A stretch of 64,000 nucleotides of DNA from a virus. Its lineage: Duplodnaviria > Caudoviricetes. The notes under the pieces are model-generated. The model did not search any database. It saw nothing but the letters and a program-made list of their open reading frames with translations, and was not told the origin of the DNA. Positions 1 to 64,000 of the stretch are shown piece by piece; the stretch's first letter is position 1; every line of letters starts with the position of its first letter. The translations under genes and the position numbers were made by a program. The stretch covers positions 5,479 through 69,478 of the IMG/VR virus record IMGVR_UViG_3300034993_000085; one strand, written 5' to 3'.

Positions 1-470
1 TGGTAGGTTCCTGTGAGCCCGGACTCAGTAACCAGACGCTCGAAAGCTGCCGCGCGTGCCGCTTCGGTCTGCTGGCCCTGGTACATCCCCGTAAGGCCAG
101 CTTCGGCCATCGCGTTCGCAAGGGCTCGCTGCTGTTCCGCGACCGTCTGCTGGCCGTTATACATGCCCGTAAGCTCGGCTTCGGACATCTGATTCTCAAG
201 AAGCCGCTGCTGTTCGAGCGTGGTCGGGGCGCCGTTGTACATGCCGGTCAGCGATGCGGTCTGGAACGCCTCATTGAACGCTTGCTGCGCTTTCTGGAAA
301 GCAAGCTGTTCCTTGTCCATCTCGGACAGGTGCGCGAACTGGGGCTGCTCCAGTTCGGTGAACCGCATCCGCTGGAACTCTTGCTGCGCGGCCTGCTGAG
401 CTACCTGGGCTGCAAGCTGGGCAGCTTGCAGGTTTATCATCTGCTGTTGGGCTTTGCTTACCTTCGCCAT
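1..470 (-). CDS. Virion/internal protein with 26-aa repeats, truncated by left window edge
   Basis: ATG at 470 with AAGGG RBS; hand translation MAKVSKAQQQ... is open to base 1; LTG(M/T)Y recurs every 26 aa. Not in the ORF track. Function inferred from position only. Confidence 0.75.
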   Translation of the reverse strand, partial: MAKVSKAQQQMINLQAAQLAAQVAQQAAQQEFQRMRFTELEQPQFAHLSEMDKEQLAFQKAQQAFNEAFQTASLTGMYNGAPTTLEQQRLLENQMSEAELTGMYNGQQTVAEQQRALANAMAEAGLTGMYQGQQTEAARAAAFERLVTESGLTGTY

Positions 471-481
471 GTCACGCCCTT

Positions 482-997
482 CTAGTAGCTCGGAGCACTC
501 GGCTCTTCTGGTTCAGGCGCTACGGGCGGAGCGCTTGGCTGCGGTTCCGGAGTATCTTCATCGTTGTGAAGATAGAAATCCTTTGGCTCGACTATAAACG
601 GTCGGACCCGTTTCTCCATAACTTCTGCCATGATCTTCGCAACACCGGCAGTACCATAGATCGCCTGAAGCTCCGCGCGGCCTGACTCGTTCACCTGGCC
701 ATCGTCCTTGAACAGCTTTGACCGGAACAAATCGAGCTTTTGCTCTTCGTTCAGGTTCGCGCTGAATGGCGCTCTGGTTCCCTGAGCAAACGCCTCCGCT
801 ACGTACTGCACGTCATCATCGAAGTCCAACATGACCTCATGCGTGACTTCATCGAGCCAGTGCGCGTTTGCATCCGGGGGAGCGGGCTTCGCGATCTTCC
901 CAGGCTGACTGAAATACTGAGGTATCGCCTCAGCTTTCTTCTCGGCCTTGGGGTCAACCGGGACATACCCAAGAGGGACTTCAAACGGTCGAGCCAT
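482..997 (-). CDS. Hypothetical protein downstream of portal
   Basis: 171-aa ORF abutting the portal stop; Pro/Glu-rich C-terminus. Confidence 0.7.
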   Translation of the reverse strand: MARPFEVPLGYVPVDPKAEKKAEAIPQYFSQPGKIAKPAPPDANAHWLDEVTHEVMLDFDDDVQYVAEAFAQGTRAPFSANLNEEQKLDLFRSKLFKDDGQVNESGRAELQAIYGTAGVAKIMAEVMEKRVRPFIVEPKDFYLHNDEDTPEPQPSAPPVAPEPEEPSAPSY

Positions 998-3121
998 TTA
1001 CCTTCCCATCCCAGGTATCGGCGCCTGATTCTGCGGGGCGCCTCTCACCCCTGCCGGAGCGCCGGGAGGCGTACCAGGAATCTGAGGGGAGAACTGCGGC
1101 ATCGGACGCACGCCAGGGGGTATCGGTCCCTGCGCTTCTGGACCAGGCACGGGGCCAGGCATCGGAACCGGCATAGGCCCGGCAACCACCGCTTGCTGTG
1201 GCGGAGCTATCGCTGCCTGGGGTGCGCCGGGCAACTGATCGCGAACCCCAGAAAGCGCTTGCTGGTCCATGGTACCGAGACTCTGGAACACGCGTTGCTT
1301 AATGGCTTGCTTCACTGCCGGATCGTTCTCGATCTCGTACAGCATCCACCCGCGCTTCACTTCTATTGCGTTGTTCCCCAGAGCTTCGATAGCCTGTTCA
1401 TATGTTTCAAGCCGCATACGAAGGAGTTCAGCATGGGTTCGGACCTCGACGGTGAGATTACTAGGACTCTTAGGCTTAAGCTGGCACTCATATCGGTGTA
1501 GCCCCCCAAGGTCATCGGGACCGATGCTAATCCATCCCGGCTTAAACCGTCTCTTATTTCTGCCTGATCCATACGGTACCTGCCCCCAAACGTAGACGGT
1601 CTCTTGTACCCGGTTCTCAATGAGCCACGACTCAAAGCCCACACGCTCTGCCATGCAGAATTGCGCGTTGTCCACAATCGGGTCCCACGCGAGGGATGCA
1701 AGGTGCGCCGCCTGGTTGATGGCGTACCCTGCCTGGTCTCCTCCCACGATGCCGGTCGCAGCTTGCGGGAGTGCCATCTCCAGCAGCGAGCGTGTCAGTG
1801 TGATGGCTTTGTCGAGGTCTACCCCCGATCGCGGCTGGTCGATCGGGGAGATGTCATAGGGGTAGATGGTCCCCGGAACGAGGACTTCCTCCTTCGCCAT
1901 CTGCTCGGGAACAGAGAGCCCAAATGGCGCATTCGGGAGGTCGAGCGTACGCGGAGTATTTCGTTTGAATGTCGGAAAGCCTGTCTGAAAAGCTGCCTGC
2001 GACTGAATGGTGAGGAGCGAATCGAGCAGGGGAAACAAGTGCATGTAAGCGAACAGGATCGACACGCCTTGCTTCTCGATTTCCCGGGAAGCGGTAGTGA
2101 TGCCGTGGGCGTGGAAGTATGGGCCGCGAAGTACCCCACGATCGAGGTCTCCGTACCCGTGCTTGAGCCGTTTGACAATCCAACCCGACCCATATCCTGT
2201 TTGCTCAATATCCCCCGGCCCCCGCAGTACATACAACACCTCATCCGGCCACCACACTTCAACGAACTTCAGCGTCCGTATCGATGACATCGCTGACCCC
2301 CACATCGTTCGTGGGAGCCCCATCGCTTCGGGGCATACGCGCCCTTTTGCGTCGAGCGACATGCCGTAGCGCTTGAGGGTGTCGTAGTATGGGACCTCTT
2401 TCTCTTCGACGCAGCAGGAATACCCGTCCTCGTTCTTAACGTAGTAGAAACTCTCAGGGGGAACATCGGTACTATGGATCGGAAACGGCGCCATTTGCTT
2501 GTACTGCTCGGTCTGCTTATCGAACAGCCGGTCGCGCATATCCGGATCGAGATATCCATCATCGACCTGGCCGTCAAGGGCCTTGCTCAAATCCTGCGTG
2601 AACTTCGTGTACCCGGACCATGCCCGCATCGTGTGTTCAACGGTCTTGATGATGCCTTCCCCCTTGGTGACGAGGGAGTACATGAAGAGTCGCCAGATGC
2701 GCCGCTTCGCGTCGGATTCCTGACGCTTCCAACTGCCGTGAAAAAAGTTCTCGCGCTTCAGCGAGTTGTTCTCGATTGTCGGTCCCTCGCCTACGCCCTC
2801 GAAAGAAATGCGCGGAGGGTTGATCGACAGCGCCGCGACGATTGAGTGCGCAATGTGCATGGGGAGTGGGGAGCGCACGTCAACGGATGTGGTCCGGTAG
2901 CTCTCGGGGATGTACGCGGCGCGCTCTAAGAAAAGGACTTCATCGATGTTCTTATAGAGGATGTTCCGCTTATCAAAGTCCCACTGTAGCTGCTGGAGCA
3001 CTTCAAGCGCCTGGCACACCAGGGCATCATTGGTCAGGCCCCCATCGCCCATGGTTCCCTGGGTCGCGAGAAGATCGGCCTGTGAAGGGAAGCCGGAGTA
3101 CCCTGTTGCTACTGCCACCAC
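998..3121 (-). CDS. Portal protein (podovirus-type)
   Basis: 707 aa directly after terL; Pro/Gly-rich C-terminal tail. Assignment from synteny and size. Confidence 0.7.
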   Translation of the reverse strand: MVAVATGYSGFPSQADLLATQGTMGDGGLTNDALVCQALEVLQQLQWDFDKRNILYKNIDEVLFLERAAYIPESYRTTSVDVRSPLPMHIAHSIVAALSINPPRISFEGVGEGPTIENNSLKRENFFHGSWKRQESDAKRRIWRLFMYSLVTKGEGIIKTVEHTMRAWSGYTKFTQDLSKALDGQVDDGYLDPDMRDRLFDKQTEQYKQMAPFPIHSTDVPPESFYYVKNEDGYSCCVEEKEVPYYDTLKRYGMSLDAKGRVCPEAMGLPRTMWGSAMSSIRTLKFVEVWWPDEVLYVLRGPGDIEQTGYGSGWIVKRLKHGYGDLDRGVLRGPYFHAHGITTASREIEKQGVSILFAYMHLFPLLDSLLTIQSQAAFQTGFPTFKRNTPRTLDLPNAPFGLSVPEQMAKEEVLVPGTIYPYDISPIDQPRSGVDLDKAITLTRSLLEMALPQAATGIVGGDQAGYAINQAAHLASLAWDPIVDNAQFCMAERVGFESWLIENRVQETVYVWGQVPYGSGRNKRRFKPGWISIGPDDLGGLHRYECQLKPKSPSNLTVEVRTHAELLRMRLETYEQAIEALGNNAIEVKRGWMLYEIENDPAVKQAIKQRVFQSLGTMDQQALSGVRDQLPGAPQAAIAPPQQAVVAGPMPVPMPGPVPGPEAQGPIPPGVRPMPQFSPQIPGTPPGAPAGVRGAPQNQAPIPGMGR

Positions 3122-4729
3122 TCAGCCTCCATACCGCATCTTCACTGGACGCCCGTCCCCCTGCATCTGAGCCGCGAGGACCATCTCTGCTATCCCGGAC
3201 AAACCATCGACCTGATCCTTGTACTTTACCCGAGGAAAGCCCAGACATTCATTCACGAAAGCCTTGGCCCACGGAGCATCGAGATCAACGAACAGTGTCC
3301 CGTGCGTCGCCTTGCCTGCCGGGAGTCGCGCTCGCACGATCTTATCCTGCGTGGACGGGATCACCTGTATGGTACAGAATGCCCGGTTCATCACGTTGAA
3401 CGCGATCGACTTGCACTCCTTCGAGCGGAACGCCGAGTCCTCCATTCCGATAGCATGGGGACGCATCCGGCGCACCACATCCACGATTGCGTCCTCTAGA
3501 GCGGGAGACTCCACCTGAAGCCGAACGAGGTCCGTGATGTACAGGTTGTAGCGTTCGTCTACGCACCCCGAGATGATGACTGAGTAGCAGGCCGACTCTT
3601 TCTTTGAGAAGGCTGGATCGATGTAGGTGAAACGGTAGCTCTTTTCAAAGATGCTCGGGTGTACCGAATCTCCCCGGTAAAAATCAATCGGTAAGGGACG
3701 GAAATCTTCCCGGTTTTTGAATATATCTCCGCCCGCGACTTCAGGATGGTGTTGATAAACGATTTGGAAGGTGGATTCATTCTTCGCGCGCTCCTTTGCG
3801 TAGAACTCTGCTGAGAAGCGCTCCGGCCACAGGGGCTCCCCCGGCAAACGCCCCAGCGGGTCATTCTCCTCTGCGATGCCGGGGATCGCGTAGATCAGCC
3901 ACTCGCTCGGATCGAGATCGCGCTGCTCAAGGAAGTGCCCCCCAAGGTCATCCTCAACCCAGCGGGTCATGATGGCTATCTCGATTCCTTCGTCGATCGC
4001 ATTCTCGACATCCGCATCGTCCGGGCGCTGGAGTCGGGGCACCACCGTCATGTCGTGGTAGCGCTTGGCGAACGACTGCTCGGTCGGAGACTCCGCCGCT
4101 TTCTGAGACAGGGGGTCATCGACGATCACCACGTTAGCGCGAGCACCGATGATCGATGCGCCCCAGCCCACGTTCCGGTAAGCCGGGTCCTTCTGGTGGA
4201 GCGGTGTTCCGTACAAGAACGCTCCGTCCGACGACCATCCACGCTTGATGTGTGGCCGGCATGCTCGGTCAGGAAAGATGTTGCGGTGCCGGAAGTCGTC
4301 CGATAGACCCGCGCGGACCGTGCTGCCGAAGAATCCAGCGTTCGTGTCAGCCGATGTCAGGAACAGTACCGAGTGGTTCGGGTGTCGCCCCAGGTACCAC
4401 TTGACGAAGATCAGCGAAACATACGTGGACTTCGCCATGTTCGGCGGCGCCAGGAGCAAGAGCTTCCGCTGCGGGAACGCGCGCTGCTCCATCTTCTGAA
4501 GGAGATCGATCCAGAACAGGTGGTGCCGCTGCGGCTCCATCTGGTGCACGTAGCGTGTGTACTCCGCAAGATCGTTGCGGATAAGCTCACACCGAGCTTC
4601 CGCCTCTTCCGGTGTCGAGCCTAGGTCGGTGTCGAAGTTTTGTCGAACGGCGCGTTGCTGCGCTTGCATCCGGTACATCGTCTGCGCAATGAGCGCATCC
4701 GCTTGGCTCCGATCAACAACGACCCCCAT
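3122..4729 (-). CDS. terL: Terminase large subunit
   Basis: Walker A-like APPNMAKST, Walker B VVIVDDP, nuclease motifs YIDPA and KDQVDG typical of Terminase_6/6C. Confidence 0.92.
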   Translation of the reverse strand: MGVVVDRSQADALIAQTMYRMQAQQRAVRQNFDTDLGSTPEEAEARCELIRNDLAEYTRYVHQMEPQRHHLFWIDLLQKMEQRAFPQRKLLLLAPPNMAKSTYVSLIFVKWYLGRHPNHSVLFLTSADTNAGFFGSTVRAGLSDDFRHRNIFPDRACRPHIKRGWSSDGAFLYGTPLHQKDPAYRNVGWGASIIGARANVVIVDDPLSQKAAESPTEQSFAKRYHDMTVVPRLQRPDDADVENAIDEGIEIAIMTRWVEDDLGGHFLEQRDLDPSEWLIYAIPGIAEENDPLGRLPGEPLWPERFSAEFYAKERAKNESTFQIVYQHHPEVAGGDIFKNREDFRPLPIDFYRGDSVHPSIFEKSYRFTYIDPAFSKKESACYSVIISGCVDERYNLYITDLVRLQVESPALEDAIVDVVRRMRPHAIGMEDSAFRSKECKSIAFNVMNRAFCTIQVIPSTQDKIVRARLPAGKATHGTLFVDLDAPWAKAFVNECLGFPRVKYKDQVDGLSGIAEMVLAAQMQGDGRPVKMRYGG

Positions 4730-5233
4730 CTACTCGCCTTTTTCCTCCGTGTGACGGTCGGCATGGTCAGCCGGGTGAATGACGCCCTGCTGCCCCGCGT
4801 GCCCATGAGCCACCTGTTCAATCGTGTCCATGCGCACGTCCTCCGCATCCATGCGTCGGTCCTGCGCGTCCATGCGAGCGTCCATCTGCGCCGGTGCATT
4901 GTCTATCCGGTTCGCCCAGAACTGATCGCTCCACAGAGTCGCGACCATGCACGCCTCCGCAGCAATGAGTAGGACGATGCTCAAGATGCGCGTCGCATAT
5001 TCCGGTAACGGGAGCGCCGCCACAATCGCCACAGCAACACAGCACACGATGCCCAGGCTCAGCAGTGCCGTCCGCGCTACACGCGACTTGAGCAAAAGCC
5101 AGCGCAGCGACCCACCCTTCTTCTTGACGTAGTGGTACTCGTCTATCCGGCGCATGATGAATGACGGGATACCCGCTATACCAATCATGGCTACCACTAC
5201 CCAGATCATTAACTCAGGTGAAGGAGGCGCCAC
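4730..5233 (-). CDS. Membrane protein (3 hydrophobic segments plus coiled tail), possibly lysis-related
   Basis: 167-aa ORF with clear hydrophobic helices; abuts terL start. Confidence 0.6.
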   Translation of the reverse strand: MAPPSPELMIWVVVAMIGIAGIPSFIMRRIDEYHYVKKKGGSLRWLLLKSRVARTALLSLGIVCCVAVAIVAALPLPEYATRILSIVLLIAAEACMVATLWSDQFWANRIDNAPAQMDARMDAQDRRMDAEDVRMDTIEQVAHGHAGQQGVIHPADHADRHTEEKGE

Positions 5234-5234
5234 G

Positions 5235-5408
5235 TCAAGACGGCTCTCTACGGCGAATGATATTCACCTCAGCATCGAACGTCGCTCTGGCTCTTTCTGT
5301 CCGGACTTCCAGGCTCTCGGCTTCATGTCGCCGACTGCGTATTCGGATATCAGGCATGTTCGGTGTGCACCATAGTCCAGTAAGCCAGCAGACCAATTTT
5401 TGGATCAT
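5235..5408 (-). CDS. Small hypothetical protein (57 aa)
   Basis: ATG at 5408 overlaps the TGA of the upstream gene (ATGA); MIQKLVCWLTGLW... Confidence 0.55.
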   Translation of the reverse strand: MIQKLVCWLTGLWCTPNMPDIRIRSRRHEAESLEVRTERARATFDAEVNIIRRREPS

Positions 5409-5662
5409 TGCCGTGAGCTTTTGAGTGCCTCCGCTCCATGCTCCAGCCCCGAGACACCCTTGTACGCGATGTCCGCGAACTTGTCCCGTTCCTCTACCGT
5501 GTCCGCTAATCGCGCTGTCAGCGCCGCTACTATCGCGTCGTGGCTGGGCTTCCAGATAACCCGCCCGCTCATTGAAAGCCATAACACTCCAAAAAACATC
5601 ACAAGCGGTAGACCGTATTGTGTCGTTACCGCAAAGATGTCCATGTCCATCCCATTAGCCAC
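5405..5662 (-). CDS. Holin-like single-TM protein
   Basis: 85 aa: N-terminal TM (YGLPLVMFFGVLWL) followed by a charged helix. Confidence 0.45.
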   Translation of the reverse strand: MANGMDMDIFAVTTQYGLPLVMFFGVLWLSMSGRVIWKPSHDAIVAALTARLADTVEERDKFADIAYKGVSGLEHGAEALKSSRQ

Positions 5663-6299
5663 CCATCTGCCGGGCCTGTTTCACGATTGCCTCGACTTCG
5701 AGCACCGCAGCGTCGGGGTCGAGTCCCATTTTCTTTGCCATCTCGCGAACGTCCTGTTCGATGTCCACACGAATTGGCGTGTTGGTACCCAGGAGCTTCG
5801 CCCGGGAATCTTCGAGCTTGAGAATACGATCGACCGCACCCAGGTTGCCGTTCATGGCTGCCGGGAAGAGCGCCGCAAGAAGCTCATCCATGCGCGCAAG
5901 GCTCAGGTACCGGGATGTCTCGGTTTGCTTGGCCTCTTCCGCGACGCGGTTCTGAAGCTCTTCAAAGAGATACGTCTGAACAACGGATACCGGCAGATCA
6001 AGATGGGACGCGATGTCCAGAGTATCGAAGCCTTCTATCCGGAGATCAAGCACCATCTGGCGCTGTTCGTCGTTACGGGTCGGCTTCTCATACGTTCCCA
6101 GGCGCTCGCGACGCTGCTTACTCACGATTTCTCCTAGCGCTTCACTCTGCCGGACTAAGCGTTGGGCTGCCCCTACAGATATACCACATTGCGTCGCGAT
6201 TACCGGATACGAGAGCCCCAGTCCACGGGCTTGTACTACCCGGTGACGAAGGACGGCATGGGCTACGATATTCCGTTCCCTGTCGCTTTTTATTCCCAC
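5655..6299 (-). CDS. terS: Terminase small subunit (HTH)
   Basis: HTH-like segments plus RMDELL...AVDRILKLEDSRAKLLG, upstream of terL. Start uncertain: a GTG at 6125 has a strong AGGAG RBS. Confidence 0.7.
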   Translation of the reverse strand: MGIKSDRERNIVAHAVLRHRVVQARGLGLSYPVIATQCGISVGAAQRLVRQSEALGEIVSKQRRERLGTYEKPTRNDEQRQMVLDLRIEGFDTLDIASHLDLPVSVVQTYLFEELQNRVAEEAKQTETSRYLSLARMDELLAALFPAAMNGNLGAVDRILKLEDSRAKLLGTNTPIRVDIEQDVREMAKKMGLDPDAAVLEVEAIVKQARQMGG

Positions 6300-6335
6300 A
6301 ACAAAAGCCTACCCGAAACGGGCAGGCTTTTGTTG
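6299..6335 (-). terminator. Intrinsic terminator
   Basis: CAACAAAAGCCT..CCCG/CGGG..AGGCTTTTGTTG inverted repeat with U-tract. Confidence 0.7.
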
Positions 6336-6361
6336 GCGAGTCAACCACCACCGTCTTTAGT

Positions 6362-6658
6362 TTACACCCGCTGAGTCCCAGGATGTTGAATCTCGTACAC
6401 GACGCGCTGAATATCCGGGAGCATATCCGCGCCGCACTGGCGGCACACGATAAGCTCCCCTTTCTGCGGGGCTTCCCCGTTGGGGTACGCCATATCCAAT
6501 GCACTGAATGCCGCGTTCACCACAATCGGGCTCTTCCGGATGTAGAGCACGGGCTGATTACACGGCTGATCCGCCCACATCGGCGGAGCAAGCTCCCCGC
6601 CCTGGTGCACAACCGGCGCCCATTCGGTCGGGTCCTGAAGGTCGTCTACTGGATACAT
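6362..6658 (-). CDS. Hypothetical protein with CxxC
   Basis: 98-aa ORF in a tightly packed operon. Confidence 0.6.
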   Translation of the reverse strand: MYPVDDLQDPTEWAPVVHQGGELAPPMWADQPCNQPVLYIRKSPIVVNAAFSALDMAYPNGEAPQKGELIVCRQCGADMLPDIQRVVYEIQHPGTQRV

Positions 6659-7143
6659 TCTTCCCCTTCCCTGGTGAGGCGGTATCGACGCCCTTGATCG
6701 TCGTTCTTTTCGTCTGGGGCAAGCTCCACGAGCCCAATATCCACGAGCTTATTCGCCGCCTGTCCCACGCTGCGCTGCGTTCGATCAATGATGCTCGCAA
6801 TGACCGCCGTAGGGAGCCCTCGCTCCTCTTCATAAAGCGCCGCGACAACCTCGTGGTGAATGTCCCGGAGAAACCGATGCTTGATCGCAACGGACGGGAG
6901 CTTGCGAGTCTTGAGGACATCGGGCGTCTTGACGATCGGTGCTTCTCTCGCACAGAGCGAACAGGTCAAGACCTTTCCTATATCCGCATGGTTAATCAAT
7001 AGTACCCGCCCATTACAGTGACGGCACACCAACTGGAATGCCCGGTTACTCGCCGCGAGGGCCTCAATTTCGTACTCAAAGAACGGCTGAGATAGATCGA
7101 CGCTGGTGCACATTGCCGGCGTTCGCACCGTCATGCTCTCCAT
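6646..7143 (-). CDS. Zn-ribbon plus MarR-type winged-HTH DNA-binding protein
   Basis: CxxC pairs, then LPTAVIASIIDRTQRSVGQAANKLVDIGLVE...RRYRLT; ATG at 7143 with AAGGAG RBS. Confidence 0.7.
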   Translation of the reverse strand: MESMTVRTPAMCTSVDLSQPFFEYEIEALAASNRAFQLVCRHCNGRVLLINHADIGKVLTCSLCAREAPIVKTPDVLKTRKLPSVAIKHRFLRDIHHEVVAALYEEERGLPTAVIASIIDRTQRSVGQAANKLVDIGLVELAPDEKNDDQGRRYRLTREGEECIQ

Positions 7144-7315
7144 ATTTTCTCCTTTTCCATTGTGTCCAGTAGTCCCAGACCATCTCCCACGAAGAGAGCC
7201 ACACAAACGTGTGGCCCTTTCCTTCGTGGTTTTTATGGTAGATGTGTTCGATATCGAACGGGTCAAGCGGCCCGACTAAAAAGAATCCACACGAGCACGC
7301 TACGCCCTGGTTCAT
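7076..7315 (-). CDS. Hypothetical protein (79 aa)
   Basis: ATG at 7315 overlaps the upstream TGA (ATGA); MNQGVACSCGFF... Confidence 0.45.
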   Translation of the reverse strand: MNQGVACSCGFFLVGPLDPFDIEHIYHKNHEGKGHTFVWLSSWEMVWDYWTQWKRRKYGEHDGANAGNVHQRRSISAVL

Positions 7316-7560
7316 CGTGGGTCGTAGTTCCCGGCAGCGATGAACACGCAGTTTTGTACCGGGCATAGCTCCTTTGGCTCTTTCTTTTGGAACGTGTGCC
7401 CGTAGGTGCATCGATAGTCTGTTACCCAGACGTTCGGGTTATGGATGTGCTCGACATCATCGTTGTCCCAGAACGTGTTCGACTCCTTGGTCGTTGGTAC
7501 CCGCTGTACCCGGTACACGTAGTGGGGGTCTTTCTTCTGTTCGCACGTCGGACAGCGCAT
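7312..7560 (-). CDS. Small Cys-containing hypothetical protein
   Basis: 82 aa, CPTC...C motifs, coupled start/stop. Confidence 0.6.
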   Translation of the reverse strand: MRCPTCEQKKDPHYVYRVQRVPTTKESNTFWDNDDVEHIHNPNVWVTDYRCTYGHTFQKKEPKELCPVQNCVFIAAGNYDPR

Positions 7561-8165
7561 CAGTCGGGCATCCCTTCGGCTTTCTTCACGGCAGCGAATG
7601 CCGCATTGAGCTTTTGCATCTTCTCGGTTGATCCTTCGGGTTTGTCAGGATGGTACACCCCCGCGAGCGCCCGGAACGCGGCGCGGATCACGACATGCGG
7701 GGCTCCCTGACACACGCCGAGCGTTTGATGGGGAGTCAATGTCGGACTCAAAGAGCCCCCTGGTGTACGGAAGTAATTCCTCCCTGCCGCCTGCCGGAGA
7801 AGCTCCTCAAATGCGCGGGGATCGAGATAGGGGTTGGCTTGGGGCTGTTCATATGCCCTTCGCTCACTTGCTTTCCACCGCTGATACTCCGGCCAGGGTA
7901 CATCGACTTCGGCGTACGGGTCCCACTCATCGGCGTTAATTGTGTGCTTGGTTGGCCGCGCGTTCCCGTCGTCATCGAAGTAGTGTTCAAGAACATTCAC
8001 GAACTCCGGCATGAGTCCTTCAGGCACGACGTACCGAGACAGCCCATTCATCTTCCCCGGAGTTACCGTTACCTGGGGAAACATCCCCATGACCTCTCCC
8101 TCAAACGGCACGCACCGTGGTGTTGTCACGGTGCAGAACTCCCCCTGGTGGTGCATCGTAATCAC
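7560..8165 (-). CDS. DnaJ (J-domain) protein
   Basis: C-terminal HQTLGV...IRAAFRALAGVYHPDK...MQKLNAAF with intact HPD motif. Confidence 0.85.
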   Translation of the reverse strand: MITMHHQGEFCTVTTPRCVPFEGEVMGMFPQVTVTPGKMNGLSRYVVPEGLMPEFVNVLEHYFDDDGNARPTKHTINADEWDPYAEVDVPWPEYQRWKASERRAYEQPQANPYLDPRAFEELLRQAAGRNYFRTPGGSLSPTLTPHQTLGVCQGAPHVVIRAAFRALAGVYHPDKPEGSTEKMQKLNAAFAAVKKAEGMPD

Positions 8166-8170
8166 GAGAG

Positions 8171-8656
8171 CTAGTCTCCGTACGCTTCCCGGAGCTTTTC
8201 GCGGAGTTCGGGCTTCTCAGCAACAAGCTGATGAATCACGAACATCAGCATATCAGCGGGGATATCTTTGATGGCCGCCAACTTCCCGTCGATGATGACC
8301 GCAGCGGGCGCCGCCGGGGCTCCGTGGCCTGGTACCTGGCAGTTGGGGCTCTTCCCTTCGTGGTCAGCTTCGAAGTGCTCCATCAGGTGCAGTCGCTTTT
8401 CAAGCCCCTGCATGTCATCTTCATCAAGAATCTGCACGACCGTCTCGCCCTTGACGTGCGCAGTGTTCCGATGCACGTCGCCGTGAATTTGGCACGTGTG
8501 GATAAGCACCCCGTCACCGGGTTCGATATCCAGCATCAGATTCATGGTCTTGATGACTTCGGGGTCCGTCTCAAATAGGACCGAACACCCGCGATCAATA
8601 CACCCGCAGCCGTGCGCCAGTCGCCGTGCAAGCTGCTCCTTAGTCATAATGGTCAT
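8171..8656 (-). CDS. Hypothetical protein (161 aa)
   Basis: ATG at 8656 with GGAGG RBS (MTIMTKEQLARR...). The ORF-track extension to 8818 crosses an sRNA/terminator and is unlikely. Confidence 0.65.
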   Translation of the reverse strand: MTIMTKEQLARRLAHGCGCIDRGCSVLFETDPEVIKTMNLMLDIEPGDGVLIHTCQIHGDVHRNTAHVKGETVVQILDEDDMQGLEKRLHLMEHFEADHEGKSPNCQVPGHGAPAAPAAVIIDGKLAAIKDIPADMLMFVIHQLVAEKPELREKLREAYGD

Positions 8657-8721
8657 TGGCTCTGCCTCCGTTTCAGATAGTTGTATATAACACAGTCTTT
8701 TGGCATGGCGCAAGGGGCAAG

Positions 8722-8816
8722 AAAAAGCCGCCCCCGCCCCTGGAGTATTGACCAAAATACAGAGGGCGAGAGCGGCAATCTGAAACAGGTGAGCCTTACC
8801 TGCTGGGGCGGTACCC
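8722..8816 (-). ncRNA. Stand-alone sRNA antisense to the shared translation-initiation region of the ribozyme-array genes
   Basis: Own promoter (8823-8851) and terminator (16-bp stem plus UUUUU at 8722-8726); terminator loop carries UGGUCAAUACUCC, the exact complement of GGAGUAUUGACCA. Confidence 0.65.
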
Positions 8817-8822
8817 ACGGGT

Positions 8823-8851
8823 AGTATATATGGTATTTACCTCGGAATCAA
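8823..8851 (-). promoter_or_regulatory. Sigma70-type promoter for the sRNA
   Basis: TTGATT-17 nt-TATACT on the minus strand. Confidence 0.7.
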
Positions 8852-9103
8852 GCCAACTTGGAGCCGGCGTCGATGTCGCTCCTTTTCTTGTTGCGCGGAG
8901 CGCCCTTCGTGGCAGGGGCAATCACACCCGGAATCTAACTGGTAGTCAAATTCCCCTGGGCTAAGCAACTCGGCCCAGACCCGGTGCATCCAACAGGCTT
9001 GGTGGACGGATATCAACTTCCCGTCGTCGGTCGGCATGAGCAGTGGCCCGCCGTCAAAACGCTCCTCGATGGCCCTGGACATATTGCAGTAGTTCGTAAT
9101 CAC
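8837..9103 (-). CDS. Hypothetical protein
   Basis: 88-aa ORF, GTG start coupled to upstream stop. Confidence 0.55.
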   Translation of the reverse strand: MITNYCNMSRAIEERFDGGPLLMPTDDGKLISVHQACWMHRVWAELLSPGEFDYQLDSGCDCPCHEGRSAQQEKERHRRRLQVGLIPR

Positions 9104-9420
9104 TCGACGACGTTCTCCCGGGCCTCGTGCCAGTGCTCTATCGCCGTTGTGATGTACCCGAGTTTGATAGCCGGGTTCGCCTCATCCTGACTGGTAAGCA
9201 CGCGCTCAATAATTTCGAGATAGTGTTGATGGACGCGCATCACTTGCCGCGCATTGAACACCTGAAGCGATGCCCGGCCATGCTTACACTCTCCTTGTGA
9301 TTGTCTGATGCGCTCCACTCCGCACCGGGCACATACCCAGAACCCCTGCTCGTTCCGCGCAGAGAACCAATGCAGCAGGGGGTCCTTGGGCTCAGCCTGT
9401 GGGGGTGTCTTGCGCGGCAC
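9100..9420 (-). CDS. Hypothetical protein with Zn-finger-like CARC
   Basis: 106-aa ORF with GGGAG RBS. Confidence 0.6.
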   Translation of the reverse strand: MPRKTPPQAEPKDPLLHWFSARNEQGFWVCARCGVERIRQSQGECKHGRASLQVFNARQVMRVHQHYLEIIERVLTSQDEANPAIKLGYITTAIEHWHEARENVVE

Positions 9421-9607
9421 GAATCTCTCCCGCTATTCCCATCTCTGCGCGGTCTGCGTTCTTGATGTAATCGAGTGCGTCTTTCCAGGCGAGCCCGTAG
9501 ACGTTCTCGGCATCCATATCAAGGGTTCTCTTCACCATGGAAGGAGTCATCTTGTAGAGTTCCACGAGTCGTTGAAGAATCGCCTTTGGATCAGTCACGA
9601 GTTGCAT
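9392..9607 (-). CDS. Hypothetical protein (71 aa)
   Basis: Likely start ATG 9607 (MQLVTDPKAIL...). Confidence 0.5.
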   Translation of the reverse strand: MQLVTDPKAILQRLVELYKMTPSMVKRTLDMDAENVYGLAWKDALDYIKNADRAEMGIAGEIRAAQDTPTG

Positions 9608-9836
9608 CCTTTTCTGGTGCGAGCGCGATACCGAGAACAAACAGCGCGAAGCCCCCGAACAGCAGGCCGAAAATAGCAAGGAACTGCGCGAAGATACTGG
9701 TGGAGTGCACCCACTGCTCAAGTCCGTACCAGAATGGTGCCGTTGCCGCTACCACCCACATCACGAGTGCAAACAGCCCCACAGATAATCCGAGACCCCC
9801 AACTACGATGCACACCACGGCAGCGATGCCTTTCAT
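9591..9836 (-). CDS. Two-TM membrane protein
   Basis: 81 aa, two long hydrophobic helices. Confidence 0.65.
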   Translation of the reverse strand: MKGIAAVVCIVVGGLGLSVGLFALVMWVVAATAPFWYGLEQWVHSTSIFAQFLAIFGLLFGGFALFVLGIALAPEKDATRD

Positions 9837-10237
9837 CGCGGTGGGTTCATTTCGATCGTGATGCCCAACGCGGTAACCTCTTCGGGGGTGAGCTTGCCCA
9901 ACGCGTGCTGCACAAGCTCGGCGCGGGTCTCCGCATCGGCCCGGGCTTGGTTCCGGTCTCTGTCCCGCTTCTCGTGGTTATCCCACCAGTTCGCCAGTGC
10001 CCGGGATATCGGGTTATGTCCGTCGTACACCAGGCGCTCGCGCTCTTCGCTGGACAACACAGAGATTATCGCGCACAAGCTCACGGAGTAATCGACCCCC
10101 GCGAATGAGTTGTGCGCAGCGCGCTCCACACCCAACGGGACATCGTAGCCCTTCTCTCGTAACACGTACACCAAGAGCATCGCGGTCTCGTGATTATGGC
10201 GCTGCTGCCCCGTGGGCTCGTCAGTGACACACGGCAT
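9833..10237 (-). CDS. Hypothetical protein
   Basis: 134 aa, GAAAGGAG RBS. Confidence 0.65.
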   Translation of the reverse strand: MPCVTDEPTGQQRHNHETAMLLVYVLREKGYDVPLGVERAAHNSFAGVDYSVSLCAIISVLSSEERERLVYDGHNPISRALANWWDNHEKRDRDRNQARADAETRAELVQHALGKLTPEEVTALGITIEMNPPR

Positions 10238-10748
10238 TGGTACTCCTTTCCTGGGTTGCCAGGGCTGCCCGGCAAATAGCCTCGGGCGCCGTCTCGATAT
10301 TCTGGGCCTGATACGCGTGGCTTGATGAGAACGGAGGATCGAAGCTGCACCACCAGCCGTTCTCCGGGAACTTCTCTGGGTACCCAGTGAGCGTCATCTG
10401 GAATCCGCGTCGGCGCATCTCATCAGCGACTTCCCACGCGTAGTCGATGTCCGTGGAGTAGCGCGGCGGAATCAAGCGGTAGTCGTTGACGGCCTGCTCG
10501 ATCTCCGGAAGTATCTGCTTCCCGATATGCAGCATGTAGCGATCGTTGCCATTCGTTGCGCCCTCGGGCTCGGGTAACGTGTCTCGCGGTGGAAGGGGAA
10601 ATTCGCGCCCGTCATGAAACACCACGGGGTTTCCCGCCACGAGAACCATCTTCCAGACTATCTCGCATATGGCCCGATCTCTCGGAGGTATGCAGTCTCG
10701 GTTGAATAGTTCCTGGGATACCCGGTAATCAAGCTCAATCATTTTCAT
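10221..10748 (-). CDS. Phage ABA-sandwich-domain protein
   Basis: PRYSTDIDYAWEV...WWCSF...TAPEAICRAAL pattern recognised from that family; ATG 10748 with AGAAAGGAG RBS. Confidence 0.65.
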   Translation of the reverse strand: MKMIELDYRVSQELFNRDCIPPRDRAICEIVWKMVLVAGNPVVFHDGREFPLPPRDTLPEPEGATNGNDRYMLHIGKQILPEIEQAVNDYRLIPPRYSTDIDYAWEVADEMRRRGFQMTLTGYPEKFPENGWWCSFDPPFSSSHAYQAQNIETAPEAICRAALATQERSTNAVCH

Positions 10749-10990
10749 GGGCTCTCCTTTCTTGATGGTTGCTCGGCCAGGGCTGCCGGCACCGGGCAAG
10801 TGGCGGAATGCCCCCTGATCTCTACTCGCTCCGTACCGTGCCATTCGATAAGCGATCCACACACTCGGCACGTTACATGGTCCGAACCACGAACGATGAG
10901 CAGATCACGGAGCCACGCTATCGTCGCGTCCTGCTCGGCCAGGCGCTGCCGTAGCTCTGCTATTTCCTCCACCGGACTCGACCAGCTCAT
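10745..10990 (-). CDS. Coiled-coil mosaic family member 4 (DATI..L / AALAEQPS)
   Basis: 81 aa; shares modules with neighbours. Confidence 0.7.
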   Translation of the reverse strand: MSWSSPVEEIAELRQRLAEQDATIAWLRDLLIVRGSDHVTCRVCGSLIEWHGTERVEIRGHSATCPVPAALAEQPSRKESP

Positions 10991-11316
10991 GATGACTGCT
11001 CGGACAGGGCTGCCCAGGCTTCCTGGTAATGTCGCACCGATATTTGACCGTTGTAAATCGGGTCTGGTGCGTGCCGCACGGCACTAGCATTGAATGCCCC
11101 GAGTACGCCCTTCAGCGCCTCGCGGAGCCGCGCTATCGTCGCGTCCCGCTCTTTGCAGTCCTCGCACGGCAGCGGATCGTAATTCAAACGCCCTATGATC
11201 TTTAGTTGCCGCGCAATCGTCACGGCCTGCTCGGCTAGCTGGCGCTCAAGCTCTTTACGGACAGCTTCAGACTCAGCGAACAGGCTCTTCGTGAAATTTA
11301 GCTCGCTCTCGCTCAT
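10987..11316 (-). CDS. Coiled-coil mosaic family member 3
   Basis: 109 aa; N-terminus SELNFTKSLFAESE shared with 11636-11995. Confidence 0.75.
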   Translation of the reverse strand: MSESELNFTKSLFAESEAVRKELERQLAEQAVTIARQLKIIGRLNYDPLPCEDCKERDATIARLREALKGVLGAFNASAVRHAPDPIYNGQISVRHYQEAWAALSEQSS

Positions 11317-11639
11317 GATGGCTGCTCGGCCAGGGCTGCCAGAAGTGCTAGTAGCTTATCGAGCGCTATCCAGTCGTCGTTGAGCATTCGGCTCGTTTCT
11401 CGCACATGTCGATAATGACGATAGGCTTCGACGAGCCGCGCTATTGTCGCGTCACGCTCTTTGACGTGTCGTTCGCTCACTAACACCGCCGGCCCGAGAT
11501 GGTCAAGGCTGCGACGTAGTGAGTCAATCGTCGCGTCGCACGCATCAAGTTTGGCATTCAGCAGTTCGATGATCCGCGATAACTCCGTTTCCGAGCGCGC
11601 AGCATGCTCCCTCGTCTCCCTATACAGGTTCTCGTTCAT
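11313..11639 (-). CDS. Coiled-coil mosaic family member 2
   Basis: 108 aa from ATG 11639 (ATGA overlap); KERDATIARL and AALAEQPS modules. Confidence 0.7.
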   Translation of the reverse strand: MNENLYRETREHAARSETELSRIIELLNAKLDACDATIDSLRRSLDHLGPAVLVSERHVKERDATIARLVEAYRHYRHVRETSRMLNDDWIALDKLLALLAALAEQPS

Positions 11640-11995
11640 GATGGCTGCTCGACCAAGCCTGACAAACCACAATCGCACACACGGAGCGCCATCGTCCGTT
11701 CGCTGGACCAAAACTCACATTTGGACGTGTGCCGCCCATACCGCGTCAATACAGCACGGAGCCGTTCAATCGTCGTGTTCTGTTCCGCCCATTCCGATGT
11801 CATTTCATCAATCGTTGCATCTCGCCGCGCTATCGTCGCGGCCTGCTCATGCGTTATCGCTACCAGCACGGCGACGCGCTCATGAAGCTGCGCAACCGTT
11901 GCGACGATCTCAGCAAGTTGGCGCTCCAATTCTTTCCGGGCGACTTCAGACTCCGCGAACAGGCTCTTGGTGAAATTTAGCTCGCTCTGGGTCAC
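11636..11995 (-). CDS. Coiled-coil mosaic family member 1
   Basis: 119 aa; ends LVEQPS. Confidence 0.75.
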   Translation of the reverse strand: MTQSELNFTKSLFAESEVARKELERQLAEIVATVAQLHERVAVLVAITHEQAATIARRDATIDEMTSEWAEQNTTIERLRAVLTRYGRHTSKCEFWSSERTMALRVCDCGLSGLVEQPS

Positions 11996-12186
11996 AGGGC
12001 GTCCCTTTTCCGAATGTACTTCGCGCGCTCATAGATGGTGGATTGCAACTCGGCATAGCAGTCCGGGCACACGTCCTGAAGCGAGAAATCACACGTGATA
12101 TCTCGGAACCCCTGGATGGTGCTGTGCGTAACACCGGGTGGCCGCTCATCGTGGCACACATCGCAGTAGGTCACTTCTTTTCGCAC
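11992..12186 (-). CDS. Small Zn-finger protein
   Basis: 64 aa, CDVC...CPDC, AAGAAAGGAG RBS. Confidence 0.7.
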   Translation of the reverse strand: MRKEVTYCDVCHDERPPGVTHSTIQGFRDITCDFSLQDVCPDCYAELQSTIYERAKYIRKRDAL

Positions 12187-12221
12187 TGGGGTCTCCTTTC
12201 TTTGTGCGTGTCTTGTTGTTT

Positions 12222-12485
12222 TTACTCTACAGGCTTTGGCGGGTGCCGATCAACCCTGGAAACATCAAGCTGGGGCTCGATGGGGGCCGAGAGATCGTAG
12301 CTCTCCATGAACCGCTGCATGCTGGCCTGATCGAGTTCTGCGCGTTTTGCCCAATAGCCATCACGGCATATACCCACCGGGTAGTCCTCATGATCGAACG
12401 TGTCGCAATAGACCAGCATGTAGTCGTAGCCCACGCCTTTCATGTTGTCGAACCACCGTCGAATGTCACTCTTTGTCGTTGCCAT
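12222..12485 (-). CDS. Conserved phage hypothetical protein
   Basis: 87 aa from ATG 12485; MLVYCDTFDHEDYPV...MESYDL pattern familiar from phage proteins. Confidence 0.65.
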   Translation of the reverse strand: MATTKSDIRRWFDNMKGVGYDYMLVYCDTFDHEDYPVGICRDGYWAKRAELDQASMQRFMESYDLSAPIEPQLDVSRVDRHPPKPVE

Positions 12486-12511
12486 GGGGCTGCTCCAGTC
12501 TTGCGTCTCAT

Positions 12512-12823
12512 CTAGTAGCACGTCCACCTCCAATGCCGGCACCAGTTGGTTCCGCCTTGACTGAGCCGATACGCCGCCTGGGCATTGCCGTACGGATCAT
12601 AGGTGGAGTCTGGGTGTACCGGATGTATCTGGAAATACCCCTTCTCCCCGAGCGCCCCCGTAGCGTATTGGCGCCAACTCGACTCTCTCCACGCGACATA
12701 GCAGGCGTCAGGCGCCCGATCCCCAAATACATCAACGATCGCTTGTGGACAGTGGGCGGGCTGCGCCTTCACGGGTTGAGCCACCATCGCCACCAGGGCG
12801 CCGATCACTGCGAATTTTGCCAT
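12512..12823 (-). CDS. Secreted SLT/lysozyme-like transglycosylase
   Basis: Signal peptide, then AWRES (catalytic Glu), GYFQI, DPYGNAQAA, W..W. Confidence 0.75.
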   Translation of the reverse strand: MAKFAVIGALVAMVAQPVKAQPAHCPQAIVDVFGDRAPDACYVAWRESSWRQYATGALGEKGYFQIHPVHPDSTYDPYGNAQAAYRLSQGGTNWCRHWRWTCY

Positions 12824-12842
12824 TGATACTCCTTACACGTTG

Positions 12843-12851
12843 TTTATACCA
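12843..12851 (-). promoter_or_regulatory. Extended -10 promoter of the leftward operon
   Basis: TGGTATAAA about 20 nt upstream of the AAGGAG RBS; no clear -35. Confidence 0.5.
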
Positions 12852-13541
12852 CAGAGCCTTTTCCCCTTTCCACCTAGCGCTTGCTACGCACTGCCTGGCT
12901 ATAGGGCGGGAACTCGCGACCGGGATCGATCGGCACCTTCGGTGCCGGGGTCGCACGCGTACATTAAACCGCGCGGAAAGCCCCTGGGATGTGTCCAGAC
13001 ATTTGGCCATAGTACGGCCCGATGGTATCGAATTCGTCAACCCGATACATCTGGGCCATGGTTACGATAATGCGAATTATCGTAACCAACGCTCGAAACG
13101 GCCCAGTTCGGAGCAGATCGAGCCCAGATGCGCCCGTTTCGGCTCTCGTGGCGGGTTTTGCGCCAGATGTCGCCCGAAATGCCTAGGCGTTCTAGGTTGT
13201 GGTACGTAGGGGAATCGACTGCCCATAACTTGCAGATCGAGATGCGGTGCAAATTATGGGCAGTCATCCTGGTGCGGGCCTGGTTGGGCCAATGGTCTCA
13301 AGTGGGGAACTGAAGGGGGGATAACCCGAGCTACAGAGACACGGAGATACCTCGCCAATGCAACCCCAATCAGTCAGTTCTCTGAATGCGGGATTCGGCC
13401 GTTCGGTAGAACGGCTGAATCTCTGATTTTGCGAACGGTTCCATAGGACCGTTCGCCTCTACTTCTCTGAAGAAGTATTGCTATGTCAAAACTGCCAGCG
13501 CATCGGGCAACGGCCCCGCACTATCGGGCAATTTCGCGTGT

Positions 13542-13592
13542 ACCCCCTTTACCCCCTTGTCTACCCCCTTCGATCTTCAGACACACCCCCTT
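13542..13592 (+). repeat. Four ACCCCCTT direct repeats (iteron-like)
   Basis: Copies start at 13542, 13551, 13563 and 13585. Confidence 0.75.
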
Positions 13593-14153
13593 GTGCTCAT
13601 TTGGGCCGATAGCTCACTTGAAAATGACCGTTCGGTGACTGGCGCCCATATGACAGGGGGTATTTTCTGAATGGTCCTAGAACGGTCTTTTTTGGGGCAT
13701 TTACACGAGTTTTTAGGGTATTGACCATTGAATGCTCAAAGTGCACGTTTTGGACATATTTCCCGTTTATTCAGTTTTTCCGGCCTGCCCGGAAATGGCC
13801 GAAATTTGATCTAAAACGGGTCACTTTCGCAGATTGGGTCTTGTGTTCTGTTTTTACCTCGGGCATAGTGACATCACAACTTAATAGCAAGTCACACGGA
13901 GAGCACATCCGCTGGCATTGACCAGCGGACCAGTGAACGGAAGTGACAATCCGATCAAGAGGTCGGCCCGAGTAAGGGACTCCATCTGTCTCATGTAAGC
14001 GCTAACGCAGCCAATGAGAATGAGCCGAAATTCTCACTAAGTATGTATGGACGACGCACGAGGGTAGGCTAGTTCAAAGCGGCAAGTTAATAGGTCAATA
14101 CAATACTCCGAAATGAAATCTGCCCAGATGGTCAATCTGGGCAGAATCACTGG

Positions 14154-14181
14154 TTGACATGAGCCCTCCAGTCTGAAGATT
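14154..14181 (+). promoter_or_regulatory. Candidate early promoter of the ribozyme operon
   Basis: Perfect TTGACA at 14154; only a weak -10 (AAGATT, 16-nt spacer). Confidence 0.35.
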
Positions 14182-14201
14182 AGCGCTCGGGAGTATTGAC
14201 C

Positions 14202-14684
14202 ATGGCACAGCACACAACAGATCTATGCCCACAGTGCGGCGTTGCCTTAGCGAACCATGTCTGCCCACAACGTGTCGGGACGGTACCTGGTGTCGTTACG
14301 ACATTCGTGCACAATGGCGCTACGGTCTCGAAAGTTGTTCGCGCAGTGTCTAAGAATGGCGCATGCGGGCGTTGTGGCCTCGTTCATCACAATGAGCGCG
14401 GGACGAAGCTCGTGTGTACTGCACAGGCGGCTGCGAATTGGGCAAATGTGAAGCTTGACCCAATGTCGCCAGTATTCATGCAAACGGTTGCAGATTTTCT
14501 CCTCAGTGAGCAAGTCAACGGCACGGTCACGGTAGCAGCAGCGGCGCCAGTCGCAGCGGCGCCAGTCGCAGCGGCGCCAGTCGCAGCGGCGCCAGTCGCG
14601 GCGCCAGTCGCGGCGCCAGCATCGTCAGAGGCGAAGCCACTAACGAAGAAAGAGAAAAAGGCGATCATGGACGGCGCGCGCTAA
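14202..14684 (+). CDS. Early protein with Cys/His clusters and AAAPV repeats
   Basis: 160 aa; CPQC, CGRC; about five GCAGCGGCGCCAGTC-like repeats. Confidence 0.8.
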   Translation: MAQHTTDLCPQCGVALANHVCPQRVGTVPGVVTTFVHNGATVSKVVRAVSKNGACGRCGLVHHNERGTKLVCTAQAAANWANVKLDPMSPVFMQTVADFLLSEQVNGTVTVAAAAPVAAAPVAAAPVAAAPVAAPVAAPASSEAKPLTKKEKKAIMDGAR

Positions 14685-14758
14685 CGCAGAGAGGCATGCC
14701 GCCTAGGGTACTAGGCGGCATGTTAATGCGGCATGCGAGGTCTCAAGCCCTCGCAAAT
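14685..14758 (+). ncRNA. Twister ribozyme R1 (P5-type permutation)
   Basis: CGCA-GAGAG-[13-bp P1]-U|AA-UGCG-GC..P4 with loop UCUCAAGC-AAAU; T1 covaries (GAG/CUC); predicted cut 14724/14725. Confidence 0.88.
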
Positions 14759-14781
14759 TTGACGCATTTGGAGTATTGACT

Positions 14782-14925
14782 ATGGCACTCGGTACACGTC
14801 ACATTCGGCGCAGCGTGTCCGGATCGAAAAACGGATCACGCTACGATCACCGAGCGACTGTGAAAAACGCGGCTCGCAAAGCACGGCGCGAGGATAGCAA
14901 GCGTGAGGTGCGGAGTAATGGGTGA
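14782..14925 (+). CDS. Basic 47-aa peptide
   Basis: Shared RBS motif; MALGTRHIRRSVSGSKNGSRYDHRATVKNAARKARREDSKREVRSNG (hand translated). Confidence 0.7.
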   Translation: MALGTRHIRRSVSGSKNGSRYDHRATVKNAARKARREDSKREVRSNG

Positions 14926-14943
14926 GATGACGCTAGCCTAAAA

Positions 14944-15012
14944 CGCAGAGGGACATGCCACCCAATCCGGGTGGCATGGTAATGCGCGACCCGGCCCCAA
15001 GTCCGGGTAAAT
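14944..15012 (+). ncRNA. Twister ribozyme R2
   Basis: GCA-GAGGG-P1-GGU|AAUGC-GC..CCCGG-CCCCAAGU-CCGGG-UAAAU; cut 14980/14981. Confidence 0.87.
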
Positions 15013-15034
15013 CACACGCATTGGAGTATTGACC

Positions 15035-15307
15035 ATGAACTATCGGATGCTTACGTTTGACGTTCGCAACATGATTGTCAATCGCGTATTTAAGCACCAT
15101 GGGATAGATAGCACTCCGCGAGAAGGCGAGGCACTCTATCCCAGTATGACGATAGAACGCGCTCCAGATGGGCGGCGGATTGTTGTTGCCGTGCAGTATG
15201 CAATCGTCAACGATACCCATGTCGAGGCGTATTACGATTCGGCAGAGGAGGCGGCATTCTGGCTCGCAAATCCGGACATCGAGCACGCGTGGCGCGCTGG
15301 TAGCTAG
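15035..15307 (+). CDS. Hypothetical early protein (90 aa)
   Basis: Shared RBS motif; the stop codon overlaps the first base of the ribozyme. Confidence 0.8.
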   Translation: MNYRMLTFDVRNMIVNRVFKHHGIDSTPREGEALYPSMTIERAPDGRRIVVAVQYAIVNDTHVEAYYDSAEEAAFWLANPDIEHAWRAGS

Positions 15308-15371
15308 CAGAGGGACGCGGCGCCGCAAGGCGCCGTGGTAATGCGCGGCCCGGCCCCAAGCCCGGGTAAAT
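15307..15371 (+). ncRNA. Twister ribozyme R3
   Basis: Same core, P1 capped by GCAA tetraloop; cut 15339/15340; identical to R8. Confidence 0.88.
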
Positions 15372-15395
15372 ACAAAGCGCAGAGGAGTATTGACC

Positions 15396-16193
15396 ATGGC
15401 TATCTCAAGTGCCCCCACCGGGAACCCGCTTGTTCTGAACCGGGATGAGTTGCGTGATTTATTCATAAGTGCACCCGTCATGCAAGGCGAGACCGTGATT
15501 CTTCACGGGCCTCCTGGCACCGGGAAATCGAGCCTCGCGGACGAGCTAGCTCGCCGGACTGGGCGGCCCGTGTTCTGGGTCGCCTGTCATCCTGACGCTA
15601 CGGCAAATGATGTCGTCGGCGGCTGGACTCCCAAGCCGGATGGCTCGGGTGGCTGGCAATTCACGCCCGGTCCGATGCTCATGGCATGGGGCCTGACGGG
15701 AAATCCGGGAATCCTAATCGTGGACGATGTTCACGAAGCAGGCCCAGGAATCCGGGCGGCGCTGTATACAGCGATGAATCGACATTCAGCGCGCTATACA
15801 ACGCCCGATGGCATCACGCACCAGCCGGATTCGAAATACTGGTGCATTGTCACATCGAACGAGGCGCCCGAGGCGCTCCCGTTCCCGATTCTTGACCGTG
15901 GCGCGATTCGCGCTCCGGTTCTTCAGCCGAGTCAGGACATGCTCGATGCCCTGCATCCGGATATCCGAGATTTAGTCGAAATCGACTATGACGGAGCGAC
16001 GGACAATCCGGTCGCGACGTATCGTGAATGGAGCACGATGTCGAAACTGTGGCCGGCCATTGGGCTCGGTCGCGCGATTTTACTGGCTCTCGGGAGTCAG
16101 GCCCGGGCAAAGCGAATGCTCGAAAGCTTAACCAAGATCGGCATTAAGGACGCTGCCGACGCGTACGCACAAGTTGTCGCATCGATGCCATAA
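15396..16193 (+). CDS. MoxR-like AAA+ ATPase
   Basis: Walker A GPPGTGKS, VVGGWTP, FTPGP, Walker B ILIVDDV (DD for DE), TSN, LDR. Confidence 0.85.
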   Translation: MAISSAPTGNPLVLNRDELRDLFISAPVMQGETVILHGPPGTGKSSLADELARRTGRPVFWVACHPDATANDVVGGWTPKPDGSGGWQFTPGPMLMAWGLTGNPGILIVDDVHEAGPGIRAALYTAMNRHSARYTTPDGITHQPDSKYWCIVTSNEAPEALPFPILDRGAIRAPVLQPSQDMLDALHPDIRDLVEIDYDGATDNPVATYREWSTMSKLWPAIGLGRAILLALGSQARAKRMLESLTKIGIKDAADAYAQVVASMP

Positions 16194-16261
16194 GCAGAGG
16201 GACGCGGCGCCAGCAATGGCGCCGTGGTAATGCACGAATCCGGTCCCAAGTCCGGATTAAT
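16194..16261 (+). ncRNA. Twister ribozyme R4
   Basis: T2 covaries (AC/GU); loop UCCCAAGU; cut 16228/16229. Confidence 0.92.
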
Positions 16262-16284
16262 TCACGTGCAGAGGAGTATTGACC

Positions 16285-17664
16285 ATGACAGATTCACGAA
16301 GTCAGGACGCCTACCCGCGACTGATTCCGGGGCCATTTCAAGGCGGCAACTGGACCGTTATCAACTGCAATGACATGCACGCTAAAACGGCACCCCAGGA
16401 TAAGATGCTCGCGATTCCGCAGAATCTTACGCGCCACCAGGCTCTCATCCGGATGCACGAGTTGTATCACGTCGGACGAGGGCTTGATCCCCGGGATTTT
16501 GGGCCTGAGCCACGCGCATCGTTTCGGCGAATGTGCGAGGAGATCGCTGTCGAGACTGACGCGCTCAATAACCACTTCGATATTCGCGAAGCGCGCGATG
16601 GTCTCGATTGGGCGAGCTTCCCGAAGCCTGATGACCGGATCGGATGCGCCGTGATGGTGCTCCAACTTGTCGGCTCTGAGATCGTTTCGAAGAATCCGGA
16701 TTTGAGAGCGTTTTATCAAGAGGTGCTCTACAATCCGGCTCTTTCCTGGGACGATCAGCGCGTCTTAGGGCAAGCGTTTCGCGAAGTATTCAACGACACA
16801 TCGCCGGTCAACTGCGATGCGGTCGCGGACATGCTCGCGAAGCATTTTGCGCCTCCACCCGTGCAGACCGATCCGGGTCTGAATGCGGAGGAGCAGCGCA
16901 AAATCGACGACGCGCTGGCCGAGGCTGCCGAGGCTGCTGCGCAATCAGCGGCACAGGACGCCAAGACGGGCAAGATTGATCCGGATTCGCAAGTCCAGCG
17001 AACTCCGGTTCATGAGCACGAGGTCCACATCGAAGGCTACGGTCCGCATACGGTCAAAGATGGGCTCGCGATTCATTGGCACGTTGGCGGCAAGTCACCG
17101 TCCAAGGTGATTGCCGCAACATGGCGCGCATCAGATGCCAGCGGCCCGCTGCGCTATCCGACGCAGGCCATGCGCCCGGACGGGAAACCGTTTGGGCAGC
17201 GCGCGCAGGGTGGCACGCTCATCATCGACGCCTCCGGCTCGATGGGCTGGACGCAGGGCCAACTTGAATCCGCGATCAAGTCTCTACCGAACCTTACGGT
17301 CGGGATTTACTGCGGCTCACGCGATGCTGAGGGCTCACGCCTATGCATCGTCGGGCACAAGGGCCGGATATCGGAGTTCGACAGGTCATCTGAGACATTC
17401 ACGAACGGCAATGGCCGGTCGGATGCACAAGCGATCAAGCAGTGCATGAAGATCGGTTCCGGGCCGTACGTGTGGGTCTCGGACGGCGAGGTCCACTTCG
17501 ACGATATCCGCGAGGATATCCGGCCACTGATGGAGACCAAGAAGTCTCTGGTTCGCACGGTCACGGTCCAGGATGCCGTGGACTATCTCACCTACAAGAC
17601 GGTGAAGCTCAGCCGCGACGCTGACGAAAAGGCGCCGCTGCAATACGATAGGAGGCGAGTCTAG
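16285..17664 (+). CDS. VWA/MIDAS-domain partner of the AAA+ ATPase
   Basis: TLIIDASGSM (DxSxS) and VWVSDG in the C-terminal third. Confidence 0.75.
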   Translation: MTDSRSQDAYPRLIPGPFQGGNWTVINCNDMHAKTAPQDKMLAIPQNLTRHQALIRMHELYHVGRGLDPRDFGPEPRASFRRMCEEIAVETDALNNHFDIREARDGLDWASFPKPDDRIGCAVMVLQLVGSEIVSKNPDLRAFYQEVLYNPALSWDDQRVLGQAFREVFNDTSPVNCDAVADMLAKHFAPPPVQTDPGLNAEEQRKIDDALAEAAEAAAQSAAQDAKTGKIDPDSQVQRTPVHEHEVHIEGYGPHTVKDGLAIHWHVGGKSPSKVIAATWRASDASGPLRYPTQAMRPDGKPFGQRAQGGTLIIDASGSMGWTQGQLESAIKSLPNLTVGIYCGSRDAEGSRLCIVGHKGRISEFDRSSETFTNGNGRSDAQAIKQCMKIGSGPYVWVSDGEVHFDDIREDIRPLMETKKSLVRTVTVQDAVDYLTYKTVKLSRDADEKAPLQYDRRRV

Positions 17665-17731
17665 CAGAGGGACGCGGGCGCCGAAAGGCGCCCGTGGTAA
17701 TGCGCTCACACGGTCCCAAGCCCGTGTAAAT
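17664..17731 (+). ncRNA. Twister ribozyme R5
   Basis: P1 with GAAA loop; ACACGG-UCCCAAGC-CCGUGU; cut 17698/17699. Confidence 0.92.
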
Positions 17732-17754
17732 CACAGCGCAGAGGAGTATTGACC

Positions 17755-17916
17755 ATGCCAGAGTACCGTGTGACCTACTCGGTTGATGTCGAGGCAGAGA
17801 GTCACCAAGAGGCTGCTATGCAACTTCAAGGGGAAATGGTGCCGTACTACGCGACTGTAACAGTCCAGGAGACCGAGGACGGTATCCCGGTTGGTGCAGA
17901 GCACGAGATCGAATAA
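17755..17916 (+). CDS. Acidic 53-aa protein
   Basis: Shared RBS; MPEYRVTYSVDVEAESHQEAA... (hand translated). Confidence 0.75.
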   Translation: MPEYRVTYSVDVEAESHQEAAMQLQGEMVPYYATVTVQETEDGIPVGAEHEIE

Positions 17917-17928
17917 GGAGTATTGACC

Positions 17929-24158: not shown

Positions 24159-24190
24159 AAAGGGGCTTGGCGAGAGCTAAGCCCCTTTTG
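24159..24190 (+). terminator. Terminator/attenuator between Y RNA cluster and rsr
   Basis: AAAAGGGGCTT...AAGCCCCTTTTG inverted repeat. Confidence 0.6.
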
Positions 24191-24217
24191 CGTGTGTTCT
24201 TAGAAAGGAGAACGCCC

Positions 24218-25942
24218 ATGCGAACGTATCGGAACATTGGGTCCCGCCACGCGGTGACTCCGCAGTCAGAGCCCATTCCGGGCTCGAATCAGGTAAAAAA
24301 CTCAGCCGGTGGATTCACCTGGCAGATCGACGATTGGGCACGCCTTGAGCGGTTCTTGATTCTTGGGTCTGAAGGAGGCACCTACTATGTCAATGAGCGC
24401 AAGCTCACGCAGGACAACGCGACGTGCGTTGCACGGTGCATTGCGCAAGATGGGCTTCGCACAGTCGAGACTATTCGTGCTATCTCGGAGGCAGGACGAG
24501 CACCAAAGAATGATCCGGCGTTATTTGCGCTTGCGATGTGTGTGTCTCCGCCTGCCGACGATGCGACTCGCGCGGCTGCATTCGCGGCGTTGCCTCGCGT
24601 GGCGCGCATCGGCACCCATTTGCTGCACTTCATTGCGTTCATGGAGCAGTTCCGTGGGTGGGGTAAAGGCCCGCGTAAGGCGGTCGGCGCCTGGTTCAAC
24701 GACAAGAGCCCGGTAGACCTGGCATATCAGGTCACGAAGTACCCGAGCCGCGACAACTGGTCCATGGCTGACGCGCTGCGCCTGGCACATCCGACTCCGG
24801 CATCTGAAGATCATGCCCGACTCTACAAGTACGTCGTGGACAACGAGTACCCCGGGGTATCAGCCAACTCTATCCTTGTTGAAGGAGAAGAGGGGCTCAT
24901 GAAAACAGGTGACTTCGCAGTAACGAAGTACATGCTTGGTGTGTTGACGCTAAAAGAGCAGAAAGACCCGAAGGCTGCTGCGCAGTGCATCGCTGACTTC
25001 AAGCTGCCGCGCGAAGTCGTGCCCACGGAATTGCTCACGTCTCCGGATGTGTGGTATGCGCTGCTCCAGAGCATGCCTATCACGGCGATGGTGCGGAACC
25101 TGGCGACCATGACGCGTGTTGGGCTCATTGGCATGATGTCTGAGGCTGCTGGAACGGTTGCCGATAGGCTTGCTGACACTGAGCGTATCCGGAAGTCTCG
25201 GATTCATCCGATCCAGTTGCTCTCGGCCATGCTGACCTACAAGTCAGGCCATGGAAACCGTGGGCAGAACACGTGGACTCCGGTGCAGGGCGTGGTTGAC
25301 GCTCTCGATGGGGCGTTCTACACGAGCTTTGGCAACGTCGAGCCTTCCAAGGCGCGAACGCTGCTGGCGCTTGATGTGTCCGGCTCCATGCAGAGTGGCG
25401 AGGTCGGCGGGGTCATGGGACTGACGCCTATCCTGGCGGAAGCCGCTATGGCGATGGTCACGGCCCGGGTAGAGCCGCAGCATGGGTTCGTCGCGTTTAG
25501 CGCCGGGCTTCGGACACGGGCATCCATGAGCCGAGGGGGCATTACTCCGATGGACGTGTCTCCGAACATGCGCCTTGCGGATGTCATCAAGCACATGGAG
25601 TCGTACCCGATGGCGGGGACGGACTGCGCGCTCCCGATGCTCTGGGCCAAAGAGAACAAGGTGATGGCTGACACGTTCGTGATCTTCACGGATAACGAGA
25701 CGTGGGCCGGGGGTGTGCACCCGAGTCAGGCACTCCGCCAGTACCGGGAAGCGACGGGCATCCAGGCGAAGTGCATCGTGGTCGGGATGACGGCAACGGA
25801 GTTCTCGATCGCGGACCCCAACGATTCGGGCATGCTCGATGTGGTTGGGTTCGACACGGCGACCCCGAATGTCATCAGCCAGTTCAGCCGGCCAGTCAAC
25901 GCGGCGTTTGAGCCCGTTGCCTGGCAGGGAGAGCAGGAGTAA
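24218..25942 (+). CDS. rsr: Ro60/TROVE-domain RNA-binding protein
   Basis: QVKNSAGG, RFLILGSEGGTYY, RAPKNDPALFALA, MPITAMVRNL, RIHP, C-terminal VWA LDVSGSM, FTDNETW, LDVVGFD; ATG 24218 with AGAAAGGAG RBS. Confidence 0.95.
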   Translation: MRTYRNIGSRHAVTPQSEPIPGSNQVKNSAGGFTWQIDDWARLERFLILGSEGGTYYVNERKLTQDNATCVARCIAQDGLRTVETIRAISEAGRAPKNDPALFALAMCVSPPADDATRAAAFAALPRVARIGTHLLHFIAFMEQFRGWGKGPRKAVGAWFNDKSPVDLAYQVTKYPSRDNWSMADALRLAHPTPASEDHARLYKYVVDNEYPGVSANSILVEGEEGLMKTGDFAVTKYMLGVLTLKEQKDPKAAAQCIADFKLPREVVPTELLTSPDVWYALLQSMPITAMVRNLATMTRVGLIGMMSEAAGTVADRLADTERIRKSRIHPIQLLSAMLTYKSGHGNRGQNTWTPVQGVVDALDGAFYTSFGNVEPSKARTLLALDVSGSMQSGEVGGVMGLTPILAEAAMAMVTARVEPQHGFVAFSAGLRTRASMSRGGITPMDVSPNMRLADVIKHMESYPMAGTDCALPMLWAKENKVMADTFVIFTDNETWAGGVHPSQALRQYREATGIQAKCIVVGMTATEFSIADPNDSGMLDVVGFDTATPNVISQFSRPVNAAFEPVAWQGEQE

Positions 25943-25944
25943 GT

Positions 25945-26379
25945 ATGGACCCGGCAGTTTCGCAAATGCTTAGCTACCTTCAACAGGTAGCTGAGCGCCT
26001 GGGCATCGAGGGCTCTCGCTTGTGGCCTCAGCTTGTGTTCGCTACGTTCGTTCAATCCGTCGCGCTGCTTTTCCTTACCGTGTGTATCACAGGGATAAGC
26101 GCTGCGGTGACAGCGTTCGCCGTGTGGCGCTGGCGCCGCCAGTGGGCAGAAGCAAACAAGGAGTACAAGGAATACAACGCTGATCCAAGGAGTAGGGGCT
26201 ATGTGTCGTCTCCCTTTCCTCTGGAGATGTTCTGGTTCTACCCAATGCTCATCGGAGCGTCGTTCTTTTTCATCGCACTCATGATCCTCATTACGCATCT
26301 ATCTGAGTGGGCGATGGGGATATATTCTCCGGAAGTAGCGACGGTCTTGAATCTGGTGAAGTCGGTAAAAAGCAAGTAA
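25945..26379 (+). CDS. Membrane protein
   Basis: 144 aa, two TM helices; co-transcribed with rsr. Confidence 0.7.
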   Translation: MDPAVSQMLSYLQQVAERLGIEGSRLWPQLVFATFVQSVALLFLTVCITGISAAVTAFAVWRWRRQWAEANKEYKEYNADPRSRGYVSSPFPLEMFWFYPMLIGASFFFIALMILITHLSEWAMGIYSPEVATVLNLVKSVKSK

Positions 26380-26415
26380 AATATAGGCGAGGCTTGCAGA
26401 GGCCGATATGCCAGA

Positions 26416-26443
26416 AAGCCCCCCGTTTCCGGGGGGCTTTCCT
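26416..26443 (+). terminator. Intrinsic terminator
   Basis: GAAAGCCCCCC/GGGGGGCTTTC stem followed by T-rich bases. Confidence 0.75.
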
Positions 26444-26449
26444 TTGCCC

Positions 26450-26478
26450 TTGACATGCCCGATAGGGCGGGGTAAACT
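26450..26478 (+). promoter_or_regulatory. Sigma70-type promoter
   Basis: TTGACA-17-TAAACT. Confidence 0.8.
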
Positions 26479-26506
26479 GTTGTATATACAGAAGGAGGTT
26501 TTCACG

Positions 26507-26620
26507 GTGTATTTTGAAATTCCGCAGCTACGCATATGGGCCGCTCGTTGGCAGATACATTTTGAGCGCGGAAAGAATGGGCAATACAGGCGATGGTTCA
26601 CGCTTCGGTGGCCGTTCTAA
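26507..26620 (+). CDS. 37-aa aromatic-rich peptide
   Basis: GTG start with AAGGAGG RBS. Confidence 0.55.
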   Translation: MYFEIPQLRIWAARWQIHFERGKNGQYRRWFTLRWPF

Positions 26621-26784
26621 TGAAAAGTAGATCGGTCAAGACGCGCGAGGCGAAGGCTCAGGCACGGGCGCAGCGCTCCGTTGAGTGCATGCGGCGCGGG
26701 GTGAGGCTTGAGAGCCGCCCCCAGAACCCGCACAACCCGCCGAGCAATGCGCCCCGGTGGCGGAAGGATGGGACACCGAAATGA
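26620..26784 (+). CDS. 54-aa basic peptide
   Basis: TAATG overlap. Confidence 0.45.
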   Translation: MKSRSVKTREAKAQARAQRSVECMRRGVRLESRPQNPHNPPSNAPRWRKDGTPK

Positions 26785-27851
26785 CAGTTAAGACACGCGA
26801 ACTTTCTGATCTGGTCCGCGAGGCCCAGACAGCAGACGGTAACTCCCGCTACTACCACACGCAGCCGGGGTGGTTCGAGGACCTGGGCTACGGCTACGAT
26901 GACCCGGTTGACGCGCTCTGTCTCGAAGGCCATTCTGCACTCATTCAAAAGGTCCCGCTGAACCTGACTCTCGAAGGTTACGGAGAGATCAAACTCGCTA
27001 ACACCTATGGCCTGGTGCGGGAGCCGTCGATCCATGACCCGCATCCTCGGGTAACAGCGACCGTGAGCGGACGCTTTCAGCCGATCCAACAGGTTGACGT
27101 GGCAGAGATGCTGAAGCCAATCGCCCAACAGTTCCCGCTAGAGATGATCGCGGCGTACGGGCAGTTCAATGATCATGTTGTGTGGGGCTTCCGCTTCGGG
27201 GAGTTCACCATCAAGCCCCCGACCGGGCGTAAAGGCGACGATGGCGTGCACTGGCTCTATGTCGATCATGTGAACGATGGCGGGCACGGACTGCGGGGCA
27301 TGCTCCTGAATATCCGGGCCAAGTGCACGAACGTCCTGCCTCACGCAGGGAGGCACTCAAAGTTCAGCGTGTCGCTCCCGCACGTCGGCAACGTGTCGCG
27401 TCGGCTCGTGGATTGGGCAGACTTCATCACGCGAGCCAAGAGAGCGGCGCTCGATGAGACAGAGATGTATCAGCATCTCGCCAACGGGACGCTGGACCGA
27501 GAGACCATCGAAGATGTGTTCGGTGCCGTGTACCGGGTAGCTCGGCCAGCATCACTCGATGGGCTCGGGGATGAGATCGGCCCGGATACTCCTGATGATG
27601 TGGCCGCAAGTGTCGAGCGGTATCTCACTCGGGTTCGCCGCGCCCAGAAGTCGAAGCAAGCTGCTATCATTGCATTAGACACATTTAATGAGCGCAACCC
27701 GCAGTTCGCCAACACCAAATGGGCGGTGCTCCAGGGCGTCACGGAAGTTGAAACGTGGAAAACAGGACGCCTCCGGGGCTACTCTCTACTCTTTGGTGAT
27801 CGATCACTCACGATCAACAAGACAGCGGAGATACTGATCGGGCAGCGCTAA
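26781..27851 (+). CDS. DUF932-family protein
   Basis: GRFQPIQ, DGGHGL, RAKCTNVL, HVGN, WAVLQGVTE pattern typical of the family. Confidence 0.75.
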   Translation: MTVKTRELSDLVREAQTADGNSRYYHTQPGWFEDLGYGYDDPVDALCLEGHSALIQKVPLNLTLEGYGEIKLANTYGLVREPSIHDPHPRVTATVSGRFQPIQQVDVAEMLKPIAQQFPLEMIAAYGQFNDHVVWGFRFGEFTIKPPTGRKGDDGVHWLYVDHVNDGGHGLRGMLLNIRAKCTNVLPHAGRHSKFSVSLPHVGNVSRRLVDWADFITRAKRAALDETEMYQHLANGTLDRETIEDVFGAVYRVARPASLDGLGDEIGPDTPDDVAASVERYLTRVRRAQKSKQAAIIALDTFNERNPQFANTKWAVLQGVTEVETWKTGRLRGYSLLFGDRSLTINKTAEILIGQR

Positions 27852-27864
27852 TGGGAGCGCGTGT

Positions 27865-28440
27865 ATGGCTGATGAACGGAAGCTCTTGTGGATCGCACGG
27901 TACGAGGGGCGCTTGCTCTATATTCCTCATGAGAACATCGAGATGGTCGTATCGAACATCGACTACCAGGGGCGGGTTATTCCTCGGATGCCTATCCGCC
28001 TCTTCCGTATGACCCACGAGAACGAGGCGACGTACATCGACATCAACCCGAACGAGGACACCATGAACGACCTTCTTGGCCGGATCGTGGACCTCGGAAA
28101 CCTCGTGGATTACAGCGAGGGTATCCGGCGCCAACAGGCCGAAGTGATTCAACAGCGTCTCGAAGCGACGGCGCAGATGCAGGGGCCTGAAGAAATCACG
28201 ATCCCCGTGACTTCTGAGGTTCCAAACGGAGAGCGCACCAAGGCGTCGTTTCCTGAACCGCTTCCGGTGGATCGTGAGGAAGTCGCCGTGACTGGCGTGA
28301 ATGAGTGGGATGCGGACGCCAGCGCACTTCCTGATGTCGTCACCGAGCAGGCCCAACAGAATCTCATTGAGGAGGTCACACCCAGACCCGAGCCGCCGAA
28401 GGCTGATAAGGTGAGGAAGCGCAATGGAAATCGCCGCTAG
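27865..28440 (+). CDS. Hypothetical acidic protein
   Basis: 191-aa ORF, GGGAG RBS. Confidence 0.7.
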   Translation: MADERKLLWIARYEGRLLYIPHENIEMVVSNIDYQGRVIPRMPIRLFRMTHENEATYIDINPNEDTMNDLLGRIVDLGNLVDYSEGIRRQQAEVIQQRLEATAQMQGPEEITIPVTSEVPNGERTKASFPEPLPVDREEVAVTGVNEWDADASALPDVVTEQAQQNLIEEVTPRPEPPKADKVRKRNGNRR

Positions 28441-28522
28441 CGTTGGAATTGGGTTCGTTGCTGGTTTCATTACAGCACTTGTTATGGCCGTAGCAGCGAC
28501 GACCCGCATAGTAAAGGAGTAG
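28424..28522 (+). CDS. 32-aa TM peptide
   Basis: MEIAASVGIGFVAGFITALVMAVAATTRIVKE (hand translated), GAGGA RBS. Confidence 0.5.
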   Translation: MEIAASVGIGFVAGFITALVMAVAATTRIVKE

Positions 28523-28525
28523 CAG

Positions 28526-28681
28526 ATGAAGGTCAAAGTAGTGGGGTATTACACCCCCGATGAAGATGAGCAGGACCCGAAAGACAAAACGGGACTTACA
28601 TCGGAAGCCTATGAGCACCTGATGATGAATGACCTCATAAATCTGGAGATCGAGACGATCGAGAAGGTTCCGGGATCGTAG
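28526..28681 (+). CDS. 51-aa acidic protein
   Basis: AAGGAG RBS; abuts helicase start. Confidence 0.55.
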   Translation: MKVKVVGYYTPDEDEQDPKDKTGLTSEAYEHLMMNDLINLEIETIEKVPGS

Positions 28682-30058
28682 ATGCCCGACACGCGCGGCC
28701 TGTTACGTCTAAAACCCCATCAACTCGATGGGGTTTCGCATATTCTCAGCCGGGAGTATGCCATCACCGGAGCCGGTACCGGCACCGGCAAGACGGGCAT
28801 GATGGCCTGGGCGTCGAAGATGGCGCTCGAAGAGCTAGAGCCCGTGATGAACATCGTCCCGAACTCCATCATGCAGCAAACGCTCGAAGAGTACGAGTTC
28901 TGGCACGGGCAGGAGTGGGCACGCCAGCATGTCGTGCAGTTGCACAGCATGGCCCAGAAGGATCGCGCGGACCTACTCCGGAGAACGCGGCGCCAGCACG
29001 ACATCGTGGTTATCGCCAGTCACGAGATGCTGTCGAATAAAGAGGTTGCAGCGGCGCTCGAATCGAGAACATGGGCACTGACCCTGGTGGACGAAGGCTC
29101 CCGCTTCCGGAATGACAGCGCGCGCTCTCGGGCGCTTGGCCGCTTGCGCAAGGTATCGGGTATCCGGAACGTCATGTCTGGAACACTGGTTGTTCGGAAT
29201 CGAGGCGATCTGTGGTATCCTGGCGTGTTCCTAAAGCAGGGGCTCTTCTCCGGAATCACACAGCGTGAAATATTCATGCGGCATTTCTTCACCTTCGATG
29301 AAGAGACCCAGGAGTTCACCGAGAAAGAGCGCCCGGAGCATCGGGCAGAGCTTGATGCGATCGTGAATGCGATCACCTGGCGCGTCCAGCTATCCGATGT
29401 GCGTGACATGCCCGCGCGTACGATCACGCGGCGTGTCGTCGATATGAGCTTAGCCCAGCGCCGCGCGTACGCGGAGCTACGGGACACCCTGACACTGGAG
29501 ATCGAACGAGAAGATGACAAAGACTTTAAGCTGCGGGTGCGGCACTACGTTACGCGCATCCAGCGCTTGCAGGAAATCGCGGCTGGCTTTGCGCGGAACG
29601 CATCTGGGGATATCTACTACATCGGATCGAGCAAGACCGAGGAGCTTGGAGAGTTGCTTCAAGACGGTACTCCAAGTATTGTCTGGACTTGGTGGGTACC
29701 GGAACGGGATGCTGTTGTGGATCGCCTTCGCAATATACATATTAGCGTTACTCGTGACCGAGCCTATTTCAATGCCGGTCAGGCCCAGGTAATCGTCATG
29801 TCTCCCGCGTCCGGGGGATACGGCATGAACCTGGATCGGGCAGAGCGGATGATCTACCACTCACTCCCGTGGGACCTCGACCTGTATATCCAGAGTCAGG
29901 AGCGCAACTGGCGCCTGACCACTACGAAACCCAAGGAGATCGTGCATCTGGTTTCCCGGGATACCATCGATGAGCGGGTGCTCGGGAAGCTCATTGCCAA
30001 GGCGCGCATCAGTGAGCGTGCAATGGGCAAAAGCGATGCCCTTGCATTTCTGCGGTAA
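28682..30058 (+). CDS. SNF2-family SF2 helicase
   Basis: GTGTGKT, VDEG, MSGT, GGYGMNL, QSQERNWR. Confidence 0.9.
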   Translation: MPDTRGLLRLKPHQLDGVSHILSREYAITGAGTGTGKTGMMAWASKMALEELEPVMNIVPNSIMQQTLEEYEFWHGQEWARQHVVQLHSMAQKDRADLLRRTRRQHDIVVIASHEMLSNKEVAAALESRTWALTLVDEGSRFRNDSARSRALGRLRKVSGIRNVMSGTLVVRNRGDLWYPGVFLKQGLFSGITQREIFMRHFFTFDEETQEFTEKERPEHRAELDAIVNAITWRVQLSDVRDMPARTITRRVVDMSLAQRRAYAELRDTLTLEIEREDDKDFKLRVRHYVTRIQRLQEIAAGFARNASGDIYYIGSSKTEELGELLQDGTPSIVWTWWVPERDAVVDRLRNIHISVTRDRAYFNAGQAQVIVMSPASGGYGMNLDRAERMIYHSLPWDLDLYIQSQERNWRLTTTKPKEIVHLVSRDTIDERVLGKLIAKARISERAMGKSDALAFLR

Positions 30059-30069
30059 TAGTGTAAAAT
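30042..30069 (+). promoter_or_regulatory. Promoter
   Basis: TTGCAT-16-TAAAAT. Confidence 0.55.
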
Positions 30070-30089
30070 ACAACAGAAGGAGATCAGAT

Positions 30090-30293
30090 ATGAGTGTAGG
30101 ACCGTCAAAAGGCAAGGAAGCTCGAAGCGTGCATATAGCGCTGATAGTCGTTCCGTCGCTGAAGCAGCGTATAGCGGAACACGCGAGCAGAGAAGATAGG
30201 TCACAGTCGTGGATCATGCACAAAGCCCTGGAGCTTGGCATGACTGAGCTTGAGGCCCGCGCCAACGACAAGAACACGTACCCAGGGTCCTGA
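30090..30293 (+). CDS. Ribbon-helix-helix DNA-binding protein
   Basis: IALIVVPSLKQRIAEHASREDRSQSWIMHKALE; AAGGAG RBS. Confidence 0.7.
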   Translation: MSVGPSKGKEARSVHIALIVVPSLKQRIAEHASREDRSQSWIMHKALELGMTELEARANDKNTYPGS

Positions 30294-30304
30294 AAGGAGC
30301 CTTT

Positions 30305-30715
30305 ATGGTAAAAACCACAGACGAAAATTTCGAAAACTTGGCGCCGCCGCCAGGGTACGGTTGCATTGTGTGCGGAGAGCGTTTTACCCTGACCAACGGG
30401 GAGAAGATTCTCTCGGTGCACGAACACGTCAACAATAATATGACCAGCGAGCGTTTCTACCACCCCGGCTGCTACACCGCCAGCGTTCCAGCCCGTTACC
30501 GGAGCGAGCAACTCGACTCGCAGATCGGCGCCACGCAGGGGCCATGGTCATCGGTGGAGCTTCACAAGAACAGCAAGGGCTTCACCCACGACATCAAGGT
30601 GTACTTCCCTCCGGACTGGACAGCCGAGCAAGTTCAAGAGCGGCTCGCGGATTTCCAGAGGGTCATTGAGAAGCTCGAAAGCATTGGCAGCGAGGGGAGA
30701 CATGAGCTTGAGTGA
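30305..30715 (+). CDS. Hypothetical protein with Zn-binding residues
   Basis: CIVC...HPGC; AAAGGAG RBS. Confidence 0.65.
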   Translation: MVKTTDENFENLAPPPGYGCIVCGERFTLTNGEKILSVHEHVNNNMTSERFYHPGCYTASVPARYRSEQLDSQIGATQGPWSSVELHKNSKGFTHDIKVYFPPDWTAEQVQERLADFQRVIEKLESIGSEGRHELE

Positions 30716-30929
30716 TGATGCTCCGGAAGTGCATCTAGCCCCTCTTATCGCGGTCGCGCACTTGTTACTGGCTGCCGAAAGCCTAGCCCGAAACCTCGAT
30801 TTCAATCGCGCAGCGTATACGACAGCGCTTGCACAGAGTTTACTCGGCGTACTAAAAACCGAGCTTGATGCGTGCGACGCTTGGCAAGAGGAGAATCCGG
30901 ACAAGAAGTGGGAGAAGGTGAGCGAATGA
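30702..30929 (+). CDS. Hypothetical protein
   Basis: ATG 30702 with GAGGGGAG RBS. Confidence 0.55.
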   Translation: MSLSDDAPEVHLAPLIAVAHLLLAAESLARNLDFNRAAYTTALAQSLLGVLKTELDACDAWQEENPDKKWEKVSE

Positions 30930-31135
30930 TTGAAGTAACTACTGACACATTCACATGCGCGGGGTGCGGGGGCACCTTCGACAAGGAATGGAGCGACGCG
31001 GAGGCCCAGGCCGAGTACGAGCGCAACATTCCCGCAGAAGATCGCGGTGGTCCGGTCGATACCGTGTGCGATGACTGCTACAACGCGGTCATGAACAAGC
31101 GCTTCGGCACCCAGAAGAATTGGGTGACTGAATGA
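30926..31135 (+). CDS. Small Zn-finger protein
   Basis: FTCAGC...VCDDC; ATGA overlaps. Confidence 0.65.
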   Translation: MIEVTTDTFTCAGCGGTFDKEWSDAEAQAEYERNIPAEDRGGPVDTVCDDCYNAVMNKRFGTQKNWVTE

Positions 31136-31665
31136 CCAAGAAATTCGGAGCGCCGCCTCGCAAGGCGGCGCCCATGGCGCTGCGGTACCCCGACTCAGCG
31201 CGCAACTCCGGACGCATCAAGTCGTCCGCTGAGTTAGCCATCGAAGCGGGGGTTGCGCATCGAGGGCGCAACGGCCAGCTTCATTTCCGGTTGGCCATGA
31301 ACCCGACGCTGGTTGTGCTGTGTGAGAAGCAGCAGTACGCATGCGCGTACTGCGGCACCACGCTCGACAGTCAGAACGCCACGCTCGATCACGTCCTGGC
31401 ACTCTCACGCGGTGGCAGCGTCAACGCCCCTGAGAATCTCGTGGCATCGTGCTTCTCATGCAACAATGAGAAGGGGGACCGCTTACTTCACAGTGAGTGG
31501 ACCCCTCCGAACCTTCGCGTCACCCCAGAGAGTTACAGCACTGGGAGCGATCGGATCGTCCACACAGTTGATGCCCGTGCTCGATTTCGCAAGGCTGCAA
31601 AGGAAGTTGTGGAGAAGCACCGGAAAGCGCTCGATATGCTCGCGGAGTACGACGCGCAGGTTTAA
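31132..31665 (+). CDS. HNH endonuclease
   Basis: CAYCG...TLDHVLALSRGG...NLVASCFSCNNEKG. Confidence 0.9.
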   Translation: MTKKFGAPPRKAAPMALRYPDSARNSGRIKSSAELAIEAGVAHRGRNGQLHFRLAMNPTLVVLCEKQQYACAYCGTTLDSQNATLDHVLALSRGGSVNAPENLVASCFSCNNEKGDRLLHSEWTPPNLRVTPESYSTGSDRIVHTVDARARFRKAAKEVVEKHRKALDMLAEYDAQV

Positions 31666-31922
31666 TACTCCGGCGGGGTCGTGTTGAAGATCACGGGCTC
31701 GCCTTTTTCTTGGAGCATTCCATTCATCATCTTGGCTATCCGTCCGCTAGCCCGTCTGGTAGCTGGGATATCTTCCCGAAGATAAGCAGTGAGTTGGTTG
31801 TAGGCCATATACATATCGTGCTGAACAGCCCAATCCCAAAGCTCTCGGTACTGGATTTGCCGGCGCGCAAGCTCCATTCGCACGTTCTCCATAGTGGGAA
31901 GGGTCAACGGTTTCGATGTCAC
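31662..31922 (-). CDS. Putative HTH transcriptional regulator (isolated counter-oriented gene)
   Basis: 86 aa helical; own AAGGAG RBS and TATAAT at 31966-31971. Confidence 0.55.
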   Translation of the reverse strand: MTSKPLTLPTMENVRMELARRQIQYRELWDWAVQHDMYMAYNQLTAYLREDIPATRRASGRIAKMMNGMLQEKGEPVIFNTTPPEY

Positions 31923-32043
31923 GTGGGTCTCCGATTGGCTCCTTGTTTAGATGCCGCCTTGTTGTATTATACATAGGCACGGTACAGGAGGCCGCGCATA
32001 CCGTTACTCGACTCCGGATTCATGATTCAAGGATCAAGGACGC

Positions 32044-32868
32044 ATGGCGAAAGACACCAAGAACGAAGAAACAGAAGTGATTGACGACGAAGCGGCGATC
32101 CGGGAACGCGTCGCTAAGGCCAAAGCAACCCAGGTCGATGACGCCGAAGGGCACATCGATGATGAGTACGCGCTCGCACAGGCGAACAAGTCCGGATCGG
32201 GTACCATCGCTCCCGCGCTCGATCTCTCCCGCACCCTGACCGTCAAGGACTTCAAGCTCCCACGGCTCAAGCTCTTGCAGGCCATGAGCAAGGAGTGCAA
32301 GCGCGAGGACAACGCCCTGCCTCACGGGACGTGGTACCTCGAAGGGAACCGGGATACGCTCGGCAAGGAAGCCGTGGTTATTCCACTCTTCCAGTACATG
32401 AACCGTTCGATGATGGTTCCTGGGCAGGGGCCGGTGTGCCGCAGCTACGACATGATCCAGGGGCAAGGCGACCCGGGTATCCTGTGTGCTGACTGCTCGT
32501 TCAAAGATTGGCCCAAAGAGCGCGGCAAAGGTGGGCCTCCGTGCAACGAGTATTACAACTACCCGGTGCTCGTGGTGATCCCCGACGATGACCCGCAGCT
32601 TGGGCTCATGACCCTTGGCCGGACCAGCACCGACGCGGCCAAGATGCTCAATTCGTTCTGGGCAAACAGTGTCGGGAACTCGTGGTACACTGCCATGTAT
32701 CGGCTCGGTCGCGAACTGGAGAACAAGCCCAAGGGCTCCTACTATGTCGCGACCGTGACCCGAGAAGGTAAGACCAAAGGGGAGCTACTTGAGCGGGCCG
32801 AACAGATGGTGCAGACCATCGATGCGACCGCCGTTCGACGAGCCATCGAACAAGACCCTACTGAGTAG
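32044..32868 (+). CDS. Putative ssDNA-binding/annealing replication protein
   Basis: LPRLKLLQAMS motif, aromatic-rich core, directly upstream of primase; family assignment tentative. Confidence 0.45.
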   Translation: MAKDTKNEETEVIDDEAAIRERVAKAKATQVDDAEGHIDDEYALAQANKSGSGTIAPALDLSRTLTVKDFKLPRLKLLQAMSKECKREDNALPHGTWYLEGNRDTLGKEAVVIPLFQYMNRSMMVPGQGPVCRSYDMIQGQGDPGILCADCSFKDWPKERGKGGPPCNEYYNYPVLVVIPDDDPQLGLMTLGRTSTDAAKMLNSFWANSVGNSWYTAMYRLGRELENKPKGSYYVATVTREGKTKGELLERAEQMVQTIDATAVRRAIEQDPTE

Positions 32869-32879
32869 CGCAACACAAT

Positions 32880-34832
32880 ATGGACGGTACCGATCGTCTC
32901 CAACCTCACCATCGTGAGGAACTGGAGACTGGCAGCGGCATCAGCGCCCATGTCATAGATACCCGAGGCTATCGGTCTCTCGATCTCTATGACATGCAGC
33001 AGCGGGTAGCTCGCGAAGAGCTTTCGAATCCCTATGCTGACGCGGGCGGGTGGATGGATATCCCAATCACCCGCCCCGATGGCTCCCACTTCGGGGGCAT
33101 CATCCGGCTCGATCGCCCAGCAATAAAAGACGACACTGAGCAGAAATACATCTGGCCCCTCAACTCTCACAACGTCCTCGATGTCCATCCGATTGTGCTT
33201 CAGAACAACTGGCACCAGGACAGCGACGTTCCCCTGATAGTCACCGAAGGGATCAAGAAAGCCGACGCGATTCTATCCCGAGCACTCGATGCCAACATGC
33301 CGGTGTGCGTGGTTGCCGTCAACGGGTGCTGGGGGTGGCGAGCCAAGGTCCAGGGCAAGGAGTCCGGCTCCGTCGCACTGCCCGACTGGAATGACATCGC
33401 CCTTGAGGGGCGCAGCACAATCATCATTCCGGACTCAGACTTTGCGATTAACCCGAGCGTCGCGGAAGGTTGGACGAATCTCGCTCGCTACATGGTGGGC
33501 AAGACCCGATCAAAAGAACACCACGTATCGCTCGCGGTTCCCCCAGGCAAGGGCCTCAAGAAACAGGGCGCCGACGATTATCTTCTGCACCACACGCTTG
33601 ATGATCTTCTTGGGTTAGCGAGACACCCGAAGGCGATCGACCTCGATCCCGTCATCCGAGAGCTTCCAGCTAAGACCCTTCAGAACGTCTGGGATTCTGC
33701 TGATACCCAGGTGGACTGGGTAATGAACCGGCTTATTGGGCCGAAGTCCGTCTCACTCTTCACTGGACACAGCCGGGCGCTCAAGACCTGGCACGTGCAA
33801 GCGCTCGCGCTCGACCTGTGCCTTGGGCAGCAATGGCTTGGGCACGGCATGTTCTACATGCAAGAGCCGGTAAAGGTACTGCACCTGTCGGAAGAGATGA
33901 CGGGGGAAGATGTTGGCGAACGCTACCGAAAGCTCATGGAGGGTGATCGCTACAACTCCCCGCAAAAGCATCAAGAGATACATGATCGTCTCACTATCTT
34001 AGCCCGGTCAGGGTTTACTTTTGGGGACGACGACTACCGACAATCTCTGATCTTGATGATCCAGACCACGGGTATCCAAGTCATGGTGGTGGACTCGCTG
34101 TCAATGACCTGGGACGGTGAAGAGAACTCAAACTCAGAAGTCAAGATGATGTACCGATGGTTGCGAGGCATTATTGAAGAGACCGGGATAGCCGTGGTTC
34201 TTATACATCACTTGAACAAGCCGGTCGCTGCGAATGCTGATCGTGATGCGATCTTCGATATTCGTGGCGCCGTGCAGCTAGTCAACCAGGCTGATTCGGT
34301 CGTGATGTTCGCCAACTACGCAACCTTTGACGGCAAGAATCGTCAGGTTCAGGTCAAGCATCTCAAGACGTGGAAGGGGATGGAGCCGGAGTCATGGGTG
34401 TCACGCTTCTTCGAGCACGATACCCCGACGCTTGTGGTCCCGACCGCGTACGGCGACCGGAGCTACGCCCCGATCGACATCACCTTTGACTCGCTGTTCT
34501 CAGAGAACGCGGCGCACACTTACGCAACGACGCAGGACGATGACGCAGGGATGGAGTGGATGATGGAGGTCATCGAGCAGCAGACCGGATTCGAGACAAC
34601 AGGGATCGAACAGAACATCCTTCTCCCGTCCATACTGACCTACTGGCCGCGTACCGAAGGCAAAAAGCCCAGCGATACGCGGCTTCTTGATTGGCTGCGT
34701 ACCCTGGTAGCGAACGGCAGGCTGGCACGGGTCCGCAAAGGCGCCGGAACTGAGCCGATCTTTTCTGCACCATGGGCATCAGTCATCTCGGACCTTGGGG
34801 TGTCGGCTGACGTTGAAGAGGTATCGGAGTGA
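32880..34832 (+). CDS. Primase-helicase (DUF3854 Toprim-like plus AAA_25/RepA-like helicase)
   Basis: VTEGIKKADA, VNGCWGW, IIPDSD; GHSRALKT, VMVVDSL, LIHHLNK, RGA. Confidence 0.88.
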   Translation: MDGTDRLQPHHREELETGSGISAHVIDTRGYRSLDLYDMQQRVAREELSNPYADAGGWMDIPITRPDGSHFGGIIRLDRPAIKDDTEQKYIWPLNSHNVLDVHPIVLQNNWHQDSDVPLIVTEGIKKADAILSRALDANMPVCVVAVNGCWGWRAKVQGKESGSVALPDWNDIALEGRSTIIIPDSDFAINPSVAEGWTNLARYMVGKTRSKEHHVSLAVPPGKGLKKQGADDYLLHHTLDDLLGLARHPKAIDLDPVIRELPAKTLQNVWDSADTQVDWVMNRLIGPKSVSLFTGHSRALKTWHVQALALDLCLGQQWLGHGMFYMQEPVKVLHLSEEMTGEDVGERYRKLMEGDRYNSPQKHQEIHDRLTILARSGFTFGDDDYRQSLILMIQTTGIQVMVVDSLSMTWDGEENSNSEVKMMYRWLRGIIEETGIAVVLIHHLNKPVAANADRDAIFDIRGAVQLVNQADSVVMFANYATFDGKNRQVQVKHLKTWKGMEPESWVSRFFEHDTPTLVVPTAYGDRSYAPIDITFDSLFSENAAHTYATTQDDDAGMEWMMEVIEQQTGFETTGIEQNILLPSILTYWPRTEGKKPSDTRLLDWLRTLVANGRLARVRKGAGTEPIFSAPWASVISDLGVSADVEEVSE

Positions 34833-35017
34833 CCTACGCGGTACTCCGATACAAGACGTGCCCGAAGTGTAAGCGCGGGAAGATTCTGAAGTTCTTTGCC
34901 TTGGACCCAAAACGCAAAGACGGGCTCGACTCCTACTGTAAGCAGTGCCGGAAGTATGCTGCGCGCAAGCGGAGAGAGCGAGGCGGCGGGCGGCAGCCGT
35001 CTGGACACAATGGGTGA
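34829..35017 (+). CDS. Stand-alone Zn finger (endonuclease N-terminal type)
   Basis: KTCPKC..K...F......KDGL..YCKQC. Confidence 0.65.
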   Translation: MTYAVLRYKTCPKCKRGKILKFFALDPKRKDGLDSYCKQCRKYAARKRRERGGGRQPSGHNG

Positions 35018-35112
35018 CACCGGCCCCACGCTCCTGCATGTCTGTTAACTGGCTTCACCCTCAGTGGGTCCGAGGTAACGGCTCTATCGGGCATACAGTT
35101 TCTCTCGGTGTC

Positions 35113-35140
35113 TTGCATAGTGTAGCATCTGTGGTATATT
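35113..35140 (+). promoter_or_regulatory. Promoter
   Basis: TTGCAT-16-TATATT with extended TG. Confidence 0.65.
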
Positions 35141-35147
35141 CAACAGT

Positions 35148-35360
35148 ATGAAACGCCCAAGAATCACAGCGCTCCAGAAAGACGTGCTCACGGATATGCA
35201 GCACGGGTATGTCCTGTTCCAGCGAGACAGCGGAGCATGGGTATTGGAGACCCCAACGACCACGCTCCGGGGAGTGGCTCCAGTGACGGTGTGTGCGCTG
35301 CAACGCAAGCAACTCATTCGACGCTCTGAGAAACACCCTCGATTATGGGTACTCGCATGA
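35148..35360 (+). CDS. Hypothetical protein
   Basis: 70 aa just after the promoter (possibly leaderless). Confidence 0.55.
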   Translation: MKRPRITALQKDVLTDMQHGYVLFQRDSGAWVLETPTTTLRGVAPVTVCALQRKQLIRRSEKHPRLWVLA

Positions 35361-35470
35361 AGCGCTTACTGTGTTGGTTGCAGCGGACACACATACCAAG
35401 GTGGCACCCCAAAGTTCTTGATGTACGCGGGCGCTGGCAGTGCGCTCGTTGCGAAAAGTGGCTGTCGTGA
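35357..35470 (+). CDS. 37-aa Cys-containing peptide
   Basis: ATGA overlap; hand translated MKRLLCWLQRTH...CARC. Confidence 0.45.
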   Translation: MKRLLCWLQRTHIPRWHPKVLDVRGRWQCARCEKWLS

Positions 35471-35472
35471 AC

Positions 35473-35874
35473 ATGAAAACCTACTACATCCGGTACGGAA
35501 AGCACGGGCGCATCCATCGGATGCGTGTCGATCAGGATACTGGCTTCAGCTTCACGGACCTACGGTGTCACGTCGATGACATCAAGGCTGCGTGTGATGA
35601 CTACGGCACACTTCCAGAGCACCCGGCTCTGCGGCAGGGATACATCATGGGGTGGAGGCACGATGGCCAGCGCATCTGCAAGTTCTGTTTCGGAGACGAC
35701 ATCAAGAAGCTGCCCCGCGTGCGGATGCCGATACGACGAGTTCAGAACCGGACTTACGTTTCGCCACGTGCGTCAGGCCATGATGGTTCCGACGAACGAT
35801 CCCCAGACATGGAGACAGAAGCGTCGGCATTCAGTGCTCGGGTACTGGCGGGAGTTAAAGATGCAACTTTTTGA
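35473..35874 (+). CDS. Hypothetical protein
   Basis: MKTYYIRYGKHGRIH...CKFC. Confidence 0.55.
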   Translation: MKTYYIRYGKHGRIHRMRVDQDTGFSFTDLRCHVDDIKAACDDYGTLPEHPALRQGYIMGWRHDGQRICKFCFGDDIKKLPRVRMPIRRVQNRTYVSPRASGHDGSDERSPDMETEASAFSARVLAGVKDATF

Positions 35875-35885
35875 GGACTACCACC

Positions 35886-36068
35886 ATGGCTGCGAGTAAG
35901 ACGTTCGATGTGGAAGTGACCTACACCTTAAAGGTGGTCGCGAACAACATGGCGATGGCCCGCGAAGCTATCGAGCAGGGCTACGTCAAGGTCTCCGATG
36001 TCCTAGTGGAGTCCAACACCACGGGGGTCAAGCAACTTCTTATCAACGAGGAGAACTTCGCCAAATGA
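35886..36068 (+). CDS. Small beta-rich protein
   Basis: GAGGA RBS; 60 aa. Confidence 0.6.
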   Translation: MAASKTFDVEVTYTLKVVANNMAMAREAIEQGYVKVSDVLVESNTTGVKQLLINEENFAK

Positions 36069-36168
36069 TCGATTGCAGCATCGTCGAGTTGGTTAAGGGA
36101 GCGGCTGGTTACAGCATCATGTTCATGATGGTAGCTACTTTTTGCTACGCCTTTATAAAGGCGTTCTC

Positions 36169-36933
36169 ATGAGCAAGAGTAAATGGGAGAAGAAAGTCGG
36201 AGAGCTTCTCAAGACCGACCAGTTCGTGTGGAATCACAAATGTCCGGACATTTTTGATCGGCGCCACCCCTACGCCGGGCACTCTCGCGTCGATTGGCTC
36301 GCCCTCGACAAGCAGGGGCACGGCTGGATGATCGAGGTCAAGTACCTTGATCGAAAGCAGTCGATGCTCTTCAACCTGTTCAACACACGCGACGGCGTAT
36401 CCCCTGGGCAGCGCGGAGAGCTTCAGGCGTTTGGAGAGGCCGGCTACGCACTGCTCGCGGTCGGGCACAGCGGCACAAACGCGCTCTACATCTTTGAGTG
36501 GCCCTGGATTGAGCAGCTTGTGAGCAACCTGTCACGTCCGTTCATGGATGACGATCAACCTGAAGAAATACATCTCGATCTCAACGGCGCGAGCCGCATC
36601 ATACGGTACCCCCGAGGGCGGGTAGAGGAGGAATTTCATTGGTCGCAGTACCCGTTCCCGTTCTCAACGACCCACCTAGCGTCGCGCCCATCTATGTCAC
36701 CGACGCAGCAGGAGAGCGAAGCCTCCTCCGGTCTATCGTTAGCCACGGAGAGTTCTCCTTTGACCTTGAAACAACCGGGCTCGATCCCCACGCAGCGGGA
36801 TCAGCCATTGGGCTCACTATCATCGAGTGTGGAGGGCAAGCCTACTTCCTCCGTTCGGTCCCGTCGTGGCTCCCCTCGGTCATTGCCGACCCAGACACTA
36901 TCAAGCGAGGATTTAACCTCAAATTCGATCTGA
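36169..36933 (+). CDS. PD-(D/E)xK nuclease, probable Holliday-junction resolvase
   Basis: WEKKV...VDWLA...WMIEVK...SPGQRGEL; the last ~98 codons overlap polA. Confidence 0.7.
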   Translation: MSKSKWEKKVGELLKTDQFVWNHKCPDIFDRRHPYAGHSRVDWLALDKQGHGWMIEVKYLDRKQSMLFNLFNTRDGVSPGQRGELQAFGEAGYALLAVGHSGTNALYIFEWPWIEQLVSNLSRPFMDDDQPEEIHLDLNGASRIIRYPRGRVEEEFHWSQYPFPFSTTHLASRPSMSPTQQESEASSGLSLATESSPLTLKQPGSIPTQRDQPLGSLSSSVEGKPTSSVRSRRGSPRSLPTQTLSSEDLTSNSI

Positions 36934-38477
36934 AGTGGCTGGCAAAGTTTCACCCTGAGATTCTGACCCTGGGCGCCCGAAACATTCAGGACTGCTACGT
37001 CAACAACCTGCTCGTTAAAACCAAACGTGGTTCAGGGGGCAACAATCTTCAGAACACCGTGGCTGAGCGCTTAGGGATACGGATCGAGAAAGATGTAGAC
37101 CATGAGCAGGTTGATTGGACTGGGGCTCTGACCCCTGACATGGAGAAGTATGCCACTGAGGATGTACTGCTCCTGCCAGCGCTCGATGCTGAGCTAAAAC
37201 GGCTTACCAAGAGTACCAGGCAAGCGCGCCCCTGGCGCATTGAAAGCAACGCCGTCTTATCGGTCGCAGCGATGGAACTCAACGGTATCCCCGTGGACAC
37301 CGGGCTATGGAATCACAATATCAACCAGTGGTGGGTGCATTTCTGGCTGACTCTCGACAAGCTCCGGGCTGGGTGCTCGGATGTCAAGAACTGGAATAGC
37401 TCCAACCAGATCAAGGCCGCGCTCGGCATGCTCTATGGCATGACCCCCGACGACACCAAGCACTCCACGCTGATGCTCCTCCAGAACGAGATGCCGATCT
37501 TGAATGACCTGATCGAGTACCGCCACTGGGCCAAGCGCGTGTCCAGTTGGGGAGACTCGCAGCCCAAGAACGGGAACTACAAGGTGCCCTTCTTGGAGAA
37601 GTACGTGCATGACATCACGGGCCGGTTCCACCCGTCGTGGTGGCAACTCTCTACCATGACAGGCCGGTTCTCCTGCACGGCACCGAACGCGCAGCAGTTC
37701 CCACGAGACCCCGACTTTCGAGAGATGTTCCGGGCGCCTGATGGGTGGGCCTTCGTGTCGCTGGACTACGAGCAGATTGAGATGCTCGTGGCTGCATACT
37801 ACGCTCCGGACCCCACGCTCCTGTCGCTGTTCCACCAGGGCATCGACACCCATAGCCAGGTCGTCGCGTGGATCAAGGACATCACGCTTGCGGAGTTCTT
37901 GGCGCAGCCGAAAGACGTGGTGAAGAAGCAACGCCAGATCGGCAAGTCCGCGAACTTCGGGCTGCTCTTTGGGATGGGAGCCCCGACACTCCGGGTCTAC
38001 TCCAAGGTGAACTACGACGTGGACATGACCGAGGACGAAGCGCGGCGCATCATCAAGGTGTACTTCGATAAGTTCAGGGGCCTGAGCGCCATGCGGAACC
38101 GCACGTTCACCCGGTTCAATGACCCCCGTCTCGAAGAGGCATGGATTCGAAACCTGATCGATGCGTCTCGCCATCTGACCCGAGCCGATGGGAGTCTGAA
38201 GGCGACGACGGCCATGAACACTCCGATCCAGGGGACCGCTGGCTACGGGATCAAGGCAGCACTGCGGTACATCATGGACGCGGAGCTATTGCCGTACCTG
38301 ATAGGCCAGGTGCATGATGAGATGCTATTCTTGTTCCCGAGAGATGGACTCTCGGATTATGTATCGACCGCGAAGGAAGCGATGGTCAAAGGAATGCGCC
38401 AGGTGCTCGACTGGCAGGCCCCGGTTCGAGTAGACGAACATATCGGACCGTCGTGGTCCGAAGAGGAGGAGTGGTAA
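36639..38477 (+). CDS. polA: Family A DNA polymerase with 3'-5' exonuclease
   Basis: FDLETTG, FNLKFDL, YATED; motif A LDYEQIE, motif B RQIGKSANFGLLFG, motif C VHDE; TTG start with GAGGAGG RBS. Confidence 0.95.
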   Translation: MVAVPVPVLNDPPSVAPIYVTDAAGERSLLRSIVSHGEFSFDLETTGLDPHAAGSAIGLTIIECGGQAYFLRSVPSWLPSVIADPDTIKRGFNLKFDLKWLAKFHPEILTLGARNIQDCYVNNLLVKTKRGSGGNNLQNTVAERLGIRIEKDVDHEQVDWTGALTPDMEKYATEDVLLLPALDAELKRLTKSTRQARPWRIESNAVLSVAAMELNGIPVDTGLWNHNINQWWVHFWLTLDKLRAGCSDVKNWNSSNQIKAALGMLYGMTPDDTKHSTLMLLQNEMPILNDLIEYRHWAKRVSSWGDSQPKNGNYKVPFLEKYVHDITGRFHPSWWQLSTMTGRFSCTAPNAQQFPRDPDFREMFRAPDGWAFVSLDYEQIEMLVAAYYAPDPTLLSLFHQGIDTHSQVVAWIKDITLAEFLAQPKDVVKKQRQIGKSANFGLLFGMGAPTLRVYSKVNYDVDMTEDEARRIIKVYFDKFRGLSAMRNRTFTRFNDPRLEEAWIRNLIDASRHLTRADGSLKATTAMNTPIQGTAGYGIKAALRYIMDAELLPYLIGQVHDEMLFLFPRDGLSDYVSTAKEAMVKGMRQVLDWQAPVRVDEHIGPSWSEEEEW

Positions 38478-38654
38478 ATGACTGGCCGCCCGACGTATGT
38501 ATTTTCCTGGGGACCGAACTCGAAGCGGTTCCACCTGACCCCAAACGGAGAGCGCCAAACTCTGTGTGGCCGGTGGAAGCGCGCAGGCTGGGTGCACCAC
38601 CTTCTGAAACGCTCTGACATACCCATCTGCGCTAACTGCCGAGCGTACCTATGA
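38478..38654 (+). CDS. 58-aa protein with H/C Zn motif
   Basis: Hand translated; FHL...TLCG...CANC. Confidence 0.55.
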   Translation: MTGRPTYVFSWGPNSKRFHLTPNGERQTLCGRWKRAGWVHHLLKRSDIPICANCRAYL

Positions 38655-39409
38655 TGCGACGCTATGACGTTGAAGAGGTTGGGCGTATCGTTGTCGTTGA
38701 TCTCAACGCCACCAACGATGCAGCCGGGCACATCATTCGGGAGTTTCGCGGCGACTTGCAGTTCCAGTGGCCCGACGCGGTAGTCGGACCACACGGACGG
38801 GTCAAGGCGGTCGAAGATTTCACGCTCGGAATAGATGAATGCCGCGTGTCGCTCATTCTGCCGGTGGTTCGAAACGTCCCGTACTTCGATCGAGAAAGAG
38901 TACAGCACTACTTGGACACGCCACGAGCGAAGTACACAAACGTGCTGGCGTACGACGACACCCCGGAAATATATACCGATGAGTTACAGAAGCTCCAGCA
39001 AACCGTAGCGGAGCACATACAGATGGGGCACATCTCTATTGAGGATGCGCGCCGTTTCTTTGAGTCCGGAGCGGCTGCTCGCTACTACTTACCCCCAGTA
39101 CACACGAACTACACTCAGGGCATACCTCCGGGTATGTCGCCATCGCTACGTGGCCCCCAAAACTACCCCACGAACTACCCCACGGTGATGCCTCCGTTAC
39201 CCCCGCATCAGTGGCGCCCCAAACGCGCGTATCGTGATCCTAAAGACGAAGGGATCAAACCAACCCACGATTGTGTGAACGGGGCAGTGCAACTCGGACC
39301 CAAGCGGGACTGCACGTATTGCACGTTCAGCCGTCCTGTCGAGCCCCACAAAGAGACCCCGGAAGAAGCGAAGCGCCGGAAGAAAGCGCTGCTAGAGGGA
39401 GCACGATGA
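38651..39409 (+). CDS. Hypothetical protein, weak HAD-like motifs
   Basis: VVVDLNAT near N-terminus and VLAYDD about 85 aa later; tentative. Confidence 0.5.
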   Translation: MMRRYDVEEVGRIVVVDLNATNDAAGHIIREFRGDLQFQWPDAVVGPHGRVKAVEDFTLGIDECRVSLILPVVRNVPYFDRERVQHYLDTPRAKYTNVLAYDDTPEIYTDELQKLQQTVAEHIQMGHISIEDARRFFESGAAARYYLPPVHTNYTQGIPPGMSPSLRGPQNYPTNYPTVMPPLPPHQWRPKRAYRDPKDEGIKPTHDCVNGAVQLGPKRDCTYCTFSRPVEPHKETPEEAKRRKKALLEGAR

Positions 39410-39666
39410 TCCGACTCACCATGCGGCGCCTGGGCCGGTGGCTCATTCAACACTCAACCGTGTGCCAGCAGGGGCACTGGCACTCGGTTGGGTTCATTCA
39501 CCTGAATCCGGGGGATGTGTCGGAGTGTGCGGACGACTTCGGCCCGACCGTACGATACAAATTGGCAGTTGTCCACAAGGACTCGGTTGTCTTGCAGCAA
39601 TATATCCGCTGCCCGAGCATCCGGGCAGCGGATATCAACGCCGCTCTAGATATCGAGCGTGCGTAG
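39406..39666 (+). CDS. Hypothetical protein
   Basis: ATGA overlap; last gene of the rightward arm. Confidence 0.5.
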   Translation: MIRLTMRRLGRWLIQHSTVCQQGHWHSVGFIHLNPGDVSECADDFGPTVRYKLAVVHKDSVVLQQYIRCPSIRAADINAALDIERA

Positions 39667-40386
39667 CTGGCGCCGCGTCACGGGTTTATAGGGCTTTCGG
39701 TCTCGCCACTGTTGAAGCTGGACCTTGAGATTCTCGCACGGGTCAGGCGGCGGGGGCGGCGGGGTCACATCCCCGTAATAGACCGTGTACTCTTCGCGGA
39801 TGACACTGAGGTCAACCGGAGTAGCGGTATATTGCTTTGCTGCGACCTGAGCCCAGCCAATAGGCAGTGTCACGAGGTTAATATCCTGAACACCGTCGTA
39901 GTCTGAGAGCCAGATGGGCAGCCGGTTAAACTGCGCGAACTCTCCCTGTCCCCCAGGGAAGTGCTGATCGATCCACCATATGCCAGTGTAGATGCCACAC
40001 TTCATTCCGTACTTGGTCTCGGAATACTCGACCGCCTTCGCGAGCCAGTCAGCGTTCGGACCTTCATCGACGATGATGCCGTTCTCTACATAGGTCTCGC
40101 AGTCGAGCCAGAGCAGCGGAAGCTCTAACCCGATCGATGCACACAACCCAATGATGTCGTCGATCGTGGTGTACGGAGACGCGCTCCGGTAGCACCAGCA
40201 GTACATCCCGGCAGAGCACCCGTTGTTCCACGCGCTCTGTATCTGGTCAAGGCTATGTGACTGGGGCGGGCTCTCGATTTCTAGGTAGCCCTTGACGATG
40301 ACGTGCTGCGGGCGATGCGTTGCAATGAGTTGTGTCAGGTCGCGCGGCTGGTGGGACGATACGTCCATCGCCTTGAGAATGCTCAT
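39646..40386 (-). CDS. Endolysin, GH25 muramidase-like
   Basis: MDVSSHQ, GMYCW, LWLDCE, GIYTG.WW, PIWLSDY, KQY; Pro-rich linker. Confidence 0.8.
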   Translation of the reverse strand: MSILKAMDVSSHQPRDLTQLIATHRPQHVIVKGYLEIESPPQSHSLDQIQSAWNNGCSAGMYCWCYRSASPYTTIDDIIGLCASIGLELPLLWLDCETYVENGIIVDEGPNADWLAKAVEYSETKYGMKCGIYTGIWWIDQHFPGGQGEFAQFNRLPIWLSDYDGVQDINLVTLPIGWAQVAAKQYTATPVDLSVIREEYTVYYGDVTPPPPPPDPCENLKVQLQQWRDRKPYKPVTRRQLRTLDI

Positions 40387-41009
40387 GTTTGTTCCCTAAT
40401 GCGCTGGGCAGCGATCTCGCACGCTGCTTCGTCGCTGTCTATCCCTACCGCTGATATACCACGCTGCGCTGCTGCTACCAGTAGAGTACCACTCCCGGCC
40501 ATAGGGTCAAGCACGACACCTCCTACGGGGACGAACCGAAGCATCGCATCGGCCCAATCAATCGACTGCTGCCACTTGTGGAGCTTGGCGTTAGCCTGCT
40601 CTCCGCGTGACTCGAAGCGGTCGCATATGAACCCGCGCCCTGCCGGCCACGAGCCTTTGACCCACCAACCGACCGGCTTCCATGCAACCTCGATGCCCAT
40701 CGCCATGCGCGGATGCGGGCCATGGCTCTGATCCATGGACAATAACCACCGGAACTTGAGCTTCCTTCCCACAGTATCCAGTATCTCTGGAAGTGCGTAG
40801 TGGGGGGTAATCGCCAAGAGAGACCCTCCGGGAATAAGGAGCCGCTCTGAGTGCCAGGCGAGAGGCTCCCACAAGGAGAGATATTCTTTGGGGTACGGAG
40901 GGTCAGTAATTACAGCGGCAAAATTCCCGGGCACCATCTCAGCCATTACCCGAGGAAATTCCTCGCAGTAAAGTGTTGTGGTGCCATGCACGAAGTACGG
41001 TTTAATCAT
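40383..41009 (-). CDS. DNA N6-adenine/N4-cytosine methyltransferase
   Basis: VITDPPY and VLDPMAGSGT; start ATG 41009. Confidence 0.9.
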   Translation of the reverse strand: MIKPYFVHGTTTLYCEEFPRVMAEMVPGNFAAVITDPPYPKEYLSLWEPLAWHSERLLIPGGSLLAITPHYALPEILDTVGRKLKFRWLLSMDQSHGPHPRMAMGIEVAWKPVGWWVKGSWPAGRGFICDRFESRGEQANAKLHKWQQSIDWADAMLRFVPVGGVVLDPMAGSGTLLVAAAQRGISAVGIDSDEAACEIAAQRIREQT

Positions 41010-41211
41010 CGAACACGATGCGCGTCTGTCCCTGGTGTCCGTGGATGTACTCCACGTCCTCAATCCGCTCATACCACACACCACTGGTTACGTCAGTGAG
41101 CCACGTCAGGGCGCACTTCCCATTGGAGAACTGGCACCCTTCCGCAACCTTGCCTGTGCCGCTCACTCCTGTCGCATCGGTGTCACGCTGAAGGTGAAAT
41201 CGTCGGGCCAT
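41002..41211 (-). CDS. Conserved small phage protein
   Basis: RRFHLQRDTDATGVSGTGKVAEG...IHGHQGQTRIV pattern common in actinophages. Confidence 0.8.
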   Translation of the reverse strand: MARRFHLQRDTDATGVSGTGKVAEGCQFSNGKCALTWLTDVTSGVWYERIEDVEYIHGHQGQTRIVFDD

Positions 41212-41219
41212 CCTGTCTC

Positions 41220-42128
41220 CTATATGCGATCGGTGTCGGGGCCGTCGTTCCTGTCACGCGGAGCCCATGGGATACCGGGCTTTCCCTGCCACTCATCGAC
41301 GCGACGCAAGGCCATCGTCCGCATGCTTGACCGGAGTGTCTGGTAGTTCACGGCGCCGATGTACGCATCGAGCGACGGCTTCCAGTTGCCGGATGGTTCG
41401 AGCAGCCCGAAGCCGTCGTGATCGTGGAACGCGAAGATCGTGTGGCCGGCCAGGATATCGGTGCGCTCCAGGAAGTAGCTCACAGTCGATCCGATGTAGT
41501 GGGCCTGGGTCGCGTAGCTCACCTGATGTGTGGACATCCCTACTTCAGATATGAACAAGGGAATGAAACGCCCAGAGAGATCGCGCGCCTTGTTGACGTG
41601 GCGCATCATGATGTCATCGAGCGTCCCGAAGTACGGGCCTTCTCCCCGGTAGGCGCCGGGAGCCCACTGTCCATAGGGGTGCAGCCCCACGAGATTGCAG
41701 TGCGAGAAGTCGAACTCATTGAGCCAGTTCTCATCACCACCGATAAGCCCGGGGGAGCAGAGCATCTGGTTGTCTCCCCAATGCTGGCGCGAAAGCTCCA
41801 TCATCCTATTGATACGGGCGTGCGTCATCCTTGATGACTCAGCCCCCGCACCATCGGGTTCGTTGCCAACCTCGACGACGCCGATCAGGCCCTTGTACCG
41901 CTCCGCTAGCTCCCTGATGGCATCGTCGTCCGTCCGGTTTCGGAAGGTGTCAGAATCGTAGGTCAGCACAAGCTCTAGCCCAGCACGGGTAAATCTCTTT
42001 GCGGTTGCGCGAGACATCCCAAAGTCAAGGTCTCCGGAGAACCTGAACTTCCCAGCCCCCACCCCGGTGAACCACTCAGGCAGATAGCTTCCGTCCTTCG
42101 GCCCGCAGAGCCCTGATCGTTCGTTCAT
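41220..42128 (-). CDS. Clan GH-A glycoside hydrolase
   Basis: VEVGNEPD (acid/base), GLHPY, FISEVG (nucleophile). Confidence 0.75.
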   Translation of the reverse strand: MNERSGLCGPKDGSYLPEWFTGVGAGKFRFSGDLDFGMSRATAKRFTRAGLELVLTYDSDTFRNRTDDDAIRELAERYKGLIGVVEVGNEPDGAGAESSRMTHARINRMMELSRQHWGDNQMLCSPGLIGGDENWLNEFDFSHCNLVGLHPYGQWAPGAYRGEGPYFGTLDDIMMRHVNKARDLSGRFIPLFISEVGMSTHQVSYATQAHYIGSTVSYFLERTDILAGHTIFAFHDHDGFGLLEPSGNWKPSLDAYIGAVNYQTLRSSMRTMALRRVDEWQGKPGIPWAPRDRNDGPDTDRI

Positions 42129-42137
42129 TAGAATCCC

Positions 42138-43526
42138 CTAATCTCGGAACGCGACGTACTTGTACGGAGCACCACTGTAGTTCCCGTGCCAATCACCGGA
42201 GCCAACCCTGAACCCGTTGGCGATGATCTTCACATGAGTGCACCACTCAGTATTCCCACCATTATTACTAAACGCGCTGCCGCCCGTGTCGTGGATATGA
42301 TGCACCCCAATATTGGCATTGGATGTTCCACCTATAAGGAGCACGGCTCGCGGGGTAAATCCGACATTGAAGTCTCTGTTACCTGTTCCGCCATCTCCGG
42401 TATACGAACCACTTACAGGAACCGCAAGGGTTGACGCCGTAGTAAGCACGGCATTACCGCCCTGCTTGAGTGCCGTGAAGTCCGCATCATTGAGCGTCGC
42501 AACATTCTGCCCGCCCTTTTGTAGCGCCGTAAAGTTGGCGCTGTCGAGTGTTGCGACGGACTGCCCGCCTCGCTGAAGCGTTGTGAAGTTTGCACTTGCA
42601 AGTTTTGCGAGCGCGGACTCCTGAACTCCATCAACGGTGTCAGCATCGAGACCGGAGCTTGCCCCATCATTGCCCGCATCCCATATCTGGTGCTGGGCTC
42701 CCGCTATTGTTTTCCGGTGAAACGTGCCGCCCATCTCCATGAACGCCGCACCATTTACACCGGGACGATGGAACCCGATCGCCGCTATGCCCCCGGTTGC
42801 TTCAATATAGACCCCAGCATTGATGTAGAGATCACCATTGTCAGCGGCAGGCTTACGAGCAAGTAGCTGAGAGTTCCCGTTCAAGAATATGTTGGCGTTG
42901 TTTGCAGTAGAGAGGGATGACTGGATGCTGATACCAGCGCCCCCGGCCTGAATGTCAAGGCCCCCAGCAACCAGCGTCCCATAGGCACTTCCGGCCTGGT
43001 TGAGAAGGTGGAACTGGGCGTTGCGGGCCTGCATAATATGCCGCCCGCCGCCTCCCCCGCCACCCGTCAGCGAGTCAAAGAGGAATGTCCCCAGCCCGCC
43101 ATCCCCGTTCCACTGGATCGACCCGAACGACGCATGCCCGAGTGGTCCGAACCTGAGAGCCGGGTTCCCAGTAAGGACCGCAAGCTCCGATGCGCCGACC
43201 GCGCCGGCGGCTATTTGCGCCGCACCTACGGAGTCAGTCCCGAGTGCCGCAGAACCAACCGCCCCCGCCGCGAGCTTCGGTGCAGTGATTGCCCCGTCTT
43301 GAATCTTCGCGGTCGCGATCGATGCCGCCTGGTAGGCCCCGGCATGGATGGAAAGGTCAGCGACGCGAGCGACCGCGAGTCCCCGGGTAGATGCGTGCGT
43401 GTGCTGGTCTACCGCTGCCGCGAGACGCCCGAGGTCCTCCGGGAAAAGAGGATGTTCGTCGTCCGAATCTGCCCACTGAAACTGGGTACCTGCCGCAGTG
43501 AAATTTGAGGAAGTTAACCGTGCCAC
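42138..43526 (-). CDS. Tail fibre / receptor-binding protein
   Basis: Gly/Ala-rich; AVTxxKI-like repeats; internal ANFT repeats; VGFTP C-terminal module. Confidence 0.7.
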   Translation of the reverse strand: MARLTSSNFTAAGTQFQWADSDDEHPLFPEDLGRLAAAVDQHTHASTRGLAVARVADLSIHAGAYQAASIATAKIQDGAITAPKLAAGAVGSAALGTDSVGAAQIAAGAVGASELAVLTGNPALRFGPLGHASFGSIQWNGDGGLGTFLFDSLTGGGGGGGRHIMQARNAQFHLLNQAGSAYGTLVAGGLDIQAGGAGISIQSSLSTANNANIFLNGNSQLLARKPAADNGDLYINAGVYIEATGGIAAIGFHRPGVNGAAFMEMGGTFHRKTIAGAQHQIWDAGNDGASSGLDADTVDGVQESALAKLASANFTTLQRGGQSVATLDSANFTALQKGGQNVATLNDADFTALKQGGNAVLTTASTLAVPVSGSYTGDGGTGNRDFNVGFTPRAVLLIGGTSNANIGVHHIHDTGGSAFSNNGGNTEWCTHVKIIANGFRVGSGDWHGNYSGAPYKYVAFRD

Positions 43527-43556
43527 ATGATCCTCCTTTGAAGAGTAGTCACGGGC

Positions 43557-45713
43557 TTAGAGCAGTGCTTCGAGTTGGGCATAGGTGTACGCCTCCATCT
43601 CGCCATAGGTCATACTGGTCTGGACGATGGAGCCTTGAATTGTCAGCGTCTTGAACTGCGTGGCCGAGAGTGTGATCTCCCACTCTATGCCGTACCGTTT
43701 ATCCGACGCGACGATCTGTTCCTGATAGTCGATGACCGAGACTTCTTCGGGCACCCCTGATGGCGGGATGAGCTTAATTGTACCCGGTATACCGGCGAGC
43801 GCCATCAGGCCATTGCGAATATCCTCAGCCGTGCGCCAGTCCACGGCGCCGTTGTACTTCGCCATGAAGTTCCGGGCCTGTGCTGTGAGGATGTACTCCA
43901 ACAGCATCGGCGGGCGCACCTGTTGGTAAATCGCGATGCCCTCAACCTCGGGGGTTTGTGTCGTCGTACTCGACAGCATGACCAGGCGCGTTTGCAGGCT
44001 CTTCGCAATAAGAGCGGTCCACTGCGGAAAATCGATCCGCTGCCCAGGCACCGTGAACATCGCGACATCTCCGGTACCTTGCGCCGCTGTAGGTGTACCC
44101 GGGTTCTCCCCAATCACGCCAGGAGTGGGAGCCTCGATGCTGCCTTCTGCCGGGAGACGCAGCGGGGACCACGGCGCGTCGTCACTCGTTCGGTATTCGA
44201 GTTCGCAATACGCCGTCGTGTCGATCTTCGGCCCAAACACCCCAAATCCACGGTAGAGTTTGAAGTCGGCGGCGTACCCTCCGTGGTTGGATGGCGGATA
44301 GAAGTACGTCGCTTCGTCCGTGAACTCACACGCGGGGTCAGCCGTAGGATCGGGGTGATTCCGGGGAAGGTAGCACCACTGGGCCGTGCCGTCCGAGAAC
44401 CCAACGTACAGCCGGTCGTTGGTTCCATCGGTCGGGATGATGTCGAGCGCGGTGACTTGCTTATCTTCCCACTTCTTGAGAGACCCATGGTGTACGTCCT
44501 CATATTCAAGAAGCTGCGGGTTGTTGTCACCTTCCGATTCGATCCACGCCCCATACTTCATCAGGTGGCTGTCCCCTGAGATCGGGTTGTAAAGCGCGTA
44601 GTACAGGAACCACGTGTTGTGCGGTACCCAGGCCACCGGGTATCCAGTCACTTCAGAATCGTTGTGGAGAAGAAGCTCTTGCCCAATGCCCTGCATCGAG
44701 CCGTCTTGCTTGAACTTCACGAACCCGTCGCCAAACCGGAAGTACAGATTCTTCAGCCAGGACCGGGCATTCCTGCCATTGTTCTCGTTCGCGGCTTGCA
44801 GGAACCCAGGAAAGAGATCGTTCGTACTCCCATCGGCATTGAGCGTGTAGATCGAAGTCTCTTTGAAGAAGTGCGGAACGCCCTGATCGACAATGAGCCC
44901 GGTCGATCGGTAGCTCTTGTCTCCGATGACGAAGGACCCACTCCAGCTTGCCGAGGTTACCGGGTTATTCGCAGGGGCCAGGAGCCTGAACGCGTCCTGA
45001 TCCTCGAATACATAGAGTTCCCCGTTGCCTTCAGCGACCCAACGCGGGCGCCGCGAGCCTGCGATGCCCGATGGCCCTGGTCCTTCAAGCGCACCCATCT
45101 CATAGAAGCCCGTCGCGTCCCCCGTGTCCTCGTAGTACATCAGGTTGTGGAGTGAGTCGGCAGTAAGATAGGTCCGGTAGAGCGCATTGCCTGTGGCGGT
45201 CGAGTGGGTGAACCGCGCAGCCTGGTTGAACGTCGAGTCCGCGAGCGTCGCGAGCGTGGTCCACGCGGCGCCGTCCGCTGTCTTGACCGCGAACTTCGTG
45301 CCGGCGATAGCAAAGACCGTGAACTCCCCGTTGAATCGGTTACGCACAAACTGGGTGACGGGCTGCCCTGCCGCGACGGTCTCAGCCGGATGGAACAGGG
45401 GACCCTTGATCGGCTGCCCATCGATCGACGCGTCCCCGTTAATCATGTAATAGTAACGCCGGGGAATCCGGCCATTAGACGGCTGGGTCTTGAGCCCCAT
45501 GCCGAGCACCACGTTCTTTGCCGGGTACGCGATCTCTAGTCTGGGGTCATTGGTCCCATACTCCGGGGCTATGGCCACGGGGTTCAGGGCTTTCGACTTG
45601 CGCGCCACAAGCTGCCCGCTCTGTTTGGGATCGAGCATCACCCCGATGTCCCCGACGTACGCATCGAACGGGTAGGGTGGGCGCCGGTTAACCGGACTTA
45701 ATACGTTTGGCAT
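43557..45713 (-). CDS. Tail nozzle/stabilisation protein (podovirus-type)
   Basis: 718 aa, beta-rich, between adaptor and fibre; by synteny. Confidence 0.55.
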   Translation of the reverse strand: MPNVLSPVNRRPPYPFDAYVGDIGVMLDPKQSGQLVARKSKALNPVAIAPEYGTNDPRLEIAYPAKNVVLGMGLKTQPSNGRIPRRYYYMINGDASIDGQPIKGPLFHPAETVAAGQPVTQFVRNRFNGEFTVFAIAGTKFAVKTADGAAWTTLATLADSTFNQAARFTHSTATGNALYRTYLTADSLHNLMYYEDTGDATGFYEMGALEGPGPSGIAGSRRPRWVAEGNGELYVFEDQDAFRLLAPANNPVTSASWSGSFVIGDKSYRSTGLIVDQGVPHFFKETSIYTLNADGSTNDLFPGFLQAANENNGRNARSWLKNLYFRFGDGFVKFKQDGSMQGIGQELLLHNDSEVTGYPVAWVPHNTWFLYYALYNPISGDSHLMKYGAWIESEGDNNPQLLEYEDVHHGSLKKWEDKQVTALDIIPTDGTNDRLYVGFSDGTAQWCYLPRNHPDPTADPACEFTDEATYFYPPSNHGGYAADFKLYRGFGVFGPKIDTTAYCELEYRTSDDAPWSPLRLPAEGSIEAPTPGVIGENPGTPTAAQGTGDVAMFTVPGQRIDFPQWTALIAKSLQTRLVMLSSTTTQTPEVEGIAIYQQVRPPMLLEYILTAQARNFMAKYNGAVDWRTAEDIRNGLMALAGIPGTIKLIPPSGVPEEVSVIDYQEQIVASDKRYGIEWEITLSATQFKTLTIQGSIVQTSMTYGEMEAYTYAQLEALL

Positions 45714-46894
45714 TAACTAGCGTTCGACTGTCCGGTATACACACCGAACGGTCCCGGAGGCTGGTTGTACTGGGGAACATGCGAGATGACAAGCTCCCCT
45801 TCTTTGGTAAACACCTTCGCGGCGTCGGTCTTGGATATCCCCATGTCCAACTGCGCGAGCGGGGTAAGCTGAGCGGGGTAGTAGCGCCAGCACTCCACGT
45901 GCGCGGCTGATGCCGCGTACTCCTTTGAGATGTGCACGTAATCGTCATCATCGTTCGGCCCAGCAAGCGTCGTCGAGCCATTGACCAGGGTGTGTGCGGG
46001 TCGGAGCGCCGTGACGATCGCGCGCCCAGCATGGAACGCTCCTGACCGGATGTGCAACCGGCCCTGCCGAGCGATGGGTTTCCACCACCCGACCTTTGTG
46101 GGTACCGCAAATGGGGTATCCCACCCGGAGTCGATGGTCATGACTTGCCATGTGTCTTTGAGCCACGGAGCGAGCGCCGTGAAGTCGGACTCGATGTTCC
46201 CTGCATCAGGAGTGAGCGTCACGGTGTCAATGAAGTACGCCCGTCTGAGCCCTTCGAGTACGGCGGATCGGATCGCCACCGGATCAAGCGCCATAAGCTC
46301 GATCACTTCGTTCTGGATCGGCGCTCCGGTGTAGTTCCGATCAACCACAAGCGCTCCGGTGGATACATCCAGTTCTTTCACGACCCGTACGCGATCGTCT
46401 GCAATGAATCCCGGGACGGCGCTGCCTGATGTCGTCCGGCCTCGCCGCAAGATATACAGGTCATCGTAGCCACTGCGCAGCAGTCGCGATTGCAGCGTCG
46501 GCACTGGCACGCGCTCAACGGTGGCGCCTGACCCAGCGACAAGGGAGAAGTACGGCCCGATACGTCGGGCTGTCTCAGCCTCGATCTCTGCGAGCGATGG
46601 CCCAGGGAGCATGACCTCGGCAGCCTCGATCTCGAATAGCTGTTGCACATAGGACGTGCTGCTCCCGTTGATGACTTCCCACTGCGCCTCGTACTGACCG
46701 GAGAGTGCGATCGCTCCAATGTCATAGCTGTAGGTGCCCGTTGTAGTGGGGGCAATATCCCCAGTGGGAGTGACGATCACCGCGAGCGTATCTGCGTTGC
46801 GGATACCGAAGGTGTTGCCCACGTCCTTGAGCTTGACCGATGTTGCGTTCGCCAGCACATCGTCAACGTAGTTTTCTATTGATATGCTCGACAT
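45713..46894 (-). CDS. Head-tail adaptor-like protein
   Basis: 393 aa; position in the tail module. Confidence 0.45.
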   Translation of the reverse strand: MSSISIENYVDDVLANATSVKLKDVGNTFGIRNADTLAVIVTPTGDIAPTTTGTYSYDIGAIALSGQYEAQWEVINGSSTSYVQQLFEIEAAEVMLPGPSLAEIEAETARRIGPYFSLVAGSGATVERVPVPTLQSRLLRSGYDDLYILRRGRTTSGSAVPGFIADDRVRVVKELDVSTGALVVDRNYTGAPIQNEVIELMALDPVAIRSAVLEGLRRAYFIDTVTLTPDAGNIESDFTALAPWLKDTWQVMTIDSGWDTPFAVPTKVGWWKPIARQGRLHIRSGAFHAGRAIVTALRPAHTLVNGSTTLAGPNDDDDYVHISKEYAASAAHVECWRYYPAQLTPLAQLDMGISKTDAAKVFTKEGELVISHVPQYNQPPGPFGVYTGQSNAS

Positions 46895-49005
46895 TACGGC
46901 TCCACTCTTGGGGCAATTCCAATACGCTTGGTTATTCCCGAGACGATCCGGTTCTTATTCACCCGCGACGCAACCGCTACGCCTATTTTACTCGTTGTGT
47001 GCCGAATGCCGGAGAGTCGGGGGTCAAGCTGGATCGATGTCTCGATGCGCGTGAAGAATGTGGAGATATGCGTGGTGACCGGAGTGACGAAGCCAGCGAG
47101 GCTCAGGACCCCCGAGAGGAGCTTGTTGACTTGCTTTCTCAGGGCTCCGGCAGATGCCATCGCCCCGCTCAGTGAGACATACTGGGTCCCGACAATGGTG
47201 TTCTGAAGTTCCCCCGACGATGAGAACACCGGAGTAGTCGTGCCATCGTAGGGGATGTTCGTGTCATAGGGAACAACGGAGTCATACGGCAGGAACCGCC
47301 GAAGCGTGATGTTAGCCTGTTTGAACGCTGCCCCAGCCAGCGCCAGGGTCCCGGTGAATAGTCTGGAAAGACTAAACCGCAAGGCCCCGGATGGTATGAG
47401 TACCCCAGTCAGGAGCTTGTTCGTTACTCGACGGAGCAGCCCTGATGATGCCATAGCCCCGGTGAACGTACGCGGCACGATGCGCAGCCTGGTCAATGCT
47501 CCCGAGCTTGTCAGAGTTCCAGTGAGCCGCTTGTTTGCCTGGTTGCGGAGTGCCCCCGCAAGCGGCAGAGCCCCAGCGAACGTCCGTAGGGGCTTCTTTA
47601 TGAGCGCTCCAACCAGGGTGAGCGTCCCGCCCACGTTGAGTGTAAAGAGTCCCGCCCCGACCTTCGAGACGCTGGTTGCACCTGTTGGAGTAAGAGCCCC
47701 GGATAGCAGTTTGTTGACTTGCTTGGTGAGCCCGCCTCCCAGCGTAAGCACACCGGCGAAGCTTTTGTTTAGCTGAGTACGCACAATTCCCGAGAGCGTT
47801 ATGGCTCCCGTGAAGAGCTTGTTGACCTGTGAGCGGAGCGCTCCTGCGGTACCCAGTGTACCGGGGAATGTCTTATTCACTTTCTTCGAGAGCACCCCTG
47901 ACGAAGTAAGCGCTCCTGTGAGTACCCGATACACGAGCTTGTTGAGCGCCCCTGCTGGAGTTATTACCCCGGTGAGTCGCTTCTGTATCTGGTTCTTCAG
48001 CACCCCTCCAAGGGTAAGTACCCCAGAAATAGCGAGCACCGCGACTCGTTGCCGACTTAATGCCCCGCTGCTCGTTACTGCCCCCGAGATCGGCTTATTC
48101 ACCCGCTTCACGACTATGCCACCGGGGGTGATAGCAGCAACGAGAATCTTATTGGGCTGCTTTTTCAGTGCTCCGCCATCGGTGAGCACCCCAGCCAGTT
48201 GTTTTTGTGTCTGGAACTTCATGCTGCCTGCGCTGGTGAATGTTCCAGCCGGGGTAATGGGGGTGACAGTCCCGCTCGGTGCCTTGCCATACCGGATGCG
48301 ATACGGGCGATACAGCGCCCAGCGTGTCGCGTTGTCGTACAGATTCCACACTTCCATGTCGGATAGTGACCGAGAGTACGCTCTCGCGTCGGCCACCTTA
48401 CCGTCCATGTACTCGGCCTCGCCACTATCGAACGAGCACCCAACAGCGGCGTAGATCAGCGCAGCCGCGCTCGTAGAGTTCCCCGTAGTGACGAACTTCC
48501 CATTGACAAATAGGCGCTGCGATGACGCCGCGAGCCCAACAACCGTGAGGTGGTACCACGTGTTTGCCGACGCCGACGCGACCATGGTGCCCAGGTTGCC
48601 ACCAAATGGGGCACCGAATACGATGACTCCCGAACGCATCGAGATCATGTTTACGGAGAACGTGCCCGATGACCATGACATCGCGTTCGTCGTTCCGGAA
48701 GTAGTGTCCCACTTCGCCCAGATGGAAAACGTGTACTTGCCGTCGAACGTGATGCCTTCGAACTTGAACGGATTGAAGATAATCCGCGACGGTGATGAGC
48801 CGGTAAAGTCCCACACTCTCCCGAAATCGGGGTCGGGAACTGGCCGCGCGGTGGTCCCAATAACGGACGGACGGTTCTTGTTTAGCGGATGGGCGTAGGT
48901 TCCCCCGGGGAGCCAGAGCGCCAGCGCGTCGTTCTGCTTACTCGATGTGTTTGGCCGGAGCGCCCGCTGAAGTGCTGGGCGCTCCGTGTATCGAGGGGTT
49001 GACAC
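46894..49005 (-). CDS. LamG/concanavalin-like domain plus long repeat stalk
   Basis: FSIWAKW, WYHLTVV, LFVNG, YMDGKVADARAYSRSLS; then more than 15 G.LT.SG.L.K...K-type repeats. Confidence 0.7.
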   Translation of the reverse strand: MSTPRYTERPALQRALRPNTSSKQNDALALWLPGGTYAHPLNKNRPSVIGTTARPVPDPDFGRVWDFTGSSPSRIIFNPFKFEGITFDGKYTFSIWAKWDTTSGTTNAMSWSSGTFSVNMISMRSGVIVFGAPFGGNLGTMVASASANTWYHLTVVGLAASSQRLFVNGKFVTTGNSTSAAALIYAAVGCSFDSGEAEYMDGKVADARAYSRSLSDMEVWNLYDNATRWALYRPYRIRYGKAPSGTVTPITPAGTFTSAGSMKFQTQKQLAGVLTDGGALKKQPNKILVAAITPGGIVVKRVNKPISGAVTSSGALSRQRVAVLAISGVLTLGGVLKNQIQKRLTGVITPAGALNKLVYRVLTGALTSSGVLSKKVNKTFPGTLGTAGALRSQVNKLFTGAITLSGIVRTQLNKSFAGVLTLGGGLTKQVNKLLSGALTPTGATSVSKVGAGLFTLNVGGTLTLVGALIKKPLRTFAGALPLAGALRNQANKRLTGTLTSSGALTRLRIVPRTFTGAMASSGLLRRVTNKLLTGVLIPSGALRFSLSRLFTGTLALAGAAFKQANITLRRFLPYDSVVPYDTNIPYDGTTTPVFSSSGELQNTIVGTQYVSLSGAMASAGALRKQVNKLLSGVLSLAGFVTPVTTHISTFFTRIETSIQLDPRLSGIRHTTSKIGVAVASRVNKNRIVSGITKRIGIAPRVEP

Positions 49006-49006
49006 C

Positions 49007-49495
49007 CTACTGAATCTCTGGCGGTACCGGAGTCAGCGTGATGATGCTAGTGTTCGCCGTGTTACGAAGATTATCTCCGGCTGAGCCGTTCCATACACCG
49101 ATGCTGATATAACGGTCATATATTTCCACGACGCCAGAGCCCACGCAATCCGTATTCGTCGATGTCGTATCGACCACCACGGTGCCGAAGTTCCATCCGT
49201 TCCGGCGTTTATCACTCGTGAGGGCCGCGTCGGCGGTACCCACGGTGCCATCAACCACGGAGCCATCGCCGCCAAACAAATACAGTTCGATAAGCTCCGC
49301 GATGGCGGGAGCCGTCGCAAACTGGAATTGTCCGCGCCAGATGTAGAGCCCAGCCTTCGAACCTGAGCCCCGGTCATACTGTGCACTGACCCGCCCCGCG
49401 CCAAAGGCCAAGTTTGCCAGGGTGATAACGGCAGACCCGCCGGAGTCCTTGAAGGTGAGCGCTGTTTCTGGCGCGTGGAGAATCTTGTTTGGCAT
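49007..49495 (-). CDS. Virion structural protein
   Basis: 162 aa, beta-rich. Confidence 0.6.
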   Translation of the reverse strand: MPNKILHAPETALTFKDSGGSAVITLANLAFGAGRVSAQYDRGSGSKAGLYIWRGQFQFATAPAIAELIELYLFGGDGSVVDGTVGTADAALTSDKRRNGWNFGTVVVDTTSTNTDCVGSGVVEIYDRYISIGVWNGSAGDNLRNTANTSIITLTPVPPEIQ

Positions 49496-49971
49496 TAGCT
49501 ATTTCGAGCGGTGGCGATATCTTCCCTGGTCACCACCGTGCCCTCCCCGAATAGCTGCTCTGCCCGTGAACCGAAGCGCTGCGCGAGCGCGTCGAACCGG
49601 GCCTGAGAGCCGTTGGTCGTACCAAGAACGCGATCGATGTTATCCCGCGTGCGCGTCTTGGCCCCGGCAGCATCCCGTAACCGTATCTGCCCCGTTGACT
49701 GAAGCAACGATTCTAGCCACGATCCGACAAGGGTCGCGTTCAACTGCCCGCCGATAGCGAGGTCCCGGATGTCGATGGCTTCCATGAGTTCCATCGGCGT
49801 GATGGCCCCCCGGTTCACGGTGATCGCCCCTTCCCCGTCAGTACCGTTGCGTATCTTGTTGAGCAATGCCGCTGCCGCCTCGGGCTCGCCAGCGGCCAGC
49901 GTCGCCGCATACCCGTAGGTTTGCGGGTCAGTGAGCAGTTCCGTTTTGAGCGCCGCGTAATTGATGGCCAT
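49495..49971 (-). CDS. Virion-associated hypothetical protein
   Basis: Likely ATG 49971 (MAINYAALKTEL). Confidence 0.6.
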   Translation of the reverse strand: MAINYAALKTELLTDPQTYGYAATLAAGEPEAAAALLNKIRNGTDGEGAITVNRGAITPMELMEAIDIRDLAIGGQLNATLVGSWLESLLQSTGQIRLRDAAGAKTRTRDNIDRVLGTTNGSQARFDALAQRFGSRAEQLFGEGTVVTREDIATARNS

Positions 49972-49975
49972 TGGC

Positions 49976-50662
49976 TTATCCGCCCGAAGTACAGGTAAGC
50001 TCGTACGTGCTCTGGAGTCCGTCGCCAGAAGCCAGAGTAATCGCGGCATAGACTGACCGATCCAGCAGCGTACCGCCGCCAGTCGCGGCCTGACTGAATA
50101 CGCCGTGCTCTCGGAGCGCGGCGCCAGGAGCCGCATCGAGCGTGTTGGTTGCCACCGTTCGATAGATGTTGGCCGTCGCGCCCTCGGTCGTGGTCCCGGT
50201 AGCCCGGGTGGAATTTGGATTGTACTCAGTTGTTAACTCGGTGACTAAGGCCGTATCACCGGCTGCTTCAGCCGTAGACCCGGTGCCAATGCCATGATAT
50301 TTGAGGTTCTCAAGCTCGGTCGTGTTCTGGAACGCGTCAACAATGAAGTTGACCCCAGCGTCCGTCACCACCTTGCGGCACACAATGCCAAGCTCTTCTA
50401 TAGAGAAGGGCTTGCGCGCTTCAGGTCCCCACTTGATTGCGAGATCGAGTGACGATTCGACGATGACCGTCTTACTCATGTACTCAATGAGTTCGGCCAT
50501 CACGTCGCCAGGCAGATGCTTGCCAGCTACGTCCCGGACATACTGACCAAGCTGGGTCTTGGGGTCCCAGGTCTTGATCTTGTGTTCAATGTCCTCGGGA
50601 ACCCACGCACCCTTGCGGATGATCGTCAGCCCGGGATTGGGCTTTCGGAGTGGTGCAGTCAT
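49976..50662 (-). CDS. Virion structural protein
   Basis: VVTDAG...GIGTG..AEAAGDTAL..E...LREHGVF pattern typical of phage tail/structural proteins. Confidence 0.65.
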   Translation of the reverse strand: MTAPLRKPNPGLTIIRKGAWVPEDIEHKIKTWDPKTQLGQYVRDVAGKHLPGDVMAELIEYMSKTVIVESSLDLAIKWGPEARKPFSIEELGIVCRKVVTDAGVNFIVDAFQNTTELENLKYHGIGTGSTAEAAGDTALVTELTTEYNPNSTRATGTTTEGATANIYRTVATNTLDAAPGAALREHGVFSQAATGGGTLLDRSVYAAITLASGDGLQSTYELTCTSGG

Positions 50663-51006
50663 TATTCGTCCCCCTCTTTATCAGCGGGACTCTTCTTCAT
50701 GCGAACCGGGGCATTCTCACTGGTTATGCCCCCTTCGAGCTTCAGGGCGATGACCCCCGGAGGCGGTGCATCTTCGCGGTCGATGCCAAGCGATTGCACC
50801 AGGGCTTCCATCGCGAGCGCACCCGCAGTGTCGGCGTTTTCTTTCATGACCTTGCGGAACATCCGCAGGAACTTTGCGTCGGGCTCAACTTCGACTGAGC
50901 TTGTGGCCGTCTTGTTTCCGTCCGTCGCCTCAGCGTGAAGGGCGCCACTGGCGCTGTCCTCCTCAATGCGGAGGGTGAGCCACAGCTTTGATATGGACAG
51001 CGCCAT
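50662..51006 (-). CDS. Hypothetical protein
   Basis: AAGGAG RBS; 114 aa. Confidence 0.65.
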   Translation of the reverse strand: MALSISKLWLTLRIEEDSASGALHAEATDGNKTATSSVEVEPDAKFLRMFRKVMKENADTAGALAMEALVQSLGIDREDAPPPGVIALKLEGGITSENAPVRMKKSPADKEGDE

Positions 51007-51029
51007 GTTGTACTCCTTGAACTCCGGGC

Positions 51030-51269
51030 TTACTCTACGTCAAGCTCGGGGAGGCCCTCGCCGGTGTCCTCATCGAGCACCAACGGGCAGACTCCGCTTT
51101 CGGGCATCGGGATGTCGTCGGGATGGTTCCCCATGAACTTCTCATACTTGTCAGTCCGAACCTTGTGCGGCTCGTACTGCCCGGTCTCGTCGTCCATGTG
51201 GCACACCGCCACAAACGTCGGCTTGCCCTTCGCGTGATTCGTCTTGCCACTCTCTACAGGCTTTGCCAT
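51030..51269 (-). CDS. Hypothetical protein
   Basis: ATG 51269 with AAGGAG RBS. Confidence 0.55.
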   Translation of the reverse strand: MAKPVESGKTNHAKGKPTFVAVCHMDDETGQYEPHKVRTDKYEKFMGNHPDDIPMPESGVCPLVLDEDTGEGLPELDVE

Positions 51270-51712
51270 GATGTGTCTCCTTCCAGACATGCTGGGTCAA
51301 AGAACTCCGGTACCCATGTCCCACTCCGAATAAGGTGGGGACTTATGTCTATTCGCTCCTTCTCTAAGAGCGTACCATCTTCCAAGTTTACCCGGTACCA
51401 GTATTCAGTCTCCTGAGTGTGTGACAGGTCTCTAAACCCATCGCACCCAATCGATACCTGCACCCGAGCGTGCGCGGACCAGCCGTTTGTGACGCCAATG
51501 TCCGTCATCTGCCAGCCGCAGAATGCGCCCGGCCACTTCATAATCGGGTCGCCGTCCTCATCGAGCTTGGTATCCAGGTTGTCATCAAGCTCATAGAGCA
51601 GGGCGTTGCACTCCGCGTTCACTAACTGACTCACCACAGTCCGGACTTCTGACTCACCCGAGTCAATGAAGGGCAGGAAAGCGAGGAGTGCGACAAAGAG
51701 GAAGGTCGTCAT
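51254..51712 (-). CDS. Exported/membrane-anchored protein
   Basis: Hydrophobic N-terminus. Confidence 0.55.
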   Translation of the reverse strand: MTTFLFVALLAFLPFIDSGESEVRTVVSQLVNAECNALLYELDDNLDTKLDEDGDPIMKWPGAFCGWQMTDIGVTNGWSAHARVQVSIGCDGFRDLSHTQETEYWYRVNLEDGTLLEKERIDISPHLIRSGTWVPEFFDPACLEGDTSWQSL

Positions 51713-52179
51713 TCAGGTTTCTTATTCGCGTCCCGCGAACCCTTCTGAAGCCGGTCACCCTTGTCACACTGGTTGCCTTCGAGATGGCAGTAATTGTCCC
51801 CGAGTGCCGGGCCGCTCATGGCGTCGTCTGCTGAAACTATTGAGAGATAGGCTTCGTTCTGGGGGAGCCGAATGACGTGGTGCTCCGCGCCATGGTCATC
51901 GATTTCTAGAAAGACCTCGACGATCGCACACTTGCCGACCGTGTTGAGCATGTCCTGATGTGTCCATCCCCGGTGCTCCATAAGCCAACTAAAGTGTCCA
52001 TGTGCGATCGCGTTGGTGGGGTACCCTGCCTGCACATCCCAGAGCAGCGCGTCATCGAACCGGGGGTCCTCCCCCGTGAAGCACACTCCGTACTGATCGA
52101 ACTCGGGGAGTCCATCTGCACTCACCGTTGCCGGGAGTAGAGCCAAGAGAAATACAAATGCAATGAACCAGTGACGCAT
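51709..52179 (-). CDS. Secreted protein
   Basis: Signal peptide MRHWFIAFVFLLALLPATVSA; AAGGAGG RBS. Confidence 0.65.
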   Translation of the reverse strand: MRHWFIAFVFLLALLPATVSADGLPEFDQYGVCFTGEDPRFDDALLWDVQAGYPTNAIAHGHFSWLMEHRGWTHQDMLNTVGKCAIVEVFLEIDDHGAEHHVIRLPQNEAYLSIVSADDAMSGPALGDNYCHLEGNQCDKGDRLQKGSRDANKKPE

Positions 52180-52189
52180 CACGCCTCCT

Positions 52190-52576
52190 TCATTCCTGTA
52201 CCGTTGAGCGTATGTAGTGCAGCACGGCTTTCCCGATGATGACCTCAAACTGTTGCCGTCGAGCAGCAGTAATAGTTACCCCGGGGTCCTGCACATCGCG
52301 AATATAGTTCCGGATACCTGTCACTATCTGTGCTGCCTGGTCTTGAATATCGACAACATCTCCCCCGAACACAGGTTTTACGGGGGGCGTACCATCGTGG
52401 GCATCAAGCACCGCGCGAGCTTGAGCAGGAAGGTCTTTTGGATGGCCGTCCGCATCAACGACAGACACATCTACCCCGTCCGGGGTTGCCCGGCTCACCA
52501 TCCCCAAGACGATGATGTTCGCGGCGCTCAACTCTGCACGGAGCTTATCGAGAATAACTGGGCCGTGTTTAATCAT
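52190..52576 (-). CDS. Hypothetical protein
   Basis: ATGA overlap at 52573-52576. Confidence 0.55.
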   Translation of the reverse strand: MIKHGPVILDKLRAELSAANIIVLGMVSRATPDGVDVSVVDADGHPKDLPAQARAVLDAHDGTPPVKPVFGGDVVDIQDQAAQIVTGIRNYIRDVQDPGVTITAARRQQFEVIIGKAVLHYIRSTVQE

Positions 52577-53202
52577 TTCTTTAGCTCTAATACCATAAGC
52601 TGACGGTAGTAGGTCTGGTTTGTCCCTGCCGCCGAGTTCGCTATACGCAGCGCCAATGAATGAGATGCCGCTGATACCCCGGTAAATATCTTCCACCCCA
52701 TGAGCCCAAAGGAACTCGCAGACGATGCACGATTATCGAGATCGGTATCTGCACCGCTGTCCAGGCGCAAGGACATGAAACAGTTCCCCGGTGTTCCACT
52801 GGTAATATAGGCGTTGGTATGTCCAAATACCAGCAGGATGCCCCCTGTTGTGGTAATCGTCCGCGTCGCAACATCGGTGTAGGACGTGCTCGATACATCA
52901 ACGGCGGATGCTTCGACCGTTTCCACGGCCTGTGTAATAAGGTTCGCCGGAACCATTCCCGCCCGAAGCTGCATCCAGCCTGATTGATTGTTCGCATCAG
53001 ACCCCATCAAGCGGTCAGTGAGCGGGGAGTTCAATGCCCCGGATGCGAGCGTTATCCCGAGCTTCGCCATGATCGCTTCGAGATCATCATTATGATCCGA
53101 CACGAACTGCGAAAGGGTGCGTCCCCCTACGGGAGTCGCGGTGTGCGTCGATCCCGCCGGGTTCGTGTAGGTGGTGATCGCACCTGGGAATGCACCGGCC
53201 AA
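52573..53202 (-). CDS. Virion structural/fibre-like protein
   Basis: 209 aa, Thr/Gly-rich beta C-terminus. Confidence 0.6.
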   Translation of the reverse strand: MAGAFPGAITTYTNPAGSTHTATPVGGRTLSQFVSDHNDDLEAIMAKLGITLASGALNSPLTDRLMGSDANNQSGWMQLRAGMVPANLITQAVETVEASAVDVSSTSYTDVATRTITTTGGILLVFGHTNAYITSGTPGNCFMSLRLDSGADTDLDNRASSASSFGLMGWKIFTGVSAASHSLALRIANSAAGTNQTYYRQLMVLELKK

Positions 53203-53205
53203 GAA

Positions 53206-53538
53206 CTAGCCTCTAATCTCCGGATTACTGGTGTCCAAGCCCGCAAGCACTTCCAACGTGTTGTTAATGACGGAGCCCAGGGTCGGTGCCAGAGATAATC
53301 CCACCGCGAGTTTCACCGACTCCATCAATGTATCCGGATCAACCGGACCGACGCCCGCCGCAAGGAGAGGGGTGAACACCACAAGGCTCTGCAAGAATGT
53401 CCGCAGTGCCCGGATCAGGATCATCTTCCACGGTTCGAGGAAGCTGACATCAATGTTTGTGGGGGTGGTCCGGTTCGCCCTCGACGCTAGATTCTCGTCC
53501 GTCGTTAGGATTTTCTTCGTCGGTCGCTTGTCCGGCAT
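53206..53538 (-). CDS. Holin (r1t-like)
   Basis: IRALRTFLQS followed by two hydrophobic segments. Confidence 0.6.
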   Translation of the reverse strand: MPDKRPTKKILTTDENLASRANRTTPTNIDVSFLEPWKMILIRALRTFLQSLVVFTPLLAAGVGPVDPDTLMESVKLAVGLSLAPTLGSVINNTLEVLAGLDTSNPEIRG

Positions 53539-53776
53539 CGATGGGCTCCTTTGGAGTCGTCACGCTTATCAACTCGTGGAGAACCTCTCGGGCCTCCGCG
53601 AGCTTTTCTTCGAGTCCCATGGCATAGAGCTTCATCAACGTGAACTCCACGGACAATGTTTGGAACTCTGATGGGCCAGCACGCCCTAACATCGGGGGCC
53701 GCTGGAGTGATTCAAAGAGGGACGTGAGCCGCGCTTCGCGGCTCACGCTCTCTTCAACGTCGGGCGTCTCGGGCAT
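53450..53776 (-). CDS. Hypothetical coiled-coil protein
   Basis: 108 aa; overlaps the holin start by 89 nt. Confidence 0.45.
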   Translation of the reverse strand: MPETPDVEESVSREARLTSLFESLQRPPMLGRAGPSEFQTLSVEFTLMKLYAMGLEEKLAEAREVLHELISVTTPKEPIDAGQATDEENPNDGRESSVEGEPDHPHKH

Positions 53777-53783
53777 ACGTTAC

Positions 53784-54320
53784 CTACTTGTGCTCTTCGG
53801 CTTTCTTAGCGTCTGCCGCTGCCTCTGAGAATGTCTTGGCTTCCGTGGTCATCGACGGAGGGGGCGTAGGCTCGATAGGATCGGGGACACCAACGGCGCC
53901 CTTATCCTTGTTGAGTGGCGCGGTTCGCCGGGCAGCCCGGCCCTGTGCTGGTGTCTCATCATCGTGGTGATGTGCCACACGGGCACCCCCAAGCTGACTC
54001 TCCACCAAACGCGTGAGGTCCGCGATCTGCTGCTGCATCGCAGCCATCTGCGGATTCATGTTCGACACCGATGCTTCGGGCTCAACGTACGGGTTGATCT
54101 TACGCACGCGACCCGGGGTCTTGGCATCTTCGTAGGTGATCCCGTCCGCTTCCGCGAGATGGAGACCTACCCACCGGCGAGCCTTCGTCATGGACATATC
54201 CACTTCGTCCCCTGGCTCCAGTCGCCCGTAGTCTGCCGAATACTGATGATCGGTCATGGTCACAGTGACCAGTTCGTCATCGTCCTCGTGCGTGTCGCGT
54301 ACTTTCCTGTCTCGTGCCAT
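53784..54320 (-). CDS. Head-associated hypothetical protein
   Basis: AAGGAG RBS; follows capsid genes. Confidence 0.65.
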   Translation of the reverse strand: MARDRKVRDTHEDDDELVTVTMTDHQYSADYGRLEPGDEVDMSMTKARRWVGLHLAEADGITYEDAKTPGRVRKINPYVEPEASVSNMNPQMAAMQQQIADLTRLVESQLGGARVAHHHDDETPAQGRAARRTAPLNKDKGAVGVPDPIEPTPPPSMTTEAKTFSEAAADAKKAEEHK

Positions 54321-54345
54321 TGTTCTACTCCTTGGTTCTCAGGAC

Positions 54346-54741
54346 TTAGTACGAGCCTGAAATCTTGACTTGCACCTTCACAGCCGGAGCCGCGAGTCCT
54401 GTGGCCCCAACATGGAGCGACTCGGCTTCCAGAATGTCGCCGTCGTTCACCACAAGGTTGTCGGCTATCGCGGAGAGTGTCAGGTTGAACGGCACGTTAT
54501 CCACGATATCGGCAACCGCCGCGACCAGCGCCAGCGTGGCGACAGTCTTGGAGCGTGTGCGGTTGTAGAGGTTGAAGGTTCTGGACTCGGTGTCGGTCGT
54601 GTTGATCGCCGCCATCGGAATGACCTTGACCTCCACCACGGTACCTGCCGGCGCTGGAGGGAATATCCCGTACGCATCCGCTGCGGCGGCTGCCGCTGCG
54701 ATGTCCGTAACGAGAGGCTTTCTGAACGGAGATACTGACAT
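54346..54741 (-). CDS. Capsid decoration/cement-like protein
   Basis: 131 aa, beta-rich, immediately after the MCP. Confidence 0.5.
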   Translation of the reverse strand: MSVSPFRKPLVTDIAAAAAAADAYGIFPPAPAGTVVEVKVIPMAAINTTDTESRTFNLYNRTRSKTVATLALVAAVADIVDNVPFNLTLSAIADNLVVNDGDILEAESLHVGATGLAAPAVKVQVKISGSY

Positions 54742-54813
54742 TGTTCAAATCCTTTTCAAGCCCCAAGCGAGGGGACGGTGCCCGAGTCCGTCCCCTCAAC
54801 TCAGGTCAGAATG

Positions 54814-55830
54814 CTAGCTCGAATGCCGCATGACAGCGAACGGATAGCGAGTCGCGTTGTTCACGTTGTGCCGGTTGATCGGGTTCGGAACCTGGAAACC
54901 AGCCCGGAACGTCACGCGCATACCCATCATGTCCTGCTGAGCGAAGTTATAGATGACATTTCCATCGGCATCGAAGATCGTGGCCTCTTCCAGCATCTTG
55001 TACCGGATGTCGTCACGAACGCCCACGATGCCCTGGTTCCAGTCGCCGGCCACCAGAGACACCTTGTTCGCAGTGATAGCGGCACCGGCTGTGGTGAACT
55101 GCGATCCTTCGAACAGGCCGGCCATACTGGTGACAGCCTTCTCACCCCACAACATGCCCTTCCATGCGGAAGTCTCCACACCGGGGTTGTTCGGGATGTA
55201 GATCAGACCATCAGCATTGTCTCGGAGACCCCGGAACACTGACTTGAGGTTATTCTGCATCCAGAAACCATTGACTTCAAAGCCGTCGTCCTCGACCGCA
55301 GCCATGACGTTGTTCACGTCGTCGGCAACGTCGATGGTTGAAGCGCCGCGAGTCACGGTGTTACCGGAAGCAATGGCCTGGGCCGCAATGGCGTTCGGCC
55401 AGAGAGTCGGCTTATTCACGCCGAAGATGACTGCTGCATCGAAGGTGATCGCGATCGCCTCTTCAATGAGGGGCTTGATCTCGGCCCAGATGTCGTAGTT
55501 GGAATCTTCCAACACGTTGATGGGGATGGGAACGATGACCGCGATCTCTTCCGCGATCAGGTTCTTGAGTTCCCAAGAGACCTTGGTAGTCTGCTTGAGT
55601 CCTGTATCCCCGTTGACGAAATACGCAGTCGGCAGGGCCGAGAGCACGGGCATGTACTGAATCTTCGTGCCCATCCGCTTGATGCGGAACATGCTCATGA
55701 CCGCGCTCTTGACGGTCGCGCCCTTGATTATCTCTTTCGATACATCCAGCGGCATGAGGGCATTCGCCTCATTCGCACCGGAGGTAAAGCTCGGATCAGT
55801 ACCGCGAGCGATCCTTGAACTGTAGACCAT
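54814..55830 (-). CDS. Major capsid protein (HK97 fold)
   Basis: AYFVNGDTGLK, EEIAVIVPIP.NVLEDS, DAAVIFG, GDWNQ, QQDM. Confidence 0.92.
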   Translation of the reverse strand: MVYSSRIARGTDPSFTSGANEANALMPLDVSKEIIKGATVKSAVMSMFRIKRMGTKIQYMPVLSALPTAYFVNGDTGLKQTTKVSWELKNLIAEEIAVIVPIPINVLEDSNYDIWAEIKPLIEEAIAITFDAAVIFGVNKPTLWPNAIAAQAIASGNTVTRGASTIDVADDVNNVMAAVEDDGFEVNGFWMQNNLKSVFRGLRDNADGLIYIPNNPGVETSAWKGMLWGEKAVTSMAGLFEGSQFTTAGAAITANKVSLVAGDWNQGIVGVRDDIRYKMLEEATIFDADGNVIYNFAQQDMMGMRVTFRAGFQVPNPINRHNVNNATRYPFAVMRHSS

Positions 55831-55846
55831 GGTCGTTTACCCTCAT

Positions 55847-56725
55847 TTAACGCCGGCCTGCAAACCCGCGAATGAGAGTGTTCATGATAGTCGCGCTATC
55901 ACGTGGACCATTATCAGCAGGAGTCCCTTCGAGGACTTCCGGTTCGGCCACACCCCTACTCGCGCGAAGCTCTGCCAGCGATTCCTTCTTGAATGCTGGG
56001 TCTTTCTTGAGTTGCTCGCGCGCTAAGGCTGCACCCTCTTTTATTGCTTCGGCCCGGAGTATCTTCAACCCTTCCATAACGAACTCACGTCGTTGCGGAA
56101 CGGTGTTAACACCCTTCTGAATCAATCGAGTGGCTTCCGCCTTGGGCAGTGCTGCTGTCACTTGATCCAGCACCGCAGCGTCGAACTCCGCAAGAGCCCC
56201 GCCGTAAATCTGCATGCGCATGGCCTGGGTCGTCTGCATCTCATCTTCCGAGTCGAGCATTTTCTTTAGCTCTTCGGATGCAGCGTACGGGTCGTTATCC
56301 GCCTTCTGCCTGAGAGTGCGACGCTGCTCTTCTTTCGCCCGTTTGGCTTCTCGCCGGTCAACTTCCGCCTGGAGCCGTCTCGGTAACTCAGTCTGTTCGA
56401 ACTGCGTAATACCGTTGCGGATCATCTCGGTAAGCTGTGCCCGTGTTAGGGCTATCGGCGCATCACCGTCCGGTGCACCACTATCCTCGCCATCAGCTTT
56501 TGGCTGGGGCTCGGCAGGCGCGGCGCCTTCTGTATCCTGGGACTCACCTGACTCGGATCGATCCTCTTCTCCACTAGCTACAGGGGCAGGAAGCTCAACC
56601 GGGGTGCGGCCAAGCACTGAGTTAAGCCACGTTTGGCCCTGCTGATCTGGTGAAGGAGAATCGCCCTGTTGAGCCGGCGGTTGGCCGGAAAGGGGCGCGT
56701 CGAGCGTTTCGGCTACTTGCGTCAT
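55847..56725 (-). CDS. Scaffolding protein
   Basis: Acidic, disordered N-terminus plus coiled coil, directly upstream of MCP. Confidence 0.75.
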   Translation of the reverse strand: MTQVAETLDAPLSGQPPAQQGDSPSPDQQGQTWLNSVLGRTPVELPAPVASGEEDRSESGESQDTEGAAPAEPQPKADGEDSGAPDGDAPIALTRAQLTEMIRNGITQFEQTELPRRLQAEVDRREAKRAKEEQRRTLRQKADNDPYAASEELKKMLDSEDEMQTTQAMRMQIYGGALAEFDAAVLDQVTAALPKAEATRLIQKGVNTVPQRREFVMEGLKILRAEAIKEGAALAREQLKKDPAFKKESLAELRASRGVAEPEVLEGTPADNGPRDSATIMNTLIRGFAGRR

Positions 56726-56743
56726 GCAATTACCTCTGCTCAA

Positions 56744-56772
56744 GGTGTACCATGCAAATCCCGGGGCGTCAA
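56744..56772 (-). promoter_or_regulatory. Candidate promoter of the head operon
   Basis: TTGACG-17-TACACC with extended TG, just after a terminator. Confidence 0.5.
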
Positions 56773-56785
56773 CCTTTGGAGACGC

Positions 56786-56995
56786 AAAAACCCCCTCGTC
56801 GGTTGGCGAACGAGGGGGTTTCTGTCGCCTGGAAGCGGGTCCGGAACCGAAGAAAGGAGATTAAGACGGTTCCGTTATTCAGCATACCAGATGGGGTGCC
56901 GTGGGGGTGAGCGCTCACCCCACGACGGGAAACTCTGACTTGGGGTCTAGCTAAGACGGTGGGTCAGAGCACTGCGCTCGCAGTCCCGCTGGCAC
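56786..56995 (-). ncRNA. Stand-alone ~210-nt multibranch sRNA with anti-SD loop
   Basis: Promoter at 57003-57030, terminator at 56786-56822; closing AGCGGG/CCCGCU, four internal hairpins; loop UCUUAAUCUCCUUUCUU on an 8-bp stem. Confidence 0.6.
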
Positions 56996-57002
56996 AAATT
57001 GT

Positions 57003-57030
57003 ATTATACACAATCACTCTGTCCCGCCAA
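57003..57030 (-). promoter_or_regulatory. Strong promoter for the sRNA
   Basis: TGTGTATAAT (perfect extended -10); TTGGCG 16 nt upstream. Confidence 0.7.
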
Positions 57031-57331
57031 AAAGATCGCGAGTAAGCGCCGCATCATAAGCATGGTGCGCAAGATCGATCTTCTCTTTGATGATGTCCGG
57101 AGCATCACTATCCCCATCGACGATGCTTCCCCAGCTATTTTGTTCGATAGGGATAAGCGACGCTATAGGCCCCTTCTCACTCGGGGCTTCGTGCCGGATG
57201 ACCGCTGGATACCGATTGTCATCAAACACCGGCTGCCCATTCAGTTGTGGGGCTGTTAAAACATCAATCGTATGATCCGATTGACACGCCGCGACCTCAC
57301 GAACATTCTTCGTTACGTTGCTTGTGTCCAC
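57014..57331 (-). CDS. Hypothetical protein
   Basis: 105 aa, CAGGAG RBS, GTG start. Confidence 0.55.
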   Translation of the reverse strand: MDTSNVTKNVREVAACQSDHTIDVLTAPQLNGQPVFDDNRYPAVIRHEAPSEKGPIASLIPIEQNSWGSIVDGDSDAPDIIKEKIDLAHHAYDAALTRDLFGGTE

Positions 57332-57334
57332 TGG

Positions 57335-58702
57335 TTACTCCTGGGGTTGTTCTGGCTGATCGGGAGCAATCATCCCCGGGTAATACTGCTGAATGAAGTC
57401 CGTTACTGCCGTGGGCTGGCTGCCCATACTCGGCATTGAGTTCCAATCAACTGTAGGCAGCGGCGTCGATGTGCGCCCCTCATTCTGCATGACAATGTTC
57501 CGCGCGTACGGGGATACATTCTTCAGGGCGCTCGCGGTCGCACGCTCACGAGTCTTATCGAGATCAAAGTTGAAGTTGAAATCATCGGGGCTGAAGTTCA
57601 CCCCGGCGCTTGATCCTTTCGCCAGCGAGTTGATCGCGGCAGACATATTCGCCCCAAGGTTCGGACCACCCCGGTACGGAAAGGTGCTGATCGCCTCTTC
57701 CGCCGCGTAGTGCCCGGCATCCACACCCAGGCGTGCCCGGTTCAGGGAGTGCGTTGCCGCGAACTGGGCCGATGAGTCCTCAAGCTGCTGAAGCTGGCGC
57801 TCCTCGGCGGCACGCATCCGAGCCGCTTCGTCCATCTTGAACGGACCCTCGACCGTACGGCGCCACCAGTTATTCATCTCCGCAATCGCGGTCTCCTGGT
57901 CGATACGGCGAGCCGCGAGCAGGTTCGAAAGCTGGGCTTGCTTCTCCGCGAAAGCCTGCTTGGTTTTCTCAAGGTCGAACTTCGGCCCCTGCTCAAACGC
58001 GTTCTGAGACTCCGCTATGTCAACTTGCCGGCCCTGGAGCCCGACCTGTTCGCGCTTGATCCCTAAATCTTCGCGATCGATGCCAATCTTTTCGCGATCA
58101 AGCCCAATGCGTTCGTCACCTTGCGATATCTGCCGGTCAGTCTGAGCCGACGTGACCCCGAACTGTGACGCGTTCCGGGCATTCTCCTCGCGTCGGATCG
58201 CGTTGGTATCAGCGGTGCTCTGGGCCTGGGCCTGAATCGCCGCTATCTGAGCATTGACTTGCTGAAGCCGGACAGCCGCATCTTTTTGCTCTTGCTGCTG
58301 CTTTGCAAGATCAGCATTCGTAACGTAGCCGTCGCCGTTCGCGGCGTTTTGAGCCCGCTCTGCATCAAGTGCGGTAGCTGCGCGAGCCTGGGCTCCGGCT
58401 GTAGTGGCCTCAGCCGCGCGCTGCTCGGGAGATACTGGAGGATTCTGCTGTGCGGCACGCTGCTGCGTGATGTACTGCGTCCGAATATCATTGTTGAGTG
58501 TGGTCTTTTTAAGATCGCTATCCTGCTGGGCTACCCCGTTATCATCGAGGATGTTGTACCGAACAATGCCGTCCTCGTAGGTGCTCGCGAGGACGTTGCC
58601 CTTTACCCAGCCTTTATCGTCTGTAGGCTGAGTCGTTACAAAGACCTCGGGGTTCCCAGCCTTAAACCATACCGGGACTATTTGAGTGATGATCGGTTCC
58701 AC
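57335..58702 (-). CDS. Internal virion (ejection) protein
   Basis: 455 aa, Gln/Ala-rich coiled coil, next to the polyvalent protein. Confidence 0.6.
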   Translation of the reverse strand: MEPIITQIVPVWFKAGNPEVFVTTQPTDDKGWVKGNVLASTYEDGIVRYNILDDNGVAQQDSDLKKTTLNNDIRTQYITQQRAAQQNPPVSPEQRAAEATTAGAQARAATALDAERAQNAANGDGYVTNADLAKQQQEQKDAAVRLQQVNAQIAAIQAQAQSTADTNAIRREENARNASQFGVTSAQTDRQISQGDERIGLDREKIGIDREDLGIKREQVGLQGRQVDIAESQNAFEQGPKFDLEKTKQAFAEKQAQLSNLLAARRIDQETAIAEMNNWWRRTVEGPFKMDEAARMRAAEERQLQQLEDSSAQFAATHSLNRARLGVDAGHYAAEEAISTFPYRGGPNLGANMSAAINSLAKGSSAGVNFSPDDFNFNFDLDKTRERATASALKNVSPYARNIVMQNEGRTSTPLPTVDWNSMPSMGSQPTAVTDFIQQYYPGMIAPDQPEQPQE

Positions 58703-61700
58703 TACCTCACTCCTTTAACTTGGCGCTCTTGTCTCTCTATGGATGACATATCGTTCAGTATGTTTTTCCCGGTACGTGCGCGAGCGGTCGCAGCTGCCTT
58801 GCGGATAAGCTCCGCATGGTCCGCGTCTGGTTCAATCCATAGGGACGATTGCTGCATCGCCGCTAGCTCAGTTTCGAACTCACTATTAAACGCTGACTGC
58901 CAGGCCGTCTGCTCTGCCCGAGACAACTGTATATTCTGTAGTGTAGCCGGAACAGGCGCTATCTGGTCAGAGCGAAGGCCGAACTGCCGGAGCGTCTTAA
59001 CAGTGTTTCCACTCAACTGATGCTCACGAGCGTCATTAAGCCGCTGCCCTGTTGCGTTTCCATAGAAGCCCTTGACCACGCCACCAACTACCGGGGTACT
59101 CGGGGCTCCTTCATCTTTCGGTACTCTCCGTGTCAGCGCGTCTCCGCCAGCGAGCACCGCTGCGCCGGTGTGGCCTCCCATATCGCGCACAACGAACTCA
59201 ACCTGACTTGGGCGCCACTCTAGCCCGAACTTATCAAAGACGAAATTCGAGATACCCTTCGAGATGTTCGACGCCTCCATGTCATTGCGCTCTGTCGCAA
59301 TCTGACGCCCCCGGAAAGCGTCCTTATTGTTCGACATCTGGAGTGCCGTAGATAGCCCGACCGGAGAGAACGCTGTTGTTAAATCTGTGGGGTTATTTGC
59401 CGTAATTGGCGATCCAATGCTGAGAAGGTCTTTCCCGATCTTGTTCCACTCATCCGGGTCTCGTACATCTCCACCAGTGCTTTCGATTGCCTTCTTCGCA
59501 GCCGCGCGTGCCAGCACACCGAACACCCCGAACTCTCGCAAAGGAAACGTGACGTATTTAGGACGACGCCCTCCAAACTCATCAACCCCTGCCTTCCCGA
59601 TGTCTGTGCCCGGTACCTCGGGCATCATGACAACAAGGTTCCGCGCCTTGATGTAGTCGGGGATGTCCTCATAGTCGCGAGCGCGTTGTGGATCAGATCG
59701 ATTCCACACTTCCGCCGCCATAACCGGAACACCGATCGTCGTTATCATCGTCGCCGGGAACGCCACGGGATTTTCCCGGAGTGCGCGAATGGGGGTCGCA
59801 GCCGCTTGAAACCCGATGTTGAAGAAAGGAATGAACTGGTTCAACGTCTTGGTCAGCGAGCCACCCTTACTGAAGTCCATCGTGGATTCACGCCCGGCGA
59901 TCATCCCCCGCAGCTTCGCGCTGTTGGGGTCTACCCCCTGCTTCATAAGCCGCTCTTCCGCGAGTCGTGCCGCCGCGACGCGCGGCGCGAGATCAAGGCG
60001 CGTACTGACATTTTGAAATGCCTCGCCTTTCCCAAGCCACTTGAGCACGCGGACCCAATCCTCTTTGTTGTTGACCTCGAACTTATCGAACGGATCGCTG
60101 CGCTGAAGGTCCCCTTGTTTCTTGAGCAAGGCTTCCTGGGTCATATCCTGAAAGCCCGCCATGCCACCACCTTCGCGAAGGAAGCGCGCATAGTCGCCCT
60201 TGTACTGCCCGGAGTCGAGTCCTCTCCACAAGTCCGGGTCGAAGTACGCTTGCATTAGGGCCTTGACAACTCTTCCCGTATTCTGAGGCCCCCCTTCCCA
60301 GGAAGTTTCGCGGACCACGGCTCCCGACACGTCGAGCAATAGCTGTTTTGCAATAAATGCCGGGTTACGGGTGATTAGCTCTCGTGTAAGTGTTGAGAGT
60401 TTCCGCATCACTTGCGCATCGATGCGATTCGATATGGGGTCTTTCTCGAAGTTCAGCGCCTTCGCGGTCCACGGATCGTTGACCTCATAGGCGACTTTCT
60501 TCCCGTCCACGAATCCGGTGACTATCTTCGACCGGGTACCCTCGCTGGTCATCTTGGCCTTGGCTTCGGTGCCGGATACGGACTTCGCGCTGAATACCGG
60601 GGTCTCGGCGTTCAGGGCGTGGAACGCATTGAACGCGTCGTTCTTGGCAATGCGCGCCTCGCTATCGAAGGCCAGCCGCATGAGCGAGTTGATCGGGTCC
60701 TCGCGCTCTTTGGTCGTGCCCTTGATGCTCGCTTCATGGATGCCTGTATCCCGGAGACTGACGCTCCCGCCGACCGCGACCTTCGACTCATCGTTGATGT
60801 GATCGAGAATACGTGTCGGGATGTAGAAATCGAACTGCTGAAGCGAATCAAGGGTTTTCTTGTTAATGATGCCGTGGTCATACATCCGCTGGCGGTACTC
60901 ATTCACGAACGCCTGGGTCTCATCCATGGCTTCGTTGATAGTTTTCCACACCTCCGGCCCGACTTTTTCCTCGATCTCCGCAAGGCGTGCCTGACTTTCG
61001 CGGACATCGACATCCCCAGAGAACGATCGCCCTTCCCCGGCCATACCGCCCGTCTGCCAGGCTTCGCCTTCACGAATCTCAAGCTCTTCATCAAGCCGGG
61101 TCCGCGCTTCGTCTAGCTTGACATGCAGGTCCATCGGGGCGTTCGGACTGTTCTGCATCTTCTCAAGACGCCGAACTTCGCGCTCCGCTGCCTGTACCCC
61201 GGGGGTTTGCCGAGCGGCTTCGTTAGCGTAGACCTGTCGCGCCTTCGCGTTCGACACCGCGATGTTATCGCGGTAGGTCATCGCGTTCTTAAACTGGTCG
61301 ATGTACGGACCGACGCGATTAACAGCAGGCCGGAGCATCTGGTCGATGGCTACCTGGGCTGCCTGGCTGGTGTTCCGGCGCGAGTGCTCCGAGAGCATCT
61401 CATCATAGGTGAGATCACGCCCAAGATACCGGCGAGCCTCTCCCTGGAGCTTATTCACATAGGTCCGGTTATCGAAGAATCGCTCGCTCAGATAATCCCG
61501 TGCCTGATTGAGCTTCGCCCAAGCCTTGCCCTGTATGTTTTCGGGCATGTCCTCAACACGCGTACGAGGCTGGTCCTTGTAAAGGTTATCGAAGCTAAGA
61601 TTCCATTCCGCCTTCGCGATGTTGGATGCCCACGCTCCCTCTGCACCTGTGCCTCGAATCGCGCGACCGCCCAGTCCGCGAGCCGCACCGAGAGCCGCGC

Positions 61701-64000
61701 CGCGTGCAATGTCACCCACATCGGCATCTTCTTCCTCCGCTGCGCCGAGCCCACCTTGCACGGCGCCCTGCACTCCGGACGTGGCGAAGCGCGCTGTCCG
61801 CGCCAGGTTCGTGCCTGCATCACCTGGGAGGAAGCCGCCCGGGGTTCCCGCTGTCGCATTCGTTATCTTATCCAGCGCCTTTGGGAAAATAGCGAGAGCC
61901 GTGTGCTCTATGTCTTTGCCCGCTGCATCCTGCATAGGCATACGCTGCCCGCCTTTATAGCGGATACCGTCATACCCAGCATCTTGCAACAGTTGATTAA
62001 CAGTGTTATTGACGCCTTCCGGCATCCACCCCCCGGTTGGAAGATTTCCTTCATCTGCTAATACTTGGCGAAGCGTCCCGTACACCCCTTCTCCGGTATC
62101 TCTAGGCACACGCGCCATCTCATACTCGAACCGATCGAGCTTCCCATCGTCGGGGATGACTTGCCGAAGTCGCTCTATCAACTCAGGGGGCGCCGGAGCA
62201 TCCGCATCAAGAAGGTTCAAATCGCGCGGCACATTTATAGGGCGTACGTTTGGGCCAGCATCACTGGGCGGCTTCATCCCTATAGATTGTCGAAACTCGC
62301 CCAAATTCCCTAGCTGCTCTTCCGCGTTCTGAAGTCGTTGCTGCATATGCGCTACGACATCTGGCTCATCGGCTCGTTCTACGAGTGTTCGCTGCGCGTA
62401 ATCTATGTCACCAAGCAGCGAACGAACCTCTGGGTCCATCGCTTGTTCGGCATATCCGCGCTGCCCCCGCCCCGCGAGCCCTAGGTTCCCGCTTCCGGCA
62501 ACGCGAGGATCATCCGTCATGTACGCCACGTTCGACCCGAACAGCCCTTCCGCTTTTCCCTTTTCCGGATCAAGGCGCGTGAAGTCTGCTCCGGTACCGT
62601 GGTAGAAGCGGTCAGCTTCAGGGGCCGCATCCGCCACGACGCCCGTGCGGGTATTGTCCAGAGGATCGACTGATGAATCCGCGAGCTTGCCCAGTCCCTT
62701 GAGTCCGTAGCGCCCAGCGAGCCCGAGCCCAGCCGTGCTGAGCATGGCTGTCGCTGGACTCGCTGGATTCTCAAGCGCCTGTCCGGCTACCCCGAGCCAC
62801 TGGGCAACTTCAAGCGCGCGACCCGGCCCGTTCGCGAAGTTCGCCGCCAGGTCGGTTGGGAGGTATCGAGCCTCATCAGCAATCCCGAGCGCATCGCCCA
62901 CCCCTTTGAGACCCGGAATCTCGACATCGCGGAGAAGATTTCCGGCAATGGTTGCTTCTGCGCCAGGCAAGTCCCCCACTTTTCCGGATGCCAAAGGGTT
63001 AGCCTTTGCAAGAGGATTCGTCTCCCTCTCTCCTGCCGCAGCAATAAGGGGAGATGAAAGACCCTCGGGTACCGCATCAGAAGCCACCTGGAGCGTCTTT
63101 CCGATGGCGATGCGGGTAAGGTCGGCCCTTTTTTGAGGGTCAAGCGCAGCCTGGGCCGCAGCCCACGCTTCACCGAGACCAAGCTCTTGTGATTTCTTTG
63201 CAACTTTTCCTGCCGTAATATTCACAGGCTCCCAGAAGTCAGCGCTCGCCTGATCCATCGGGCGATCTTGTGGGGCATCCATCTCTTGATTGAACGTGTT
63301 CTGAAAATTACGCAGCCCCGGTTGCGGGTCCTGCGTAACATCAGCGCCAACCGGCATAGGCTCAGCGGGGGCTACCGGATTAGTCTCAGTAGGCACCGGC
63401 TCAGGAGGTGTAACGTAACTGGAGTTACGTTCTCCTCCCAACATTTCCCGGAGTTGCCGGGAATAATCGTTGAAATTCTGCCCTTGCACCGGCTCAGGCG
63501 CCTCAAACATCGGAGGCGGCATCTCTTGGGGCTTCGCCTGAGATTCTTTGAACATGATGCTCTGTGTCGGAAGATCGGGCGCCCCGCGATACAGCAAGTC
63601 TCGGGTTCCTGGGACGGCGCCATCTTCAGGCACCTGTCCCCGGTACATCTGGTCCCCCATCTGAGGGTCAGGCTGTGTATCGGGGAACGGGGTTCCTGGT
63701 ACAAGGTCCGGCCTGCTGGGGTCGAGCGGCGTTGGCTCGGGTGGCGCCAACCGCTGCATGAGTTCCGCTTGCTCTTGCCGGAGCATGAGATACTGTTGCT
63801 CCTGCTGAAGCCGTTGCATCTCTTCTTCGCGGCGCTTCTCTTGCTCAGTAGCATCTTCCTGAAGCTGCTGCTCGTAGGTCGAGAGCATCGGGTTGTCTTG
63901 CGGACTTACCGCCGGGAACATCTCCCCGAACGGGCTGGTCTTGACGCGGAACTCCAGAGCGTCCATGAGACCGTTGGTCTTTTCATGAAACTGATCCTGG
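58702..64000 (-). CDS. Large polyvalent internal virion protein with ART-like and LPD38-like domains; N-terminus beyond the right edge
   Basis: Frame stays open upstream of ATG 63966 to base 64000; RFYHGT...AYMT...GYDGIRY (ART-PolyVal-like); DFSKGG..TK.LNQFIPFFN..FQ and YEDIPDYIK (LPD38-like). Confidence 0.75.
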   Translation of the reverse strand, partial: QDQFHEKTNGLMDALEFRVKTSPFGEMFPAVSPQDNPMLSTYEQQLQEDATEQEKRREEEMQRLQQEQQYLMLRQEQAELMQRLAPPEPTPLDPSRPDLVPGTPFPDTQPDPQMGDQMYRGQVPEDGAVPGTRDLLYRGAPDLPTQSIMFKESQAKPQEMPPPMFEAPEPVQGQNFNDYSRQLREMLGGERNSSYVTPPEPVPTETNPVAPAEPMPVGADVTQDPQPGLRNFQNTFNQEMDAPQDRPMDQASADFWEPVNITAGKVAKKSQELGLGEAWAAAQAALDPQKRADLTRIAIGKTLQVASDAVPEGLSSPLIAAAGERETNPLAKANPLASGKVGDLPGAEATIAGNLLRDVEIPGLKGVGDALGIADEARYLPTDLAANFANGPGRALEVAQWLGVAGQALENPASPATAMLSTAGLGLAGRYGLKGLGKLADSSVDPLDNTRTGVVADAAPEADRFYHGTGADFTRLDPEKGKAEGLFGSNVAYMTDDPRVAGSGNLGLAGRGQRGYAEQAMDPEVRSLLGDIDYAQRTLVERADEPDVVAHMQQRLQNAEEQLGNLGEFRQSIGMKPPSDAGPNVRPINVPRDLNLLDADAPAPPELIERLRQVIPDDGKLDRFEYEMARVPRDTGEGVYGTLRQVLADEGNLPTGGWMPEGVNNTVNQLLQDAGYDGIRYKGGQRMPMQDAAGKDIEHTALAIFPKALDKITNATAGTPGGFLPGDAGTNLARTARFATSGVQGAVQGGLGAAEEEDADVGDIARGAALGAARGLGGRAIRGTGAEGAWASNIAKAEWNLSFDNLYKDQPRTRVEDMPENIQGKAWAKLNQARDYLSERFFDNRTYVNKLQGEARRYLGRDLTYDEMLSEHSRRNTSQAAQVAIDQMLRPAVNRVGPYIDQFKNAMTYRDNIAVSNAKARQVYANEAARQTPGVQAAEREVRRLEKMQNSPNAPMDLHVKLDEARTRLDEELEIREGEAWQTGGMAGEGRSFSGDVDVRESQARLAEIEEKVGPEVWKTINEAMDETQAFVNEYRQRMYDHGIINKKTLDSLQQFDFYIPTRILDHINDESKVAVGGSVSLRDTGIHEASIKGTTKEREDPINSLMRLAFDSEARIAKNDAFNAFHALNAETPVFSAKSVSGTEAKAKMTSEGTRSKIVTGFVDGKKVAYEVNDPWTAKALNFEKDPISNRIDAQVMRKLSTLTRELITRNPAFIAKQLLLDVSGAVVRETSWEGGPQNTGRVVKALMQAYFDPDLWRGLDSGQYKGDYARFLREGGGMAGFQDMTQEALLKKQGDLQRSDPFDKFEVNNKEDWVRVLKWLGKGEAFQNVSTRLDLAPRVAAARLAEERLMKQGVDPNSAKLRGMIAGRESTMDFSKGGSLTKTLNQFIPFFNIGFQAAATPIRALRENPVAFPATMITTIGVPVMAAEVWNRSDPQRARDYEDIPDYIKARNLVVMMPEVPGTDIGKAGVDEFGGRRPKYVTFPLREFGVFGVLARAAAKKAIESTGGDVRDPDEWNKIGKDLLSIGSPITANNPTDLTTAFSPVGLSTALQMSNNKDAFRGRQIATERNDMEASNISKGISNFVFDKFGLEWRPSQVEFVVRDMGGHTGAAVLAGGDALTRRVPKDEGAPSTPVVGGVVKGFYGNATGQRLNDAREHQLSGNTVKTLRQFGLRSDQIAPVPATLQNIQLSRAEQTAWQSAFNSEFETELAAMQQSSLWIEPDADHAELIRKAAATARARTGKNILNDMSSIERQERQVKGVR

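Follow-up and report, generated by a model that had tools for sequence, protein, structure and literature searches.

The window analysed here, a stretch of 64,000 nucleotides, covers positions 5479-69478 of a 69,478-bp virus record rated complete by CheckV. Between two of its minus-strand genes, at 8837-9103 and 8171-8656, lies a unit which, read on the minus strand, consists of a promoter, a 7-bp hairpin, a single-stranded linker, a 14-bp stem around 22 nt, and UUUUU. The predicted product is a non-coding RNA of ~95 nt (8722..8816, −), with its 5′ end set from the −10 box and its 3′ end from the U-tract. The upstream gene (8837-9103, −) encodes an 88-aa Cys/His-rich protein, a candidate regulator of the promoter. 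The downstream gene (8171..8656, −) has a GGAGG Shine-Dalgarno sequence and encodes a 161-aa protein of no known family; it heads a block leading to a DnaJ-domain protein, a putative small terminase and the large terminase TerL (3122..4729, 535 aa).

The promoter, P1 (TTGATT-17-TATACT; 8823..8851, −), had been proposed in the initial annotation and was recovered by promoter scan at 8851-8823. It matches at 9 of 12 positions, as many sites do, and its use as a sigma-70-type promoter is assumed. Promoter-like sites were not enriched in the region (3 found, versus 7.5 in shuffles), so P1 by itself is weak evidence and proves nothing alone. The window's only 10/12 matches to the sigma-70 consensus were found at 57030 (−; TTGGCG-16-TATAAT) and 26450 (+; TTGACA-17-TAAACT), the former heading the other candidate small RNA noted in the initial annotation.

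Hairpin 1 (8784..8804, −) has a 7-bp stem with a CAGGU/ACCUG core, in which 100% of cells are paired across relatives and one G-U pair has changed to A-U. The terminator hairpin (8727..8776, −) comprises a 14-bp G+C-rich stem, an internal loop, an inner helix of 4-6 bp and the apical loop UUGGUC, and is followed by a U-tract of UUUUU and then CUU (8722..8726, −) that is conserved in relatives. The region folded with a minimum free energy of −44.2 kcal/mol (z −3.4, ViennaRNA), and in the preferred structure the 14-bp stem closes a 22-nt region, in which a 5-bp helix, GUAUU/AAUAC, lies beneath the apical loop. The hairpin and U-tract of the intrinsic terminator described earlier are therefore real, while the 17-nt loop assigned to it reflects an alternative register of the G-rich 3′ arm. 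Within this loop region lies a 13-mer complementary to ribosome-binding sites (the anti-RBS), UGGUCAAUACUCC (8742..8754, −). Its UGGUC occupies the apical loop, AAUAC the inner helix and UCC the internal loop. Five of the 13 bases thus sit in a predicted helix, and UUGGUC has an unpaired probability of 0.88-1.0.

The unit had been described as having no ORF. This calls for qualification in the window, where a frame is open across the unit and in frame with the downstream gene (ORF 8171-8818); a coding reading of that frame was nonetheless ruled out, as in relatives the frame contains stops and is broken by non-triplet indels (4, 1 and 8-11 nt). No Rfam family matched at gathering scores, and searches with E values up to 10 gave only chance miRNA and lncRNA matches of 14-18 bits.

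On the plus strand the 13-mer reads GGAGTATTGACCA, and the entire 69.5-kb genome holds 11 exact forward copies and no reverse copy, always on the plus strand. Ten lie at the starts of array genes (14190, 15023, 15384, 16273, 17743, 17917, 18248, 18546, 19098 and 19656, +). The eleventh, at 8742-8754 (+), falls between the two minus-strand genes, is followed by AAA and not TG, and is the sole copy away from a gene start. The claim that the terminator loop is the exact complement of the array sequence from the Shine-Dalgarno to the A of AUG at 10 starts was thus borne out. A copy with one mismatch, a C-to-T/U variant, occurs at a further array start (14770), and a degenerate copy with two mismatches at 13715. 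Allowing up to two mismatches, 14 matches were found where 1.0 was expected, a number reached in 0 of 100 shuffles, and a whole-genome search found the motif nowhere beyond these sites. The chance expectation given previously, ~0.002, is right for one fixed 13-mer; by our arithmetic it rises to ~0.02 when a match to any 13-mer within the invariant 21-nt leader is counted.

The target set (14190..19668, +) comprises 10 exact copies of GGAGUAUUGACCA, each with its 3′ end at the A of AUG, and the C-to-U variant at 14770. The genes sharing this leader are consecutive on the plus strand, with 10-11 starts. Nine Twister-P5 ribozymes (14685..19638, +; Rfam RF02684, 47.7-58.1 bits against a cut-off of 37.6 bits) lie between them, each with its 3′ end 17-19 nt ahead of the 13-mer. 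The exact copies at 14190 and 17917 have no upstream ribozyme, indicating that the motif tracks gene starts and not the ribozyme repeat. No similarity beyond the 13-mer was detected between the array units and the 8742 region. The TTGACC of the motif was considered as a −35 box and ruled out, since a −10-like hexamer is correctly spaced at one array copy only. A few kb downstream of the ribozyme array, the gene at 24167-25939 (+) encodes a 591-aa Ro60 homologue, matching the TROVE and Ro60 vWA domains (E 4e-43 and 6e-63).

The first array gene, which lacks an upstream ribozyme, carries an anti-RBS sequence of its own in cis. The element, GGUCAAUACAAUACUCC (14093..14109, +), lies in its 5′UTR ~85 nt ahead of the gene and has the form GGUCAAUACA(A/G)UACUCC. 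In the minimum free energy fold it pairs with 14189-14201 (z −2.5), and it is predicted to sequester the RBS of that gene. It is kept as GGTCAATACAGTACTCC in a relative, contig L193. This conservation suggests that occlusion of the motif by pairing may be used elsewhere in the same phage. An 11-bp hairpin also lies upstream of the first array gene (14119-14145, +), and its stem in L193 is fully different in sequence yet complementary; on the minus strand it adjoins a U-rich run and was called terminator-like. Its loop, GGUCA, was not counted as an anti-RBS element, as the L193 loop is UCC and the loop is not conserved.

Pairing between the small RNA and the array leaders was predicted to be favourable. 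The 13-bp duplex has a calculated energy of −20.8 kcal/mol, against opening costs of 4.2 kcal/mol for all 13 nt of the small RNA site and 1.6-5.4 kcal/mol for the target sites, leaving a net energy of about −11 to −15 kcal/mol. Pairing spans 13-14 bp at 11 starts. The 14-nt match reported for the gene at 15035 is correct; for the gene at 14782, credited with 11 nt, the match in fact extends over 14 positions with one G-U pair. The variant at 14770 stays paired through G-U, and at 13715 one of the two substitutions pairs in the same way while the other, at the first base, is unpaired; with three substitutions only, this retention of G-U pairing is not significant. In predicted folds of the target 5′ regions, a helix of the UGCGC/GCGCA type closes round the last hairpin of the ribozyme and the RBS is mostly open. 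Trans antitermination, by array leaders invading the terminator stem, was ruled out because leader complementarity ends at the loop edges.

The unit is conserved in relatives. Three homologues of the downstream 161-aa protein were found at ~54% identity, and contigs L143, L144, L145 and L182, of a lineage whose TerL is 91% identical, carry the unit upstream. A third lineage, L183, was reached via TerL (80% identical); its homologue of the 161-aa protein is 34% identical, and the unit is again present. A covariance model, R1, scored 104.9 bits in the window, 126 bits in L143, L144 and L145, and 66 bits in L183, which was scored with a model built from the other two lineages. DNA identity over the small RNA is 86% in the 91% lineage and 78% in L183, compared with 81% and 75% for TerL and 58-70% for the two flanking genes. 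Across the three lineages, the unit is therefore as well conserved as TerL DNA and far above its flanking genes. Sequence conservation starts at the −35 box, and in the relatives P1 keeps the 17-nt spacing and TATACT while its −35 box reads TTGACT or TTGACA, closer to consensus than the TTGATT of the window.

The stems are maintained as well. Overall, 98% of stem cells are paired, versus 38-59% in slid controls, although with three lineages only the power of this comparison is low. Two stem pairs have changed on both sides (GC/AU, and AU/CG/UA at one position), three further pairs have changed through wobble, and the terminator stem is 100% paired. The inner helix is kept by changes on both strands, as GUAUU/AAUAC, GUGUU/AAUAC and GUUU/AAAC. 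In every lineage the fold of the minus strand is more stable than that of the plus strand by 2-6 kcal/mol, an advantage which arises from G-U pairs and marks the minus strand as the folded one.

In the 91% lineage the loop 13-mer is identical to that of the window. An array of this lineage was found on L193, a contig from the metagenome sample of L145 (JGI 3300072490); it has three twisters and three starts with exactly GGAGTATTGACCATG, the motif of the first gene being one base shorter. In L146, a further relative (71% protein identity), each end of the contig carries the exact leader, and Twister-P5 matches are present too. Contig ends at L146 1-25 and 1470-1496, and the left ends of L143 and L185, stop at or just before leader-ribozyme repeats. 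Assemblies evidently break at these repeats, and such arrays would thus be hidden in metagenomes.

The L183 loop, UUUGGUCAAACUCC, has one U fewer than that of the window. From this loop one would expect a leader GGAGUUUGACCA (−21.5 kcal/mol) or, if the leader is unchanged, a bulged duplex (−17.7 kcal/mol). A leader GGAGTTTGACCA in an array of the L183 lineage, if present, would amount to direct covariation of loop and target. No such array was found on the L183 contig, which when extended to its end gave only a divergent intergenic region, and L192, a contig with a 32%-identical homologue from a run of neighbouring accession number, had neither twisters nor the leader. As judged from the sequences, the invariance of both partners in the 91% lineage while the proteins diverge is conservation, and not covariation. 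Broader searches returned no additional relatives: megablast against the phage collection gave no nucleotide match, and protein-seeded scans of viral contigs recovered none. Only chance matches, and single ones, came from IMG/VR with a 14-mer pattern of the leader, and chance matches alone from metagenome, viral and genome contigs queried with anchor motifs beside the loop (one in the RNA, one past the terminator).

A second complementarity, missed in the initial annotation, connects the RNA with its downstream neighbour. The 3′ strand of hairpin 1 and the single-stranded linker together form a second seed, CCUGUUUCAGAU (8778..8789, −), complementary to AUCUGAAACGG (8668..8678, −) in the 5′UTR of the downstream gene, which runs into the GGAGG Shine-Dalgarno. 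A 9-mer of this complementarity has only two sites in the window, one in the 5′UTR and one, inverted, in the small RNA. Both copies are invariant in all three lineages, save that a G-U pair in the window is A-U in L183. RNAalifold, applied to the read-through transcript, formed the helix between linker and 5′UTR in all four sequences, the complementarity extending over 11-12 bp, and predicted duplex energies were −15.0 and −20.9 kcal/mol. Between terminator and gene lies a candidate second promoter, P2 (TTGCGC, 17 nt, TG-T-TATATA; 8684..8713, −), read by eye and not called by the promoter scan. It falls within a 25-nt block conserved in all lineages and may serve the downstream operon. The RNA may also act, then, on the neighbouring gene, either in trans on an mRNA from P2 or in cis on terminator read-through. 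This keeps a cis-leader role in play.

Taken together, a promoter, covarying stems, a non-coding frame and conservation above the flanking genes form the signature of a selected non-coding RNA gene; in all probability 8722-8851 (−) is a genuine small RNA gene that is conserved and bears an anti-RBS loop. As to its function, the best-supported mechanism is repression in trans of the ribozyme-delimited early genes, to which we assign a probability of roughly 0.55. A sigma-70-type promoter of its own would produce an RNA of ~95 nt, ended by the intrinsic terminator, whose hairpin loop would display UGGUCAAUACUCC for pairing over 13-14 bp with the Shine-Dalgarno, the spacer and the A of AUG. The targets would be 10-11 early genes, cut into separate mRNAs by the nine twister ribozymes. 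Contact would begin at the open apical loop UUGGUC, with GACCA as its target, and spread through the weak inner helix. By masking the 30S binding site, the resulting duplex would prevent translation from starting anywhere in the block; mRNA decay would probably be faster as a consequence. We infer the transcription, the direction of effect (repression) and the timing of the small RNA. The off-switch proposed in the initial annotation therefore stands as a conserved non-coding unit with plausible pairing, its repressive role being an interpretation of these features.

Because the unit heads the block toward the terminase genes, a leader resembling that of lambda PR′-6S-tR′ is a serious rival, or an added role. 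The RNA would in that case serve chiefly in cis, as the leader of the leftward late operon, with the short transcript a by-product and the loop match secondary or unused. The operon would be transcribed from P1, with antitermination needed to pass the terminator, and the linker would pair with the downstream 5′UTR and Shine-Dalgarno. Several features are consistent with this arrangement: the gene block that extends to the putative small terminase and TerL begins directly downstream of the unit; a strong terminator follows a strong promoter by ~95 nt; and the 11-12-bp complementarity between linker and downstream RBS is conserved, its helix forming in all four sequences with the G-U to A-U change in L183. 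In addition, the small Cys-rich gene always abuts the promoter, its stop codon falling inside the P1 spacer in all three lineages, and in lambda it is the antiterminator gene Q that abuts the late promoter. However, the 88-aa protein has no Pfam or PHROG match, no −10-like pause element was seen in the first ~20 transcribed bases, and the conserved −10-like block with an upstream TG past the terminator suggests that the downstream genes have their own promoter. Nor would such a leader explain why the loop matches, exactly and over 13 conserved nt, a motif that lies at a distance of 5.5 kb (~0.02 by chance). We consider it unlikely as the main function. The two roles are not exclusive, and a cis-leader may coexist with trans repression or replace it.

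It is distinctly less probable that the RNA gene and its terminator are real and the match between loop and leader is of no regulatory use; the match would then be a recombination relic, or the loop would be kept for some other partner, for example a UUGGUC stem-loop-binding protein. Loop and target showed no covariation, the RNA is conserved as a whole and not in the loop alone (CACCUGUUUCAGAU is equally invariant), and the L183 loop has lost one base, all of which would fit this account. Yet a relic must have decayed everywhere outside the 13-mer, given that no similarity to the array units extends beyond it, and the match persists in lineages with 34-54% identity in the neighbouring genes. 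Even the shortened L183 loop still pairs with the unchanged leader at −17.7 kcal/mol.

Pairing with the leaders could also have an outcome other than repression, such as protection of mRNAs with a 5′-OH, or competition with the cis anti-RBS. The predicted pairing is common to this possibility and to trans repression, and the phage does encode Ro60, an RNA-binding protein. The leaders, however, are mostly unstructured at the RBS, with opening costs of 1.6-5.4 kcal/mol, so a duplex over Shine-Dalgarno and AUG should block ribosomes and not free them; the small RNA and the cis anti-RBS have the same polarity, which precludes displacement of the latter through pairing between the two. We therefore regard a non-repressive outcome as improbable.

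Least credible is the reading of the 13-mer as a site on double-stranded DNA to which a protein of the phage or its host binds, 8742 being one more operator: all 11 exact copies do share one DNA orientation, and at 8742 the motif belongs to an imperfect palindrome, GTATT-N6-AATAC, but every array copy, including the two without a ribozyme, is locked to a start codon and ends at the A of ATG, which indicates function at the RNA level, operators at each cistron within an operon would have no obvious role, and the stem changes at 8742 keep pairing of the minus-strand RNA with G-U, which DNA binding would not need.

The uniform leaders need not owe their existence to the small RNA. Twister arrays in which the RBS closely follows the ribozyme are widespread among phage records; four others had 7, 2, 15 and 5 copies. 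Arrays of 5-15 of these ribozymes lie between genes at 21418-30802 of G004 (contigs L201/L202), 21289-25208 of G001 and 42361-47844 of G005. The Shine-Dalgarno in these records follows the ribozyme by 5-20 nt and the leaders are often nearly uniform; in G004 the leader AAAAGGAGAGA occurs at nine starts. No additional copy of the leader, in either orientation, was found in these phages, and model R1 detected no homologue in five other twister-array phage records or in a relative with 42% TerL identity. Near-uniform leaders without an antisense copy imply that leader uniformity does not require a small RNA, and they do not support the initial proposal that the uniform RBS exists so that one RNA can silence all units. 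More probably, leader uniformity came first and the small RNA arose to take advantage of it. In two distant relatives, L147 and L148, the array genes are the same, but another intergenic repeat lies between them and their ribosome-binding sites vary. This repeat stands in place of the twisters (L147 ~4590-4677, 5535-5617 and 7330-7427; L148 ~1505-1605) and consists of AAATGG, a hairpin with a covarying stem, TCATA... and GATACTTAT..., with no Rfam match at gathering scores; it may be a processing element of another type.

Antisense control by small RNAs is already well known, and several systems resemble the one proposed here, the nearest in function being the phage antisense RNAs c4 and CI and the multi-target bacterial small RNAs that occlude ribosome-binding sites. 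The c4 RNA of phages P1 and P7 and the CI RNA of P4 are phage antisense RNAs that pair with repeated short sites in an early operon. The P1 c4 sites overlap a ribosome-binding site, and one RNA shuts down a block of genes. The likeness lies in a small phage RNA with an exposed sequence directed against repeated short targets in an early operon. The c4 and CI RNAs, however, arise by processing of transcripts from the very operons that they regulate, and they act at two sites. The RNA described here would start at a promoter and end at a terminator of its own, at a locus 5.5 kb from its targets and on the opposite strand; those targets number 10-11, are identical and mostly follow a ribozyme.

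In lambda, the strong promoter PR′ gives rise to the short, terminated 6S RNA, which ends at the strong terminator tR′ upstream of the late genes. In both cases a promoter with a terminator close behind it precedes late or packaging genes, and a small gene adjoins the promoter. The unit differs in that no Q-like protein was recognised and no pause element was seen, and in that this RNA matches 11 ribosome-binding sites; lambda 6S RNA is not known to have a trans target.

The multi-target small RNAs GcvB, Spot 42 and RyhB repress at or near the Shine-Dalgarno through short, degenerate seeds that recognise unrelated leaders. As in those cases, one small RNA with a terminator hairpin and U-tail would act on many mRNAs near the Shine-Dalgarno. 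Unlike them, the targets here are identical 13-mers, and the seed lies in the terminator loop instead of a single-stranded 5′ region. A single RNA directed against an identical 13-nt RBS at 10-11 cistrons, most of them released by ribozymes, was not described in the literature searched.

A further analogue is the start-associated sequence (SAS) of cluster K mycobacteriophages, which the initial annotation had cited and which proved nearer than expected. SAS is a 13-bp asymmetric motif that includes the Shine-Dalgarno, reaches past it and lies a few bases ahead of the ATG of many non-structural genes (PMC3203893). Its orientation is nearly always one way, and the K1 phages each have one reverse copy off gene starts (Pope et al., PMC3203893). 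Papers from 2024 and 2025 still give its role as 'not known', and antisense is not mentioned in them (PMC11373665, PMC12699233). In Adephagia (JF704105), the reverse SAS was located at record positions 58682-58694, with one mismatch, in a 430-nt gap between genes 92 and 93. It falls in the apical loop of a strong two-tier hairpin on the transcribed strand (z −3.8; L212 46660-46720, about 58660-58720 of the record), the loop reading GGCCUCCUAUCCC, the SAS complement with one mismatch. The predicted duplex with SAS has an energy of −22.0 kcal/mol, and the hairpin is conserved in Anaya (L213, about 3850-3900). TM4, of subcluster K2, has SAS and no reverse copy, which likewise lends no support to the idea of a start motif that exists for the sake of its antisense RNA.

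The K1 phages thus share with the phage studied here a common start motif and a single reverse copy in a hairpin loop. The motifs differ, the cluster K consensus being GGGATAGGAGCCC as against GGAGTATTGACCA here; the phages are unrelated, and the mycobacteriophages have no ribozymes. From these comparisons, the phage here would function like the SAS system but is not a member of it, and the predicted anti-SAS hairpin of Adephagia and Anaya is a lead, not a result. We suggest only tentatively, and as rather doubtful, that some phages, namely this lineage and the K1 mycobacteriophages, switch translation of an entire early block with one RNA. Repression in trans by the small RNA described here, if true, would provide a regulatory context for twister-ribozyme arrays in phage genomes, the biological role of which is still called unclear (PMC6765202), and a compact post-transcriptional off-switch for an entire early programme. 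The wider reading would also offer a testable mechanism for the 15-year-old puzzle of SAS, in a cluster of phages used in therapy and genetics.
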